DNA of 64,000 nt, taken from assembly GCA_017410065.1 (NCBI GenBank), contig JAFQRL010000025.1, positions 18,793 to 82,792 on the forward strand, in the 5' to 3' direction. Positions 1 through 64,000 of this stretch are shown here, piece after piece. Under the pieces are notes generated by a model. It was not told the DNA's origin, did not search any database, and saw nothing but the letters and a program-made list of their open reading frames with translations. This stretch comes from Clostridia bacterium. GTDB lineage: Bacteria; Bacillota; Clostridia; Oscillospirales; CAG-272. The stretch's first letter is position 1. Each line of letters starts with the position of its first letter. The translations under genes were made by a program, and so were the position numbers.

Positions 1-285
1 CTTCCCACCCCCGACGTTATATACGGCTGGGATATCCCGAAGGAGATGCGCAAGCCCTCCCCCGCGACGGTGCTTGCTCTTATGGAGAGATACGGCTTTT
101 CAAAGGACGAGGTGCTCGTGGTCGACGACCTGAAGCCCGGCTACGATATGGCAAGAGGCGCGGGAGTCAGATTTGCGGCGGCAGGCTGGGCGTACGACGT
201 ACCCGAGATACGTGATTTTATGAAGAAAAATTGCGATTTTTATCTCTCGGAGGTATCGGAGCTTCGCGCCCTTCTTGAGCTTTAA
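1..285 (+). CDS. HAD-family hydrolase, C-terminal fragment (5' end outside window)
   Basis: Frame 1 is open from the window edge. The C-terminal ...VLVVDDLKPGYDMARGAGVRFAAAGW... resembles the HAD motif III/IV region. Confidence 0.6.
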   Translation, partial: LPTPDVIYGWDIPKEMRKPSPATVLALMERYGFSKDEVLVVDDLKPGYDMARGAGVRFAAAGWAYDVPEIRDFMKKNCDFYLSEVSELRALLEL

Positions 286-331
286 AGATTTATAATAATC
301 TGTAAATAATAAATTAATTGGATTTTTTCTA

Positions 332-360
332 TTGCAATTCGCGAAGCGTTGTGTTATAAT
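332..360 (+). promoter_or_regulatory. Sigma-A-type promoter candidate (TTGCAA-17 nt-TATAAT)
   Basis: -35 TTGCAA at 332-337 and -10 TATAAT at 355-360 with an exact 17-nt spacer, about 170 nt upstream of the 530 start codon. Confidence 0.5.
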
Positions 361-529
361 AAACTACGGTAAATAATTTTTGCGAGACGGCTGATGCCGC
401 ACATCGCCCCAAGCTGTCGCTCTCTTTGCGGCATCCGTTTACTTTTGGCGAGAGTGTGATCTGCCAACGGCGCGAATTTAGTCGCCGTCGGTGCTTATTG
501 CTCCCGCAAAATTCTAGGAGGAACTGAAA

Positions 530-1495
530 ATGAATATCAAAAAGCTTTTAACCATTCTTCTCGCTCTCTCCCTTGCGCTCACTCTTTGTCTCGTCCTTGT
601 TTCCTGTGGCGAGGAGGAGGAGACCTCGGGCGGAAATAAGAAGCCCTCAGACGGCGGAGCAGGCGAGGTAGTTGTCCACTACGGTCCTCTTTACGAGATG
701 ACCTCCGACGGTACATACGCAGTTATCGGCTACCGCCACGACGGCGAGACCACGAAGATCGAGATCCCTGCGGTTTATGAGAAGTGCAAGGTCACATCTA
801 TTGCAGACCGTGCCTTTGAAAACTGCGATTATATCACCGAGCTCGTGCTCCCCGATACCATACTTTCCATCGGAAGCTATGCATTCTCCGCTTGCGACGG
901 CATAACAAGCCTTTCCATCCCCGCAAGCACACAGGAGATCGGCTCTCGCGCATTCTACAATTGCTCGAAGCTTTCCTCCGTTGACTTTAAATACGACGCA
1001 GATGCTCCCGCCGAGCTTTCCATCGGCGCATACGCATTTGCAAGCTGCACCGCACTTAACGGTACTCTTACCCTTTCCGAAAGCGTTTGCTCGGTTGGCG
1101 AGGGCGCATTCTTCGGCTGCACCGCTATCGATTCCGTAGCATTCTCCAAGTCCCTTGCGGCTCTCGGCGATAGCTCCTTCTACGGTTGCACCGAGCTTGC
1201 GAGCGCATCTTTCGCAGCAGGCTGTGCTGTTGAGACCATCTCAGCTAAAGCGTTTATGGGCTGCTCAAAGCTTGCCTCCATTGCACTTCCCGAGGGCGTT
1301 AGCAAGATCGCATACGACGCATTCCGCGACTGTGCTCTTCTCAAGGAGATCACCCTTCCCTCCACTCTTAAGACCATCGGCTCCTTCGCGTTCTACGGCT
1401 GTCAGATAAACACCGTAAACCTCCCCTCTGCCGATTTCCTTAATTCGGTTGAGATGGTTGATAAGTATTCGAACCCCTCTTGGGCAAACGGCTGA
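530..1495 (+). CDS. Leucine-rich-repeat (BspA/LRR_5-like) surface lipoprotein
   Basis: RBS AGGAGG lies upstream. Signal peptide with lipobox (LVSCGEEEE). Repeated ~23-aa units of the form I(P/G)..A F..C..L..(I/V). Confidence 0.8.
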   Translation: MNIKKLLTILLALSLALTLCLVLVSCGEEEETSGGNKKPSDGGAGEVVVHYGPLYEMTSDGTYAVIGYRHDGETTKIEIPAVYEKCKVTSIADRAFENCDYITELVLPDTILSIGSYAFSACDGITSLSIPASTQEIGSRAFYNCSKLSSVDFKYDADAPAELSIGAYAFASCTALNGTLTLSESVCSVGEGAFFGCTAIDSVAFSKSLAALGDSSFYGCTELASASFAAGCAVETISAKAFMGCSKLASIALPEGVSKIAYDAFRDCALLKEITLPSTLKTIGSFAFYGCQINTVNLPSADFLNSVEMVDKYSNPSWANG

Positions 1496-1559
1496 TAGGA
1501 AAAATTTGATATAAAAAGCAAAATGCTCGGTCTGCCGCAGGCGGCACCGAGGATCAAAT

Positions 1560-1601
1560 GGGTAGAAGTATTGTTCGTCAATACCTCTACCCTTGCTTTT
1601 T
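1560..1601 (+). terminator. Rho-independent terminator candidate after the LRR lipoprotein gene
   Basis: 14-bp stem GGGTAGAAGTATTG / CAATACCTCTACCC with one mismatch, followed by TTGCTTTTT. Confidence 0.55.
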
Positions 1602-1827
1602 ATCCCGCCTTATCTTTTTGCTGATAGATAAATGCAATCCCGAGACGGGCTCGCCTCTCGGCGCAAAGCTCGCTTGCGGTTTTCATACCCGCTGTTCCTC
1701 CGATCATTTCGGCAGTTATTCTTTCTCCGGATGGTATTATTTGGCATAATTGCACAAGCGGCGAGACGTAAAATATGCAAAATGTATAAGGTAGCTTTGG
1801 ATTTTTCAATTTTTTTACTTGATTTAC

Positions 1828-1856
1828 TTGACATAAAACTTTAATTTTAGTAAAAT
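1828..1856 (+). promoter_or_regulatory. Sigma-A-type promoter candidate (TTGACA-17 nt-TAAAAT)
   Basis: Consensus -35 TTGACA at 1828-1833, a 17-nt spacer and TAAAAT at 1851-1856. It would give a ~100-nt leader before the 1958 start. Confidence 0.5.
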
Positions 1857-1957
1857 AATCTTCCACCCTTTCGAAACGGGGATAGGGCGGTGGAATAATT
1901 AAACGCAAAAGAAATATAACGGAACGGCAGCCCACCTCGGGCTGATTGGTGAAAATT

Positions 1958-2890
1958 ATGGCAGAAATACAGGCTTTATTTATAAATAAATTGGCGAGGA
2001 AATACCCCTCGGAAATGATAAGGCGCGAGGAGATGACCTACCACGCGCAGGTTCACAGTATTGCAGAGCGTGTTTCGGGAGATAAGAATATCAAGCTTAT
2101 CCTTCTCGCGGGTCCCTCGGGCTCGGGCAAGACCACCTCGGCAAACCTTATATCGGATGCGATAAAGGAGGCGGGCGAGGAGTCGATGGTTATTTCGCTT
2201 GACGATTTTTACAGAACCCACGACGACCCGGGTTACCCAAGATGCGAGTGCGGCGAGAGGGATTACGAATGTCCTGAGGCACTTGACCTTGATTACCTTG
2301 CAAACACTCTGAAGAATATTACTGACGGCAAGCCCTTCTCTGTGCCGAAGTACGATTTCAAAACTGGCTCAAGAGCCGAGATAAAGGAATACCCAAGGGC
2401 AGAGGGTTGCGTCATTATTGAGGGTCTGCACGCCCTTAACCCTATTATCTCAGACAGCCTTCCCAAGGAAAAGATCTTCAAGATATTCGTGAGTGTTTCC
2501 ACAAATATCAACATTGAGGACAGGCGAATTCTCTCGGGAAGAAAGGTAAGATTTGTGCGCAGGCTTGTGCGCGACAGTATATACAGAGGCGCGGATGCGG
2601 AGAGAACTCTCTCTATGTGGCGCGGCGTGCTTGAGGCGGAGGACGTTTACCTCTATCCCTACAAGGCAACGGCTGACGTTGCCTTCGATACCTTCCACAC
2701 CTTCGAGCTTGGCGTTATGAAGTCCTTTGCGGAGGAGCTTCTCACAGACGAGCTTGCCGAGCGCGAGCCCTACGTTCACACGGTGCTTGATGCGCTTCGC
2801 GTGATCGAGCCCATCGATATAGATCTCGTTCCCGAAAATTCTCTTATCAGAGAATTTATCCCCGGCGGCATATACGAGCATCTTTATTGA
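1958..2890 (+). CDS. Uridine kinase/phosphoribulokinase-family P-loop nucleoside kinase
   Basis: Walker A motif GPSGSGKTT near the N-terminus, and length and layout typical of udk-like kinases. ATG 1958 is preferred over the TTG 1946 given in the ORF track. Confidence 0.65.
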   Translation: MAEIQALFINKLARKYPSEMIRREEMTYHAQVHSIAERVSGDKNIKLILLAGPSGSGKTTSANLISDAIKEAGEESMVISLDDFYRTHDDPGYPRCECGERDYECPEALDLDYLANTLKNITDGKPFSVPKYDFKTGSRAEIKEYPRAEGCVIIEGLHALNPIISDSLPKEKIFKIFVSVSTNINIEDRRILSGRKVRFVRRLVRDSIYRGADAERTLSMWRGVLEAEDVYLYPYKATADVAFDTFHTFELGVMKSFAEELLTDELAEREPYVHTVLDALRVIEPIDIDLVPENSLIREFIPGGIYEHLY

Positions 2891-2965
2891 TCTCCAAAAG
2901 CTTTAGGAAGCAATAAAAAACAAAACGAAAAACGGGGGATGAGTCATTAACTTAGCCCTGAAAAA

Positions 2966-3018
2966 GAAAAAGCGGATGTTCTTTACCGAAAGGTATTGAG
3001 CATCCGCTTGCTTTGTTG
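2966..3018. terminator. Bidirectional terminator hairpin between convergent genes
   Basis: Stem AAGCGGATG (2970-2978) / CATCCGCTT (3001-3009), with A-runs upstream and T-rich sequence downstream. Confidence 0.5.
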
Positions 3019-3087
3019 TATAATTTAATTACCACAAAAAACCACACAAAAAGCAGCGAGGTAATTATACAACAATGAGAGAAAAAA

Positions 3088-3963
3088 TCAAGTAGTTTTT
3101 GAAAGCGCTATGAATATTGATGCCGATATAACAAATAACGAGCCTATTGCAGAAAGCAAGCTGATATTTTCATCAAATGCTAAAAAACCGACAACAAGAC
3201 TGGTTATAGGCTCAAGCGTACTCATAATCGATGCCTTTTGCCCGCCGATAATCAACGTGCCGCACTGGAACAAAACAACAGCGCCAACATTTATCAGTAA
3301 AGCGAACGCAATACATAAAATCCAGCCTAAAAAGCTTGACGGTAAGACAAGACTTTGGGTTACAATGGCTACGACAAGTAAAACAACTGCGGCGCCCGAG
3401 GTAGTGTAGAAGCTGAACACAAAATTACTCATACCTACCCGACCGAATTTTCCAAGGAAAAATATGTACAATGCATATGTAAGTCCGGAAAGCAAAGCCA
3501 AAATAGCACCTGTGGGATCCAGATAGCCATTCGGGTCATAGAACATCGCTATACCCGCAACACACATAATAATAGCAACGACATTGCTCCTCGACATTTT
3601 TTCTTTTAAAAAGAGAAAATATAAAAGCAAAACCAAAGCCGGATATATAAAATGAAAAACGGTAGCTGTTCCGCCGCTTATGTAATTATAGGAGTAAAAA
3701 AGCAAAAGGGGTGTAAGAGCGCATCCGAATATTCCGATGCTTACCACCCTCGGTATGGCTTTTAAATCAACCTTGAATGATTCTTTTTTAATTAGACCGA
3801 ACGTAAAGAGAAACGGAAGAGATAAAATATTGCGTAAAACCACAAGACTTATGGGGTTGATGCCTTCGCTGTAAATATGCTTTGCAATAAGCGGCATACA
3901 TCCAAAAAGGATAGCGCTCCCAATTATAAAGAAATAGCCATTTAGTATATTTGTCTTTTTCAC
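3088..3963 (-). CDS. EamA/DMT-family transporter
   Basis: About 10 predicted hydrophobic helices in the two-EamA-repeat layout. The GTG start overlaps the rpiR-like stop (TAGTG). Confidence 0.8.
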   Translation of the reverse strand: MKKTNILNGYFFIIGSAILFGCMPLIAKHIYSEGINPISLVVLRNILSLPFLFTFGLIKKESFKVDLKAIPRVVSIGIFGCALTPLLLFYSYNYISGGTATVFHFIYPALVLLLYFLFLKEKMSRSNVVAIIMCVAGIAMFYDPNGYLDPTGAILALLSGLTYALYIFFLGKFGRVGMSNFVFSFYTTSGAAVVLLVVAIVTQSLVLPSSFLGWILCIAFALLINVGAVVLFQCGTLIIGGQKASIMSTLEPITSLVVGFLAFDENISLLSAIGSLFVISASIFIALSKTT

Positions 3964-4808
3964 TATTCAAAAAGCACCTCAAGTTTTTTATATTCTGACT
4001 CGTTCATTCGCATATATTCCAGAGCATCATCACCGAGCTTCATTGCGGTGGCGTTACACATACAGTCAACAAGCGCGATTGGTGCAACGGATGAGTTTTT
4101 TATACCTCCTATATCAACATAGCACGGTAGTAAAATATCGGAATACTCGGCAATCTCATAATAAGGTGCTGCGCTGACCAGCAAAATCTGTACGCCACAT
4201 TCTTTAAGACGCTTTAATATACGAACAGCCTCTGCTGTATATCTGTGGAACAGAAATACAAGGCAAACGTCGTTTTCATTAAGTGAAAGAAGATATTCAA
4301 CCTCGCCGTTATATCCAACAGGAAGCACAGAAACGTTACGTCTTACAGTAATAAGTCTTGTGTATGTATAATGAGCGAGAGCATACGATTCCTTCATTCC
4401 AAAGGTGAATATTCTTACCGCACCCGCGAGAGCGGAAACGGCCTTATCCATCACCTCATCTGACAGCTCGTCAAATGTTCGTCTGAGGCAATCTAACGCC
4501 CTGTTACAGATGCGACAGGTAAGACCGTCCCTGCCGTCATCGTTTGCGGTTTTCTCAAATTTATCGGGAAGGCTGGAATTAGCCTTCAAATCCTCTCTTA
4601 CACTCTCTTGAAGCTCTTTGTATCCCTCAAATCCTATGCGACGGCAAAATCTAAGAACTGAAGTTGTGCTTGTGCCAATTTTTTCGGAAATAGACTCGAG
4701 GGTTTCAAAGGCAAAATCGCTAATGTTGCTAACGGCAAATAAAGCGACCTTGTATTCGGTTTTTGTCATTTCCGTTAAAGTGTTGTTTATTATCCTTAAT
4801 ACGTTCAT
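3963..4808 (-). CDS. MurR/RpiR-family transcriptional regulator (HTH + SIS domain)
   Basis: N-terminal HTH (...IGTSTTSVLRFCRRIGFEGYKELQ...) and a C-terminal SIS-like region. Confidence 0.85.
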   Translation of the reverse strand: MNVLRIINNTLTEMTKTEYKVALFAVSNISDFAFETLESISEKIGTSTTSVLRFCRRIGFEGYKELQESVREDLKANSSLPDKFEKTANDDGRDGLTCRICNRALDCLRRTFDELSDEVMDKAVSALAGAVRIFTFGMKESYALAHYTYTRLITVRRNVSVLPVGYNGEVEYLLSLNENDVCLVFLFHRYTAEAVRILKRLKECGVQILLVSAAPYYEIAEYSDILLPCYVDIGGIKNSSVAPIALVDCMCNATAMKLGDDALEYMRMNESEYKKLEVLFE

Positions 4809-5023
4809 ATGATACCACCTTAAAAGCTATATATATGTATTATACTTTATTTTATTATTTTTTGCAATATTTTTGTATTAAAAAATCCATTATTATTTAA
4901 AAACGTATTAATTTTCACAATATCGTTGACTTTCCCGAATTTTAATGTTATAATTTGAAAGTAAAAAATACATTTTTACGTATTTTGGTAATAATTATAA
5001 CAAAAAACATAGGAGAAAAAATT

Positions 5024-6142
5024 ATGGGAAAGAAAACAAGTTTTTTATACCTTAGCGAAGAGGACATTATTAAAGCCGGTGCTCTTGATTATGCGCGATG
5101 CATCAATGTTGAAGAGGAGATTTTTACATTACTCAGCGAGGGCGATTACGTTATGGGCGGTGACAAACATAATTCGCACGGAATTATGATGAAGTTTCCC
5201 AAAGAAAGTCCGTTCCCAAATATGCCCACAGATGCACCCGACAGGCGCTTTATGGCAATGCCCGCATACGTTGGAGGTAGATTCAACGTGGCGGGTCAGA
5301 AATGGTACGGCTCAAATATAATAAATCCTGGCAGAGGGCTTCCACGCTCTATTCTTATGGTAATGCTTAATGATGCTGACACCTGCGAGCCGATTGCACT
5401 TATGTCAGCCAACCTTATAAGCTCTGTTCGCACGGGATGCGTTCCTGCGGTTGCTACAAGATATCTTGCGAACAAATCGTCATCGGTGTGTGCCTGTATC
5501 GGAGCAGGCCCGGTCAGCCGCGCGTGTTTTGATGCTATAATAATAGAAACGAAGAATTTAAAAGAACTTATAGTATTCGATATCGTCAAGGAAAAAGCAA
5601 ACGATTTTTGCAAATACGCGAGCGAAAAATACAACATTAAAGCAACTGCTGCAGACTCGATGGAGGATGCGGTTAAAGCCGCAGATATAGTCAGTGTTGC
5701 CGCGTCTCCGATAAAGCCCGTTGAACTGAAAAACGACTGGCTGAAGCCCGGCTCAATACTTCTCTTGAGTGGCAGAGGTAACGTTGACGAAGATTACTTC
5801 TCCTCAGCTAACATAGTTTGGGACAACACAAAAATGCATGAGGTCTATTTTGACGAGCATATGGCTCTTGACGAAAAAGACAGGTTTATTAACGGTATAG
5901 GCGTTCAGATATACCGTATGATGTATGAAGGAAAGCTCCCTCCTATTAACGAAGGAACAAGCCTTGGCGACATAATCCGCGGCATCAAGGTCGGAAGAAG
6001 GAATGAAGAGGAAAGATTCTGCTTTATTGCAGGCGGTATGCCTGTATGGGATGTTGGATGGGGATATGACATCTATAATAAGGCCAAGGAAATGGGAATC
6101 GGAACGGAGCTTAAGCTGTGGGAATCACCATATCTTGCGTAA
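5024..6142 (+). CDS. Ornithine cyclodeaminase/mu-crystallin-family protein
   Basis: RBS AGGAGA sits 8 nt before ATG 5024, whereas the ORF-track start 4955 lacks an RBS. Central Rossmann-type CIGAGPVSRA motif and family-typical length. Confidence 0.65.
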   Translation: MGKKTSFLYLSEEDIIKAGALDYARCINVEEEIFTLLSEGDYVMGGDKHNSHGIMMKFPKESPFPNMPTDAPDRRFMAMPAYVGGRFNVAGQKWYGSNIINPGRGLPRSILMVMLNDADTCEPIALMSANLISSVRTGCVPAVATRYLANKSSSVCACIGAGPVSRACFDAIIIETKNLKELIVFDIVKEKANDFCKYASEKYNIKATAADSMEDAVKAADIVSVAASPIKPVELKNDWLKPGSILLLSGRGNVDEDYFSSANIVWDNTKMHEVYFDEHMALDEKDRFINGIGVQIYRMMYEGKLPPINEGTSLGDIIRGIKVGRRNEEERFCFIAGGMPVWDVGWGYDIYNKAKEMGIGTELKLWESPYLA

Positions 6143-6193
6143 AAACGGCTTTTCGCAAAATAATCTCTTGCCAAAACGCAAGTACTCTTTGCT

Positions 6194-6439
6194 TGGTGCG
6201 GACGATGTCGCTCGTTAGGAAAACAGTCAGTAACTGTTTTCAGAGCGAAGACCGAAAGCCTGTCTTGAGGTCTGTCACGTCAACATCCATACGAAAAGCG
6301 CCCCTTTTGGGGTGCTTTTTGTATGGTGCAGACGATGTCGCTCGTTAGGAAAACAGTCAGTAACTGTTTTCAGAGCGAAGACCGAAAGCCTGTCTTGAGG
6401 TCTGTCGCGTCAACATCCATACGAAAAGCGCCCCTTTTG
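6194..6439. repeat. Tandem duplication of a ~116-nt structured element (period 130 nt)
   Basis: Copy 1 (6194-6309) and copy 2 (6324-6439) differ at only 2 positions. Each contains a 7-bp stem / 7-nt loop hairpin (AAAACAG-TCAGTAA-CTGTTTT). Confidence 0.9.
6295..6321 (+). terminator. Terminator-like hairpin at the junction of the tandem copies
   Basis: AAAGCGCCCC-TTTT-GGGGTGCTTT followed by TT. The stem has a G.U wobble on the plus strand that would be a C.A mismatch on the minus strand. Confidence 0.5.
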
Positions 6440-6468
6440 ACGCACCTGCGATAAAGCAGGTTGTATTG

Positions 6469-6504
6469 AAAAAGACATGTTCATTTTTGAGCATGTCTTT
6501 TTTC
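6469..6504. terminator. Bidirectional terminator-like hairpin
   Basis: AAAGACATG (6471-6479) / CATGTCTTT (6492-6500), flanked by an A-run and a T-run. Confidence 0.5.
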
Positions 6505-6533
6505 TTGCATTATTATGGCATATATGATATAAT
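6505..6533 (+). promoter_or_regulatory. Sigma-A-type promoter candidate (TTGCAT-17 nt-TATAAT)
   Basis: TTGCAT at 6505-6510, a 17-nt spacer and TATAAT at 6528-6533. A second TGcTATAAT lies at 6602-6610. Confidence 0.5.
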
Positions 6534-6654
6534 GTCTTTGAAAATCAAAGCATAACTATACTTTCACTCAACAAATACTTCGTGGAATTGTTTTAGAAAT
6601 TTGCTATAATAAAGTCACAAAAGTGCTTTTGAATACTTTTTGGAGGACAATATT

Positions 6655-7746
6655 ATGTCTATTGGTTCGACCATAAAACGTCTGCGCCGTGAGAAGAATA
6701 TTACTCAGGAACAGCTTGCCGAGTACCTTGGAATTACTTCACGTGCAATCTCTCAATGGGAGTGCGATAGAACCGCTCCCGACATTTCGCAACTTCCAGC
6801 ACTTTGCCATATCTTCGATGTTTCATCTGATGTTCTGCTCGGAATCGATATTGAAAAGAATAATGGGGAAATAAAAAAATACTTGGATACAGCACGGAAT
6901 CTGTGTCACCAAGGAAAGTGGGAAGAATATACCGCCATTCTCCGCGAAGCAAACAAAAAATATCCACGTGATTATAAAATCATGCTGACTCTTGCGGATG
7001 CAATTGTTTGCGAATATTCCCGAAAAGGCATCAAGGAATATGATGAGGTGTTTGACCTTTGCAATCGAATTCTTGCGGAATGTACTGACAGCACTACACG
7101 ATATGAAGCAATTCGTACACTTGCTCTTGCATACAAATATGCGGGAAAACGAGAGGAAATGTTAAAGCTTGCCAAGGAAATGCCGCTCACTCATTTTTCG
7201 TATGAAAACTTTATGATGTATCGTTGGAAAGGTGATGCGGATTTTGAAGAATTCCAGGGATATTTATCGTTTTTGATTTACAACACCGCCGCAATGATTG
7301 AACTCGCAGTTGGTCAAAGGCACGATAACGGAGAATTTATTTATCCACTTGAAGACAGAATTCGTTTGTGGAAAACAGAGGTAGATTTTCTTGATTTGAT
7401 TTTCCCCGATGGTGATTATCAAATTAAAGCTCAGCTTGGCGAAATTGCTTGTAGTTTTCTGTGTACCGCATATCTGAGAAAACAGGACTATGAAGAAGCG
7501 TGGAACTGGCTGGAAAAAGGTGCGGATTTTGCTGTTCATATGGACACATATGATTTTGGTGCGCCACACACCTCGCCCATTCTTCGCGGTTACTCAAGTG
7601 GCGGTTGGATTATGGAGGCAGAAGGCAACCGTTCGCAATCTCTGCTTGAATGGTTAACAAACGATGATGAAGCTGCCGTTTTGCGTTCCGATACCCGTTA
7701 TGAAGTGCTTGTTGATCGATTGAAAAAAGTTGCTAAAAAGCCGTGA
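6655..7746 (+). CDS. XRE-family HTH regulator with C-terminal TPR-like helical domain
   Basis: GGAGG lies 8 nt before ATG 6655, and the track's TTG 6640 overlaps that RBS. N-terminal IKRLRREKNITQEQLAEYLGITSRAISQWE is a classic Cro/C1 HTH. The remaining ~290 aa are helical-repeat-like. Confidence 0.8.
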   Translation: MSIGSTIKRLRREKNITQEQLAEYLGITSRAISQWECDRTAPDISQLPALCHIFDVSSDVLLGIDIEKNNGEIKKYLDTARNLCHQGKWEEYTAILREANKKYPRDYKIMLTLADAIVCEYSRKGIKEYDEVFDLCNRILAECTDSTTRYEAIRTLALAYKYAGKREEMLKLAKEMPLTHFSYENFMMYRWKGDADFEEFQGYLSFLIYNTAAMIELAVGQRHDNGEFIYPLEDRIRLWKTEVDFLDLIFPDGDYQIKAQLGEIACSFLCTAYLRKQDYEEAWNWLEKGADFAVHMDTYDFGAPHTSPILRGYSSGGWIMEAEGNRSQSLLEWLTNDDEAAVLRSDTRYEVLVDRLKKVAKKP

Positions 7747-7934
7747 TTTATTGCCCTGCCTCGCGCGGGGCTTCGCTTTTGTGCCCACAAAAGCAGTGCT
7801 TGTCAGGAAAAGAAGACGGACTTTTGAGGCGCACAAACCAAAGGCTCCCTTGTGTAAAGGGAGGCTCATCACCGCCCGACAGTACACCTAAAAGGTGTAA
7901 CACACTATACCTTGCAAAGCAAGGCGTGTGAAAA

Positions 7935-7971
7935 GGAGTACGAACAAATTGTCCGTACTCCTTTTGTTTTT
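7935..7971 (+). terminator. Rho-independent terminator candidate
   Basis: GGAGTACG (7935-7942) / CGTACTCC (7954-7961) followed by TTTTGTTTTT. Confidence 0.55.
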
Positions 7972-7997
7972 CTCTGCAAGCAAAACCTGCTTTATGG

Positions 7998-8145
7998 AAA
8001 GCACCCCTTGGGGGTGCTTTTTGTATGGTGCAGACGACGGGACTTCCGCCCGTGGCGGCCTTAGCCGACAAACAGTTATCAACCGTTTGGTCCTTCGGAC
8101 AAATTGTTATCGAAATTTTCTCCCTATTTCAAGTCCCTCGCACTT
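7998..8145. repeat. Third, diverged copy of the structured element, with terminator hairpin and four consecutive hairpins
   Basis: It shares 27 identical nt (8011-8037) with 6309-6335. It then has hairpins of 5 bp/7 nt (8037-8053), 4/4 (8056-8067), 7/7 (8069-8089) and 4/3 (8090-8100). Confidence 0.6.
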
Positions 8146-8157
8146 ATAAAACAAAAC

Positions 8158-8188
8158 GGGGCTATCTTAATGAGACAGCCCCTTTTTA
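8158..8188. terminator. Bidirectional terminator downstream of the FGGY kinase gene
   Basis: GGGGCT...AGCCCC stem followed by TTTTT on the plus strand. The complement is followed by TTTTGTTTT on the minus strand. Confidence 0.6.
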
Positions 8189-8265
8189 AATCCAACAAAC
8201 AAAAATCTATCGAAGGCTTTGCGGCGATATGGGAGCTTTTTCCATTTTTCCGACCGCAAGCCTTT

Positions 8266-9558
8266 TTATTTCAAGGCGTACATTGCGGCACCGACCGCGC
8301 CGCTATGGGCTCCGTAGGTGACAGTAACCTCGGCTCCGAACACCTCGGAGATCACCTGACGCCACATTTTGCTTGAGGACGGTCCGCCGCACATTGCTAT
8401 GCGATCTATCTTCACGGTGCCCGATATCCTCTCCTTAAGCTTTCCCGCGATACCCTCCATAAGAGCCCTTGCGATGCTCTCCTTCGAATATGCCGAAAGG
8501 TCGGGCAGCTCCTTTGCCAGGGGGTTAAAGGATAAGCCGTCGGTTTTGCCGTTTGAGAGTTCCGCATATTTTTCAAGCTCGGCGAATTTATTTTCGCCCG
8601 AGGCGATATATTTTTCCACGATCTCCGCTATTCTCTCGGATGCTCTTGCAAGCGAGCACATAGCTGCCCAGGGTCCGCGAGGAGTGAGGAAGGGGTCACA
8701 AAGAAATTCGTTTTTCACGATGCTCTCTCTATCCTCCATCGGGAAAAGGCAGACCCAAGAGGTGCCGCAGGAGACGAGCAGGTCGCCCTCCTTAAGAATT
8801 CCCGAGGCGCGGGCGGCTGTGGGATGGTCGAAGGAGCCGACAAACACCTTCGTTCCCTCGGGGAGTCCTGTGTCGGCTGATGCCCGAGACGTGAGCGAGC
8901 CGAGCAGGTCGCCGCTTTCACGAAGGGGCGGAAGCTGGGCTTCGCAAAGCCCGAGAGCCGAAAGATATTCCTTATTCCAGCATCTCTTTTTCTGATCGAG
9001 GAAAAAGAAGGGGGTGGCGGTGGAGACGTCTATTCCCCACTCTCCCGTCAGCCTTTTGAGAAGATATTCGGTGGTCATACACACCACGTTTTCCTCCGAG
9101 AGAAGCTCGGGAGAATTGAGCCTTACGTGGGAAAGCTGACCGAGGGGGAAGGAGCCCGAAAGACCCCATCCCGCGCTCTCTCTAACCTCCGAGCCAAAGC
9201 CCTCTCCAAATACGGCGCGTATCTCCTCTGTGAAGGGCTTATTGAGCCAGGAATATGCGCTGATTTTGGCGTTACCTTGGCGGTCGCATATAAGGGAGTT
9301 GCCCGATGCGCTTGCCATTGCTATGCCCGAGAGATCAGCTCCTGCGGGAAGATGGGCGGAAAGCTCCTTTATGGTGCCCGTGACGGTGCGATAAAATTCT
9401 TCCGGGTCTATGCCGAGGTATTCCGCACCGCTTGGGAGATATGCCCTTCTATAAGAAAATGGGGCGGTCGACTTGGCAATTATGCCGAGCTTCTCCGAAA
9501 AAAGCACGGCCTTTGCGGAGGAGGTGCCGAGGTCGAGACCTATTGCGTAGCGTTCCAT
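8266..9558 (-). CDS. FGGY-family carbohydrate kinase (short, xylulokinase-like)
   Basis: N-terminal AIGLDLGTSSAKAVLF motif, a C-terminal GGPSSS...W motif, and a GGAGG RBS. Confidence 0.85.
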   Translation of the reverse strand: MERYAIGLDLGTSSAKAVLFSEKLGIIAKSTAPFSYRRAYLPSGAEYLGIDPEEFYRTVTGTIKELSAHLPAGADLSGIAMASASGNSLICDRQGNAKISAYSWLNKPFTEEIRAVFGEGFGSEVRESAGWGLSGSFPLGQLSHVRLNSPELLSEENVVCMTTEYLLKRLTGEWGIDVSTATPFFFLDQKKRCWNKEYLSALGLCEAQLPPLRESGDLLGSLTSRASADTGLPEGTKVFVGSFDHPTAARASGILKEGDLLVSCGTSWVCLFPMEDRESIVKNEFLCDPFLTPRGPWAAMCSLARASERIAEIVEKYIASGENKFAELEKYAELSNGKTDGLSFNPLAKELPDLSAYSKESIARALMEGIAGKLKERISGTVKIDRIAMCGGPSSSKMWRQVISEVFGAEVTVTYGAHSGAVGAAMYALK

Positions 9559-9568
9559 ATCTCCTCCG

Positions 9569-10954
9569 TTATATGACGGTACACTTCATACCGAGAGTTT
9601 TTGCAAAGAGCGCAAGAGAGCTTGAATCGACTCCGTAAACGAATGCGCTGTGATGAGTGCCGCCCAGCTCGCTATACCCGGCAAGAAGCTTTGAGACTTC
9701 CGTCTTCGGCTTAAACCAGCCGTTGATGGACGACTTGAAGTTTTCAAGCACCTCGGGCACCTGCATCATCTCGCCCTCAACTATAACGACGTCATACCAG
9801 CCGTCGGCGTTGGGGAGCATATTGAAGACACAACCCTGCCCAGCCTTCATATTACCGATAAGATAGGTTGGATCCTCGCTCTTGGCAAAGGCGAAGGGCT
9901 TTGTGAGCATACGGCGGTTTTCCATAAGCGCGGCATTACACTCGCCCATATGGTTAAAATAAACCGAGCTGTTTTTCCAGTCGGGGCAGAACATTTCAAC
10001 AAAGTTGACCTCATCGTAAACACCCATAAGGGCACCGACAAGAGCCGCGTCTATAAGGTCTCCCTCTCCCGCATAGCCAACGCCTGCCGCCATCTGCTTG
10101 CAAGCCTCGGTGAAGGGGATGATATCAAAGCCCTTTGTCTTGCCAACGCCGAGGAAATTCATAGTGAAGCCCGAAAGCCCCTCCTCCTTTATCCACTCTC
10201 TTACGGCGAGAGCGGTTTTATGGGTGTTGGCATATTTTTCATAAGGTACTGCCGAGGCGCCGTTTATCTTACAGTCAAGCTCGTATTCGGCTCTCACATC
10301 CTCGTCGGTGATCCTCGAGGAAATTTCAGAAAGGCGCTCGCCGTCGCAATCAACGCGAACCAAGCCGAGGCGGGAGAAGGTCTCCTTGGAAACGGTGAAA
10401 TCTCCCATTCCCTCAAAGGCACCGCCGATACTGCCCACCTTCATTCCCGAAAGAGAATTCGCCGCCTTTATGGCGCGAGCGGCATCAACCGTTCTCCTCA
10501 CAACGTCGGACTCGGTGAAATGCCCTGCAAAGACAGAATAATCCTTGCCGAGGCGGCGAAGAAGATTGCAGATATCCTGCACGCCGTGGATGCCGTGATT
10601 ATAGCTCACAGATCCTGCCGCTACGTTGAAATCGAAGCAATAGTCTCTTGTGGTGTCGAGCACAAGGATGGGAAGCTTTGTTCCCGCAAGCACCTCCGCG
10701 CTCTCAAGAGAAGGAGAGTAGGCGAGGTTTATTGTGACTATCGCATCAACACCTGCCGCCTCAAAGCTCTTTACCGCCGCCTCAAATTCGGGGCGGATAC
10801 GGCAAATGTCTGCCGCAAGGACCTCGGCACCCTCTGCCCTGATAGCGGAGAGAACGTCCGAATAAAGCTTTTCCATTCCTGCGCGATAGGCGGGAACGAA
10901 ATCGTCGTATAGCTTTATGTATAAAGGAAGAACACCGATTTTAACACTTTTCAT
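9569..10954 (-). CDS. L-fucose/L-arabinose isomerase-family sugar isomerase
   Basis: Start moved to ATG 10954 (MKSVKIGVLPLY...), which has a GAGGAGA RBS. The track's extension would overlap the upstream gene. Family call is by overall resemblance. Confidence 0.7.
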   Translation of the reverse strand: MKSVKIGVLPLYIKLYDDFVPAYRAGMEKLYSDVLSAIRAEGAEVLAADICRIRPEFEAAVKSFEAAGVDAIVTINLAYSPSLESAEVLAGTKLPILVLDTTRDYCFDFNVAAGSVSYNHGIHGVQDICNLLRRLGKDYSVFAGHFTESDVVRRTVDAARAIKAANSLSGMKVGSIGGAFEGMGDFTVSKETFSRLGLVRVDCDGERLSEISSRITDEDVRAEYELDCKINGASAVPYEKYANTHKTALAVREWIKEEGLSGFTMNFLGVGKTKGFDIIPFTEACKQMAAGVGYAGEGDLIDAALVGALMGVYDEVNFVEMFCPDWKNSSVYFNHMGECNAALMENRRMLTKPFAFAKSEDPTYLIGNMKAGQGCVFNMLPNADGWYDVVIVEGEMMQVPEVLENFKSSINGWFKPKTEVSKLLAGYSELGGTHHSAFVYGVDSSSLALFAKTLGMKCTVI

Positions 10955-10964
10955 TTTTCTCTCC

Positions 10965-11459
10965 TCACTCACCGATAACGGTGATGCGCAGCTTTCTCTG
11001 GCGCGCTCTTGTTGTGTCAAAGTCAATAAGGAACACGTTTCCGAAGGTTCCGAGGTCCGCCTCGCCGTCCATAACGGCTATGGTCTCGCTTCTTCCAACA
11101 AGCTGGGAGCGAAGATGCGCGTCGGTGTTATGGCAACCGCGAAGGTCCTCGTCGTGCTCTGCGGCAAAGGCAATAGCCTTAGGACCCGGGTGGAGATAAA
11201 TTCTCTCTCTTACGCAGTCGGGCATAATTTTCTGGAGTGCTTCAACGAAATCCTGCTGAAGGGTCTCAAGTCCGCTGACGGACATATCAAAGGCAAGCTC
11301 CTGGGTGCTGACCGAGCAAGTGGTGTGAGGGGTGGAAACGGTTACGGTGCCGATCTTAATATTGCTCTCCTCAACAGCCGCCTTCACCTCATCGGTTACG
11401 TTATGGAAGGTTATGGCTCTGTCGTTTGACCCGAGCATTACTGTTTTCTGAAATACCAT
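10965..11459 (-). CDS. YjbQ/UPF0047-family protein (secondary thiamine-phosphate synthase family)
   Basis: ...ITFHNVTDEV...GTVTVSTPHTTCSV... matches the YjbQ signature region. AAGGAGA RBS. Confidence 0.75.
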   Translation of the reverse strand: MVFQKTVMLGSNDRAITFHNVTDEVKAAVEESNIKIGTVTVSTPHTTCSVSTQELAFDMSVSGLETLQQDFVEALQKIMPDCVRERIYLHPGPKAIAFAAEHDEDLRGCHNTDAHLRSQLVGRSETIAVMDGEADLGTFGNVFLIDFDTTRARQRKLRITVIGE

Positions 11460-11460
11460 A

Positions 11461-12162
11461 TTATTCTCCTTTTTTAAGGTCGTCTGCCGCGCGACGTACT
11501 GCGGCGACCATCTCGTCTATCATAGCTATGGGATCCTTCGCCTTAATGATTCCCGAAGCGGCACCTGCTGCATCCGAGCCCGCCATAATAAAATCGTAGA
11601 CCTGCTCACCCGAGGTGATGCCAGCCGCCTGCTCAACGAGAATATCCGAATAGATGCTCTTTATTTCCTTCACGGACTCGCGGACAAAGCCCATATCGCT
11701 TGCCTGCGTGCCGCCGATGAGCTCGCTTGGCTCGGGATTGATAATATCGGGATGAAGCTGTGCTATTGCTTTTGCCTCGGCTATTGTGTCTGCGCAGGCG
11801 AAAACGAGGAAATCAAGCTCTCTTGCGCGGTCGATGGTCTTTTTGATCTGCGGTACGGACATAGGCTTCTCGCAATGGTTGACCACCACGCCAACGGCTC
11901 CTGCCGCCTTAAGTCCCTCGGGGAGGATGTCTGCCATTCCTCTGCCGGGGTAGAGGGTGTCCATATAGGAGGCGAGGATAATAAGATGCTTTGTGTTTTC
12001 GGCTATCCTTCTTATCTCCACCGCGGGGGCGATAAAGAGAACGTCTATATCGTATTTCTCTGCCGCGCGGTCTGCGGCGAGAGCATATTCAAGCACGGTG
12101 TCTCCGTACACGTAATTCTTAACACCTATTTCAAAATAGGGTGTTCTTATCTGTGGCTTCAT
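11461..12162 (-). CDS. Triose-phosphate-isomerase-family protein (archaeal-type TIM-like)
   Basis: VVVNHCEKP and EPSELIGGT resemble the archaeal TIM NHSE and EPPELIGTG catalytic motifs. Only a 1-nt gap separates it from yjbQ. Confidence 0.65.
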   Translation of the reverse strand: MKPQIRTPYFEIGVKNYVYGDTVLEYALAADRAAEKYDIDVLFIAPAVEIRRIAENTKHLIILASYMDTLYPGRGMADILPEGLKAAGAVGVVVNHCEKPMSVPQIKKTIDRARELDFLVFACADTIAEAKAIAQLHPDIINPEPSELIGGTQASDMGFVRESVKEIKSIYSDILVEQAAGITSGEQVYDFIMAGSDAAGAASGIIKAKDPIAMIDEMVAAVRRAADDLKKGE

Positions 12163-12184
12163 TTTGTTTTCCCTTCAGATTATT

Positions 12185-13210
12185 TTACTTTACGCTTTTT
12201 ATAAGCTTATCGGCATTGGAGAAGAGCACCTTCTCAACCTCGCTGTCCTTAAGTCCGAGAGCCATAGCGCTTCTCTTGAACGCCTTAAGCTGCTCGTAGA
12301 TCATAAGGGTGATATTCTCGCCGTCCTTTGCCTCGCGCATATGGGGCTGACCGTTCACGTCGCCGTAAAGTCCCTTGGGAACGACGTTGTAATATACGCC
12401 ATCCTCAACGATACGGTACATTCTCATAAGAGCTATGGGAAGATCGGTGCCGTAGATCACGCGGTCAACACCGACGCACTTGATAGCCTCGGTTATAGCA
12501 TCGTCCAGAACGTTTGCGGTGAAATCAAAATAGAGGTTCTTGCTTTCCTTGATAATCTCAAAGGCATTGCCGAAGTCTGCTCTTGAATATGCTCTGCCGA
12601 CGTGGGCGACTATGAGCTTGACGTTGGGATATTTGCGGTCTATCTCCATTATCTGCGCAATATTCACAGGGTCGCGAAGGCGGTCTGCTCTCGGAATATG
12701 GAGCATTACTATCCATCCGTTTTTATTTGCTACCTCAAGATGAGACTCGGGAAGATAATCGAATATTCTTATTTCCCCCGCAGGAATATAGGAGGGACTG
12801 CAGGTGATATAGGGCTTAAGTCCGAGGAATCCGCCCGCCTTTACCTTCTCCTCAAGCTCCTCGGGAGTCTGGGAATAGTCGGTACGGTAGAGCATAGGAT
12901 AGTTATAGTCCTTGTTGGTTTCAAGAACGAAGGCGTTCATTTGCTCAATGTCGCTGAGGCAAAGTCCAAAGATAAGCGAATTAACCTTCTGATTTGGCAG
13001 AAGTATCTTGTTTATCTCGGTGAGCTCTGCCGCTGACATATGCTTATCAAGGTAATCTGTCCAGGTGGAGCCGCCGTTTCTCTTTCCGTGAGGGTTGAGT
13101 CCTCCAACCGAAACGTGAACGTGAGCATCAAGCATTTTGTCGGGAAGGAAGCTTGCAAGCTCCTTTTCATAGACCTGGCGGTCGTAATCTGTCAATATAA
13201 GCTTTTTCAT
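12185..13210 (-). CDS. Amidohydrolase-family (Amidohydro_2-like) metal-dependent hydrolase
   Basis: N-terminal metal-binding LDAHVHV (HxH), a later His/Asp pattern, and an AAGGAGA RBS. Confidence 0.7.
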   Translation of the reverse strand: MKKLILTDYDRQVYEKELASFLPDKMLDAHVHVSVGGLNPHGKRNGGSTWTDYLDKHMSAAELTEINKILLPNQKVNSLIFGLCLSDIEQMNAFVLETNKDYNYPMLYRTDYSQTPEELEEKVKAGGFLGLKPYITCSPSYIPAGEIRIFDYLPESHLEVANKNGWIVMLHIPRADRLRDPVNIAQIMEIDRKYPNVKLIVAHVGRAYSRADFGNAFEIIKESKNLYFDFTANVLDDAITEAIKCVGVDRVIYGTDLPIALMRMYRIVEDGVYYNVVPKGLYGDVNGQPHMREAKDGENITLMIYEQLKAFKRSAMALGLKDSEVEKVLFSNADKLIKSVK

Positions 13211-13249
13211 AATAAGTCTCCTTTTTCTGTCGGTTTATTGATCGTACCT

Positions 13250-14500
13250 TCAGTCGGGCTCATTCAGAAGCGCGCGATAAAGCTCAAGCTGCTTTTCCGT
13301 GGGCTTATAATCGGGATTGGAGCAGCAAGGAAGTGTTGGGGGCTCACCGTTCTTTCCCCAGAAGGGAGAGAGGTGATCGTTTTCGTACTTCTTGCGGTCC
13401 TCCTCCTTATGGAAATCGGGGATATCGTATGGCATACCGCCCTCAAGCGCGGAGCGGTGAGCAAGGATAGCCACCGAGGACATAGTGACAGCCGAATGAA
13501 TATCGTAGGGGTGAGGGGGCTGCTTGCCTTCAAGGACTGCGTTTACAAAGGTACGGGAGGTGATGAAGTCTCCGCCGCCGTGACCGCCCTGCCAGATAAG
13601 ATGCTCATCGGGATCGTTCCACTTGGGCTCATAGAGATTTTCCGCAGGCATTCCCTCGGGCTTATCCCACTCGTTATAGCGGAGCATAACCTTATTGCCC
13701 ATACCGCGAAGGTTTTCGATCTGACCCTTGGTGCCGCAGATACGGTAGGTATGGTGATGCGCGCCGAATTTTGCGCAGCCTGTGAAGCGGAATACGCTAC
13801 CGTCGTTGTTCGTGGTTATGATGGTAGACGCGACGTCGCCAACGTAGCAAGCAGTGGGCACGTCGGAGGTATTGGGAGCATAGGAGTTCATACACGCAAC
13901 TCTCACGGGAGTTGCGCCGCTGATACGCATTATCGGACCGAGGGAGTGGGTGAGATAATAGCTTCTGGGAAGGAAGTTGCGCCAATGCTTCTCGTAGTAA
14001 TTATAGGTCTTCATAAATTTCTTATCGTAGGCGGAGACGGGGTGGTTATATTCGCCCTCCGCATAAACGACCTTGCCGAGGGTGCCGCTATCGACAATTC
14101 TCTTCATTTCCCTATTAAATATCATATCGGGATAGTTTTCGGCGAGCATAAAGATAGACTTGGACTTCTCAAACTCGCGGATAAGCTCAACACCCTCTGC
14201 CATAGTTATATTGGAAATACATTCGCAGAAAACGTGAATATTTCTCTTGAAGCACTCGATGACGAAGGGGGTGTGCTCGTGGAAATCGTTTGCAACTATA
14301 ACAGCGTCCATATCGTGATTTATAAATTCGTCAAAGCTCTCGTAGCAGGCAACGTCCCCTCCAAGCTGCTTTGCCGCCGCTTCGCGGCGTTCCTTGTGTT
14401 TATCGCAAAGTGCGACAATGTCGCAATTCAGAAGCATAAAATTCTTTGAAAGATTAAAGCCTCTGCCTGCACCGAAAATTCCGATCTTCAATTTTCCCAT
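13250..14500 (-). CDS. Gfo/Idh/MocA-family NAD(P)-dependent oxidoreductase
   Basis: N-terminal Rossmann KIGIFGAGRG, typical EKP-less long C-terminal domain, and a GGAGA RBS. Confidence 0.85.
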   Translation of the reverse strand: MGKLKIGIFGAGRGFNLSKNFMLLNCDIVALCDKHKERREAAAKQLGGDVACYESFDEFINHDMDAVIVANDFHEHTPFVIECFKRNIHVFCECISNITMAEGVELIREFEKSKSIFMLAENYPDMIFNREMKRIVDSGTLGKVVYAEGEYNHPVSAYDKKFMKTYNYYEKHWRNFLPRSYYLTHSLGPIMRISGATPVRVACMNSYAPNTSDVPTACYVGDVASTIITTNNDGSVFRFTGCAKFGAHHHTYRICGTKGQIENLRGMGNKVMLRYNEWDKPEGMPAENLYEPKWNDPDEHLIWQGGHGGGDFITSRTFVNAVLEGKQPPHPYDIHSAVTMSSVAILAHRSALEGGMPYDIPDFHKEEDRKKYENDHLSPFWGKNGEPPTLPCCSNPDYKPTEKQLELYRALLNEPD

Positions 14501-14735
14501 TTCAAATTCTCCATTTCGTTTAAAAATATTTTAGCATAATAAATAGGTCAACATAAGGGAGCCCGAGCCCAGCTCCTGTAAACTCCCTGTAAACTCTACA
14601 ATAAAATTTTAACACGCGGGAGTTCTTCAAAACAATAGAAATATTCTATCATTTTATTAAAAATAGTTTGATTTGCTTGCTTTTTTCATATTTATCGGTT
14701 ATACTGTTATTAACAAGCCGAAGGGATATTCAAAA

Positions 14736-15572
14736 ATGAACGAAAATAACATCTGCAAATTCATACCCGAGGCGTTAGCCTTTGAGCGCGAAATTTTCAA
14801 TTTCGTTTATGAAAAAAAGCACGCGGCAATGAAAAAGCACGTAACGCTTGCGGCAAGCAAGCTTTGCCTTGTCAGCCGCGGCGAGCCTACCTTTTATTGC
14901 GACGGTATGCCAACGAAATGCTCCACCGGCTCCATCATCTTTATATTTGAGGGAGAGGAGTCGTACGTTGAGCCCGACGATAAAACCGAATATTTATATA
15001 TAACCTTCCGCGGCACAAGATACGACGAGCTTTTCCGCAGATTTTCGGTCAACAGATCAAACAGATGCTTTTCGGGCTTCGACGGACTTATTCCTATGTG
15101 GTCGGAGAGCCTTTCCAGGGCTATTGACGATAATATAGACCTCGTTGCGGAGAGTATGCTTATATACACGCTTTCAAGGCTCACGGGCGTGTCGGGCAGT
15201 GAGAAGGATCTGATAGAGCGGGTGGTGCGGCTCAGCGAGCAGAATTATATGGACCCCGAGCTTTCTCTTGCCACCGTTTCGGCAGAGGTGCGCTATAATC
15301 CGAAATACGTTTCTCATCTTTTCAAGAAGCGGATGGGTATGGGCTACACCGAATATCTCCGTATGCTCAGGCTGAAAAACGCCATTGCCCTATTTGATCA
15401 CGGGCTGGACTCTGTGAAAAACGTTGCTCTGCTTTCGGGCTTTTCCGATCCGCTTTATTTTTCCTCGGTCTTCAAGGGAAGCGTTGGCAAGTCTCCGAAG
15501 GAATACATTATGAGCAGAAGGGGCGGAGGCAATGAGCCTGACGAGGTAGCCGATGACAGCCGCTCCAAATAA
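14736..15572 (+). CDS. AraC-family transcriptional regulator
   Basis: C-terminal double HTH (...VSHLFKKRMGMGYTEYLRMLRLKNA...SGFSDPLYFSSVFK...). ATG 14736 is preferred over the track's 14673. It is divergent from the sugar operon. Confidence 0.85.
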   Translation: MNENNICKFIPEALAFEREIFNFVYEKKHAAMKKHVTLAASKLCLVSRGEPTFYCDGMPTKCSTGSIIFIFEGEESYVEPDDKTEYLYITFRGTRYDELFRRFSVNRSNRCFSGFDGLIPMWSESLSRAIDDNIDLVAESMLIYTLSRLTGVSGSEKDLIERVVRLSEQNYMDPELSLATVSAEVRYNPKYVSHLFKKRMGMGYTEYLRMLRLKNAIALFDHGLDSVKNVALLSGFSDPLYFSSVFKGSVGKSPKEYIMSRRGGGNEPDEVADDSRSK

Positions 15573-15672
15573 GCAGCCGTAAAGATGTGCATATTCTCGC
15601 CGTTTTTCAAAGGTGCTCTTGAAAGGTCTGCCGGCTTATACTTGAATTTAAATGAATAAAGGAAAATAAACA

Positions 15673-16203
15673 ATGTCTAATATCTGGCACGATATCTCAC
15701 CTAAAAGAATAAACGCGGAGGATTTTATCTGCGTTATAGAAATATCCAAGGGCAGTAAAAAGAAATACGAGCTTGACAAGGAAACGGGTTATATTATTCT
15801 TGACAGAATACTCTACACCTCAACCCACTATCCCGCAAATTACGGCTTTATTCCCAGAACCTACGGAGACGACAACGACCCTCTTGACGTTTTGCTTCTC
15901 TGCTCCGAGCCCCTTGAGCCGATGTCCCTTGTCCGAGCATATCCCATAGGTGTCATAAAGATGATCGACAACGGAAGATGCGACGAAAAGATAATCGCCA
16001 TTCCCTTTAACGACCCCACCTACAATAAATACACGAATATCGATCAGCTCCCCTCTCACATTTTTGACGAGATGCGCCACTTCTTCTCGGTGTATAAAAA
16101 CCTTGAGCACAAGGAGACCGCCGTTGACGAGGTCTCGGGACCCGAGGAGGCGTTGCGGATAATTCGCCTCGCAATAGCTAAATATAAAGAGAATTTCTGC
16201 TGA
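15673..16203 (+). CDS. ppa: Inorganic pyrophosphatase, family I
   Basis: Signature ...KYE.DKETG...DR...YP.NYGFIP.T..DDGDPLDVL... is recognisable. Confidence 0.95.
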
Positions 16204-16247
16204 TGACTTCACCTCCGCTTGAGCCCTTGGCTCATCACCTAAACAAG

Positions 16248-16293
16248 CAGAAAAGAGAGAACAACGGTATAGCCGAAAGTTCTCTCTTTTCTG
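16248..16293 (+). terminator. Strong hairpin downstream of ppa
   Basis: Perfect 15-bp stem CAGAAAAGAGAGAAC / GTTCTCTCTTTTCTG with a 16-nt loop. Confidence 0.6.
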
Positions 16294-16296
16294 TTG

Positions 16297-16512
16297 GTGA
16301 AGTTTTTGCTATCGCAAAAGTGAAGTTGCGCCGCGACCCCCCAAAGCTCATACTTCGCTTCGGGGAACCCCGTTTCAGTGAAGTTTGCCGCTTTGCGACG
16401 CAAAGCATCAAGTGAAGTTAAGTTTGCCCATCACTTCGCCGTCAGGCGAAACTTCACTCACGAAGTGAACTTCACTATCAGAGATAACTTCACTTGCCCA
16501 AAGGGCAAACTT
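16297..16512. repeat. Cluster of 8-mer words: 4x GTGAAGTT and 3x AACTTCAC
   Basis: Direct copies at 16297, 16320, 16378 and 16412. Inverted copies at 16450, 16468 and 16486. Interspersed small palindromes. Confidence 0.8.
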
Positions 16513-16516
16513 AGTT

Positions 16517-16546
16517 AGCGTGATACTCCGTTAAGAGTATCACGCT
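16517..16546. terminator. Hairpin overlapping the stop of the 16545-17183 gene
   Basis: 12-bp stem AGCGTGATACTC / GAGTATCACGCT with loop CGTTAA. Confidence 0.5.
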
Positions 16547-17183
16547 ATCGGATAGAGACGCTTTTTTCCTTCTCGAATTGCTCGCGGCGGTGCTCCCTTT
16601 CAACGTAATTCACGAAGGTCCCTGCGGTGAAGATCCTTGTGCCGAGCACGTCGTCGCCCGTGAAGGCAACGCGGATGGAGGTCTTTTCCTCGGTGACGAA
16701 GCTGACCTCGCCCGAGGCGGGGTTGAATATCATTACCTCGACTGTGCGAACGCCCTCCGACGGTGCTATCCCCGAGGTGTTCATTTTCGGAACTCTTATG
16801 ACCTTTGTGCCAACGGCGAAGCCCGATCTTGCGTTAACGAGCTTTTCCCTGCCCCGAAGCTTGACGTAAGCGGAAATACGGAAGCGCGAAAAGCGCACGG
16901 CGTACTCTGCCGTGGCAAAATGCACCACCTTACCGATGCCGCCTCCGTTGAAGATACGAACGAGATATTGCGCGCCCCCAAGCTTAACGGATATTTCGGG
17001 AGTGGATGAGAGCCGAAAGAGGGAGAGGAGAGGAAGCTTTAAGAATTTCACCTCGGCGCCCGACACCGAGCGAAGCTTAAGAATTTTGCGGTAAAGCTTT
17101 ATTCTTCTCAACAAAAGAGAGACGAGAGACACAGCAAACCAGATGGCAAGGAGTATGAGCGCGAATTTAAGTATACCTGTCAT
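16545..17183 (-). CDS. Hypothetical N-terminally membrane-anchored protein
   Basis: Strong RBS (AAGGAGGGGG). One N-terminal TM helix. No recognisable motif. Confidence 0.6.
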   Translation of the reverse strand: MTGILKFALILLAIWFAVSLVSLLLRRIKLYRKILKLRSVSGAEVKFLKLPLLSLFRLSSTPEISVKLGGAQYLVRIFNGGGIGKVVHFATAEYAVRFSRFRISAYVKLRGREKLVNARSGFAVGTKVIRVPKMNTSGIAPSEGVRTVEVMIFNPASGEVSFVTEEKTSIRVAFTGDDVLGTRIFTAGTFVNYVEREHRREQFEKEKSVSIR

Positions 17184-17193
17184 ATCCCCCTCC

Positions 17194-17781
17194 TTATATC
17201 TCGGAGAGCCAAAGCCCCTGCCACGCCTTAATGGACTTCATTGCCGAGAGAAGGCGGGTGAGGAGAATGGCAAGCGAGAGCATCAAGCCGCCGAGAATAT
17301 AACCGAGGTGATCGGTATACATTCTGCCAAAGGAGAAAAGATAATCGAAGATCGGGTCTGCAAGCTCGTGAATATGCTCGGGGACGAGAGCCGATGCCAC
17401 CACGAAGGGCGTGGGCACGGCGACCGCGACCGCGATATCCGACTTTATATATCTTGGGAAGTATAGTCTTGCGCCCTCGGCGAAGCTGTAAAGACCGTCC
17501 GTTCTGCTTATCATATACTCCATCCGCTCGTTATCGTAGCGGACCGTGATATACGAGAAAAGAAAAACGGCAAGGCTTGCAATAATAATATCAAGGGTTG
17601 CGGTGAGTGTGGCGTATTCCGCGCTTTGGGTGACGGGGCTATAATATTCAAAGACCTCGGGAAACCATTCGCAAAGGGCGGGAAAGAGGGTGCCGCGAAT
17701 AAGAAATTGGGGAATATTCACCGCAAGGGGCATAAGCAGCCAAAGGATGATGGCAAAGAAAAGGTTCTTCGCAAGCCGCAT
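17194..17781 (-). CDS. Hypothetical polytopic membrane protein
   Basis: Several hydrophobic helices. Tightly packed between nif3 and the next gene. No recognisable motif. Confidence 0.6.
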   Translation of the reverse strand: MRLAKNLFFAIILWLLMPLAVNIPQFLIRGTLFPALCEWFPEVFEYYSPVTQSAEYATLTATLDIIIASLAVFLFSYITVRYDNERMEYMISRTDGLYSFAEGARLYFPRYIKSDIAVAVAVPTPFVVASALVPEHIHELADPIFDYLFSFGRMYTDHLGYILGGLMLSLAILLTRLLSAMKSIKAWQGLWLSEI

Positions 17782-17782
17782 A

Positions 17783-18544
17783 TTATATCACCTTGATGAC
17801 GTTTGAATCAAGTATTTCAACGTATGCGTCGGGGTCAAGCTCCGAGACGACCTCGCAGAAATAATCGGTCACAGGCTGTTCTGTGAAGAAGTGACCCGCC
17901 TCGATGAGATTTATTCCCATTTCAGCCGCCTCCTCCATTACGTTATAGCCGATCCTGCCCGAAATATAGGTGTCTGCGCCCTCGGCGATGGCGGCTGAAA
18001 CGTAGCTTTTTCCGTCTCCGCCAACCACGGCAATGCGCTGAACGGGGTTGCAGGCGTCTGCATATCTTATACTGTCTGCTCCGAGAGCCTGCTTGATCTT
18101 GTAAACGAAGTCCTCAAGCTCGTATTGCTCCTCAAGAGTACCCACTCTGCCGAGAAAATCCTCGCCGAAGGGGGAAGTATTGAAAAGACCTATTCTGTCG
18201 CAGAGGCGATCGTTCACACCGCCCGTCACCTTGTCTGCCCTTGTGTGGAAGGAGAAGACGGAAACGCCGTTTTCAAGAAGCTTTATCACCTTTCTTGCAA
18301 CGTGGTTATCCTCCGTGACAGAGGTGAGGGGCTTGAATATCAGGGGATGATGGGAGATTATCAGATCGAAGTGCTGGAAGATGGCATAGTCCACCACCTC
18401 CTCGGTGACGTCAAGAGCGATGAGCACCCTTTCCACCTCGGTGGAGGTATCGGGGGAGCACATAAGACCGTCGTTATCCCAGGGCTCGGAGAGCGATTTT
18501 GGGATGCGGTCGTCAAATTTTTCGTACATTTCCTTAACGGTCAT
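17783..18544 (-). CDS. Nif3-family dinuclear metal centre protein (YqfO/GTP cyclohydrolase 1 type 2 homolog)
   Basis: ...WDNDGL...ISHHPLIF...HT..D... and a C-terminal GHF.TE motif. Conserved pairing with trmK. Confidence 0.9.
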   Translation of the reverse strand: MTVKEMYEKFDDRIPKSLSEPWDNDGLMCSPDTSTEVERVLIALDVTEEVVDYAIFQHFDLIISHHPLIFKPLTSVTEDNHVARKVIKLLENGVSVFSFHTRADKVTGGVNDRLCDRIGLFNTSPFGEDFLGRVGTLEEQYELEDFVYKIKQALGADSIRYADACNPVQRIAVVGGDGKSYVSAAIAEGADTYISGRIGYNVMEEAAEMGINLIEAGHFFTEQPVTDYFCEVVSELDPDAYVEILDSNVIKVI

Positions 18545-18553
18545 AGCTTTCTC

Positions 18554-19255
18554 CTATGTAAAGTTTTCTATCTGCGTGATAAATGCGTCTATTCTTTCCG
18601 CTACGCTTGCCGCCTCGGGGGAGCTGTCGCCGCCGCGTTGCCTTCCCGCCAGGGCTCTGTGAAGCGAGGTGCTTTTGGTTTTATAATAGCGGAGCATAGA
18701 GTCCTTGCCGTGAAGAGGGGTGCCCGAGAGCGGGAGCTCACATTCAGCCTCGCTCGCAAAGCGGCAGACACCGCTATATTCCGCAACGAGGGTGACGTAA
18801 TCCTTGCCGCTATCGGAGGAATAAGCTTCTGCTATTATAGAAAAGCCCGCGCCGAGAAGATATGCGCGAAGGTGGGCTTGCTTTGACATCGGCTGAAGTA
18901 TGAGCCTTACCTCGGGAGAGGAAAGCTTTGGGGCGCGGGAGATGATATCTGCAATAAGCTCGCCGCCCATACCGCAAACGGTGTAGTCTGTGATACCGAG
19001 GTCCGAAAGCTTCTCTGCTCCGTCTGTGAGGATACATTCTATTTTATCCCCGAGCTCTGCGCGGCTGATATTTTCCTTCGCCTTTTCCAGGGGACCTTTA
19101 TTGATGTCTGTGGCATAGGCGCGTTCTATCACACCCTCCGAGGCTAAAAAAATAGGCAGATAGGCGTGGTCTGTGCCGATATCGGCAAGCACTGCCCTCT
19201 GCCTGACGAACGACGCCGCCGAGCAGAGGCGCCCGTTCAGTTTAGTATCGCTCAT
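18554..19255 (-). CDS. trmK: tRNA (adenine(22)-N1)-methyltransferase
   Basis: ...LADIGTDHAYLPIFL... and GMGGELI motifs. Synteny with nif3. Confidence 0.9.
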   Translation of the reverse strand: MSDTKLNGRLCSAASFVRQRAVLADIGTDHAYLPIFLASEGVIERAYATDINKGPLEKAKENISRAELGDKIECILTDGAEKLSDLGITDYTVCGMGGELIADIISRAPKLSSPEVRLILQPMSKQAHLRAYLLGAGFSIIAEAYSSDSGKDYVTLVAEYSGVCRFASEAECELPLSGTPLHGKDSMLRYYKTKSTSLHRALAGRQRGGDSSPEAASVAERIDAFITQIENFT

Positions 19256-19455
19256 TTCTTGGACTCAAGGAAATCGTTGATCTTTTTAACAAGTGCGTCG
19301 GCGTCTGTGCCGTGAACGAAGCAAGCGTCCTCAATGGACTCGCCTCTGGAGTGGGGACAGCCGAGGCAATGCATACCGATCTCAAAGAAGAACTGCGCGG
19401 TTTCAACGTCGAAATCAAGAATATCGCCGATAAGGGTGTTTTTTGTTACCTTCAT
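19252..19455 (-). CDS. DUF1858 / hybrid-cluster-protein-associated redox disulfide domain protein
   Basis: 67 aa with a MHCLGCPHSRGESIEDAC..HG signature. ATGA overlap with trmK. Confidence 0.75.
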   Translation of the reverse strand: MKVTKNTLIGDILDFDVETAQFFFEIGMHCLGCPHSRGESIEDACFVHGTDADALVKKINDFLESKK

Positions 19456-19648
19456 TTTTATATCCCACCTTTTATTTTATTAACTGTATGGCTTTGCAAG
19501 GCAGTCGTATTTCTGCTTTGCTAAAACATTATACCATATTGAAGGGCAAAAATCAACACTTATCAAAATATTTTAAAACCCTATTTACATTTTTTATTAT
19601 TTGTGGTAAAATATATTGGTATATTTATGTATTACAGGAGAATTTTAA

Positions 19649-20770
19649 ATGATCGTTGCACTTGAGGATGCAAAAAGAAGGCTGGTTGCTCTTGAGGATG
19701 TGCTTTCCGAGCTTAAAAATCAGCTCAGGATAGACGAAGCCAAGGAGAGATGCGCAGATCTTGAAAGAGAGACGCTTGTTGCTGATTTCTGGAACGATGC
19801 GGACACCTCCTCCAAAAAGCTGAGAGAGATAAAGCAGCTTAAGGATAAATATGAAAGCTACGAGGCACTCGTCACCAAGCTTGAGGACACCCTTATGCTT
19901 TGCGAGATGGCTATTGAGGAGAACGACGAGGGCTCGGTCGAGGAGGTCGTTTCCGAAACGGAGTTCATCGAAAACGAGGCTGAAAGGAAGAGGATCGAGG
20001 TCCTTCTTTCGGGTCCCTACGATAAGAATAACGCAATTGTTTCCTTCCACCCGGGAGCAGGCGGCACAGAGGCGCAGGACTGGGCTTCTATGCTATACAG
20101 AATGTATACGAGATGGGGCGAGAAGAGCGGCTTCAACGTTAAGCTTATAGATTGGCTTGACGGAGACGAGGCGGGTCTTAAGTCTGCAACCATTATGGTT
20201 GAGGGCATCAACGCATACGGCTATCTCAAATCCGAGAACGGCGTTCACAGGCTTGTGCGCGTTTCTCCCTTTGATGCCTCGGGCAGACGTCACACCTCCT
20301 TTGCCTCGGTTGAGGTAATGCCCGAATTTGAGGACGACGACACCATCGTGATAAAGGACGAGGATATCGAGGTCACGGCTCACAGATCCTCGGGCGCGGG
20401 CGGTCAGCACATCAATAAGACAGACTCGGCTATCCGTATCGTTCATAAGCCCACGGGCATTGTTGTCGGTTGCCAGACCGAGCGTAGCCAGCTTCAGAAC
20501 AAGGAGACGGCTATGAAGATGCTGAAGGCAAAGCTTATGGAGATCAAGCTCCGCGAGAAGCTTGATAGGATAGAGGATATTCAGGGAAACAAGGCGAATA
20601 TCGAATGGGGCAGCCAGATCCGCTCCTACGTGTTTATGCCCTACACCCTTGCCAAGGACACAAGAACGGGCTATGAGGACGGAAATATCGACTCGGTTAT
20701 GGACGGCGAGATAGACGGCTTTATCAACGCATACCTGAAGCACATCTCCGCAAACCCCGAGGAGCAGTAA
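19649..20770 (+). CDS. prfB: Peptide chain release factor 2 (single uninterrupted ORF)
   Basis: SPF tripeptide (VSPFDA) and GGQ (SGAGGQHINKT) are present. AGGAGA RBS. Confidence 0.95.
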   Translation: MIVALEDAKRRLVALEDVLSELKNQLRIDEAKERCADLERETLVADFWNDADTSSKKLREIKQLKDKYESYEALVTKLEDTLMLCEMAIEENDEGSVEEVVSETEFIENEAERKRIEVLLSGPYDKNNAIVSFHPGAGGTEAQDWASMLYRMYTRWGEKSGFNVKLIDWLDGDEAGLKSATIMVEGINAYGYLKSENGVHRLVRVSPFDASGRRHTSFASVEVMPEFEDDDTIVIKDEDIEVTAHRSSGAGGQHINKTDSAIRIVHKPTGIVVGCQTERSQLQNKETAMKMLKAKLMEIKLREKLDRIEDIQGNKANIEWGSQIRSYVFMPYTLAKDTRTGYEDGNIDSVMDGEIDGFINAYLKHISANPEEQ

Positions 20771-20813
20771 GAAAAATTTCTTCCCGAATTTCTTTGAGAA
20801 TAAAATTTAAATA

Positions 20814-20861
20814 AAAACCGCATTCAAGGCAAGCCAAAACGGTGCTTTGAGTGCGGTTTTT
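20814..20861. terminator. Bidirectional terminator between prfB and the DUF4091 gene
   Basis: AAAACCGCATTCAAGG ... CTTTGAGTGCGGTTTTT. Confidence 0.6.
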
Positions 20862-20869
20862 GTTATGTT

Positions 20870-22576
20870 TTATTTACATATTCCCTTAAGAATAAGCTTA
20901 TTTACTGCTTCGCGTACCTTAAGCATCTCCTCTGCCGAGCGAGCGCAACGCTCGAAGGTTATCTCGTCGCCGAGGGCATCCTCCATTGCGCGGACGACCT
21001 CCTCGTGAGAGAAATATTTTTCGGCAAGCTTCATTGCGCGGAAGTCCTGCATCGCCTCCTCCATAGTGAGGATACGGATGGATTCAAGGGGTGTGCCGTC
21101 GTTATTCGGGTAGACGATAAAGGTGTCTCCCGCAGGTACCCAATCCTCGCCCGAAAGGTCAAGATAGGGGTTGATGGCATCGCCCGAGGCGCGGTTATTA
21201 TAGTAGTTATAGCCCCAATGAAGGAAGCCCTTAACGTCGTATTTATAGAGCTGCATACCGATGGAGCGAGTGCGCCAGGAGGGCATAGCGAGATAGCAAT
21301 TTGAATAGTCAACTACCTGGTTGCAGGCGTAGTAGACCCAAAGATTTTTAACGCCCGCCTCGATAAACGGCATTGCGTGGCAGGTTACGGGCACAGGCTC
21401 CGTTACCGCTCCGATATTATAGAATTCGATATTTGAGAGGGCGTCCATAATCGTGTAACCCTCTAAAAGATCGTCGATATTGGTTTTGATCTTATTGAAG
21501 TGCTCAAGGTCGTCGATACCCGGCTCGTCTGCAATATGGAAGAAGCAACGCTTATCGTCTCCGCGCGCCTTCATATGAGAGAGGAAGGCGGTGATAAGTG
21601 CGCGAAGAAATCTTACGTATTCGGGGTCGTCCGAGAGAGTTTCCCAGCCGAATATCATTTTCTCTTCGCCATCGACCCTCGCATAAACGTGAGCCGAATG
21701 AGCCGCCTTATGCTGATCGTAGAAATGGGATATTTCAAAATACTTTATGCCGATCCTATCGCACATATCGACCCATCTATCCACGTTGTCGAAGCCGAAT
21801 TTATATTCACCGTCCACAACCTCAACGTCAACGAGCTGGCAGTTTTCTCTCTCAAAGGGAGGAAGCACGTTAAGAGCGGGGGTGAGGAGTGTGGTGTAGA
21901 GAACGTTTCTTCCTCTTTTTGCGGCGACCCTTGCGAACTCCTCAACTATCCTCCAATGCTCCTCCGACCAAGCCTTAACGCGATAATAAGAGGCGAGGCA
22001 ATCGGGATAGAACCATTGGGTGTGAAGAAGGGTCTGCTCGGGAAGGCTTGCGGGAATTACGTTAATTTTAACGGTGTTGGTTGAGAGGCACTCGCCCGAG
22101 AAGGAGGCAAAGCCTGTGTCGCCGACTGCGGCACTTGTGAGATAAACCGAGACAGAAAGCTCGGTGCTTCCCGAGAAGCCCTCGGGTACGTCGATCTCAA
22201 GCCAGAGTGAGCGAAGCCTGTCTCTGCCAACGACGATCTTGCCGCCGTATCGCATAGGAGTGAGGATGTCGGGATATATGCCCGAGGAGAGGCGAAGATA
22301 GTTTTTATCCTCCTTGACGCTTGGGTGAGTCGGTCTTTCAACGGGAACGCATCTCACATCCCTCATTCTGACGTGCTCCGCAAGAGAGCCCTCAAGCCTA
22401 ACCTCGCAGAAGGGGCGGATGGGGAGCTGATTCTCCGAGCCCTCGTCAACGTATGCAAATTGAATATTCAGCACCTCGCCGCCAAGCACGTTGATCGAGG
22501 TGAGCGCGTCAAAGGAATCTATCTTATCATCGATAAAGAGCTTTTCCTGACCCGATATCAGCTTTGTTTTAAACAT
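20870..22576 (-). CDS. DUF4091-like putative glycoside hydrolase (paralog A)
   Basis: 568 aa, collinear with the 38119-39813 product (e.g. DRWVDMCDRIGIKYFEISH, GDDKRCFFHIADEP, GFLHWGYN.YN). The family name is from recall. Confidence 0.7.
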   Translation of the reverse strand: MFKTKLISGQEKLFIDDKIDSFDALTSINVLGGEVLNIQFAYVDEGSENQLPIRPFCEVRLEGSLAEHVRMRDVRCVPVERPTHPSVKEDKNYLRLSSGIYPDILTPMRYGGKIVVGRDRLRSLWLEIDVPEGFSGSTELSVSVYLTSAAVGDTGFASFSGECLSTNTVKINVIPASLPEQTLLHTQWFYPDCLASYYRVKAWSEEHWRIVEEFARVAAKRGRNVLYTTLLTPALNVLPPFERENCQLVDVEVVDGEYKFGFDNVDRWVDMCDRIGIKYFEISHFYDQHKAAHSAHVYARVDGEEKMIFGWETLSDDPEYVRFLRALITAFLSHMKARGDDKRCFFHIADEPGIDDLEHFNKIKTNIDDLLEGYTIMDALSNIEFYNIGAVTEPVPVTCHAMPFIEAGVKNLWVYYACNQVVDYSNCYLAMPSWRTRSIGMQLYKYDVKGFLHWGYNYYNNRASGDAINPYLDLSGEDWVPAGDTFIVYPNNDGTPLESIRILTMEEAMQDFRAMKLAEKYFSHEEVVRAMEDALGDEITFERCARSAEEMLKVREAVNKLILKGICK

Positions 22577-22589
22577 TTTCCTTCTCCTT

Positions 22590-22631
22590 ACTTAATGAGT
22601 TTAAATAATTACTTGATGAGTTTAAATAATT
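22590..22631. repeat. 21-bp tandem duplication in the 5' region of DUF4091 paralog A
   Basis: ACTTAATGAGTTTAAATAATT / ACTTGATGAGTTTAAATAATT, with one mismatch. Confidence 0.9.
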
Positions 22632-22688
22632 TACAGTCATAATAAACGCGGTCTCTTTTACGGCAGAGCCCTTCCGAGCGCGAAGGTA

Positions 22689-23351
22689 TCAGTTTCCCGA
22701 AAGAATAAACGAGCGAAGCTCCTCCACGGTGTCTATAAGCCTTGCGGCACCCGCTTCGCGAAGCACCTCGGGCTTGCGGAAGCCCCAGGTCACGGCAACG
22801 GCTCCGTCAAGAGAAGCGGCGATGCCTGTTTTAACGTCCACCTCGGAGTCTCCGATATAGCAGCATTCCTCCCCTTTGACACCGAGCTCGGAAAGTATTC
22901 CGAAAATGCCGTCGGGTGCGGGCTTCAGGGGTATGCCCTCTCTGCCGCCGTGAACAACGTCGAATAAGCCGCCAAAGAAGGTGTCGATTATGGAGCGGGT
23001 TGCAAAGTCGGGCTTATTTGAAAGAACGGCAAGCTTTATTCCCTTCTCCGAAAGCTCGGAGAGAAGCTCGCATATTCCGTCGTATGGTCTTGTGAGGTAA
23101 CTCGGGGCTTCATCGTATGCATCCGAATACTCGCGGTAGAAGGTGGCGAAAAAGTCGGGGTCGTCGATATCTCTTGCGCGGAGCACCTGCCAAATAAGGT
23201 TTTTTGCGCCGTTTCCAACGTAGCCGACTATCTCATCCTCATCCGTGCCCCGAAGCCCGTGTGCCCCAAGGGTGATCTCGATATAATGAGTGATCGTTGT
23301 GATCGTGTTTAAAAGAGTACCGTCAAGATCGAATATACAGCATTTAAACAT
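22689..23351 (-). CDS. HAD-family hydrolase (phosphoglycolate phosphatase-like)
   Basis: Motif I FDLDGTLLNT, motif II SNK and motif IV GDSEVD. Confidence 0.85.
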   Translation of the reverse strand: MFKCCIFDLDGTLLNTITTITHYIEITLGAHGLRGTDEDEIVGYVGNGAKNLIWQVLRARDIDDPDFFATFYREYSDAYDEAPSYLTRPYDGICELLSELSEKGIKLAVLSNKPDFATRSIIDTFFGGLFDVVHGGREGIPLKPAPDGIFGILSELGVKGEECCYIGDSEVDVKTGIAASLDGAVAVTWGFRKPEVLREAGAARLIDTVEELRSFILSGN

Positions 23352-23386
23352 TTGTTTTGTCCTTTTTTGTATATAGTTATTTACAT

Positions 23387-24682
23387 TTAGTCTAATTTGA
23401 GCTTGTCATTTGCAAAATCGTCTATTATTGCCTCAATAATTTTTTCATCAATTTTGCGCTTATTTCCTTTGATCGCAAGCACCATATTTTCGGGCTTGAA
23501 GATCACCCTCGCCGCGTCTCTTATCCGCTCTGGAGTGATGGCGGCATAGACCGCCTGCCTCTCGGGAATGCTCTTATATTCACAGCCCATCATCTGCGTG
23601 TCGTAGGCGAAGGTGTAGCCAAGCTCGCGGGGATCGTCAAGGAGGAGCTCGCCTCCCGAGACGTAGCCGTGCTTCATACATTCATCCTCCGCCATGATGC
23701 GGCGCTTCATATCCGAGAGTATTGCGAGAGTGAGCCTTACAGCCTCGTATAGTGAGCCTCGGCGCACCTCGTAGGTGAAGGCGAAGGTGCCGATATTCTT
23801 ATATTTCTCAACACTTCCCGACACGTCGTAGAACACGCCGCGCTTCTCGGAAAGTTCTATATAAAACCTTGAATTATTGCCGCCGAGCAGGATGTCGTAG
23901 AGAAGGTCGTCCACCCCCGTCGAAAGCCTTGACATATCCATATCAAAGGAGAAGCGGACCATTGTGAAGTCTGCGTTTTTAATATGAGCACGACTGTCGC
24001 GGCGGAAGAACTTTTCGGGGACCTCGGCAATATTTTCGTGAGGCTTGCCGCATCCGAGCGTAACTTCGTCAAGTAGCTTTTTAAGATATTCAAGCTCATC
24101 CTCGCCAAATCTGCCCGAAACGTAGATAAATGCGTTTTCGGGGGTGAATACGCTCTGCCTGTATTCCTCAAGGCGACGGCGGGTTATCGCGCTTATGCCG
24201 CCGAGAGTGCCGAGGATGGTGCGCGAGAGGGGCGTGCCCTCATATACTATTCCTGCTGAAAAGGCGGCGAGGGAGGTGCGGTCGTCCGACTCTCGGATCT
24301 CTGCCTTTATTCTTGCAAGCTCTGCCGAAAACTCCTCGCGGGACAGGGAGATGGGTGAAAAGAGCCTTGCTATGATCTGTGCCATCGTTCGGAAGCCGCG
24401 ATATTCACCCGAGGCGCCGAATTGCATCATTTCGTTGTAGGTCGCCGCGTTCAGCTCAATGGACTCTCTGTCCAGTGTGGCGTAAAGTCCGCCGTCCATA
24501 AGAATATTTACGTTTCTGTAAAGAACGTGCTCAAGAAAATGGGTTATTCCGTTTTCCTCGGGTCGCTCGTAAAGACAGCCCGCCTTAACGTAGAGAGAAA
24601 TATGGCAGGAGTGTATGTCGGGGCTTTTATAGCTATAAATTTTTATGCCGCTTTTTGCGGTGATAACTCTTTGCATTTCCAT
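23387..24682 (-). CDS. M16-family (pitrilysin/insulinase-like) zinc peptidase
   Basis: Inverted zinc motif HFLEH followed by a downstream E. Length ~430 aa. Confidence 0.8.
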   Translation of the reverse strand: MEMQRVITAKSGIKIYSYKSPDIHSCHISLYVKAGCLYERPEENGITHFLEHVLYRNVNILMDGGLYATLDRESIELNAATYNEMMQFGASGEYRGFRTMAQIIARLFSPISLSREEFSAELARIKAEIRESDDRTSLAAFSAGIVYEGTPLSRTILGTLGGISAITRRRLEEYRQSVFTPENAFIYVSGRFGEDELEYLKKLLDEVTLGCGKPHENIAEVPEKFFRRDSRAHIKNADFTMVRFSFDMDMSRLSTGVDDLLYDILLGGNNSRFYIELSEKRGVFYDVSGSVEKYKNIGTFAFTYEVRRGSLYEAVRLTLAILSDMKRRIMAEDECMKHGYVSGGELLLDDPRELGYTFAYDTQMMGCEYKSIPERQAVYAAITPERIRDAARVIFKPENMVLAIKGNKRKIDEKIIEAIIDDFANDKLKLD

Positions 24683-24720
24683 AATTTCTCCCTTCCGCCC
24701 CGAGGGGCTTATTTAATTGA

Positions 24721-27135
24721 TCAAAGCTTTTTGAGCTTTGCGAAGGTTGCCATCAGCTTCTTCTTGCCAACGGTCTCAAACTCCACCTCGTAAAGCACGT
24801 CGCCGCCGAGATCTCTTGCCGAGAGAATAACGCCTCTGCCAAAGCTTGCGTGCTCAACTCTCGTTCCCTCCGCAAGACGGACGATGCCGTATTTTTCGGC
24901 ACCCTTGCGAGGGGCGGGCTTCGGCGAGCCGATATCCGCTCTGCGGCGAAGCTCGGAGAGATCGCTGTTTTCAAAGAAGGGCTCCTGCCTCTGCCTGCGA
25001 TAGAACTCATTCACTCTCGGAGGCTCCTTGCGAGGCATTTCCGCATCTATAAGGGATCTTGGTATTTCCGCGGCAAACCTTGAGAGCTTATTTACGGTGG
25101 TCTTGCCGTACATAAACCTTGTCGCGGTGGAGGTGATATAGAGCTTTTCCTTTGCTCGGGTTATGGCAACGTAGGCAAGGCGGCGTTCCTCGGAGAGCTC
25201 CGAGGGCTCGCCAAAGTTCTGCTGGGAGGGGAAAATTCCCTCCTCCATTCCCGCAATGAACACCACGGGAAATTCAAGACCCTTGGCGGCGTGAATGGTC
25301 ATAAGCACAACGGCATCTGCCGACTCGTCGTATTTGTCAATATCGGTGATGAGGGCTATCTCCTCAAGAAAGCCCTGCGATGTGGGCTCTGTTTCTTCGT
25401 TCAGGCATCTTTGCTCGTATTCAGCCGCGCCGTTGATAAGCTCGGCGATATTTTCCTGCTTGCCTCTGCCCTCAAAGCCCTCCTCGATCAGCATATTGCG
25501 ATAGCCGCTTCGCTCGTAGAGCTCCGTGAGTATCTCGGAGGGAAGCCTTTTCTCCTCGCGGACGGAGTTGATCATACCCGTGAAGGCGGTGAGCCTTTCG
25601 GCATATTTCAGAAGGGCGGTATATTCGCTCGCCCGCTCCATTACCGTGAACATAGAGAGCCCCTCCACCTCGGCGATCCTCTCTATTGCATCAACCGCAA
25701 CCGAGCCGATCTTCCTTTTGGGCTCGTTGATTATTCTCTTGAGCCTTAAGTTATCGTCGGGAGTAGTTACCACGGTGAGATAGGAGACCATATCCTTGAC
25801 CTCCTTGCGGTCGTAGAAGCGCATATCGCCGATAACGCGATAAGGAATTCCGCTCTTTGAGAACACCGTCTGAAGGGATCTGCCTAGGGCATTGGTGCGA
25901 TAAAGAACGGCATAGTCCGAATACTGTCTGCCGCCCACCTTCACACCGTGGGATATCTTATCGAGAATATATCTTCCCTCATCGTCGGCGTTGTCTGCCG
26001 TGTGCATTGAGATATGCTCGCCGCGCTCCTTTGCCGACCAGAGGGATTTCTTGTGCCTGTCCTCGTTATGATCAATAACGCCGTTTGCCGCATCAAGTAT
26101 ATTTGAGGTGGAGCGATAATTCTGCTCCAGCTTGATAACGGTGGCATCGGGGTAGGTCTTATCGAAATTCAGGATATTTTCGATGGTTGCGCCTCGGAAT
26201 TTATATATGCTCTGATCGTCGTCTCCAACGACCATTATATTTTCATAGCCTCCCGAAAGAAGCCTTGTGAGCTGAAATTGCGCGTAGTTTGTGTCCTGAT
26301 ATTCGTCAACTAGCACGTAGCGGAACTTCCTCTGATAGTAATCTCTAACCTCGGAGTCCTCGTTCAACAGCTCCACAGTCTTCATTATTATATCGTCAAA
26401 ATCAACCGCGTTATGCTCGTGCATCTTCTTTTGGTAGTAGCGGTATATCTCCGCCACCTTGCGCCATCTTGGGTCGCCGTCAAGCTCAACCTCGTCGGGG
26501 CCGTGGAGCTTATCCTTTTCGCGGCTGATCATATCCGCCACCGATCTTGGAGGAAGGCTCTTTTCATCTATATTCATAGCCTTCATACAGTCGGAGATCA
26601 TACGCTTTTTATCGTCGGTATCGTATATTGAAAAGCCGTCCTTAAGCCCGACTCGCTCGGCATATTTGCGCAGAATACGCATACACACCGAATGGAAGGT
26701 GCCTGCCCAGATGGAGGAGGAGATGGATTCGTCGCTGAAGCTTTTTGCAAGGCGGTCGCGTATCTCCCCCGCCGCCTTATTGGTGAAGGTTATGGCAAGG
26801 ACCTGCCAGGGTGGGGTGGGGTCTGTGATAAATTGAGGAAGGATATCCTCCTCGATCTCCTCGGGGGTACATTCTATGGCAAGCTCAAGAGCCGAAACAC
26901 CCTCCTCGGTGATCCATTCGGGAACGGAGTCGTCGTGATAGGCGTTGCCGTATTTGATAAGATAGGATATTCGGTTAACGAGCACGGTGGTCTTTCCGCT
27001 TCCCGCACCCGCAAGCACAAGCAGAGGGCCGTGAGCGCAGAACACAGCGCGGCATTGCTCGGGGTTAAGGCTCGCGCCAAAAGCCTTGTCAAATAGGGCT
27101 CGCTTTGCCTTTAGGTATCTTTCCCTGATATCCAT
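24721..27135 (-). CDS. pcrA: ATP-dependent DNA helicase PcrA/UvrD family
   Basis: Walker A AGAGSGKTT, DEYQDT, and helicase motifs through VTRAK. The C-terminal extension is typical of PcrA. Confidence 0.9.
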   Translation of the reverse strand: MDIRERYLKAKRALFDKAFGASLNPEQCRAVFCAHGPLLVLAGAGSGKTTVLVNRISYLIKYGNAYHDDSVPEWITEEGVSALELAIECTPEEIEEDILPQFITDPTPPWQVLAITFTNKAAGEIRDRLAKSFSDESISSSIWAGTFHSVCMRILRKYAERVGLKDGFSIYDTDDKKRMISDCMKAMNIDEKSLPPRSVADMISREKDKLHGPDEVELDGDPRWRKVAEIYRYYQKKMHEHNAVDFDDIIMKTVELLNEDSEVRDYYQRKFRYVLVDEYQDTNYAQFQLTRLLSGGYENIMVVGDDDQSIYKFRGATIENILNFDKTYPDATVIKLEQNYRSTSNILDAANGVIDHNEDRHKKSLWSAKERGEHISMHTADNADDEGRYILDKISHGVKVGGRQYSDYAVLYRTNALGRSLQTVFSKSGIPYRVIGDMRFYDRKEVKDMVSYLTVVTTPDDNLRLKRIINEPKRKIGSVAVDAIERIAEVEGLSMFTVMERASEYTALLKYAERLTAFTGMINSVREEKRLPSEILTELYERSGYRNMLIEEGFEGRGKQENIAELINGAAEYEQRCLNEETEPTSQGFLEEIALITDIDKYDESADAVVLMTIHAAKGLEFPVVFIAGMEEGIFPSQQNFGEPSELSEERRLAYVAITRAKEKLYITSTATRFMYGKTTVNKLSRFAAEIPRSLIDAEMPRKEPPRVNEFYRRQRQEPFFENSDLSELRRRADIGSPKPAPRKGAEKYGIVRLAEGTRVEHASFGRGVILSARDLGGDVLYEVEFETVGKKKLMATFAKLKKL

Positions 27136-27635
27136 TTTTTTCTCCGCTTCCTTTCTTAAGTCTCAATAAATTTTACAGCCAATTTCGTCAAGGATTTATG
27201 CATTTTAAACAATTCGCATTTTTTACGAATATATTTCACATCTGCCTTGTTTGCTTTTCACTTCGAGTGGCGACTCCTTTTCCCTTTCGTGCCCCGATAA
27301 AGTATCCTTTCCCGAAGGAGAAAGGGGAGCTGCCGTCTGCTACGGCAAAAGTTTTCAACATTTCGGGCTGTTGAAAATGTTGAAAACCTCCTGTCGAAAA
27401 AAGGCAGATAATGCCGAACAGGTTAGTTACCGACCCAAGTTTTCAACATTTTATTCCACATTTCAAACAAGCAACGCCAAATCGGGGCTGATTTTTGAAA
27501 AAACTATCCTTTTCCGTTTTTGCTGACCTTTGGCGTTTATTTCGGATATATGGCATTTGTTTGCATATTATCCGCGAAGCCGCCAAAAAGCTTACGGAGC
27601 CGTTCGTAAAAAATTCGACTATCTGCCGAAGTCAG

Positions 27636-29750
27636 TTACTTTTTCTTTCCGCGCGAGACAGCTCTGCCGCTCCCTGCGCTTTTTCTGCTTTGTGCGGCGG
27701 CACCTCTTTGGGCGGATGCTCCGCGACTGTGCGCCGAGGTATTCTTTGACAGCTTGGGCTTTGCCGCGATGGGCTTCGCGCCCTTTTTGGATATATGCTT
27801 TCCGAGGGCATCCGAGCCACGTCGACCGCGTGCGTCGTTTTCTCTGTTTGCGTGCAAAGCATTGTTTGCATTTTTGCAATTCTTTGACGCGAACGAGGGA
27901 TTTTTCGACCTTTTGGTTTTAGGGTCGTACATTGAGGGCGAGCCCTTACCGAAGGCGGGGCGAACGAGACATTCGGGACCCGTGCCGATAAGATCCTCCC
28001 TGCCTGCGAGAGCGAGAGCCTCGCGGACAAGGTTTGCGTTTTCGGGCTTTGAATATTGGAGCAGAGCGCGCTGGAGTCGCTTTTCGTTATAGTCGGTCGT
28101 CACCTTCACGCTCTTACCTGTCATCGGGTGAATACCCGTGTAGTACATAACCGTGGATATTGTACCCGGGGTGGGATAGAAGTCCTGCACCTGCTCGGGC
28201 ATATAGCCCCATTTCTTAAGCCATATCGCCATTTCAACCGCGTCCTTCATCGTGGCACCCGGGTGGCTCGACATAAGATAGGGCACAAGATATTGCTCAA
28301 GCCCTGCTTTATTGCAGAGGGCAAAATATTTCTTTCTGAACGCCTCGTAGACCTCGATGGGCGGCTTACCCATCATTGAGAGGGCGTTATTTGAGCAGTG
28401 CTCGGGGGCGACCTTCAGCTGACCCGAAACGTGGTGAGAGACCAGCTGCTCAAAGAAGGAATCGTCCTTATCAAGAAGCAGATAATCAAATCTTATTCCC
28501 GAGCGGACAAACACCTTTTTCACCTTGGGTATCTTCTCTATTTCCCGAAGCATCTCGGCATATTCGCTATGGTCCACCTTAAGGTGCTTACAGGGAGTGG
28601 GAGCGAGGCATTTTCTCGTAGGGCAAACGCCCGCCGTCCTTTGCTTATCGCAGGAGGGGTAGCGGAAGTTTGCGGTAGGTCCGCCAACGTCGTTTATGTA
28701 GCCCTTGAAATCGGGCATCGCGGCGATCTTCCGTGCCTCTGCGAGCACGCTTTCAGAGCTTCTTGAGCGCACCTCCCTACCCTGATGAAATGCTATGGCG
28801 CAGAAATTGCAGGCTCCGAAGCAGCCTCGGTTATGGGTGATGGAGAACTTCACCTCGGTGATAGCGGGAACGCCGCCGAGGGGCTCGTAGTCGGGGTGAT
28901 AATCTCTTGCGTAGGGCAAGGAATATACCCAGTCCAGCTCCTCTCGCTCAAGAGGGGGCATCGGGGGATTTTGCACGAGCATTTTGTCTCCGTAATATTC
29001 TATTATTGCCTTGCCTCGAACAGAGTCGGTGTTTTTATATTGAGTCGCAAATGCGCGGGCATAAGCCTCCTTATCCGACTTCAGAAGGTCGTAGTCTCCC
29101 ACCTCCACCGAATCGAAGTGCACAGCCTCGCCGCGCCTTGCAAGGTACACGCTTCCGCGCACGTCACGTATCTTGCGCACGGGAACTCCCTTATCAAGAA
29201 GCTTTGCTATTCGGGGTATGATATTTTCGCCCATACCGTAAGTAAGTATATCCGCTCTTGAATCAACGAGGACCGAGCGGCGCACCTTATCGTCCCAATA
29301 ATCGTAATGGGCAAAGCGGCGAAGGGATGCCTCAAGTCCGCCGATTATGATGGGAATATCGCCGTATGCCTCCCTGATCCTGTTGCAATAAACGATGACG
29401 GCTCTGTCGGGTCTTGCGCCCATTTTGCCGCCCGCGCTGTAATAATCGTAGGTTCGTTTTTTCTTGGCGACCGTGTAGTGAGCCACCATAGAGTCGATAT
29501 TTCCGCTTGTGACGAGAAAGCCGAGGCGAGGTCTGCCAAAGCGCTTGAAATCTGCGGTGCTCTTATAATCGGGCTGGGAAAGTATGGCAACGCGGAAGCC
29601 CTCCGCCTCAAGGACTCTTGAAATTATCGCAACGCCAAAGGACGGGTGATCCACGTATGCATCACCCGTTACGTATACAAAATCGACCTCCGACCAATTT
29701 CTGTCGGCAACGTCCCCTGCTGTTATGGGGAGAAAATCAAGTCTGTCCAT
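27636..29750 (-). CDS. ygiQ: YgiQ-family radical SAM protein (UPF0313) with basic C-terminal tail
   Basis: The N-terminal DFVYVTGDAYVDHPSFG and CFGACNFC cluster are family-typical. The last ~100 aa are Lys/Arg/Ala/Ser-rich. Confidence 0.9.
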   Translation of the reverse strand: MDRLDFLPITAGDVADRNWSEVDFVYVTGDAYVDHPSFGVAIISRVLEAEGFRVAILSQPDYKSTADFKRFGRPRLGFLVTSGNIDSMVAHYTVAKKKRTYDYYSAGGKMGARPDRAVIVYCNRIREAYGDIPIIIGGLEASLRRFAHYDYWDDKVRRSVLVDSRADILTYGMGENIIPRIAKLLDKGVPVRKIRDVRGSVYLARRGEAVHFDSVEVGDYDLLKSDKEAYARAFATQYKNTDSVRGKAIIEYYGDKMLVQNPPMPPLEREELDWVYSLPYARDYHPDYEPLGGVPAITEVKFSITHNRGCFGACNFCAIAFHQGREVRSRSSESVLAEARKIAAMPDFKGYINDVGGPTANFRYPSCDKQRTAGVCPTRKCLAPTPCKHLKVDHSEYAEMLREIEKIPKVKKVFVRSGIRFDYLLLDKDDSFFEQLVSHHVSGQLKVAPEHCSNNALSMMGKPPIEVYEAFRKKYFALCNKAGLEQYLVPYLMSSHPGATMKDAVEMAIWLKKWGYMPEQVQDFYPTPGTISTVMYYTGIHPMTGKSVKVTTDYNEKRLQRALLQYSKPENANLVREALALAGREDLIGTGPECLVRPAFGKGSPSMYDPKTKRSKNPSFASKNCKNANNALHANRENDARGRRGSDALGKHISKKGAKPIAAKPKLSKNTSAHSRGASAQRGAAAQSRKSAGSGRAVSRGKKK

Positions 29751-29770
29751 TCTTTTCCTTTGCTATCCGA

Positions 29771-31012
29771 TCAAAGCGAGAAGCTATCAAGCTCGACCTC
29801 GGTCTGCTCGCCGTTTTCCATATTGCGAAGCTGAGCCTTGCCCGATTCGATCTCGCTGTCTCCTATAATGAGCGTGTAGCCCGCGCCGATCTTATTTGCG
29901 TATTTCATCTGCGCCTTAAGGCTTCTGCCCACAACGTCGCACTCTGCATAGAAGCCCTCGCGGCGAAGTCTTTCGGTGATGGCAAGACCCTTCACAAGAG
30001 CCGCCTCACCCATTGCGGCAATATAAAGCCTCGGCTTTGCCGCCTCAATATTATCAAGCCCCGCCTCGCGCATTGCGAGGATAAGGCGTGTGATACCCAT
30101 ACCAAAGCCGATACCAGGGAGCTCGGGTCCGCCGATAGAGGAAACGAGACCGTCGTATCTGCCGCCTCCGCAGACAGTGGACTGTGCGCCGATGCCCTCT
30201 GCTATAAACTCAAATACGGCACCCGTGTAGTAATCAAGACCGCGAACGATAGAAGGATCGATCACGTATTCAATATTCATTGCATCAAGAGCCGAGCAAA
30301 GGAGCTTGAAGTTCTTCTCGCAGCTCTCGCAGAGGTGGTCAACGGTCTTCGGTGCTCCCTTCGCGCCCTCTGCGCAATCGGGATTTTTGCAATCGAGAAG
30401 GCGGAGGGGGTTTTTATCAAGGCGGGATTTGCAGGTGTCGCAAAGCTTATCCGCTCTGGAATTGAAGTAGCTGACGAGGGCGCCGCGATACTTGGGGCGG
30501 CACTCCTTACAGCCTATGGAATTTATGTGAAGCTTAACGTTTTTAAGACCCACGCGGCGGATGACCGAATTTGCAAGGGCGATGGCGGTGGCGTCTGCGG
30601 CAGGGCTATACGAGCCGAACATCTCTGTGCCGAACTGGAAGAACTCGCGGCTTCTGCCCGCCTGAGGCTTCTCGTGGCGGAAGCAGGAGATGATGTAATA
30701 GAATTTCAGCGGCATAGGATCGGAGCATTTGCCGTTTTCTATAATGGCTCTCGCAACCGATGCGGTGCCCTCGGGGCGAAGGGAGATAGATCTGTCCTCG
30801 TCTCTGTCCACAAAGGTATACATCTCCTTTTGCACAACGTCGGTCGTGTCTCCGACTCCTCTGACGAAAAGCTCGGTATTCTCAAAGGTGGGGGTGCGGA
30901 TCTCGCCGTAGCCGTACTTCTCCGCCTCCTCACGCATAATATTTTCAATGTATCTCCAAAGCGGTGTCTCGCTCGGGAGAATATCCATAGTACCCTTTAC
31001 CTTCTGTATCAT
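29771..31012 (-). CDS. hisS: Histidine--tRNA ligase
   Basis: KGTMDILP start, class II motifs (FRHEKPQAGR, GGGRYD) and an AAGGAGA RBS. Confidence 0.95.
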   Translation of the reverse strand: MIQKVKGTMDILPSETPLWRYIENIMREEAEKYGYGEIRTPTFENTELFVRGVGDTTDVVQKEMYTFVDRDEDRSISLRPEGTASVARAIIENGKCSDPMPLKFYYIISCFRHEKPQAGRSREFFQFGTEMFGSYSPAADATAIALANSVIRRVGLKNVKLHINSIGCKECRPKYRGALVSYFNSRADKLCDTCKSRLDKNPLRLLDCKNPDCAEGAKGAPKTVDHLCESCEKNFKLLCSALDAMNIEYVIDPSIVRGLDYYTGAVFEFIAEGIGAQSTVCGGGRYDGLVSSIGGPELPGIGFGMGITRLILAMREAGLDNIEAAKPRLYIAAMGEAALVKGLAITERLRREGFYAECDVVGRSLKAQMKYANKIGAGYTLIIGDSEIESGKAQLRNMENGEQTEVELDSFSL

Positions 31013-31055
31013 TTTTACTTCTCCTTTTCTATAAACACGAAGTGTTGTATCTCTC

Positions 31056-31436
31056 TCACTCGTGCGCTTTATCCAAAAGCATTTTCAGCCGCTCGCCGTC
31101 TCCTATCCAATGGAGCATTCCGATCACCGCCTCAAAGCCTGTGGCTGCTCTGTAATCGGCGGCGGAGGCGTGGCGCGGACGGTTAAGATGACCCGAATTT
31201 GCGGCTCGGCGGTAGACCTCTGCCTCATCCTCAAGAAGCAGGGGCTCTATTTTCCGCATCATTTCGGCCTGCGCCTCTGCCGTAACGTATTTAAGCGCCG
31301 CCTCATTCAGCTCGCCCGATTTACAGATACCTCTGGCAACGAGCATTTCGCGGACGTAGAGACCGTGGCGTGCGTCACCGAGATATGCAAGAGCCATCAC
31401 CGCGGGGAGCGAGGCTCCAACGACCTTTTCGTGCAT
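31056..31436 (-). CDS. mrnC: Mini-ribonuclease 3
   Basis: ALAYLGDA...R signature, ~126 aa. Confidence 0.9.
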   Translation of the reverse strand: MHEKVVGASLPAVMALAYLGDARHGLYVREMLVARGICKSGELNEAALKYVTAEAQAEMMRKIEPLLLEDEAEVYRRAANSGHLNRPRHASAADYRAATGFEAVIGMLHWIGDGERLKMLLDKAHE

Positions 31437-31500
31437 AGGTAGACCCCCAATTTATTCACTCCTAATATTTTAACATATTTTATTTACAAAATCAATACTC

Positions 31501-31554
31501 TTTATAAATAATAATTCTGATAAAATTTATAAATAATAATTCTGATAAAATTTA
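31501..31554. repeat. 25-bp AT-rich tandem repeat (2 full units plus 4 nt)
   Basis: TTTATAAATAATAATTCTGATAAAA occurs twice, between divergent mrnC and yggS. Confidence 0.9.
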
Positions 31555-31564
31555 GCAAAGCCAC

Positions 31565-31593
31565 TTGATTTTGCCCTTTTATTTTGGTATAAT
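31565..31593 (+). promoter_or_regulatory. Sigma-A-type promoter candidate for yggS (TTGATT-17 nt-TATAAT)
   Basis: TTGATT at 31565-31570, a 17-nt spacer and TATAAT at 31588-31593. The RBS AAGAGGA follows. Confidence 0.55.
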
Positions 31594-31613
31594 TATTTAA
31601 GAGGAAGTGTCAG

Positions 31614-32306
31614 ATGGATAATTACGGATATATAAAAGAAAATTTTGATGCTCTTTCCTTGGAAATTGCCGAATACGGCAAGCGTTACGGAAGGAGGATA
31701 ACCCTCGTTTCGGTCACGAAAAGCGGAACGGACGAGGAGCTTGTTGCTCTTTGCCGAGCTGGAGCCTCGGATATAGGCGAGAACCGCCCGGGTGAGCTTG
31801 CAAGGCGAGGTGTGCTTCTTAGGGAGGCGGGGCTTACTCCCACCCTTCACGAGATAGGAAACCTTCAGCGCAACAAGGTGAAGCTTATAATAGAAAACGT
31901 TGCTCTTATACATTCGCTTGATTCCCTCTCTCTTGCCGAGGAGATCAACAAGCAGGCGGCAAAATGCGGCCGTCGCGTGCCTGTGCTCATTGAGATCAAT
32001 TCGGGGCGCGAGGAAAACAAGGGCGGCATTTTACCCGAGTGTGCCGAGGAATTTTTCCTCAAGGTGAGAGAGCTTCCAAGCCTTTCGGTGGCAGGGCTTA
32101 TGACTATGGGATCTGTGTGCACAGAGCCCGAGGATTCAAGAAAATACTTCCGCCTGACATACGAGCTCTACCGCGAGCTTTCGGAGAAATACGGCTTCGA
32201 GGGCGAGGGTATACTCTCAATGGGTATGAGCGATAGCTATAAGGTCGCTATTGAGGAGGGGTCAACGCTTGTGCGCGTGGGCCGTCGCCTTTTCCGTCAC
32301 GACTAG
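31614..32306 (+). CDS. yggS: YggS-family pyridoxal-phosphate homeostasis protein
   Basis: ...LVSVTKS...GENR... and LSMGMSDSY motifs. Confidence 0.9.
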   Translation: MDNYGYIKENFDALSLEIAEYGKRYGRRITLVSVTKSGTDEELVALCRAGASDIGENRPGELARRGVLLREAGLTPTLHEIGNLQRNKVKLIIENVALIHSLDSLSLAEEINKQAAKCGRRVPVLIEINSGREENKGGILPECAEEFFLKVRELPSLSVAGLMTMGSVCTEPEDSRKYFRLTYELYRELSEKYGFEGEGILSMGMSDSYKVAIEEGSTLVRVGRRLFRHD

Positions 32307-32421
32307 CTCTGCCAAAGGCAGACCGCGCTCGGTTGCGCGCCCTGTGGGCGGCTTTGTCGGTGCGCCTCTTGGATAATGCCGAGAGTAAAAATGAGAAAAT
32401 AATGCTAAAGGAGAATATAAA

Positions 32422-32829
32422 ATGTTTGGATTTTTCCCCAAGAAGGACAAGAATATCGAGGAGACAGAAATAAACTTCAAATCCTACGAGGATAGCGTTG
32501 CTCCCGAGGCAGCACCTGCCCAGGAGCCTGTGGAGGAGCCCGCGCCCAAGAAGACCGTGGCTTCTATGACGGCAAACGGAGATAACGACAGCAACATTGA
32601 GCTTAAGGTGGTCCGCCCCTCCGATTTCTCCGAGGTGAGCGACATTGCCGATCATCTTATCCGCGGCTGCACCGTTGTGCTCAACACCGAGGAGCTTGAT
32701 ATCAAGGCAACTATGAGAATGCTTGATTTCCTCAACGGCGTTACATACACCACAGGCGGCGAGATCAAGAACGTAAATAACACCACCTTCATCATCACGC
32801 CCAACTACGTTGACGTATCGGACAACTGA
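32422..32829 (+). CDS. sepF: Cell division protein SepF
   Basis: The C-terminal domain ...P..F.EV..IAD.L..G..V.LN...L......R..DFL.G... matches. Synteny with yggS/yggT. Confidence 0.9.
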   Translation: MFGFFPKKDKNIEETEINFKSYEDSVAPEAAPAQEPVEEPAPKKTVASMTANGDNDSNIELKVVRPSDFSEVSDIADHLIRGCTVVLNTEELDIKATMRMLDFLNGVTYTTGGEIKNVNNTTFIITPNYVDVSDN

Positions 32830-32915
32830 AAAAAGCAATCAAAGCAATCTCCCGACTCTGCCGTGACGGATATGGTCGGGGGATTTTCAAAACATTAAGA
32901 TAGGTTTAGTTTAAC

Positions 32916-33191
32916 TTGGAAACAACACTTTTTATTATTGCAAAAACGATCGCGATCCTTCTTGACGTGGTCTACTTTGCTATGGTCGCAAGGGTATTTC
33001 TTCCCTTTCTCGTCAATCCCGAGGAGAGCAAGCTATACGCCGTTGCCTCGGCGCTCAGCGAGCCCTTTATAATTCCCTTCCGCTTCCTTTTGATGAAGCT
33101 GAATATAGGGCAGGATTCTCCTATTGACTGGTCGTTTTTCGTCGCCGCCATTGGAATGGCACTGCTAAAGGCGTTTTTACCTGCGATCTAG
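32916..33191 (+). CDS. YggT-family membrane protein
   Basis: ~90 aa with two TM helices and conserved position after sepF. The TTG start is uncertain. Confidence 0.75.
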   Translation: METTLFIIAKTIAILLDVVYFAMVARVFLPFLVNPEESKLYAVASALSEPFIIPFRFLLMKLNIGQDSPIDWSFFVAAIGMALLKAFLPAI

Positions 33192-33219
33192 AGCAAATTT
33201 TATTTTTAAGGACAAGAAA

Positions 33220-33777
33220 ATGAAGCTATTCAAAAGAATGCCGACTCAGAATTACCTCATATACAGCATACTTATCGTGGCGGGAATAATCCTCGACCAG
33301 GTAACGAAGCTTGTTGTGTCAACCAATATGAGGCTTCATCAGTCGATCCCCGTGATAGAAAACGTTTTGCATATTACCTTCGCCACAAACGACGGCGCGG
33401 GCTTCGGTATGCTGGACGATAAAAGATGGATATTTATGTCGGTCTCCACGGTGGCGATAATCGCCTTTTCCCTTTATCTTTTCCTCGGTCACGCAGACGG
33501 CAAGCTCTTCGGGCTTTCCATCGCTATGGTGGTCTCGGGAGGTATCGGAAATATGATAGACAGAGTGTTTCTCGGCGAGGTGGTGGACTTCATTCACACC
33601 CCCTTCGTTAAGTACCCTAAATTCACCGACTACGGCGTTTATTGGTCGGATTTTCCGATTTACAATATCGCCGATTGCTTTGTGACGGTCGGTGCGGCTC
33701 TGCTTATATTCGCTCTTGTGCGCTCCATTATCAAGGAGAGCAAGGACGCAAAGCAAAGGAAGGGCGAGAAGAAATGA
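33220..33777 (+). CDS. lspA: Signal peptidase II (lipoprotein signal peptidase)
   Basis: ...GGIGNMIDRV..G.VVDFI... and ...NIAD... motifs. Confidence 0.9.
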   Translation: MKLFKRMPTQNYLIYSILIVAGIILDQVTKLVVSTNMRLHQSIPVIENVLHITFATNDGAGFGMLDDKRWIFMSVSTVAIIAFSLYLFLGHADGKLFGLSIAMVVSGGIGNMIDRVFLGEVVDFIHTPFVKYPKFTDYGVYWSDFPIYNIADCFVTVGAALLIFALVRSIIKESKDAKQRKGEKK

Positions 33778-34706
33778 GGCTCACCGTCGAGGGCGGCGCG
33801 GGAATGCGACTCGATGCCTTCGTTGCGGAGGCGAGTGAGCTTTCAAGAAGTGCCGCGGCAAAGCTTATTGAGGACGGCGAAATAACCGTAAACGGCAGAC
33901 CCGTGCAGAAAAAATACGTTACCCGAGAGGGAGACGAAATAGAAATTTCCCTTCCCGAGCCAAAGGAATACGAGGCTGTGGCGGAGGATATTCCTCTTGA
34001 CGTTGTTTTTGAGGACGATGATATAATCGTTATCAACAAGCCCTCGGGAATGGTGGTGCATCCCGCCCCGGGTAATTACACGGGAACGCTTGTGAACGCC
34101 CTGCTTTATCATTGCCGCGATTCGCTTTCTGGCATTGGGGGAGTGCTTCGCCCCGGTATCGTCCATAGGATAGATAAGGACACCTCGGGGCTTCTTGTTG
34201 TGGCAAAGTGCGATGAAGCTCACTCATCCCTCTCCGAGGAGCTTAAGTATCACGGAATAGAGAGAGAATACAGAGCACTTGTGGCAGGGGGCTTTTTCGA
34301 GGATGAGGGGATCATCGATCTTCCCATCGGCAGGCATCCCGTGGACAGAAAAAGGATGGCTGTGGTGAGAGACGGCACGGCAAGAGAGGCAAGAACTCAC
34401 TATAAGGTGCTTGAGCGGTTTGAGGGCGTGAGCTACCTTTCCCTGCGGCTTGAAACAGGCAGGACCCATCAGATAAGAGTTCATATGTCGCACAAGGGGC
34501 ATCCGCTTCTCGGCGACCCCGTGTATCAAAAAAGCAAGACCCAATTTGAACAAAAGCACCCTTCCCTTTTCGATGGGCAGGCATTGCACGCCATAAGGCT
34601 CTCCCTCACTCATCCGAGGACGGGCGAGAGGATGACCTTTGAATCAAGTCTGCCCGAAAATTTTGAACGTGCGCTTGATATATTAAGGAAGAAAAGTCTT
34701 GGCTGA
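33774..34706 (+). CDS. rluD: RluA/RluD-family 23S rRNA pseudouridine synthase
   Basis: S4 domain (RLDAFVA...SRS....I..G.I.VNG), HRIDKDTSGLLV and GRTHQIRVH motifs. The start ATG 33774 overlaps the lspA stop (ATGA). Confidence 0.9.
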   Translation: MRLTVEGGAGMRLDAFVAEASELSRSAAAKLIEDGEITVNGRPVQKKYVTREGDEIEISLPEPKEYEAVAEDIPLDVVFEDDDIIVINKPSGMVVHPAPGNYTGTLVNALLYHCRDSLSGIGGVLRPGIVHRIDKDTSGLLVVAKCDEAHSSLSEELKYHGIEREYRALVAGGFFEDEGIIDLPIGRHPVDRKRMAVVRDGTAREARTHYKVLERFEGVSYLSLRLETGRTHQIRVHMSHKGHPLLGDPVYQKSKTQFEQKHPSLFDGQALHAIRLSLTHPRTGERMTFESSLPENFERALDILRKKSLG

Positions 34707-34801
34707 TAGGAGCGCATCTATGTAAGGTGCGCCCTTTTGCTTTTTTACACCTTCCATCAAAAGGCGAGGTAAAGCAATTCTAACCTTAAAAAGGAGTGAA
34801 T

Positions 34802-37800
34802 ATGAAAAAACTTATTTGCTTACTTTTACTTTCCCTCACGGTCCTCGGGCTTTTTGCCTGCGGCGAGGGCGAGGAGACGAACCAACAGGATAGCAAGCCT
34901 CATGACGACGGCACGCGAACCTCCTTTGCCGAGGGAGATTATATTATGCTCGCCTCTGCAACCGAGGCTGAAAAGGAGCTTTCCTATAAGCTTAAGGATG
35001 CTCTTGATCCTCTGCTCGGCGAGGAGGGGCTTGCCTATATCGGCTCGCAGTATTCCACCGCGGCGGAGCACGAAATACTTATCGGCATTTACGACGAGGA
35101 GAGAGTGGCGACCGTGGAAGCCCGTCGGATAGTTGAAGCTATGTCGGGCGGCACAAGATACGATATGGATTACGCGGTCTACGCCCACGGCGGCTGCATT
35201 GCCATCTATTACGAGACCTGCGACATTGCCACGGTCTCGGCGGCAGAGGTGCCTGTTGAGAGAATAATCGGCGAGATATTATCCCGAGGGCTTCCCGATC
35301 TTCCCTCGGGCGAGGTTATGCGCGGCAGAGTCGATCTCTATTCCTTGCAGGTCAGAGCTGATGAGGAGATGCTTCTGGAGCGGTGGTCGGCTCTCACGGA
35401 GGAGCTTGGCGAGGAGCGCGTGAGCGCGCTGAAGCTCCTTTACAGCCTTTATTCGGATAAGATCCCCGATTGGTCGGCATCCCTTTACGCAAAGGGCTAT
35501 TACAACGCGGAGTACGGAATGTATCTCGGCGGATTTTACGAATCCGCAAGCGGCAGAGACAACCTGGGCTTCGGGCCCGACGTTGAGGCGACTATGCAGA
35601 CCCTGCGCTTTATTGAGCAATCGGGAATGATAGACCATCTTGGCGACATAAGCCTCGCGCTTCCCGAATGGATGCAGCATCAGATGGTTTATTTTGCAAA
35701 GAGCCTGCAAGCAAAGAACGGCTATTTTTATCATCCCCAATGGTCGGTCGATGCGACTAACAAAAATCTTGGCAGACGAGGCAGAGACCTCGGCTGGGCG
35801 GTGGGTATTATGCAGACCTTTGGCGCAGAGCCCACCTACAACACGCCGAGCGGAGTGAGGGGCGACAAAATCAGCGCGGACGATTATCTCCGATCGGTGG
35901 GCATAGAGCCTCCCGCATCTCCCTTTGAGTCCGGAGCACTTACGGCAAGGCTTGGTGAGGGATGTGCCGTGATGGTGTCAAGGGTCGTTACGGTCTCATC
36001 GGACAACACCGATTTCCTTTTAGATTTTGAGCTTTTCATTGATTATATTGAAAGTAAGGATATAGACACAGAGCCCTATCACAGCACCTTCAATTCCACA
36101 GCCTCCCAGATAAAGGCGGCAAGCGCGAAAATGGGCAAGTACACCCCCGCCTCGGACGTGACGGAGGAGAAATACCTCAAATATTCGGGACTTGATATGT
36201 GCGGAATATTGATGAAATATCTTAACGATCACATAAACCCGAAAACGGGGCTTTGGGGCAACGACTGGGAAAAATACAACGAGGCTCTTGATCTTGCAGC
36301 AGACACGACCACCCCGAGAATGACGGGCACGGAGTTCAAATACACCAACGGTCTTCACGGACATATCGCAATATACAACAGCTGGGGCGTGGCTTATCCC
36401 GAGCCTGCTCTGGCGGCAAGATCGGTGCTCCGTGGGCTTCTTTCCGACGAGCCCTCCGAGAGCAATATCTGCTCGCTTTATAATCTGTGGTTCTGCATTT
36501 CCTCGCTTCGCACGAACGTTGAGCTGCGGCATCCCGCAAGCACTCGCGACGAGGTGCTTGGAATTATCGACGACGCACTTGGTCGCGACGGAGCGGCGGC
36601 TCTCATCAACACTTATCATAAGCTTGCAAAATATCAGAAGCCCGACGGCGGCTTTGCTCACAATATTTACACGGGCACCCCGAGAAACCAGGGTATGCCC
36701 ACGGGACTTGGACTTAACGAATCCAATCTCGATGCGGTGTGCATCGGTACGACAGGTATGGTGAGGACCGTGTTTGATTCCTTCGATACGGAGAGTATTC
36801 CCATTTATACCGTCTCGGACTTTATGAGATATATGGCTATAATTGAGGATAGCAAGCCTGTGATGAAGGCACCCTATTCGGTCTCGACCATTGATTTTGA
36901 GGACGGAGTGATCCCGCCCGTTATCAGCTCCGAGGGCGAGCTTTCGGTGATGGACGGCGCGCTTTGGATCTCGGGCGGTGCGAATATTGCGGTCTCTCCT
37001 CTTTCGGATATCGGCTCGGCTATAATTTTCAGGGCGGATATTGAGGCTCTGGAGGGTGATTATCGCTTCACCCTGATGGGTGACGGCGAGCTTCTTTGCT
37101 TCACCTTAAGGCTTGCTGACGGCAAGCTTCGTATTGTTTCGGAGGATGGGTCGACCATCGCCGAGGCGGAATACGGCTACGGTGGCACGCGCACGCTTCT
37201 TATTGAGCTTGAGGAGGTCTCGGGCGGTATTCTCGCTTATGCTTCCATCGGGGCGGCGGAGTGGGCGATCAGCTCCGAGAGGGCGGCTTCCATTGAGGCT
37301 ATCAAGGGCATTAATATTGATTCGGCGGGGGGCGTGTTAAAAATTCACGAGCTTTGCTTTGCTCGCACCGAGCTTTCCGAGCATAGATTTGATGCCTTCC
37401 CCGAGGTTGCCATCAAGCACGTCAGCGGAGATGACGTTAAGGAAAACACTCTCACCGTGGAGGAGCTTTCGGGTGGCGGCGTGCTTCATTTCCATAGGGA
37501 GATAAACTATGACGGCTCCCAGAATTACTTTGATCTGACGGCATCCGAGCTATCCCGCGAGCCGAGCCTTGCGGTGTTTGAGACAAGAATGCTCATTGCG
37601 GAGGGCGGCAGCTATTCGCCTATCGATTTTTGCCTGATGCCTGCGGGGGCGGCAAAGTCCGACAGAGTTTTCAGGATGACCTTCTACGCCGCCAATATGA
37701 GCTATGGCACTTCGATATCGGTCTACGATTCGCCGAACGGCACACCCGGCTCCTCCAAAAAGCAGGCGACCGATGCGGTCATCGGGGAATGGTTCGATCT

Positions 37801-38005
37801 CAAAATAGAGTATTACGAGCCGAGCGGCGGCGAAGAATGTGTCATCAGGGTGCACATTAACGGCAAGTGCGTGCTTGAGACCTCCGAGGTCTACGGCTCG
37901 GCACAGCCTGTCGACGTAACCGACACGGTGCGCTTTGCGCCGCACACGCCTTTTATCGGAGACGTTTATTTCGACGATATGAGCTATGTTTTAAAGAGTA
38001 ATTAA
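34802..38005 (+). CDS. Large (1067 aa) secreted lipoprotein of unknown function
   Basis: GGAG lies 6 nt before ATG 34802. Lipobox LFAC-GEGEE. Central segments (GYFYHPQW, KPDGGFAH) are reminiscent of alpha/alpha-toroid repeats, and the C-terminal part looks like beta-sandwich (VYFDDMSYV). These domain guesses are weak. Confidence 0.7.
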   Translation: MKKLICLLLLSLTVLGLFACGEGEETNQQDSKPHDDGTRTSFAEGDYIMLASATEAEKELSYKLKDALDPLLGEEGLAYIGSQYSTAAEHEILIGIYDEERVATVEARRIVEAMSGGTRYDMDYAVYAHGGCIAIYYETCDIATVSAAEVPVERIIGEILSRGLPDLPSGEVMRGRVDLYSLQVRADEEMLLERWSALTEELGEERVSALKLLYSLYSDKIPDWSASLYAKGYYNAEYGMYLGGFYESASGRDNLGFGPDVEATMQTLRFIEQSGMIDHLGDISLALPEWMQHQMVYFAKSLQAKNGYFYHPQWSVDATNKNLGRRGRDLGWAVGIMQTFGAEPTYNTPSGVRGDKISADDYLRSVGIEPPASPFESGALTARLGEGCAVMVSRVVTVSSDNTDFLLDFELFIDYIESKDIDTEPYHSTFNSTASQIKAASAKMGKYTPASDVTEEKYLKYSGLDMCGILMKYLNDHINPKTGLWGNDWEKYNEALDLAADTTTPRMTGTEFKYTNGLHGHIAIYNSWGVAYPEPALAARSVLRGLLSDEPSESNICSLYNLWFCISSLRTNVELRHPASTRDEVLGIIDDALGRDGAAALINTYHKLAKYQKPDGGFAHNIYTGTPRNQGMPTGLGLNESNLDAVCIGTTGMVRTVFDSFDTESIPIYTVSDFMRYMAIIEDSKPVMKAPYSVSTIDFEDGVIPPVISSEGELSVMDGALWISGGANIAVSPLSDIGSAIIFRADIEALEGDYRFTLMGDGELLCFTLRLADGKLRIVSEDGSTIAEAEYGYGGTRTLLIELEEVSGGILAYASIGAAEWAISSERAASIEAIKGINIDSAGGVLKIHELCFARTELSEHRFDAFPEVAIKHVSGDDVKENTLTVEELSGGGVLHFHREINYDGSQNYFDLTASELSREPSLAVFETRMLIAEGGSYSPIDFCLMPAGAAKSDRVFRMTFYAANMSYGTSISVYDSPNGTPGSSKKQATDAVIGEWFDLKIEYYEPSGGEECVIRVHINGKCVLETSEVYGSAQPVDVTDTVRFAPHTPFIGDVYFDDMSYVLKSN

Positions 38006-38045
38006 AGGAAGCAAAAACGGAAACGGAACATTTTTCCAAAACGTA

Positions 38046-38074
38046 TTGACAAACCGATCGGGTTATGCTATTAT
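38046..38074 (+). promoter_or_regulatory. Sigma-A-type promoter candidate (TTGACA-17 nt-TGcTATTAT)
   Basis: Consensus -35 at 38046-38051 and an extended -10 at 38066-38074. Confidence 0.55.
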
Positions 38075-38118
38075 GAACACGGCGACGGCGCCGAAAACGG
38101 TTTTTGAAAGGAAAATTT

Positions 38119-39813
38119 ATGCTTAACGTAAAAATTATTTCGTCTCAGGACAAGGTGTTTTTCGATCAGTCCACGGATGATTTCAAATCGCTTGAGAGGA
38201 TCAGCGTGCTGAGAGGCGAGAGGCTTTCGCTTCAGCTTATCTATGCCTTTGATCACAACGATCTTCACAGAACTCCCCTGTTTTATTCACCTGTGCTCGG
38301 CGGCGAGCTTGCAAAATACGCGACCCTTCGCGGCGTTAAGCACGTGCCCGTTATGAAATACGACGGAGATTATTCAAACCCCCATCTTGTTGATTATCTC
38401 CGCTTGCCTCCCGGGCTTTTCCCCGACCTTCTCACACCTCTTGCAGGCGGCAAAAACTTCGCTATCTGCGACAGAATGACGGAGAGCATCTGGATAGAGA
38501 TCGATATTCCCGAGGATATGGCGGCAGGCAAATACGAGCTGCCTATCAGAGTTGATCTCGTTGAGGAGCAGATAGCCTTCGGCACGGGCGAGCCCGAAGA
38601 AGCCGCAAGCTGCTCTGTTGAGATTGAGGTCATCGGTGCGACCCTTCCCGAGCAGAAGCTTATGCACACCGAGTGGTTCCACGCCGACTGCCTTGCCCAG
38701 TATTATAACGTTCCCGTTTGGTCGGAGAGACATTGGGAGATCATAGAAAACTTTGCAAGAGTGGCGGTCAAGGGCGGCGTAAATATGCTTCTCACCCCTG
38801 TTTTCACCCTTCCTCTTGACACCTCGGTTGGCGGCGAGAGACTCACGACCCAGCTCGTTGGTATAAAGAGAACAAACGGCAGATACACCTTCAACTTCAA
38901 GCTTCTTGACAGATGGGTGGATATGTGCGACAGAGTTGGTATCAAGTACCTTGAGATATCCCATCTCTTCACTCAATGGGGCGCAACTCACGCACCCAAG
39001 ATCATGGCGACCGTGGACGGCGAATATAAGAAGCTCTTCGGCTGGGAGACAGATGCTCACGGCGAGGAATATAAGAAATTTATGCGTTCCTTCCTGAAAG
39101 CTCTTTTGAAGCATATGAAGGCAAGAGGAGACGATGAGCGTTGCTTCTTCCATATTTCCGACGAGCCCAACAGCGAACAGCTGAAGGACTATAAGAAATC
39201 CAAGAGGATCGTGGATAATATTCTCAAAGATCACACCATTATGGACGCGCTCTCTCACGTTGAATATTTCAAAAAGGGCATTACAAAAACTCCTGTTCCG
39301 CTTGTCAGCCACGCAGAAGAATTCATTGAGGCGGGAATTGAAAATCTTTGGGTCTACTATTGCGGCGGCGGTCGCGGCGGATATTCAAGCCGTGTTTACG
39401 CAAAGCCCAATTACAACAACCGTTCTCTCGGTATGCAGCTTTACAAGGCAGGCGTTGTCGGCTTCCTTCATTGGGGCTACAACTTCTACAACACCCGCCG
39501 CTCCTTCGACTCCGTCAACCCCTTCGTTGAGGTAAACGGCGAGCATTGGGTGCCTGCGGGAGATGCGTTTATGGTCTACCCCGCGCAGAACGGAGAAGCG
39601 CTTGAGTCGCTTCGCTTCGTTGTGTTCAACGAGGGCTTGCAGGATATGAGAGCTATGCAGCTTTGCGAGAGCCTTTACTCCAAGGATGAGGTCGTCTCTG
39701 CTATCGAGGAGGTGCTTGGAGACACCCTCACCTTCACAAGATGCGCAAAGAGCTCCGAGGAGATGCTCGCTGTGAGAGAAAAGATCAACGAAATGATAAA
39801 GGCAAAGGTCTGA
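38119..39813 (+). CDS. DUF4091-like putative glycoside hydrolase (paralog B)
   Basis: Collinear with the 20870-22576 product. ATG 38119 is preferred over the track's TTG 38104. Confidence 0.7.
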   Translation: MLNVKIISSQDKVFFDQSTDDFKSLERISVLRGERLSLQLIYAFDHNDLHRTPLFYSPVLGGELAKYATLRGVKHVPVMKYDGDYSNPHLVDYLRLPPGLFPDLLTPLAGGKNFAICDRMTESIWIEIDIPEDMAAGKYELPIRVDLVEEQIAFGTGEPEEAASCSVEIEVIGATLPEQKLMHTEWFHADCLAQYYNVPVWSERHWEIIENFARVAVKGGVNMLLTPVFTLPLDTSVGGERLTTQLVGIKRTNGRYTFNFKLLDRWVDMCDRVGIKYLEISHLFTQWGATHAPKIMATVDGEYKKLFGWETDAHGEEYKKFMRSFLKALLKHMKARGDDERCFFHISDEPNSEQLKDYKKSKRIVDNILKDHTIMDALSHVEYFKKGITKTPVPLVSHAEEFIEAGIENLWVYYCGGGRGGYSSRVYAKPNYNNRSLGMQLYKAGVVGFLHWGYNFYNTRRSFDSVNPFVEVNGEHWVPAGDAFMVYPAQNGEALESLRFVVFNEGLQDMRAMQLCESLYSKDEVVSAIEEVLGDTLTFTRCAKSSEEMLAVREKINEMIKAKV

Positions 39814-39873
39814 TCCTTCTATCAAAAAGCTAAATTGCGGTCATTTTGCAAAATATTATTTACAAAATACACA

Positions 39874-39915
39874 AAAAGCTCCGTGCTGAAATTACGGCAC
39901 GGAGCTTTCTCTTTT
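39874..39915. terminator. Bidirectional terminator
   Basis: 12-bp stem AAAGCTCCGTGC / GCACGGAGCTTT, followed by CTCTTTTT and preceded by an A-run. Confidence 0.65.
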
Positions 39916-39969
39916 TCATTTTTTCACTTTGCCTCAATTTTGCATTCTGCATTTTGCATTCTGCATTTC

Positions 39970-40839
39970 TCAAAGCACCTTGGATAAGAACTCCTGAAGT
40001 CTTGGGTTCTTCGGGTTATCGAATACCTCGGCAGGTGTTCCCTGCTCCTTGATCTGACCCTCGTCAATAAAGAGTATGCGGTCTGCCGCCTCGCGGGCAA
40101 AGCCCATCTCGTGGGTAACGATAACCATCGTCATACCCTCGTTTGCCAGAGCGCGCATAAGGTCGAGAACCTCGCCGACCATCTCGGGGTCAAGAGCCGA
40201 GGTGGGCTCGTCGAAAAGAATGACCTTCGGGTTCATAGCAAGAGCGCGAACGATAGCAATTCTCTGCTTCTGACCTCCCGAAAGTGTTGAGGGATAAACG
40301 GTTGCCTTCTCCTCAAGACCTATTCTGCGAAGAAGCTCCATAGCACGCTCGCGAGCCTCAAGAACTATCTCCTTTTTGGTCTTGGTGATAGGAATAAGCT
40401 CCTTTTTATTCTTTCTGAAAAGGTTGGCGATCGTCCTCAGGGCGTTCTTAAGCTTTGCTCTTCTCAGGTTTCTTTTTCCAACGTAGATGGGAGCCAGAGT
40501 GATATTATCTATTACCTTTTTATTATTAAAGAGATTGAACTGCTGGAACACCATTCCGATGTGCTCTCTGTGGGTATTTATGTTTACCCTTCTATCCGCA
40601 ATATCAACACCTTCAAAGATAATTGAGCCCGATGTGGGATCCTCCATACAGTTAAGACAACGGAGAAACGTGGATTTACCGCTACCCGAGGGACCGATGA
40701 TAGCTACCTGCTCACCCTCGCGGATATCCTCGTCTATACCGCGGAGAACGTCCAGCTTGCCGTATGTTTTTGTGAGCCCGCGAACGCTGATAATAGGCTC
40801 GCCGATTTTCTTATTACTGCCTTCTTTCACTTTTCGCAA
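39970..40839 (-). CDS. Amino-acid ABC transporter ATP-binding protein (GlnQ-like) with a ~35-aa basic insertion
   Basis: Walker [18 protein letters not shown] and Walker [12 protein letters not shown] are present. TTG start, or GTG 9 nt downstream. Confidence 0.9.
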
Positions 40840-41659
40840 GCATCCTTTCCATAAGTTTTACAAGGGCGGCTATAACCGCAACTATAACCATATAGATTAT
40901 CGCCATCACGAGATAGGGCACCATATATTCGTAAGAATTTGAAGCGAGGTACTGGAAGGTGGTCGTGATATCCACAGCACCAACGTAACCAACGACCGCC
41001 GTTTCCTTAACGAGGGCGATAAACTCATTACCGAGAGTAGGAAGGATATTTTTTATCGCCTGAGGAACTACTATCTTCAGCATTGAAGTCGAATAGGGCA
41101 TACCAACAGCCCTTGCCGCCTCCAGCTGACCTGGATCAACCGAATTGATACCGCCGCGCATTATCTCGGATATGTACGCACCGCTATTTAATCCGAAAAT
41201 GGTTATACAAGCGGCAACGGGATCCATCTGCACCTTCATAATGGGGAGAAGAAGGAAATATCCGACGAGAAGCTGAACGACAATGGGAGTTCCACGGAAG
41301 AGAGCAACGTATGCGCCAACGATATTATGGGCATACTTTATCACTCTGTTTGTGGGTCTGATAACTCTGATTACCGCAATTACCGTACCGATAACTATAC
41401 CTATCATAAGACCTACGACAGCGATGAGAGCCGTGTTCTTCAAGCCCTCAAGGAGACGCTCATAGCCTTGATTGACTATGAACTGATCATAGAAGATCTT
41501 GATCTTTTTCGCAAAGCGGAACTTATCGTAGATATAATCGAAAAGAAGAACGATGGGCGGTATAACGCAAGCAAGCACCGTAAGATCTATCCAGTGCTTT
41601 TTGAAAAATCTGCCGATAGCCTTACCAATGCGCTTAAAGAGGTTTTCTTTTACACTCAT
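40814..41659 (-). CDS. Amino-acid ABC transporter permease (HisM/GlnP-like)
   Basis: EAA-like loop (...[23 protein letters not shown]...). ATG 41659 is preferred over the track's 41716. Confidence 0.85.
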
Positions 41660-41751
41660 TTTGATTACCTTTACTAGTTTTTTATGGCTATTGTGAAGCC
41701 GAATAACGCAAAACAAGGGAGACGTAAAATCTCCCCGTTTTGCTTTGAAAA

Positions 41752-42669
41752 TTAGTTAGCTGCGTTTACCTTTTCAACGATTGCCTTTGCAGGACCCTCG
41801 TCGATAACAACGTACTTGATGTTGCCGTTAAGCATATCCTGAACAGCAAGAGCACCGTTATCGTGAGCAACTGTGGTGAAGCCGAAGCCATCGAAGCCCC
41901 AATCTTCATCGCCCTCGCAGAAATACTGACCGGTTGTACCTCTCTGAACGCCAACCTTAACGCTTGCACCAAGACCGTTGAGAATCTCGATTACGTCCTC
42001 TGCGGACTCGCAACCGTCGAAGGTCTTGTCGCCTGCCTTGCAGATAACCATCTGAGATGCGTTATAGTAGGACTCGGAGAAATCAAGGATCTGCTTTCTG
42101 GTGTCGTTGATGGTGAGACCTGCTGCAGCGATATCTGCAACACCGCTCTTAACGGACTCCTCACCTTCGCCGCCCTCGTAGTCGCCGCCGATATCGGAAA
42201 CAGCAAGGCAAACTGCGTCGAACGCCATATTGTAGATGTAAAGCTCCTTACCGAGCTTCTTTGCGAAGAGATCCATAATCTCAAGGTCTACGCCGTAGTA
42301 GTTCTTACCTTCCATATACTCGAAGGGAGCGAATGCAGCGTTGGTTGCAACGATGAGCTGGCTGCCGTCGGTCTTCATTGTGGAAGCAGAAGCAACAGGA
42401 GTGGGTGTGCCGTCGCCGAAGTATTTGTTGAGGATCTCCTCAAACTTACCGTTTTCCTTGATCTCAGCGAGGAAATCGTTGATAGCGGTGAGCATTTCGG
42501 TGTCGCCCTTGGGAACTGCGAATGCATACTGCTCTTCGGTGAGAGCATAGTTAATTACCTTAACAACAGGCTCGCTCTCTACTTCGCCGTCATCTCCGCA
42601 GGATACGAATGCGAATACGCATCCGAGGCAGAGCACAAGCGCAAGAATAAGGGATGTGATATTTTTCAT
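41752..42669 (-). CDS. Amino-acid ABC transporter substrate-binding lipoprotein
   Basis: GAGGAAAAATA RBS before ATG 42669. Lipobox FVSC-GDDG. SBP_bac_3-like layout. Confidence 0.85.
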   Translation of the reverse strand: MKNITSLILALVLCLGCVFAFVSCGDDGEVESEPVVKVINYALTEEQYAFAVPKGDTEMLTAINDFLAEIKENGKFEEILNKYFGDGTPTPVASASTMKTDGSQLIVATNAAFAPFEYMEGKNYYGVDLEIMDLFAKKLGKELYIYNMAFDAVCLAVSDIGGDYEGGEGEESVKSGVADIAAAGLTINDTRKQILDFSESYYNASQMVICKAGDKTFDGCESAEDVIEILNGLGASVKVGVQRGTTGQYFCEGDEDWGFDGFGFTTVAHDNGALAVQDMLNGNIKYVVIDEGPAKAIVEKVNAAN

Positions 42670-43064
42670 TATTTTTCCTCTTTCTTCGGGCAAGCCTTGC
42701 ATAGCCTTTGCCCGATTTGTTTTTTGATGTGCAACCATTATACACCAAGAGTTTTTGATTGTCAAGGGGTTTTTGAAAAATAATTCACTTTTTTTGCATT
42801 TTTATTCAAAGACCTGTTTTTTGTATGCAGTTTTGTGCATTTTGCATATCTTTTCCTCTGCTTTTTTTGCACACTAAACAAAACAATCCCTCGGTAACAA
42901 TTATTAATAATTATGAAATGTTATTTAATAATATTTTTGAGCCCTGCGCCCTTGGAAGCGATTGGTAAAAATATTCGGGGAAGGCGGTGAAAAAGCGGCT
43001 TTATGCAGTTTATACATTGTTTATGCATTGCTTTTTATGAATATTTATGCATTTTCGGCAGATA

Positions 43065-43093
43065 TTGATTTTTTGCTCGGTTTATGGTAAAAT
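43065..43093 (+). promoter_or_regulatory. Sigma-A-type promoter candidate (TTGATT-17 nt-TGgTAAAAT)
   Basis: TTGATT at 43065-43070 and an extended -10 at 43085-43093, ~50 nt before the ABC-F start. Confidence 0.55.
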
Positions 43094-43143
43094 ACTAGAA
43101 GTGAATTATTTTCTGTATTATTTTTGCGAAAACGGAGTCTTTT

Positions 43144-45072
43144 ATGATCGCACTTTCGGCATCCGATATTTCCCTCTCCTTCGGTGGGGATACTATACTT
43201 AAGAATATTTCCTTTGCCGTGAACGACGGCGACAGAGTGGGCATTATCGGCGTAAACGGCGCGGGCAAGACCTCTCTTTTTCGCATTATCACGGGAGAGT
43301 ACACTCCCGATAGCGGAGCCGTGTATATCCAGAAGGGGCACACGGTGGGCGTTTTGGAGCAGAATCCCGATCTGACAGCTCTGCCAGGCGAGCTTTCGGC
43401 GGTTGAATATATGTATTCCGCCTTCCCCGCCCTTCTCGCCCTTGAAAAGGACATTTCCGCCTGCGAGGCTCAGCTTTCCGTGGCGGCGGGTCGGGGAAAC
43501 GAGGAGGACGTTCTCGCTCTCACCGCAAGGCTCAACGAGCTGAACAGTCGATTTGCCAAGGATGGCGGACTTGAATTCAGGGGCAGATGCCGCAGTATGC
43601 TTTTGCGCCTTGGCTACACCGAGGAGCAGACCGAGCAGAAAATAAGAACTCTTTCGGGCGGTCAGTACACAAGGCTTGCCCTTGCGAGGCTTCTTGCCAC
43701 CGAGCCCGACATTCTTATGCTTGACGAGCCGACCAACCATCTTGACATAGATGCCCTAGCCTGGCTTGAGGGTTATATTTCAAATTACAAAAAGACGGTG
43801 CTCATCATCTCTCACGACAGATATTTTCTTGACAGAACCACGAGCAAGACTCTTTCGGTGAGATTTGGCTCGGCGAAGCTTTATCACGGAAACTACACCG
43901 AGACCAAGGAGATCTGCGAGGCAGAGGCGGCATCCCAGGAAAAGCGGTACAAGGAGCAGCAGAAGGTAATTGCCCGAATAAAGGCAAACATAGAATTCCA
44001 GCGCAGATGTAACAGAGAGCACAACTTTGTGACGATAAGGGCAAAGGAAAAGCAGCTTGCGAGAATGGAAAAGATCGAGGCTGTGCAAAAGGACCCGAGG
44101 ACCATAAGGCTCAGCTTTGCCACAGAGGAGGAGTCCGCAGGGGACGTTTGCGAGGTGAAGGAGCTTTCCTTCTCCTATGGGCAATCCCCGCTGATAAGAG
44201 ACGTTTCCTTCCTTATAAGAAGATACGAGCGCGTTATGTTTCTTGGCAGAAACGGCTCGGGCAAATCAACTCTTATGAAGCTGATAAACTCTATGCTCAC
44301 TCCCGATCGGGGAAGGATAACTCTTGGTTACAATATAAAGATAGGCTACTACGATCAGGAGAACCGCGGACTCACCGAATCCAACACCGTCTTTGACGAG
44401 CTGCGTGCGGCATATCCAGATAAGACCGACCTTGAGCTTCGCTCAACTCTTGCTCTGTTCCTTTTCGATGCGGACGACATAGCAAGGCAGATATCCACGC
44501 TTTCGGGCGGTGAGCGAGCAAGGCTCACCCTTGCAAAGCTTATACTCAAAAAGGTGAATCTTCTTGTGATGGACGAGCCGACCAACCACCTTGACATCGG
44601 CTCCTGCGAGGCACTTGAGAATGCGCTTTTGGCATTTGAGGGCACGATAATCGCGGTGTCCCACGACAGATATTTCATAAACAGGATAGCAACGAGAATA
44701 ATCGAGCTTGCTCCCGAGGTGGAGCGCGGAATGTTTGACTATTCGCTTGAAAGCTACGACGATGCCTTCACCGAATATATGAGGATGCGTGAGCTTCGCA
44801 AGGAGGCAGAGGCGCGTGTGACGGTGTCGGCAAAAAGCGAGAGCAAGCAGGATTACGAGGAAAAGAAGCGCGAAAGTGCGCGAAGAAGAAGCGAGGAGAA
44901 AAAGCGCGAGCGGGCGAAGGCAAAGATCGAGGAGCTTGAGTGCGAGCTTGAGCGGCTTGAAGAGGAGCTTTTCGGCGAGGCGGCATCAGACTACGTGAGA
45001 GCCGCAGAGATAGACACCCGTAAGGGCGAGATCGAGGAGGAGCTTCTGGAGCTCTACGAGCTGGTTATGTAA
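43144..45072 (+). CDS. ABC-F family ATPase (two NBDs, no TMD, C-terminal coiled-coil)
   Basis: Two Walker A sites (GVNGAGKTS, GRNGSGKST), two LSGG signatures, an inter-domain linker and a charged C-terminal helix. Confidence 0.9.
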   Translation: MIALSASDISLSFGGDTILKNISFAVNDGDRVGIIGVNGAGKTSLFRIITGEYTPDSGAVYIQKGHTVGVLEQNPDLTALPGELSAVEYMYSAFPALLALEKDISACEAQLSVAAGRGNEEDVLALTARLNELNSRFAKDGGLEFRGRCRSMLLRLGYTEEQTEQKIRTLSGGQYTRLALARLLATEPDILMLDEPTNHLDIDALAWLEGYISNYKKTVLIISHDRYFLDRTTSKTLSVRFGSAKLYHGNYTETKEICEAEAASQEKRYKEQQKVIARIKANIEFQRRCNREHNFVTIRAKEKQLARMEKIEAVQKDPRTIRLSFATEEESAGDVCEVKELSFSYGQSPLIRDVSFLIRRYERVMFLGRNGSGKSTLMKLINSMLTPDRGRITLGYNIKIGYYDQENRGLTESNTVFDELRAAYPDKTDLELRSTLALFLFDADDIARQISTLSGGERARLTLAKLILKKVNLLVMDEPTNHLDIGSCEALENALLAFEGTIIAVSHDRYFINRIATRIIELAPEVERGMFDYSLESYDDAFTEYMRMRELRKEAEARVTVSAKSESKQDYEEKKRESARRRSEEKKRERAKAKIEELECELERLEEELFGEAASDYVRAAEIDTRKGEIEEELLELYELVM

Positions 45073-45113
45073 CGGCAGATATAATTGTCAAAAAACGAAA
45101 GGAGGAGGAAGAT

Positions 45114-46034
45114 TTGGAGATCGTAAAATATAAGCGCGGAGAGACTCTCAAAGAAAGCTGCGTTCTTGCGCTCGGCTTTTTCGACGGCGTTCACATCGGC
45201 CACAGAGAGCTTTTGAAAATGGCAAGGCACAGAGCATCGGAGCTTAACTTATCCCTTGGAATATTCACCTTTGCTTCCTCCGGAAAAATAAAGGCAGGCA
45301 CAAAGAGGATCTATAACGACGAGGAAAAGGCTCGGATATTTGAGGAGCTTGGAGCGGATTTCACCGTTTTCGCCGACTTTGACGACGTCTCGGGGCTATC
45401 TCCCGAGGAGTTCGTGAGAGACGTTCTTATAGGCGACCTTCACACGTCGGTTGCGGCATCGGGCTTCAATTATCGCTTTGGCAAGGGCGCGGCAGGTGAC
45501 GCGCAAGCTCTTGCAAGGCTGATGAAAAAATACGGCGGCGACGCTCTTATTTTAGACGAATATCTTCTCGACGGCAAGACCGTTTCTACCACCGCAATAA
45601 GGGAGGCTCTTGAGGCGGGAGACGTGAGAGGTGCGGCAAGACTTCTCGGCGCGCCCTATCGCATAGGCGGCAGAGTGTGCCACGGCAGAGGCGAAGGAAA
45701 AAGACTGGGCTTTCCCACCCTCAATACCTCTCTTGCAGAGGGCTCGATTATGCCGAAGCGCGGCGTTTATCTCACAGCCATAAAGCTTTCGGGTCGTGCT
45801 TACACCGCCCTCACAAACGTTGGCGTCTGCCCCACCTTTGATCCGAGGGAGGATCATCTCGAAACCTATATTTTAGATTATTCGGGCGACCTTTACGACG
45901 AGGAAATTGCAATATATTTTCTTGATTATCTTCGGGATGAAAAGCAGTTTTCAAGCGAAAAAGAGCTTATAATGCAAATAAATATAGACAAAAATATAGC
46001 TTTAAGCAAAAATATTTCGGATTTGGAGATTTAA
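45114..46034 (+). CDS. ribF: Bifunctional riboflavin kinase/FAD synthetase
   Basis: GFFDGVHIGH in the N-terminal FAD synthetase domain. C-terminal G.V..G...G...GFPT.N riboflavin kinase motif. TTG start after GGAGGAGG. Confidence 0.9.
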   Translation: MEIVKYKRGETLKESCVLALGFFDGVHIGHRELLKMARHRASELNLSLGIFTFASSGKIKAGTKRIYNDEEKARIFEELGADFTVFADFDDVSGLSPEEFVRDVLIGDLHTSVAASGFNYRFGKGAAGDAQALARLMKKYGGDALILDEYLLDGKTVSTTAIREALEAGDVRGAARLLGAPYRIGGRVCHGRGEGKRLGFPTLNTSLAEGSIMPKRGVYLTAIKLSGRAYTALTNVGVCPTFDPREDHLETYILDYSGDLYDEEIAIYFLDYLRDEKQFSSEKELIMQINIDKNIALSKNISDLEI

Positions 46035-46036
46035 AA

Positions 46037-46954
46037 ATGGCAGGAGCTTGGACAAAACTTACGGCTGAAGGAAACGTTCGTCAGCTCGACGATATCGTTG
46101 CCGTTATGAGTATGCTCGATAACGGGCTGATGATAGAGGATTACAGCGATTTTTCGCTCAACGGAATGTACGGTGAGCTTGTTGACGACTCCATACTTAA
46201 CGCGGACAAAAGCATCGTTCGTGTCTCGTTTTTCGTTCCCGAGGAGAGAAGTGTTGTTGAATACAAGGAATTTCTTGAAACGAGATTTCAGGCACTTGGG
46301 ATAAATGCAAAAATCACCCTTGAGGGTATGTGCGAGGACGACTGGGCAGAGTCCTGGAAGCAATATTATAAGCCCGTTCCCCTGGGTCGGGTGACTATCG
46401 TTCCCGCTTGGGAAAGCTACGAGCCGAAGGATGGCGAGGTCATAATAAGAATGGATCCAGGTATGGCTTTCGGCACGGGCACTCACGAGACCACGAGGCT
46501 TGTTATCAGGCTTATGCAGGACATTATTTCGGGCGGCGAGAGGGTGCTTGACGTGGGCACAGGCTCGGGTATTCTTTCCATCTGCGCATCAAAGCTCGGA
46601 GCAAAGAGCTGCAACGCATACGATATAGACCCTGTGGCTGTTAAGGTTGCAAAGGAAAATGCCGAGGCAGACGGCTGCACCAATATCACCGTTGGCGTTT
46701 CGGATCTTCTGCGCGGCGTTGATCTTTCCCTTGGCAAATACGATTTCTGCGTTGCCAATATCGTTGCCGATATTATTATTCGTATGCTTCCCGACGTCCG
46801 CGACTATGTGAAGGTCGGCGCGCCCCTCATCCTTTCGGGCATTATCGGCGAGAGAGCCGATGAGGTGCGAGAGGCAGTCATCAAAGCAGGCTTCAAGGTC
46901 GAAAAGGAAATATCCGAAAACGACTGGGTCGGTATGCTCGTTCGCGTTTGCTAG
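46037..46954 (+). CDS. prmA: Ribosomal protein L11 methyltransferase
   Basis: ...GMAFGTGTHETT... and the SAM motif LDVGTGSGIL. Confidence 0.9.
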   Translation: MAGAWTKLTAEGNVRQLDDIVAVMSMLDNGLMIEDYSDFSLNGMYGELVDDSILNADKSIVRVSFFVPEERSVVEYKEFLETRFQALGINAKITLEGMCEDDWAESWKQYYKPVPLGRVTIVPAWESYEPKDGEVIIRMDPGMAFGTGTHETTRLVIRLMQDIISGGERVLDVGTGSGILSICASKLGAKSCNAYDIDPVAVKVAKENAEADGCTNITVGVSDLLRGVDLSLGKYDFCVANIVADIIIRMLPDVRDYVKVGAPLILSGIIGERADEVREAVIKAGFKVEKEISENDWVGMLVRVC

Positions 46955-46986
46955 TTTCTACATTAATATAATATAAGAGGTATAAA

Positions 46987-47724
46987 ATGCCCAGATTTTT
47001 TGTCAGAGCCGAGAAGGTAGACCGCGAGGGCGGTGTTGTCAGGATAGAGGGCGACGACGCGCGCCATATTGCAAGAAGCTTGCGTATGGCGGTTGGTGAC
47101 GAGCTCACCGTGTGCGACGGCTCCTCCGCCGAGCTTTCCTGTAAGCTCACCCGAATAAGGGACGAGGAGTGCACCCTTGAGATAATCTCCGAGCGCATAT
47201 CCGATAGAGAGCCCGCGTGCATAACCACGCTTTATATGGCATATCCTAAAGGAGACAAGCTTGAGACGGTTATCCAAAAGGCCGTGGAGCTTGGCGCATC
47301 AAGGATAGTTCCCTTTGAGTCCTCAAGATGCATAAAGCGTCCGAAGGCGGAAAAAATAGATAAGATCACCTCAAGGCAGAATCGGATCGCCGAGGAGGCG
47401 GCAAAGCAATGCGGCAGAGCAAGGATCCCCGAGGTCTGCGAGCCTATGAGCTTTGGCGAGATGCTCGCCGATATAAAGAGCTGTGCTCTCGCGCTCCTTT
47501 GCTACGAGGGCGAGGAGGGTCGCACCCTTAAGAGCGCACTCCCCGAGTGTGCGCCCGAGAGCATTGCCGTGATAGTCGGAGCCGAGGGTGGCTTTTCCGA
47601 GGAGGAGGCTTCGGCTGCGGAGGCGGCGGGAGCTATATCCGTGAGCCTTGGGCGACGTATCCTGAGATGCGAGACCGCGCCGAGCTACGTTCTTTCGGCG
47701 ATCTCCTACCAATACGAGCTTTAA
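46987..47724 (+). CDS. rsmE: 16S rRNA (uracil(1498)-N3)-methyltransferase
   Basis: MPRFF start, ...HI..SLRM..GD... and C-terminal GPEGGFS..E...LG.RILR.ETA motifs. prmA-rsmE synteny. Confidence 0.9.
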   Translation: MPRFFVRAEKVDREGGVVRIEGDDARHIARSLRMAVGDELTVCDGSSAELSCKLTRIRDEECTLEIISERISDREPACITTLYMAYPKGDKLETVIQKAVELGASRIVPFESSRCIKRPKAEKIDKITSRQNRIAEEAAKQCGRARIPEVCEPMSFGEMLADIKSCALALLCYEGEEGRTLKSALPECAPESIAVIVGAEGGFSEEEASAAEAAGAISVSLGRRILRCETAPSYVLSAISYQYEL

Positions 47725-48002
47725 GGGCTCGTTGTCTCGGTATATTTTCACGCAGTTTTTGTATTGTTTTACACCCTTGTCGTTAATTTTCACAAATAAA
47801 TATTAAAAAAATTGTGAACATTTCCTCTTTTTTCAAAAAACTATTGAAATTTGTCTAAAAATGAGTTAAAATATAGTACAGTATTACCAAAACCCAATGC
47901 AAGCGCCCGAAAAATTGGCGCTTGCAGAGGATTTTTATTTTTTCGGGATATATTGAGCGACATCTCAGCCGCATATATCACCGAGCAAGGAAGGATCGAC
48001 TT

Positions 48003-49094
48003 ATGTCTAATCGCTTATTTCAATCCATAATACACCAGATAAGAGACGCCGTTGGCAGAACTCTCGGTATCGTTGATGAAAACGGTATCGTCGTTGCTTG
48101 CAGCGAGCTCACAAAGATCGGTGAATCAAAGCAGCGCATCAGAGAGGAGCTCTCCTATTCCACGGATGCGGTAGTCTACGAGGGCTACACCTACCGCTTC
48201 GTTTCATCAAACAACAAAAACGATTGCATCGCCTTCGTTGAGGGCGACGATAATCACGCCTCCCGTATGACCGAGCTTGTTTCCATCTTCATTGGAAATA
48301 TGAAGGATCTCTACGACGAAAAGTATGACAAGACCTCTTTCTTGAAAAGCATCATTCTTGATAACATACTTCCCAGTGATATCTACATAAAATCTAATGA
48401 GCTTCATTTCGCAAGCGAGATGCGCCGCGCAGTTATCGTATTCAGATTCCAATCTGTTGGCGACGTTCCCGCATACGAGATGGTTCAGTCCATAGTGTCC
48501 GAGAGCACCGAGGGTACAAGCTACGTTATCAACATCGGCGAGCAGGACGTTGTAGTTGTCCGCGAGCTCTTTGAGTCCGAGGAGATCGAGGACGTTGAAA
48601 AATACTGCAAGGCTATCCAGGAGAAGATCTCCAAGAGCGGCGTTGCAAAGGCACTTATCGGTATTTCCACCGTTGTGGATAATCTCCGCGATCTTGCAAA
48701 GGCTTATAAGGAGGCAAGGATCTCCCTTGAGGTCGGCAAGGTATTCGATATCGAAAAGCCCATTATGTCTTATGAAAATCTCGGCATTGGAAGGCTTATC
48801 TATCAGCTTCCCACAACGCTTTGCGAGATCTTCCTTCAGGAGGTCTTCAAGAAGGGCTCCCTTGAGTCGCTTGACCGTGAGACTCTCACCACCGTGCAGA
48901 GCTTCTTTGAAAACAACCTGAACGTTTCCGAAACGTCAAGAAAGCTTTTCGTGCACAGAAACACTCTTGTATACAGACTTGACAAGATCAGAAAGCTCTC
49001 GGGCCTTGATCTGCGCGAATTTGATCACGCAGTCACCTTCAAGGTTGCCCTGATGGTTAAGAAATATCTTGCAAACAAGCCTGCAAAATTCTAA
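48003..49094 (+). CDS. PucR/CdaR-family transcriptional regulator
   Basis: C-terminal PucR HTH (...NVSETSRKLFVHRNTLVYRLDKIRKLSGLDL...). ATG 48003 with an AAGGAAGGA RBS is preferred over the track's 47922. Confidence 0.8.
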   Translation: MSNRLFQSIIHQIRDAVGRTLGIVDENGIVVACSELTKIGESKQRIREELSYSTDAVVYEGYTYRFVSSNNKNDCIAFVEGDDNHASRMTELVSIFIGNMKDLYDEKYDKTSFLKSIILDNILPSDIYIKSNELHFASEMRRAVIVFRFQSVGDVPAYEMVQSIVSESTEGTSYVINIGEQDVVVVRELFESEEIEDVEKYCKAIQEKISKSGVAKALIGISTVVDNLRDLAKAYKEARISLEVGKVFDIEKPIMSYENLGIGRLIYQLPTTLCEIFLQEVFKKGSLESLDRETLTTVQSFFENNLNVSETSRKLFVHRNTLVYRLDKIRKLSGLDLREFDHAVTFKVALMVKKYLANKPAKF

Positions 49095-49254
49095 AAATAA
49101 TGCTTCGTGGGGTTGCCGTGAACGAACGACGACCCCACAAATAGCAAAGACAGCGCAAGCGCCTGCCGCCATGGCAGATGAAAAATGCCGAGGTCCGTTT
49201 TCGGCGCAAGGCTTTGAAGTCGATCCCCCTCATCGGGATAAATAGGTAAAAAAT

Positions 49255-50658
49255 ATGAAAAAATCAAAAGGAACAGCAAGGCTTGGAGGTGCCGTGGCAC
49301 TTCTCCTCGCCCTTATTATTTCGCTCACCTCCTGCTTCGGTATTCCCTTTGCTCCGGAACCCGAGGTAGACGAGCAGCCAAAGGAAAAGATACTTGAAAA
49401 CATCGAAAAAACCGAGGAGAGCAACACTCGCTCCTACGATAACTTCGGCGACTATCTCGTTGAGTGGGGCTTCCCTGCCTTCAACGAAGACAAGGTCGAA
49501 TGGGCTGAAGCTGTTATGCTCCAGCACTATTACTTTGACGGCGGTATTCCCTCTCTTAAAGCAGACGTTATGCCGAGAGCGGCGGCGGTCGCAAGGATAT
49601 TCCTTGAGAGCTTCTACGACGAGATAGACCGCACCGATAAAGTTGCCGTTACCGACGCTATCATCAATTCGCTCGTTGAGTTTTCGGGCGACCCCTACGG
49701 CGTTTACAGAGTTCTTGAGGTGTCCGAGGACTATAACGAAAATATGAGCGGCTCCTTCGGAGGCATCGGAGTTATAGTTGAATATAACGACGACGATCTC
49801 ACGGTTATGATCAACGAGGTTATGATCGGCTCTCCTGCCGAGAAGGCGGGCATCAAGGTCGGCGATCTTGTGTATGCGGTCGACGGTATGCTTGTTTCCG
49901 AGGTCGGTCATCGCAACGCTATAAATTACGTGAGAGGCGAGGTTGGAACCACCGTCCGTCTCACTATGCTTCGCGACGGCGAGCTTCTTGAATTCACAGC
50001 GGTCCGCGAGCTTGTTGCGGTCCAGACGGTTGGCTACGGCGTCACCGAGGAAAACTACGGCTATATCCAAGTCACCTCCTTTAAGGACAACACCGACGAT
50101 CAGTTTATCGAGGCTGTTGACGCACTTATGGCAGAGGGGGTCGACGGACTTATCATTGATATGAGAAACAACCTTGGCGGTTACGTTCACGTTGCCGCAA
50201 GTATGGTCTCCTATCTTCTTCCCTCGGGGCTCCCTATCATCAGCTACGATTATAAGAGTATGACGGATAAGGTGCTCTACACGGCAGAGGACACGACGAG
50301 CTCCGGCGAGAAGCTTGATTCGGTCATTGATCTTCCTCTTGTTATTCTTTGCAACGAATACACCGCATCCGCCTCGGAGATCTTCACCTCAGCTATCAGA
50401 GATTACGATAAGAGCGGCGAGGTCGAAGCAACCATAGTTGGCACACAGTCCTATAAGAAGGGCATAATCCAGTCTGCCGCGGGCTATTCCGACGGCTCAA
50501 CTCTCACCATCACGGTGGCTTACTATTATCCCCCGTCGGGCGAGCTTCTTCACGGCGTTGGCATCACTCCCGACGTTATAGTTGAGAACACCGCCGAGGA
50601 GGATCTTCAATTCAGTGCCGCAATTGAGGAGATGAAAAAGCTCCTTGCGGCAGAATGA
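49255..50658 (+). CDS. S41-family C-terminal processing peptidase (lipoprotein, PDZ-containing)
   Basis: Lipobox LTSC. PDZ-like segment (SPAEKAGIKVGDLVYAVDG). Catalytic-region TASASEIF. Confidence 0.85.
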   Translation: MKKSKGTARLGGAVALLLALIISLTSCFGIPFAPEPEVDEQPKEKILENIEKTEESNTRSYDNFGDYLVEWGFPAFNEDKVEWAEAVMLQHYYFDGGIPSLKADVMPRAAAVARIFLESFYDEIDRTDKVAVTDAIINSLVEFSGDPYGVYRVLEVSEDYNENMSGSFGGIGVIVEYNDDDLTVMINEVMIGSPAEKAGIKVGDLVYAVDGMLVSEVGHRNAINYVRGEVGTTVRLTMLRDGELLEFTAVRELVAVQTVGYGVTEENYGYIQVTSFKDNTDDQFIEAVDALMAEGVDGLIIDMRNNLGGYVHVAASMVSYLLPSGLPIISYDYKSMTDKVLYTAEDTTSSGEKLDSVIDLPLVILCNEYTASASEIFTSAIRDYDKSGEVEATIVGTQSYKKGIIQSAAGYSDGSTLTITVAYYYPPSGELLHGVGITPDVIVENTAEEDLQFSAAIEEMKKLLAAE

Positions 50659-50742
50659 TAAAACCCAAAAATCTTGCGATTTTTATTAATAATGTAAATT
50701 ATTATTTGCAAAACCAATATAATTAATAGGAGAAACATTCAA

Positions 50743-51222
50743 ATGGCAGAAGCAAAAACCTACACACAAGCAGGCTTTGACGCGTTGCAGAAGGAGCTCG
50801 ACTACCTTGTTAACGTGAGAGCCGAGGAAAATAAAAAGGAGATCTCAACCGCCCGCGCATTCGGCGACCTTTCGGAGAATTCCGAGTACGATGAGGCAAA
50901 GCAGGAGCAGGCAAAGATCCACGCAAGGATCGACGAGCTCCGCGAGATGATCGCAAACGCAGAGGTCGTTGACGAATCCAAGATCGACGAATCCAAGATC
51001 AGCGTTGGCTCTATCGTTGTGGTCAAGAGTGAGAAGATGGGCGAGAAGACCTATCACATCGTCGGCTCCTACGAGACCGACCCCAAGAACGGCAAGATCT
51101 CCGATGCTTCCCCTATCGGTCTTGCACTTATCGGCGCAAGAGAGGGCGACACAGTCGTTGTTAACGCGGCTCGCGGCTCAATGGAGCTTAAGGTCGTTCG
51201 CGTAACCAGAGCAAAGGATTGA
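50743..51222 (+). CDS. greA: Transcription elongation factor GreA
   Basis: ...A...GDLSENSEYDEAK... coiled-coil tip motif and C-terminal ...SPIG.AL.G...GD.V. Confidence 0.95.
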   Translation: MAEAKTYTQAGFDALQKELDYLVNVRAEENKKEISTARAFGDLSENSEYDEAKQEQAKIHARIDELREMIANAEVVDESKIDESKISVGSIVVVKSEKMGEKTYHIVGSYETDPKNGKISDASPIGLALIGAREGDTVVVNAARGSMELKVVRVTRAKD

Positions 51223-51288
51223 TATTCCTCCGAATTTTGAGGCTATCGTTTAAAGGTATTCAAAGCTAATCAGAAAGAAGGACTAAAA

Positions 51289-52794
51289 ATGGCACAGGAA
51301 AATGCAAATCAGATGAGCTCCACAAGCGAGCTTGCCGTCCGCAGAGAGAAGCTTCAGGCTCTCTATGATTCGGGCAATAATCCTTTTGAAATAACCAAGT
51401 ATGAGGTAACTCACGAGAGCGTTGACGCCATCGCACTTTACGAGGCGCGCGAAGCTACTCTTGCAGAGGGTGAGGAGATCACAGTAAGGCTTGCGGGCAG
51501 ACTTGTCAGCCGCAGAATTATGGGTAAGGCATCCTTCGCTCATATGCTTGACGGTAAGGGTAAGATCCAGCTTTACGTTGCACGCGACGGTATCGGCGAG
51601 GAGTCCTACGCCGCATTCAAGAAGTGGGACGTTGGCGACGTTATCGGCGTTGAGGGTCATCTTTTCCGCACAAGAACGGGCGAGATCTCCGTACACCTCA
51701 CAAGCGCGACCCTTCTTGCAAAATCGCTCCTTCCCCTCCCTGAGAAGTTCCACGGTCTCACCAATCTTGAGCAGAGATATCGCCAGAGATACGTTGACCT
51801 TATCGTAAATCCCGAGGTTAAGGACACCTTCGTGAAGCGTTCCAAGATCCTCACTCTTATCAGAAATTACCTTGATTCCAAGGGATATCTTGAGGTTGAC
51901 ACGCCTATTCTTCTTCCTATTGAGATCGGCGCATCCGCTCGTCCCTTCGTTACTCATCACAACACCCTTGATATTCCTATGTATCTCCGTATTGAGACCG
52001 AGCTTTATCTTAAGAGGCTTATCGTCGGCGGTATGAACAAGGTTTACGAGGTCGGCCGTATCTTCAGAAACGAGGGTATGGACCAGAAGCACAACCCCGA
52101 GTTCACCACCATCGAGCTTTACGAGGCATACACCGATTACTACGGTATGATGGACCTTGTTGAGGAGCTCTATAAGATGCTTGCAAAGGAAGTCTGCGGC
52201 GACACAAAGATCACCTATCAGGGCACCGAGATCGACCTCGGCAAGTGGGAGAGACTCACTATGGTCGAGGCTGTTAAGAAGTACGCAGGCGTTGATTACA
52301 ACGACTGGAAGACCGACGAGGAGGCTCGCGCGGTTGCCAAGGAAAAGCACGTTGAAGTGCCCGAGGACGCAACTCGCGGAACCGTACTTATCGAATTCTT
52401 CGATGCATACGTTGAGGATAAGCTTATTCAGCCCACCTTCATCTACGACTACCCCGTTGAGAACAGCCCTCTCGCAAAGAGAAAGCCCACAAATCCCGCC
52501 TTCACCGAGAGATTTGAGTATTTCATCAACTGCACCGAGTACGGCAACGCCTTCTCCGAGCTTAACGACCCCATCGACCAGCGCGCAAGATTTGAGTCGC
52601 AGGTCGCAAAGAAAAAGGCAGAAAACCCCGACACCACCGCAGAGGTCGACTACGACTACGTCACCGCCCTCGAGTACGGTATGCCCCCCACAGGAGGCCT
52701 CGGCTTCGGCGTCGACCGCCTCGTTATGCTCCTCACCGACTCCGCTTCCATCAGGGATGTTTTGCTCTTCCCTACTATGAAGCCGGAAACCTAA
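51289..52794 (+). CDS. lysS: Lysine--tRNA ligase (class II)
   Basis: An OB-fold N-terminal domain is followed by FRNEG, and the class II motifs run to GLG.G.DRLVML. Confidence 0.95.
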   Translation: MAQENANQMSSTSELAVRREKLQALYDSGNNPFEITKYEVTHESVDAIALYEAREATLAEGEEITVRLAGRLVSRRIMGKASFAHMLDGKGKIQLYVARDGIGEESYAAFKKWDVGDVIGVEGHLFRTRTGEISVHLTSATLLAKSLLPLPEKFHGLTNLEQRYRQRYVDLIVNPEVKDTFVKRSKILTLIRNYLDSKGYLEVDTPILLPIEIGASARPFVTHHNTLDIPMYLRIETELYLKRLIVGGMNKVYEVGRIFRNEGMDQKHNPEFTTIELYEAYTDYYGMMDLVEELYKMLAKEVCGDTKITYQGTEIDLGKWERLTMVEAVKKYAGVDYNDWKTDEEARAVAKEKHVEVPEDATRGTVLIEFFDAYVEDKLIQPTFIYDYPVENSPLAKRKPTNPAFTERFEYFINCTEYGNAFSELNDPIDQRARFESQVAKKKAENPDTTAEVDYDYVTALEYGMPPTGGLGFGVDRLVMLLTDSASIRDVLLFPTMKPET

Positions 52795-52935
52795 TAACAA
52801 GGCTGAAACTCCTTGTATTTGCTGGGTTTTTAAGAAATTCAGTGCGTGAAATGGTACGCCATTACACCAATTTTACGCCAATTTGTGCAGAGTAACACTC
52901 TTTGCACACGGAATGTACTAAGAATACACAATTTA

Positions 52936-52985
52936 AGAGCTATGAATTAAGCGTTATTATGCGCCGTTCATAGCTCTTTTTGTTT
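52936..52985 (+). terminator. Terminator-like hairpin at the island edge
   Basis: AGAGCTATGAA (52936-52946) / TTCATAGCTCT (52967-52977) followed by TTTTGTTTT. Confidence 0.5.
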
Positions 52986-53007
52986 TGCAAAAGAAAGGAG
53001 AAAAATT

Positions 53008-53721
53008 ATGAAACAAAATATTTATGAAATACCGAAGGTACACCCATTTATAAAAACGCTTGAAAAGGTCAAGGAACTGCGCGATAATCTCGACGAGCAT
53101 ATTGAGATAACCAGTCAGCTTTGGGTGGACGGCAAGGCGAGTGATGCTTATTATTACTCCGCTGAAATCTACCACGAATGCCAGAAGATTCTTGTCAATG
53201 CCGCCTCACTTATGTCCTGCGCAGGCAATAAAAACGCAGTAAGCGATGTAGGAAAGCTTATCAAATCCGCAATTCCCATAGAGGTTGGATATACCCAAGA
53301 AGGTTGGTTTTGCGTGCGTTTTCCCGCGCTGCTGCCGAAGAAAGAAAAAGGCTCTACCGACTATGTGAGAGATATACTATACACAGCGCTAAGCGACTTT
53401 TTCAGGCAGCATCCTACCATCAAATACGGCAAGTGTATGATAGCTTATCGCCACGTGTACGACCGAGATTACCCCGAGCGTCATTGGCGCGACCACGACA
53501 ACGTGGATATCAATATGGCATCTGATACTGTTGCACTTTTCGTGATGAAGGACGATAGCCCTCATTACTGTGAGCATCACTATTGCAGCGTAGCGGGGAG
53601 CGAGAACCGCACCGAGATTTACGTTGTACCCATAGAGGATATAAACGCTTGGAATACCGCACGGCAAAGCTATGCCGACGATGGTGTAACGCTATTTGAA
53701 AACCCGAAAACGCGATTATAG
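53008..53721 (+). CDS. Hypothetical protein with a weak RusA-like acidic motif
   Basis: AAGGAGA RBS. ...RDHDNVDINMASDTVALFVMKDD... resembles the DxDN...DD arrangement of RusA-type resolvases. No other recognisable feature. Confidence 0.55.
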   Translation: MKQNIYEIPKVHPFIKTLEKVKELRDNLDEHIEITSQLWVDGKASDAYYYSAEIYHECQKILVNAASLMSCAGNKNAVSDVGKLIKSAIPIEVGYTQEGWFCVRFPALLPKKEKGSTDYVRDILYTALSDFFRQHPTIKYGKCMIAYRHVYDRDYPERHWRDHDNVDINMASDTVALFVMKDDSPHYCEHHYCSVAGSENRTEIYVVPIEDINAWNTARQSYADDGVTLFENPKTRL

Positions 53722-53894
53722 CAAGGTGTAAAAACCTCAATTTTTGGTGTAAAAATTATTGCACCTCACAGACAGCACAAAAAACCTTGAAAATACTGCA
53801 CTTTTCAAGCTTTTAAGCAAAAGAAATCCGACATTGAGTGCAGTCATTATGTCGGATTTCTCACAATTATTCAATTTTGAAAGGAGAACACAAT

Positions 53895-55049
53895 ATGAAA
53901 ATTCTAAAACCCGGCAGTCAGCTACATAGACTCATTTCGCTGCTTTCCGTATGCGGTGAATTTTCCGTAAAATCTCTGGATTTACTCGGAAACAAACGCC
54001 TATACAGGAGAGTTGTGAGCGAATGTACAGTTCCCGTAACTCTCCAAAACCCAATCACAAAAGAAACCATATCACTCCCCAAAATCTTCATACTCACCGG
54101 CAAGGGACGAATGAAATCAATTCGCTTATACAAGGGCGCGCGCCCCATACTCACTTGGATTGGCGAGGGTAATTATTACGACTCAATCTGCTACGGCTAT
54201 AATATGCCGATGACTACGGCACACGTCGACCGTAACCATAGAGTTGCCGAAACTCTCGCCGCCTTTATGGATGCAGGATTCTATTATTTGCCGCACACGC
54301 TCCCCAGACTCAAATCAGATGGAATCAACCGAATCATAACGACGCAACCGCTTGCCTATCCCTCTCGTATGTTAAAGCTTACGGACAACGGTGAGGGCAA
54401 CAAAACCGGCTTTTCCCGCATAACCGGGGCAGTCTTCGCCGGAGGCGACTGCTATGCAGTTTACAATACGCGAAATGCGGTTATGAAATGGTCTGGCAAA
54501 GGTGAGACGAAGGCAATGGTAAGTTTAAAGCAGTTATCCATCGTTAATTCCGGTATTGATCAGGATCGCCTACCCGTATTATTCTTCGGTGCATCACATG
54601 AGGTCGCATTTCGCTCAATGCTTGCAATGAGAAAAGCAACTAACATTAATTTGCGTTTCGATATGTTTGCGCCCAGAATACATTTTATACCACTAAATCG
54701 GTATGGTGCGAGATTCATAAAATTCATCTCCATACCGAGATGGCGAGAGCATTTACTTGAGTTGCTATTTGGCGAGGATCAAATAGTAAAGCTTACAAGT
54801 TTCGAATATGACGCAAAAATCAACGGCACATACATTCTTTCCCATCTTGACTCCGACCTATGCCGCCTGAACCGCTTTCGCGAGGCGATAATTGATGAAC
54901 CTGATGAAAAATACGAGGTTTTATGCTTCGAGTGGCAATACGATTTCGTCAAGAAGTTCCTCGACGATCTCGCCAAGGTAACGGTTATCAGCTTTGATGA
55001 AGTGGATAAAGAACTGTCCGAGTATTACAGTCGATACCTAATTAAATAG
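53895..55049 (+). CDS. Hypothetical protein, N-terminal winged-helix-like, possibly replication-relaxation-type
   Basis: AAGGAGA RBS before ATG 53895. The N-terminal QLHRLISLLSVCGEFSVKSLDLLG looks like wHTH. The functional guess is weak. Confidence 0.55.
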   Translation: MKILKPGSQLHRLISLLSVCGEFSVKSLDLLGNKRLYRRVVSECTVPVTLQNPITKETISLPKIFILTGKGRMKSIRLYKGARPILTWIGEGNYYDSICYGYNMPMTTAHVDRNHRVAETLAAFMDAGFYYLPHTLPRLKSDGINRIITTQPLAYPSRMLKLTDNGEGNKTGFSRITGAVFAGGDCYAVYNTRNAVMKWSGKGETKAMVSLKQLSIVNSGIDQDRLPVLFFGASHEVAFRSMLAMRKATNINLRFDMFAPRIHFIPLNRYGARFIKFISIPRWREHLLELLFGEDQIVKLTSFEYDAKINGTYILSHLDSDLCRLNRFREAIIDEPDEKYEVLCFEWQYDFVKKFLDDLAKVTVISFDEVDKELSEYYSRYLIK

Positions 55050-55197
55050 CCGCCCCGCCCCTGCTGTCAGACTCATTTTGAAAATAAGGAAAAGTCCCAT
55101 ACTCACCCCAAGTTCAAATTGAGTCTGATATATCGGGCATTCAGCGACGCTCCCAGCAGTCTTTAAACATCAATTTGTAAACAATTATCCCACCATA

Positions 55198-55249
55198 TTG
55201 ACAAATACGTCTACAAGTGGTAGACTATATGTGTCTACAAACATTAGAC
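55198..55249 (+). promoter_or_regulatory. Promoter (TTGACA) plus two BlaI/MecI-type operator dyads
   Basis: TTGACA at 55198-55203. Dyads GTCTAC-N5-GTAGAC (55209-55225) and GTCTA-N7-TAGAC (55233-55249) contain the TACA/TGTA cores typical of BlaI-family operators. Confidence 0.55.
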
Positions 55250-55262
55250 GGAGGATTTTACC

Positions 55263-55625
55263 ATGAAGGAAACCAGACTTGGAGTTATCGAATCGAGATT
55301 TGCTGATATTGTTTGGGAGCGCGCCCCGCTTTCCACGTCGGAGCTTATCAAGCTTTGCGAAGCGGAGTTCAATTGGAAGCGCACCACAACTTACACCGTA
55401 TTAAAAAGACTTTCCGAACGCGGAATTTTCAAGAACGATAACGGAACTGTTACGGTCTTAATTTCAAAAGACGAGTTTTATTCTATGCAAAGTGAAAAGG
55501 TTGTTAACGAGAGCTTTGGCGGTTCACTCCCTGCTTTCATAGCCGCTTTTACCTCAAGGCAAAATTTGAGTGAAGACAAGATAGCGCAAATCAAAGCCAT
55601 AATCGAAAATATGAAAAGGAGCTGA
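55263..55625 (+). CDS. BlaI/MecI/CopY-family transcriptional repressor
   Basis: 120 aa. wHTH ...W.....S..EL........W...T..T.L.RL..KG... Confidence 0.85.
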   Translation: MKETRLGVIESRFADIVWERAPLSTSELIKLCEAEFNWKRTTTYTVLKRLSERGIFKNDNGTVTVLISKDEFYSMQSEKVVNESFGGSLPAFIAAFTSRQNLSEDKIAQIKAIIENMKRS

Positions 55626-55627
55626 CG

Positions 55628-57568
55628 ATGGAGTATTTATTCATACACGTATTGAATATAAGCATCGCTGCAAGCTTCCTCGTTTTAGCCATTATTCTTT
55701 ATCGCTCATTTGCTAAAAAAGCACCAAAATGGATTTCGGTTTTGCTTTGGGGACTTGTTGGTTTAAGATTGCTTTTCCCTTTCAGTATTGAAAGCGCATT
55801 GAGTCTTATACCGAGCAAGAATACCATACCTACTACGATTACGCACGATAGATATCCCGCACTTGATACCGGATTTGAAAATGTTGACGAAATCGTTAAT
55901 CCCATTCTTTCGGGTTCGATGGAAGCTCGTCCTGAATATAGCGCAAATCCCATGCACGTATGGATAACTGCGCTCGGTTGGATTTGGCTCGCTGTTATGC
56001 TCTGTATGCTACTCTATATGGCAGCATCGTTTATTTATCTGCGTATAAAAACAAGAGTTAAGGTAGAGCGCGAAGACAACGTATATCTTTGTGATTATGT
56101 AAAAACACCGTTTATACTCGGAATCATCAGACCGCGCATTTATCTACCCTCTGACATATCCGATAAGGATTATTCTCTTGTTGTGGCGCACGAAAGAGCG
56201 CACATAAAACGCCTGGATTATATTTGGAAACCGCTAGGGTTCTTGCTTCTCTCTATCTATTGGTTCAATCCGCTTTTGTGGGTTGCTTACGTGCTTCTGT
56301 GCCGTGACATTGAGTCGGCTTGTGACGAAAAAGTCATTTCCAATCTTGGCGATAACGAAAAAGCCGATTATTCAGAAGCACTTTTGACACTCGGCATAAA
56401 AAACAGAGTCATTTCCGCGTGCCCCCTGGCTTTCGGAGAAGTATCTGTCAAGTCAAGAGTATCGGCTATTTCAAAATATAAAAAGCCTGCAACTATTGCG
56501 ATAGTTATTTCACTTGTAGTTTGCACAATCTTTGCAGTTTGCTTTTTGACTTACAAAAAGAACAATGCCGTAGCTGTGGAGCAAGGAATTTGGTATGCCG
56601 GAAAGGTAATCGGCTCAACTGATGCAAATGCGACCTGCGACGATGTTCCGCTATTTGTTTTTACCGAGAACGGTGACTTGCTCGTAGAATCTAAGAATCT
56701 TGCTGACCTTTCTTACGTTAGGCTCGGTAAGATGAATACCGCATACGTATCCAAAAGCGAATACGAATCACTTTTCGAAGGAGTCACCTTCCGTGAAGGC
56801 TATGATGCTGAATATTTCCATAATGTCATCAAAGCTGCGTGGAGAATAACTCCGTCTGTTTCTTCGGGAATTGACCACAAAGAAGTATACCTTTTACGCA
56901 CCGAAAAAGAGCTTTATATGGGTTATGCCGATGACGGAAAAATTGGCACGCTCTATGAGCTTAGGTTTAATGAAGCCTTGCCAACATATCTTTATACTCT
57001 TAAATATACTTCCCCCGAGGTTAATAACGCGGCTTTAATTCTCGATTCAAGCAAAGGAAACGGACGTATAACATTTGGGGATCATTCGAGTTATACAGCG
57101 CTTGGTACTTATGAATACAAAAATTCGAAGCTGATCTTTACAACCACGGATTACTTTGAATTAAAGCTTGTGTTCCTCGACGTAGGCGGTGCACTTATAT
57201 ATTCCGAAAAAGACTCCGATACACATGGATTATCCGGTTTGTTCCCTGATGGGATTTTGTTCCACGGCTATTATCAGCTTTATGGTGCTTCGCAATGTAC
57301 AAAATTCTTTGATATCAACAACGATGGAAATCACGAGCTGGTATCTGTAAATATAGGAAACAGCGGTACACTTTGGTATCTCGTTCATTCGCAGGGAGTT
57401 GCTCTCGCAAACAGCACCATTCCTTTCACAAAATACGATGATATCAGATTTGAGGAAAAGGACAGTTCTCTTTACCTTGTTTGTGAGTATAGTGACGTTG
57501 ATTTCAATTCTTATCGTTATAAGGTAACCTTTGATGGCAAAAATCTTATCTTTACTCCGGAGGAATAA
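55628..57568 (+). CDS. BlaR1/M56-family membrane metalloprotease-sensor with a non-PBP C-terminal domain
   Basis: N-terminal TM helices, zinc motif HERAHIKRLD (HExxH), a further TM helix and then a ~330-aa extracellular domain. By eye I found no S-x-x-K penicillin-binding motif in that domain. Confidence 0.8.
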   Translation: MEYLFIHVLNISIAASFLVLAIILYRSFAKKAPKWISVLLWGLVGLRLLFPFSIESALSLIPSKNTIPTTITHDRYPALDTGFENVDEIVNPILSGSMEARPEYSANPMHVWITALGWIWLAVMLCMLLYMAASFIYLRIKTRVKVEREDNVYLCDYVKTPFILGIIRPRIYLPSDISDKDYSLVVAHERAHIKRLDYIWKPLGFLLLSIYWFNPLLWVAYVLLCRDIESACDEKVISNLGDNEKADYSEALLTLGIKNRVISACPLAFGEVSVKSRVSAISKYKKPATIAIVISLVVCTIFAVCFLTYKKNNAVAVEQGIWYAGKVIGSTDANATCDDVPLFVFTENGDLLVESKNLADLSYVRLGKMNTAYVSKSEYESLFEGVTFREGYDAEYFHNVIKAAWRITPSVSSGIDHKEVYLLRTEKELYMGYADDGKIGTLYELRFNEALPTYLYTLKYTSPEVNNAALILDSSKGNGRITFGDHSSYTALGTYEYKNSKLIFTTTDYFELKLVFLDVGGALIYSEKDSDTHGLSGLFPDGILFHGYYQLYGASQCTKFFDINNDGNHELVSVNIGNSGTLWYLVHSQGVALANSTIPFTKYDDIRFEEKDSSLYLVCEYSDVDFNSYRYKVTFDGKNLIFTPEE

Positions 57569-57571
57569 TGA

Positions 57572-57940
57572 ATGAAAAGTTATAAAGTGTTATTTACTAT
57601 CGGTTGCGTTGTTATCGCTTTAATCGTAGGTATGATTATCGGTATTATGCTCCCTGAAAAAACTGTGGATTTTAACGGTAGAGTAACGGGCATAACCGAG
57701 AAAGAAGACGGAACTTATTTATTAAAAGCCGAATCAATTGCAGGTGGAGAGTTTTCGTTTATAATAGATAGCAAGAGTGATCTTGAAAACTACTGTGATG
57801 AGGACATTACCGTAGATGATATATCGGTTGGCGGAATAGTGCTTATAAACTATCGAAACTCTCTTTTTAAAAAGGCTGAAATAAAAACAGTTAAGGACTT
57901 ATCTTATTTTACCGGTTCGGAGAATACTAATGGGAATTAA
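57572..57940 (+). CDS. Small membrane-anchored/exported hypothetical protein
   Basis: GGAGGA RBS, an N-terminal TM/signal anchor and a ~90-aa beta-rich ectodomain. Confidence 0.6.
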   Translation: MKSYKVLFTIGCVVIALIVGMIIGIMLPEKTVDFNGRVTGITEKEDGTYLLKAESIAGGEFSFIIDSKSDLENYCDEDITVDDISVGGIVLINYRNSLFKKAEIKTVKDLSYFTGSENTNGN

Positions 57941-58604
57941 AATTACAAACCTTACGAAGAAATACGACTCATTCGGCACAGAAATCACAGCCCTCGGTGG
58001 TGTTAATCTTACCTTCAACGATGGAGAGTTGGTTGCCATTATAGGTGAATCCGGTTCGGGCAAAACTACGCTTCTAAATCAGTTGTGCGGAATGGATGTG
58101 CCTGACAAGGGCGAGATTATAATTGACGGAATCAGTCTGACGAAGCTTTCTTCTAACGATCTTTGCAAAATGAGACGTAGCAAGATTGGTGTTGTATATC
58201 AATTTTATAATCTTATCCCAGAACTCAATATACGAGATAATATTACTCTTCCCGTCGAGCTCGACGGTGGAAATGTGGATGAGAATGAACTGTCGGAAAT
58301 TTTGAAAACTGTTGGACTCTTTGGAAGAGAGCATGATTTTCCGAGTGCTTTATCGGGCGGTCAACAGCAAAGAGTTGCAATAGCACGTGCACTCTATCAA
58401 AAGCCTTCGCTTATTCTTGCGGATGAGCCTACAGGAAATATTGACGAGAAAAACAGCGAAGATATACTCGGACTTCTTTGTAAACTGAACGAAGAAAAGA
58501 AAATTACCGTAATTATCGTCACTCACAGTAAAGTAGTTGCTGACAGAGCCAAACGTCTTATATCGCTAAAAAACGGACAAGTCATTAGTGACGAGGTAAG
58601 ATGA
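57930..58604 (+). CDS. ABC transporter ATP-binding protein (MacB/LolD/FtsE-like)
   Basis: Walker A GESGSGKTT, LSGGQQQR and Walker B ILADEPTGNID. Confidence 0.9.
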   Translation: MGIKITNLTKKYDSFGTEITALGGVNLTFNDGELVAIIGESGSGKTTLLNQLCGMDVPDKGEIIIDGISLTKLSSNDLCKMRRSKIGVVYQFYNLIPELNIRDNITLPVELDGGNVDENELSEILKTVGLFGREHDFPSALSGGQQQRVAIARALYQKPSLILADEPTGNIDEKNSEDILGLLCKLNEEKKITVIIVTHSKVVADRAKRLISLKNGQVISDEVR

Positions 58605-58605
58605 T

Positions 58606-59739
58606 ATGAAAACGCTGTTGCATATCACTTTTGCAAAGATGAGAAAAGACTTCAAAAAAAGCTTATTTCAATCTTTTGCTGTCTTCGTGTCTATGTTTGC
58701 TATATCTTTCTTTGTGTGCTTTGTTGTTTCTCTCGAAGCTTTCAGATCCGCGAATCCGACTTTCGGTATTGAAGCCATTGGGGGAGAAAACCTATTAACG
58801 ATTGAATCTTTTAGCTCGTTCTTTAAAGAAATTGTATCGGGAATTAGTTTTATCGCTATCGCCATTATAATTCTATCTTTCGTTGCATTGTTTATATTTG
58901 CAAGGCTACGAATAGAAGAAAACAAGCACTTTTTCGCAACGCTTACAAGTATCGGAGCTACAAGCGGTCAAAGAAAAATCATTTCTATTACAGAAACACT
59001 TGTTTTATACGGAATCCCAATCTTGTTAGGCAGTTTTCTTGGAATACTCCCTTCACAGTTGTTTACCAGTATGGTCGCTCGCATTTTCGTAAGTGACTAT
59101 AAGCACTCGCCTATTTCAATTCTGATCCCTGCGCTTCTTGCTATTGTGGGAGTAGTGCTTGTGCTAACATTTACTTATGTACCAAGCGTGAGACGAAAGA
59201 AATCTGTAATAGAGACGGTAAAAGCTTGCAACAAAAAGGAATCCGGCAAAACACATAATTATCGCAATTCATACACGTTTCGTCATATGCCCGTCGAAAA
59301 GCGTATTGCGAAAAAGAGTGTAGCTTATTATAGCAGCACATATCGTCGAATCACGTTTATGTTTATCTCCTGTGTTTTTTATCCCGTTTTGGCAGTAATT
59401 TTCTTTGTGCTCGTATCCGAAACAAGTGTAACGGATTACACACCTAATTATGGCGTTGATGCAACCAAGCTTGTAGGAATATTTGCAAAAAACATAGCAA
59501 TATTCGGAGTTTTAGCTTTCCTGGCATTAACGGTGTTCGGAGTTCTTCAAACAGTGTATATCATTCAAGCTCACAACCGCGTTAGGCGAGAAACATTGGC
59601 TACTTATAAGAGTATCGGCATGACTAACGACAGCATTAAAAAAGTGTTGAAATATGAATATATGACTGCAGTTTTTCATGCAGTAGTTTACCTCATATTC
59701 ATACTGGTTTTAGCCTTTGTTGGTATAAATAGTTTTTAA
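58606..59739 (+). CDS. FtsX-like ABC transporter permease
   Basis: Multiple TM helices. C-terminal FtsX-type segment (YKSIGMTNDSIKKVLKYEY...). Confidence 0.75.
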   Translation: MKTLLHITFAKMRKDFKKSLFQSFAVFVSMFAISFFVCFVVSLEAFRSANPTFGIEAIGGENLLTIESFSSFFKEIVSGISFIAIAIIILSFVALFIFARLRIEENKHFFATLTSIGATSGQRKIISITETLVLYGIPILLGSFLGILPSQLFTSMVARIFVSDYKHSPISILIPALLAIVGVVLVLTFTYVPSVRRKKSVIETVKACNKKESGKTHNYRNSYTFRHMPVEKRIAKKSVAYYSSTYRRITFMFISCVFYPVLAVIFFVLVSETSVTDYTPNYGVDATKLVGIFAKNIAIFGVLAFLALTVFGVLQTVYIIQAHNRVRRETLATYKSIGMTNDSIKKVLKYEYMTAVFHAVVYLIFILVLAFVGINSF

Positions 59740-59850
59740 TTTGTAACAAAAAGGGGGTCTACATAAGCAAAAAAACAACCTGTTGTCACAAGAATCTGTC
59801 ATTGTAAATATCTTTTTTAGCAATAATAACTTAGAATAGCGAAAATATTG

Positions 59851-59879
59851 TTGAATTTTGTATATTTGTGTTGTATAAT
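59851..59879 (+). promoter_or_regulatory. Near-consensus sigma-A promoter for the dgt-like gene (TTGAAT-17 nt-TATAAT)
   Basis: TTGAAT at 59851-59856, an exact 17-nt spacer and TATAAT at 59874-59879. Confidence 0.6.
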
Positions 59880-59921
59880 ATAGATTGAAAAACAAAAATT
59901 ATGCAAATGAGGTGTGACAAT

Positions 59922-61400
59922 ATGGAATGGACTGTATTACTAAAACCAGAGAAAGTTAGACAAAAGTCATCTGTGACAAAAACTAGTAACGACGCACGTT
60001 CCCCTTTCAAAGTTGATTTTGATACGGTGTGTAATTGTACTGGAATTCGCAGATTGCAAGATAAGGCACAAGTCTTTCCTTTGGAAAAAGGCGACTATGC
60101 AAGAACGCGTCTTACTCATTCTATTGAAGTCATGTCAATCGCTGAATCTTTAGGAGTTCATGCCGTAAAAGTTATACAGGAAAAAACGAATCCCGACTCA
60201 AAGTTGGCAGAACAACTTAAAGAAATTCCGGTCATCTTGCGAACAGCGGCATTATTACACGATATGGGAAATCCACCCTTTGGCCATTTAGGAGAAGGGA
60301 TCATAGGCGATTGGTTCAAAACTAAGTTAGCAAGACTTATCATTGAGCCCAAAACTCAAAAAGTCATATTTAGCGAAAACACTTCTGTTGGAGTTAATAG
60401 ATTAATCGACATACTCTCTGAAGAACAAAAAAGCGATTTGAGAAATTTCGAAGGCAACGCACAACTACTCAGACTAATTTCTAAACTTAATTATGTGGTG
60501 GACGAAAATGGGATGAACCTTACATATCCAGTCTTAGCTACTATCATTAAATACCCATGCAGTGCTATAAGTTGCGAAAAAGCAAAAACAAACAAAACAT
60601 CTCGCCTTTTGAACAAAAAACCCGGTTATTTTTCTTCGGAAAGAGACTTGTATGAAAAAATCAATAGTAGTCTTGGATTAAATAACAAAAGATATCCACT
60701 GACATTTCTCCTAGAAGCAGCTGATGATATAGCATATTTAACAGCTGATATTGAAGATGCTCATAAAAAAGGAATCATTTCTTTTACCACTATTGAAAAA
60801 TATTTCGAAACATATAATTCCGAGCATAAAGATGCATTTGTTCAATCCATAATTGATGAAATAGCTAAATACCGCGTTCAAGGAGCCGAACAAGGCATTA
60901 CTGATATTGACAATTACGTAATGCAAAGACTTAGGATTTTTATTAAAGGTAATATGATCAGCCGAGTCATGGATAGTTTCGAAAAAAACTACACCAATAT
61001 AATGAATGGCTCGTTTGAAGACGAATTGCTTAACGATTCAGAAGCTAATGGGGTTGTTTCCATCATAAGAGAAAATATTGAAAAAAAGCATATATATTAT
61101 TGCAAAGAAATTGTAAATTCCAAAATAAAGTCATATAAAATATTAAGCACTCTTTTAGATTCTTTCATCCCCTGCGTTTTTAACTTTGAAAAAGAAGGAA
61201 AAAACGATGATAAAGATAGTTTAATTTATAATCTGTTATCTGACAATTATAGGTTTATATGTAACAAAGCAACATCAGGATTGAAGTTATATGAACCAGA
61301 CTACATCTACAATAAACTATTATTGGTGACAGATTTTATTAGCGGAATGACTGACTCTTACGCCAAAGATATGTATGAATTGCTTGTTTCGATAAAATGA
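59922..61400 (+). CDS. dgt: Dgt-type deoxynucleoside triphosphate triphosphohydrolase (HD domain)
   Basis: GAGGTG RBS before ATG 59922. Collinear with the E. coli Dgt N-terminus: F..D...I......RRLQDK.QVFPL......RTRLTHS.EV, then LLHDMGNPPFGH (HD at 60258-60263). Confidence 0.85.
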   Translation: MEWTVLLKPEKVRQKSSVTKTSNDARSPFKVDFDTVCNCTGIRRLQDKAQVFPLEKGDYARTRLTHSIEVMSIAESLGVHAVKVIQEKTNPDSKLAEQLKEIPVILRTAALLHDMGNPPFGHLGEGIIGDWFKTKLARLIIEPKTQKVIFSENTSVGVNRLIDILSEEQKSDLRNFEGNAQLLRLISKLNYVVDENGMNLTYPVLATIIKYPCSAISCEKAKTNKTSRLLNKKPGYFSSERDLYEKINSSLGLNNKRYPLTFLLEAADDIAYLTADIEDAHKKGIISFTTIEKYFETYNSEHKDAFVQSIIDEIAKYRVQGAEQGITDIDNYVMQRLRIFIKGNMISRVMDSFEKNYTNIMNGSFEDELLNDSEANGVVSIIRENIEKKHIYYCKEIVNSKIKSYKILSTLLDSFIPCVFNFEKEGKNDDKDSLIYNLLSDNYRFICNKATSGLKLYEPDYIYNKLLLVTDFISGMTDSYAKDMYELLVSIK

Positions 61401-61563
61401 CTTCAACATGTCGCATATTTTTCCTTTTTGAAAACAAAATATTAATAAATTGTAAATAACTCTGATTTGGCCTTGTTTTATATTATTATTTATGTTACAA
61501 TAGGAACTGCTAAGAAGATTAGGTCTTTTTAGACTCATATAAAATTTCATACGAAATTTTAAG

Positions 61564-61592
61564 AGATGGCTGTAGAAGTCATCTTTTTTTTT
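61564..61592 (+). terminator. Rho-independent terminator abutting the RBS of the next gene
   Basis: AGATGGCT (61564-61571) / AGTCATCT (61577-61584) with one G.U pair, followed by a 9-T run. The RBS AAAGGA begins at 61594. Confidence 0.65.
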
Positions 61593-61608
61593 GAAAGGAT
61601 GTCGATTT

Positions 61609-62976
61609 ATGAATTTTTTTGTTGAAGATATGGTAACACAAGTTCTATCCGTTTATAATTATTCTCCGAGATTCAAAGAAGATTGGAGTTTAGGAATCAC
61701 AAAGCTGGCCAGCCCAAGTACGATAACCGACAAATTCAAAATAAAGTCAACCGGAACAAACCATAGTATATTAACAATAGAATTTGTCGCAAAGCATGAC
61801 GGAGATATATACCTTATTAATGCTAAATTAAATATTGATAGAAAAAAAGACTGTCTCAAGCACGCCGACTTCTTGGGATTAAACTGCATTAAAGTAATCA
61901 AAACTCTCCTTTATTCATATAGCACAAAAGCTATCAATTTCTCTATGATAATATCGATCCTCGAAAAAACAATAGAAGAAAGCATTATCGCGATAATGAT
62001 AGGAAATAAACAGACAACCGCTTTGGCAGATCCGTTAGTTAATCGAACAAGTATACTTATACGGAATTTATCTTCTTGGTCTAATCGCACATATGAAGGC
62101 AGAAAAATACCATTTTCTTTTTTAATCGACACCCAATATAGTAGCCAAAGCAAAGAATTATTTGATAAAATAAATTCGTTTTTAAAAGACGATGCTAGCG
62201 CGCTTTTGACAGATGGAATAACATCTTACATCAGCATATCCAACAAAATCGAGTACAAGATTATTGATTACTATGATCCCGAATCCATCTCATCGAAAAT
62301 TCCGCTTGTTCCTTATCGTTTTTCAAGTTTTGCAACCGCTTGTACTGGTAGCAATTTAGGAATTGTTTTAACCGTGCAAGGAGATATTTTGTTTATTAAA
62401 AAGACTCGTCTTATTTTTGCCAAGCGCAATGGGTTGTGGCACTACTATGATTACGATGCTTTCAATTCCTCTTTGTTTCACGATATAGATGGATTAGGTA
62501 ACGATAGTGAAAGAAAGACAAAAATTAAAAAAATATACATAAGTTGCCTAGATACCGCTTTTGCACGAACAGGTGGTTGCTTGGCAATATGCTTACCACA
62601 AAACATTTCAAAAATAAAAGGCAATATAAGAAGAGAGGATATTCACAAGCCTTTTGTTAGAATTAAAAAAACTGACGAATCAAAAAAGAGATTTATGCTT
62701 GAAGATATTGTAATTGATAAGAAAACATTTTACAACATGGGTCGAAAAGCTCTTCAAGAAATTATGGGAATAGATGGCGCTACCATCATATTGACAGACG
62801 GCAGTTTTATAACAACTGGAGCTATAATCGATAATAAAACAAAAAAAGAAGACGATGATTATCACGGTGGTGCAAGAACCAAAATCACAAGAAAGCTCTC
62901 TGAATATGGAATTGCAATAAAAATATCAGCAGATGGATATATAGAATGTTATAAAAATAATATTCATATTTTTTAA
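61609..62976 (+). CDS. Unknown N-terminal domain fused to a divergent diadenylate-cyclase (DisA_N/DAC)-like C-terminal domain
   Basis: The order of C-terminal motifs parallels CdaA/DisA DAC domains. They are GGCLAICLP (cf. GALIVI), IDGATIIL (DGA at 62773-62781), HGGARTKITRKLSE (cf. GTRHRAA..ISE) and IAIKISADGYIE (cf. VSEETG.IS). The CDS itself is confident. The domain call is from manual motif comparison only. Confidence 0.6.
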   Translation: MNFFVEDMVTQVLSVYNYSPRFKEDWSLGITKLASPSTITDKFKIKSTGTNHSILTIEFVAKHDGDIYLINAKLNIDRKKDCLKHADFLGLNCIKVIKTLLYSYSTKAINFSMIISILEKTIEESIIAIMIGNKQTTALADPLVNRTSILIRNLSSWSNRTYEGRKIPFSFLIDTQYSSQSKELFDKINSFLKDDASALLTDGITSYISISNKIEYKIIDYYDPESISSKIPLVPYRFSSFATACTGSNLGIVLTVQGDILFIKKTRLIFAKRNGLWHYYDYDAFNSSLFHDIDGLGNDSERKTKIKKIYISCLDTAFARTGGCLAICLPQNISKIKGNIRREDIHKPFVRIKKTDESKKRFMLEDIVIDKKTFYNMGRKALQEIMGIDGATIILTDGSFITTGAIIDNKTKKEDDDYHGGARTKITRKLSEYGIAIKISADGYIECYKNNIHIF

Positions 62977-63049
62977 GAAATTACATATAATTGTATTGTG
63001 CTATAGCACTCCTTTTTTAAGGAAAATGCTTAGTTTAAGAAACTAAGCA

Positions 63050-63075
63050 GCGCCCGATTATATCGGGCGTTTTTT
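63050..63075 (+). terminator. Rho-independent terminator after the DAC-like gene
   Basis: GCGCCCGAT-TATA-ATCGGGCGT followed by TTTTT. Confidence 0.7.
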
Positions 63076-63182
63076 ATATATTCTTCAAAGTTGTTTTTTA
63101 AATTAAACTAACATATTCAAGCAAACACTTTGGTTAATTATAAATATTATATTAGAAAGAGGCTTCTTCATTTAAGCACAAG

Positions 63183-63225
63183 CGAATAAAAAACGGAGAT
63201 GTTATTTTTACATAGCGTCTCCGTT
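63183..63225 (-). terminator. Terminator candidate for the minus-strand kinase gene
   Basis: AAACGGAGA / TCTCCGTTT stem. On the minus strand it is followed by a T-run. Confidence 0.5.
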
Positions 63226-63469
63226 TATACTTTTGTTATGAGTTGTTGAAATTAAGGTTGAAATTCTACGAATTTTTTCTTTTTTATTCTATCGCCGTTT
63301 CCTCAATCGCTGTATGTTTATAAAGCTTCTTTCTTCAGCCGACGATTTCTGCTCTAAATCAAGCAATCCCCTGAAAGAGCTTCGCATTAATAATTCAGCA
63401 TCTTAACTCCTTTTTGCTTTAACATCTTGCTGTATTCTTAATGACTCATACATTTCTGTTTATATGACT

Positions 63470-64000
63470 TTAGTTCATATCATTAAAAATCTTCAAAACG
63501 GCTTCTTTTAATTCAGCAATGCTGTAGTAACGTTGTTTTTGTTCACTTAGCGTGCATTTTTCAGATATATCATGTAAAAAATGATTGTTTTTTTGTGGGC
63601 TCTTCGTTAAAACAAAGTTAATTAGTCTGCCTATCGTATATATATCACTTTGCTCAGATGTGTTTTCTAGAGAATCCAACTGTTCAGGTGCGGTATAAGC
63701 AGGAACACCATAAGAAGGCTTGTACCCCTTTCCGGAACGATCATCACTAAGATAACAAGCCAATCCAAAATCCGAAACTTTCAACTCTCCGTTTATGAAA
63801 AGCCAATTGCCAGGATGCAAATCTCGATGCAACACGTTGTTCGAATGCAAAAAGCTTACGCAGTCTATTATTCGGAGTATTATTTTTTTAGAATCATCGG
63901 GATTGGGGGTGCCACCGATTCTTGAAATATATTGATCAAGCGAATCGGTAGCAAACTCCATTATGTATCCACCATTGGGGTCTTCTTCGCACTCAATAAT
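63470..64000 (-). CDS. Hanks-type Ser/Thr protein kinase, C-lobe only (5' end outside window)
   Basis: Catalytic loop HRDLHPGN (63806-63829), DFG (VSDFGLA) and APE (YTAPEQ). The frame stays open to the window edge upstream of the track's Met. Confidence 0.8.
   Translation of the reverse strand: MIECEEDPNGGYIMEFATDSLDQYISRIGGTPNPDDSKKIILRIIDCVSFLHSNNVLHRDLHPGNWLFINGELKVSDFGLACYLSDDRSGKGYKPSYGVPAYTAPEQLDSLENTSEQSDIYTIGRLINFVLTKSPQKNNHFLHDISEKCTLSEQKQRYYSIAELKEAVLKIFNDMN

Follow-up and report, generated by a model that had tools for sequence, protein, structure and literature searches.

IS1397 and ISKpn1 insert into the loops of REP/PU units, and the IS200/IS605 elements, their non-autonomous derivatives (PATEs), and the IS91-type rolling-circle elements are moved by HUH single-strand transposases. 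The targeting of IS608 has been described (PMC5934647). Insertion into REP sequences is also described for ISPpu9 of the IS110 family (PMC12288879), and bacterial class C (IIC) group II introns use intrinsic terminator motifs as homing sites (PMC1702495). In mobile insertion cassettes (MICs) and in MITEs that carry a passenger gene, IS-derived ends surround a cargo and no transposase is present; examples are MIC231, from the Bacillus cereus group, and a MIC with qnrS2 (PMC5444012, PMC4337579, PMC6199540). A literature search returned precedents for hairpin targeting and no description of the cassette reported here.

Within the window (the whole 64-kb stretch of DNA analyzed; features are on the plus strand unless stated otherwise), the intergenic region between two convergent genes was found to be a tandem array of a 130-nt element. 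The upstream gene (4985–6142) belongs to the OCD family (ornithine cyclodeaminase/mu-crystallin; Pfam PF02423, E = 1e-55); the downstream gene (8266–9558, minus strand) was assigned by Pfam as an FGGY carbohydrate kinase and closes a sugar operon on the minus strand. The array (repeat family D1) has a 130-nt period with 95% identity between units, and in each unit a strong intrinsic terminator comes after an ~95-nt three-way-junction fold, whose closing helix begins with UGGUGCAGACGA. Unit 1 (6194–6323) is intact. Its body, the three-way-junction fold, occupies 6194–6288, and its extended terminator consists of a 5′ arm (6287–6304), a TTTT loop (6305–6308), and a 3′ arm (6309–6326); the result is an 18-bp stem followed by TTTTT, the GC-rich stem-loop and U-run of an intrinsic terminator. 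This terminator folds at −32 kcal/mol (z = −8.4), and the unit as a whole has z = −8.05 compared with −3.09 for the body alone. The G·U pair G6300–U6313 in the unit terminators exists on the plus strand only, which favors that strand for the units. The left part of unit 2 (6324–6438), containing the body, the terminator 5′ arm, and the TTTT loop, is cut off by a cassette. No further copies of the unit were found in the 64-kb window, ~100 fetched loci, viral contigs, plasmids, or phages, and the best Rfam matches were at chance level (E = 0.1–5, far under the gathering scores). The units therefore appear to be orphans without relatives in the sequences searched, and they may be RNAs.

When 6439–8010 is removed, 6324–6438 joined to 8011–8025 is identical to unit 1 at 128 of 130 positions, without gaps, and unit 1 thus serves as a paralogous "empty site" for unit 2. 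The cassette (6439–8010; 1,572 bp), delimited by this reconstruction and by homology to two related loci, L013 and L020, therefore separates the loop of the unit 2 terminator from its 3′ arm; there are G residues on either side of both junctions, which leaves each edge uncertain by ~1 nt. We assign a probability of roughly 0.8 to this structural account, a tandem array with a cassette inserted into a terminator loop. The same arrangement is carried by five or six contigs, and its right junction recurs in an independent Logan contig; therefore, it is not an assembly artifact. Positions 7919–8358 were reproduced at 100% identity in an independent assembly (L103). A search among relatives for an orthologous empty site, as suggested in the first-pass annotation, found none on the OCD or the FGGY side: the closest OCD relative (L018) aligns to window positions 3971–6142 only, with synteny ending exactly at the OCD stop codon, and every contig with an identical FGGY protein also has the cassette. 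An empty site for L013 was sought via its permease gene and was not found; another locus, L104, holds a different segment there.

The left module of the cassette ("class A"; 6439–6519) is common to L013, L020, L035, and L040. Its terminus is GACGCACCTGCG, and it contains an ACCTGC/GCAGGT hairpin (6444–6461), a 12-bp inverted-repeat arm (6451–6462), and a strong bidirectional terminator hairpin (6469–6502) that is followed by a T-run and stops read-through from upstream. The module includes inverted repeats I5 and I10 and folds with z = −7.6, and a search of viral contigs with the left end of the cassette gave no match. The promoter and leader region (6520–6654) is conserved in all relatives, with homology starting at approximately −130 in every pairwise comparison. 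Each of its two −10 boxes precedes a palindrome (CTTTGAAAATCAAAG and CAAAAGTGCTTTTG, respectively), and these palindromes are likely to be operators. A structured RNA leader upstream of the regulator gene was considered and rejected; alignment A2 contained only conserved DNA palindromes and no covariation. Downstream of the regulator gene, a terminator scan located the gene's own terminator (7753–7781), and it is here that the universally conserved core ends, ~33 nt past the regulator stop codon in most comparisons. The right module (7782–8010) is common to L013 at 96%–100% identity and carries a hairpin (7842–7864), a terminator (7931–7965), an inverted-repeat arm (7984–7995), and a "decoy" 5′ half, AAAGCACCCC (7998–8007), with TTG directly after it. 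This decoy forms a stem with the unit 2 terminator 3′ arm that the insertion had orphaned (−25.5 kcal/mol, z = −4.7). Because of this re-pairing, together with the terminators of the cassette itself, the folds predict that termination is restored at both junctions.

The cassette holds a single open reading frame (6655–7746) and no transposase. The encoded protein is a 363-amino-acid regulator with an XRE-type HTH and a TPR region (Pfam HTH_3 and a weak TPR_14 match). Its AlphaFold2 model has a pLDDT of 87, and the best Foldseek match in the PDB was PlcR (E = 1.7e-5), followed by ComR, Rgg2, NprR, and PrgX, with TM-scores of only ~0.3. The modeled combination of an HTH with a TPR peptide-binding fold suggests an RRNPP-like regulator. 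Like the RRNPP quorum-sensing regulators PlcR, ComR, Rgg, NprR, PrgX, and AimR, the protein has an N-terminal XRE-type HTH and an all-helical TPR-like domain; it differs from them in that sequence similarity is confined to the HTH, structural similarity is low by TM-score, and the cassette has no conserved adjacent propeptide gene. No small open reading frame next to the regulator gene is conserved, and conservation stops at +33 nt. Homologs numbered 1,127 at E ≤ 1e-3, and the 120 listed are 73%–95% identical.

Related cassettes, with XRE genes 86%–95% identical, occur in at least seven unrelated gene contexts. The L013 cassette, between a permease gene and acpP, is 95%–97% identical over window positions 6424–8022, and the L020 cassette, in an unrelated gene context, is 86% identical over 6442–7779. 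Another (L015/L016) is located after tRNA-Met and tRNA-Glu, and L017, L021, L022, and L040 provide additional contexts. Three of these cassettes separate two perfectly complementary terminator halves: AAAAAGCACTCC/GGAGTGCTTTTT in L013 (12 nt; reached by 6/200 shuffles), TAAAAAAGCATTTGC/GCAAATGCTTTTTTA in L020 (15 nt; matched by 0/200 shuffles), and AAAAGGTAAGC/GCTTACCTTTT in L022 (11 nt; reached by 6/200 shuffles). When rebuilt, all three sites give canonical terminator folds (z = −5 to −6.6); with the window site included, the range is −5 to −8.4. The left junction of L040 consists of an A-run, a GC stem, and TTTT, followed by the element end. In five independent loci, the loop adjoins one and the same cassette left terminus, GRYGYRCCTGMGATAAAGCA, with no change of orientation; TT precedes it in 5/5 cases (TTTT, TTTT, TTTT, ATTT, and CCTT), and the gene upstream is co-directional in 5/5 cases. 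L022 has a 17-bp terminal inverted repeat, CTCTGCAAnnTTAGCGG, which is also found in L020, L021, and L032 and is absent from the window cassette and L013. Junction types vary among the loci, with direct repeats of 52 nt in L016 and at least 31 nt in L034 replacing the split hairpin. No target-site duplication was found at the junctions of the window cassette, L013, L020, or L022. The different contexts could in part be occupied by old paralogues rather than reflect recent movement.

One possibility, which we put forward tentatively, is that these cassettes form a family in uncultured Oscillospiraceae-like Clostridia: non-autonomous, single-gene cassettes for RRNPP-type HTH-TPR regulators that home in a fixed orientation, without target duplication, into terminator loops, and whose own terminators (with a decoy stem half in one subfamily) rebuild termination on both sides. 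Moved by a hairpin- or single-strand-specific enzyme, such a cassette would be a self-insulating mobile element. The cassette is inferred to be a non-autonomous mobile element, whereas any specific mechanism of mobilization is rather doubtful. It would be moved in trans, with a preference for terminator hairpins whose loop is single-stranded and an orientation that follows the gene upstream; among the 46 open reading frames of the 64-kb window scanned with Pfam, none was recognized as a recombinase or transposase. HUH-type single-strand transposition or a hairpin-directed recombinase would fit better than a classical DDE transposon because of the missing target duplication, the TT before the left end in 5/5 cases, the subterminal hairpins, and the constant orientation. 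In gut Clostridia, intrinsic terminators may be safe harbors in which small regulator cassettes can land, since no gene is damaged when the loop and the 3′ arm are separated and termination is predicted to be restored by the cassette.

The split terminators might instead have arisen with no dedicated element if fragile terminator palindromes break via hairpin or cruciform cleavage and DNA is then captured or exchanged at the breaks through recombination that is illegitimate or uses short homology. Consistent with this, the split terminators are unrelated in sequence, the junction types differ among loci, and the decoy half in the window cassette and L013 resembles the targets, which fits recombination via 13–15 nt of homology. 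L104, which is 99% identical to the L013 flanks, has a different 3.4-kb GntR-ABC segment at the same intergenic spot; the homology breakpoints fall outside the terminator halves, and the site therefore resembles a hot spot for replacement more than it does a clean insertion. However, recurring precise ends are not expected of random capture, and here the left terminus abuts the loop in all five loci with TT before it and orientation held constant, and the L022-type cassette is bounded by its 17-bp terminal inverted repeat. We therefore regard capture at fragile sites as unlikely.

Insertion into a terminator loop also changes how the direct repeat at this locus should be read. The first-pass annotation reported a 27-mer, GGGGTGCTTTTTGTATGGTGCAGACGA, that is identical at 6309–6335 and 8011–8037, 1702 bp apart, and this was confirmed; there is no additional copy at up to three mismatches, and 0/100 shuffles gave any match. 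The repeat can be extended to 34 nt at 94% identity (6302–6335 versus 8004–8037). The left copy consists of the unit 1 terminator 3′ arm and T-run, followed by the first 12 nt of unit 2 (TGGTGCAGACGA), and the right copy consists of the displaced 3′ arm and T-run of unit 2 (8011–8025), followed by the 12-mer that opens a third region (8026–8037). The 27-mer is the normal unit-to-unit junction, i.e., terminator 3′ arm, T-run, and next 12-mer, and it therefore recurs at the unit 1/unit 2 and unit 2/third-region junctions; it is a by-product of the array and was not made by integration.

If a site-specific integrase had inserted the cassette, then the 27–34-nt repeat would be an att core or a long target-site duplication. 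A gene-sized segment is indeed flanked by a perfect 27-mer, direct repeats hug the gene in the relatives L016 (52 nt) and L034 (at least 31 nt), and three relatives adjoin tRNA genes. This explanation is nevertheless very improbable. The repeat had been said to enclose only the regulator gene and its flanks, which is wrong: the unit 2 body (6336–6438) is also enclosed and, therefore, the left 27-mer, which ends at 6335, sits 103 nt from the cassette edge at 6439 instead of abutting it directly. Furthermore, the 130-nt periodicity fully predicts the repeat, the same cassette ends occur in L013 and L020 without such a repeat, and an integrase is absent from the cassette and from the 46 window open reading frames scanned with Pfam. 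The original proposal of an att-like duplication left by insertion of a regulator cassette into a tRNA-like element therefore holds with respect to the insertion itself, but the target was a terminator loop, the 27-mer is an array junction, and the left copy does not touch the cassette. A tRNA-derived repeat family, offered as another reading, found no support; there was no tRNA signal, no more unit copies were found, and the 18-mer core of the 27-mer, TTTGTATGGTGCAGACGA, had 11 matches in 596 Gb (185,579 species genomes) versus ~17 expected. These chance-level matches lie within coding sequence, and both of the Clostridia ones are in decarboxylase-like genes. Direct repeats that bracket a gene within a tandem array are no evidence of att sites.

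The third region (8026–8195) contains the 12-mer, four small hairpins, and a bidirectional terminator (8158–8182) that also ends the minus-strand FGGY operon. Beyond the 12-mer it has weak residual similarity to the units, with an alignment score reached by 2/500 shuffles, and it folds with z = −0.43 on the plus strand and −0.26 on the minus strand. It is possibly an ancient, strongly diverged relative of the unit that retains only the 12-mer start. The earlier description of a third copy that differs in sequence yet keeps the architecture is therefore plausible as far as divergence is concerned, but the architecture is only loosely kept. It is also highly improbable that the units and the third region encode small proteins from the ATG in the 12-mer (ATG GTG CAG ACG, encoding MVQT), with the 27-mer a conserved terminator plus start region. 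Open reading frames at 6323–6454 (43 amino acids) and 8025–8189 (54 amino acids) do both begin with MVQT, and the corresponding position of unit 1 is an in-frame TTG, but there is no Shine-Dalgarno sequence, the frames extend across strong terminator hairpins, a period of 130 nt is not divisible by three, the source assembly has no gene called there, and the 43-amino-acid product has no homolog among 1.84 billion proteins.

The minus-strand hairpins listed in the first-pass annotation (8090–8100, 8069–8089, 8056–8067, and 8037–8053) form in the predicted fold, and its two caveats, a missing 5′ acceptor strand (CGUCUGC is without a 5′ partner) and a non-canonical T-loop (CGGAAGU), were accurate. 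The suggestion of a tRNA mimic or tRNA-like RNA, transcribed from the minus strand of the third copy (and perhaps of the units) and ending in CGUCUGC-ACCA, draws on small hairpins roughly in the order D, anticodon, variable, and T and on one stem pair that is G·U on the minus strand and A·C on the plus strand, but it has almost no chance of being correct: ARAGORN found no tRNA or tmRNA in 64 kb, Rfam gave no tRNA-clan match over 6100–8280 at the gathering threshold or E ≤ 10, the minus-strand fold of 8026–8100 (z = −0.93) was equaled by 36/200 shuffles, the "D loop" is 3 nt and the "anticodon" stem 7–9 bp, the same 12-mer forms the 5′ strand of the plus-strand closing helix in the units, the unit terminators have a G·U pair on the plus strand only, and the region, read on the minus strand, comes immediately after the FGGY terminator and has a promoter match of only 9/12. 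Simple geometry, a tandem array and one insertion, accounts for the perfect repeat and removes the tempting tRNA-mimic reading.

The cassette was compared with known mobile systems. An integron gene cassette, which would have an attC site at its 3′ end and usually no promoter, was rejected; the edges are not at a G/TT core (attC R″/R′, GTTRRRY), the cassette has its own promoters, the inverted-repeat arms are at opposite ends, and there was no attC model match. As with MICs and MITEs, the element is small (1.4–1.8 kb), has one non-transposition gene and no transposase, and recurs with defined ends at several sites in many unrelated chromosomal contexts. Unlike them, it is missing a fixed-length target-site duplication at every junction, has a hairpin loop as its target, and has end modules that are mosaic among copies, and no insertion sequence sharing its ends was found that could be its parent; the window cassette and L013 have only the 12-bp subterminal inverted repeat, of which ~0.2 is expected by chance in 2.8 kb.

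The REP-targeting insertion sequences also insert inside an extragenic palindromic hairpin and leave its arms on either side, but they are autonomous, with their own transposase and a conserved repeat family as the target, whereas the cassette carries a regulator only and is found in terminators unrelated in sequence. IIC introns share with the cassette the terminator stem-loop as a landing signal and co-orientation with the upstream gene. They insert just downstream of the hairpin and T-run, however, and are ribozymes with a reverse transcriptase, whereas the cassette parts the loop from the 3′ arm and has no group II RNA signature. A group IIC intron was rejected on these grounds, the insertion being inside the hairpin and with no group II Rfam match, and readings of a group II intron 5′ GUGYG and of a T-box UGGN were dropped because neither had a model match. 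IS200/IS605 and IS91 elements share with the window-type cassette the lack of target duplication and of long terminal inverted repeats, subterminal hairpins, insertion directly 3′ of a short T-rich motif, strict orientation bias, and a single-stranded target. In contrast to these elements, no TnpA, TnpB, or Rep gene was seen among the window open reading frames scanned, a given left end does not go with a fixed right end from copy to copy, and the short target motif, seen in five cases, may just reflect U-rich terminator loops. If mobility is real, then the spread of an RRNPP-like sensor family to new loci would be explained, and a regulator-only element that targets terminator loops would join the known hairpin-targeting insertion sequences and IIC introns.

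The 27-nt direct repeat described in the first-pass annotation (GGGGTGCTTTTTGTATGGTGCAGACGA) is present as two exact copies, at 6309–6335 and 8011–8037, and the match stretches to 34 nt at 94% identity. No other copy within three mismatches was found, and none of 100 shuffled controls contained a match. Each copy is composed of the 3′ arm and T-run of a terminator (15 nt) followed by the first 12 nt of the next unit of a tandem array (repeat family D1: 6182–6309 and 6312–6439, 95% identity, period 130 nt), so its composition identifies it as the unit-to-unit junction. When 6324–6438 is joined to 8011–8025, the resulting 130 nt align with unit 1 (6194–6323) without gaps at 128 of 130 positions; therefore, 6439–8010 is an insertion in a terminator. 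The insertion is 1,572 bp, with each edge ambiguous by about 1 nt, and it separates the loop (TTTT, 6435–6438) from the 3′ arm of the unit 2 terminator. Unit 2 resumes at the second 27-mer, with the next 12-mer after it, and this is why the junction is seen twice. The repeat is genuine, and it arises as a geometric by-product where an insertion interrupts a tandem array. The original suggestion that a small regulator cassette had inserted is supported, with the target changed from a tRNA-like element to a terminator loop. The repeat does not bracket the regulator gene (6655–7746, plus strand) and its flanks alone, because the gene is separated from the left copy by the whole body of the second unit. 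Unit 1 is the intact paralogue of the target within the window. The predicted empty junction is ...GCGCCCCTTTT/GGGGTGCTTTTTGTATGGTGCAGACGACGGG, and excision would give the right-end/left-end circle junction ...GCACCCCTTG/GACGCACCTGCG....

Comparison with related sequences indicates that the inserted segment, which ends in GRYGYRCCTGMGATAAAGCA and CTCTGCAAnnTTAGCGG, is a discrete cassette that occurs repeatedly. At E ≤ 1e-3, 1,127 homologs of the XRE-TPR protein were found; the best 120 of these are 73–95% identical, nearly all 363 aa long and from Ruminococcaceae/Clostridia MAGs. For relatives at 86–95% identity, the neighboring genes are unrelated between contigs: a permease gene and acpP at locus L013; Cu-oxidase_4, tRNA-Met and tRNA-Glu, then differing downstream genes, at L015 and L016; tRNA-Leu and a Gut-1 RNA at L017; an HTH_3 gene and an AP endonuclease gene at L020; a pectate-lyase-like gene and SipL at L021; and further contexts at L022 and L040. 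The Gut-1 RNA (RF01706, 64 bits; L017 4202–4276) lies just 3′ of tRNA-Leu and 5′ of the XRE-TPR gene. In pairwise BLAST, the universal core runs from two promoters with a palindrome after each (about −130 nt) to the terminator of the gene itself (about +33 nt), and the left and right modules around it are interchangeable. The left module of the window copy (GACGCACCTGCGATAAAGCAGGTT plus a strong terminator hairpin at 6469–6502) is also found in L013, L020, L035 and L040, and its terminator insulates the cassette against upstream transcription; the right module is also found in L013. The cassette flanks also contain many small palindromic repeats, rich in GC, of a second family (e.g., GGGAGCTGWCGCCGYAGGCGRCTGAGGGA and CCACCGCTANCGCGGTCCCCC; L013 6209–6304; L022 ~1330–1480 and ~2900–3000; L034 1–200), and in L013 a copy of ~95 nt sits in a hairpin that is left intact at 7842–7864 of the window.

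Immediately 5′ of the regulator gene, 130 nt (6520–6654, and the same region in L013–L036) are conserved down to ~70% identity among relatives, and RNAalifold detected no structure there. Two −10 boxes are present, and a palindrome follows each of them (CTTTGAAAAWCAAAG and CAAAAGCGCTTTTG, at about 6537–6551 and 6620–6633). This promoter arrangement suggests autoregulation, with the palindromes as its probable operators. The predicted structure of the regulator (pLDDT 87) best matches PlcR, ComR, Rgg2, NprR and PrgX, with low TM-scores and sequence similarity confined to the HTH; no conserved propeptide gene accompanies it. At the right end of the window and L013 cassettes, AAAGCACCC(C) supplies a 5′ half, and its pairing with the host 3′ arm orphaned by the insertion (−25.5 kcal/mol) rebuilds a terminator. 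ORFs of 66–107 aa cross the cassette/host junction on both strands (7949–8149 and 7748–8071); one has an upstream AAGGAG that belongs to a terminator stem, and these ORFs are most likely spurious.

Split terminators were also found at other insertion sites. The L013 junctions read AAAAAGCACTCC-TTTT/element and element/GGAGTGCTTTTT, those of L020 TAAAAAAGCATTTGC-CTT/element and element/GCAAATGCTTTTTTA, and the 5′ and 3′ halves in L022 are AAAAGGTAAGC... and ...GCTTACCTTTT; the left junction of L040 is of the same kind (AAAAAAGGGGC-TTTT/GGCGTGCC...), with its right side past the contig end. In L013, L020 and L022, all halves are positioned at homology boundaries; those of L020 are 15 nt, equalled in 0 of 200 shuffles. 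When rebuilt, the sites take on the fold of canonical terminators (z = −5 to −6.6). Stems of unrelated sequence adjoin identical element ends, so the halves are host sequence, not element ends. TT always precedes the left terminus of the cassette, no target duplication was found at the junctions, and the upstream gene is co-directional with the cassette in five of five cases.

The first-pass annotation had proposed comparing relatives for an empty site, and no orthologous one was found: L018, the closest relative of the upstream OCD gene (81.6% nucleotide identity), diverges precisely at the stop codon of that gene, and every contig with an identical FGGY protein has the right end of the cassette. 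L104, 99% identical to the L013 flanks, carries a 3.4-kb GntR-ABC operon (6369–9738) between the permease gene and acpP, where L013 has the XRE cassette (4733–6476). Because the segment differs and its breakpoints fall outside the terminator halves, this intergenic spot is a strain-variable hot spot. Junction types also differ: copies of the L022 type carry a 17-bp terminal inverted repeat, L034 shows a direct repeat (31 nt or longer), and in L016 a direct repeat of 52 nt flanks the regulator gene (4698–4749 and 6159–6210, 96% identity), unlike a split-terminator junction. Where the context is tRNA-Met/tRNA-Glu, the tRNA terminator is followed by a structured element (L015 4550–4700), and its first 52 nt are those duplicated in L016. 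A Pfam scan of 46 window ORFs gave no transposase or recombinase, and the cassette contains none. Given this, the lack of an empty site and the non-uniform junctions, we can only infer a mechanism; a trans-acting enzyme specific for hairpins or single strands would fit best as the mobilizing activity. Capture of the cassette at broken palindromes is a real rival.

A tRNA-like element on the minus strand of the third region (8026–8195), as first proposed, is refuted: ARAGORN found no tRNA gene in the 64-kb window, Rfam gave no tRNA-clan match over 6100–8280 even at E ≤ 10, the 5′ acceptor strand is absent, the D-like loop has 3 nt, and the small hairpins, which do exist in the fold, do not exceed shuffles in stability (z = −0.93 for 8026–8100; −0.26 for 8026–8160). 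The apparent CGUCUGC-ACCA end corresponds to the 12-mer read as its reverse complement, and in the units this 12-mer is a plain plus-strand helix arm.

Each unit starts on the plus strand with UGGUGC(A/G)GACGA, and in the predicted fold this 12-mer is the 5′ strand of the helix closing a three-way junction. The unit body (6194–6288) folds at −34.4 kcal/mol (z = −3.1), and the minus strand about as well (z = −3.5). A long intrinsic terminator, CCAUACGAAAAGCGCCCC-UUUU-GGGGUGCUUUUUGUAUGG, ends each unit, and with it unit 1 reaches z = −8.05. In the terminator stem, G6300 and U6313 form a G.U pair, which on the minus strand would be mismatched as A.C, and one of the two differences between units, A6277 versus G6407, changes U-A to U.G on the plus strand only; both mildly favor the plus strand. 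No Rfam family reached threshold, and no further copies were found in the window, ~100 fetched loci, viral contigs, plasmids or phages. The genome-wide search proposed at the outset, run with the 18-mer core of the repeat across 185,579 species genomes, returned only chance-level matches in coding sequence. A 43-aa ORF whose start lies in the 12-mer (MVQT...) reads through the terminator, matched no homolog in a search of 1.84 billion proteins and was treated as spurious. These data indicate that the units are a structured, orphan tandem repeat. Past the 12-mer, the sequence from 8038 on is weakly similar to a unit (alignment score equalled by 2 of 500 shuffles), and its hairpin at 8070–8088 is 79% like the central hairpin of the unit; the third region is plausibly an old, diverged relative. 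If so, unequal crossing-over at the 12-mer they share would account for the recent duplication of the unit.

Elsewhere in the window, 56000–64000 has a GC content of ~36%, compared with ~50% in the remainder, and may be an acquired island; genes at this end include a BlaI/BlaR1-like pair (55263–57568) and an ABC/FtsX transporter. Two GH123-family glycoside hydrolase paralogues lie on opposite strands (20870–22576 and 38104–39813).

The cassette gave no match on the defining features tested to hairpin-targeting insertion sequences (PMC12288879), IIC introns (PMC1702495) or mobile insertion cassettes (PMC5444012), but its recurring placement resembles that of all three, and a regulator-only cassette placed repeatedly and orientation-specifically inside terminator loops is the point to follow up.
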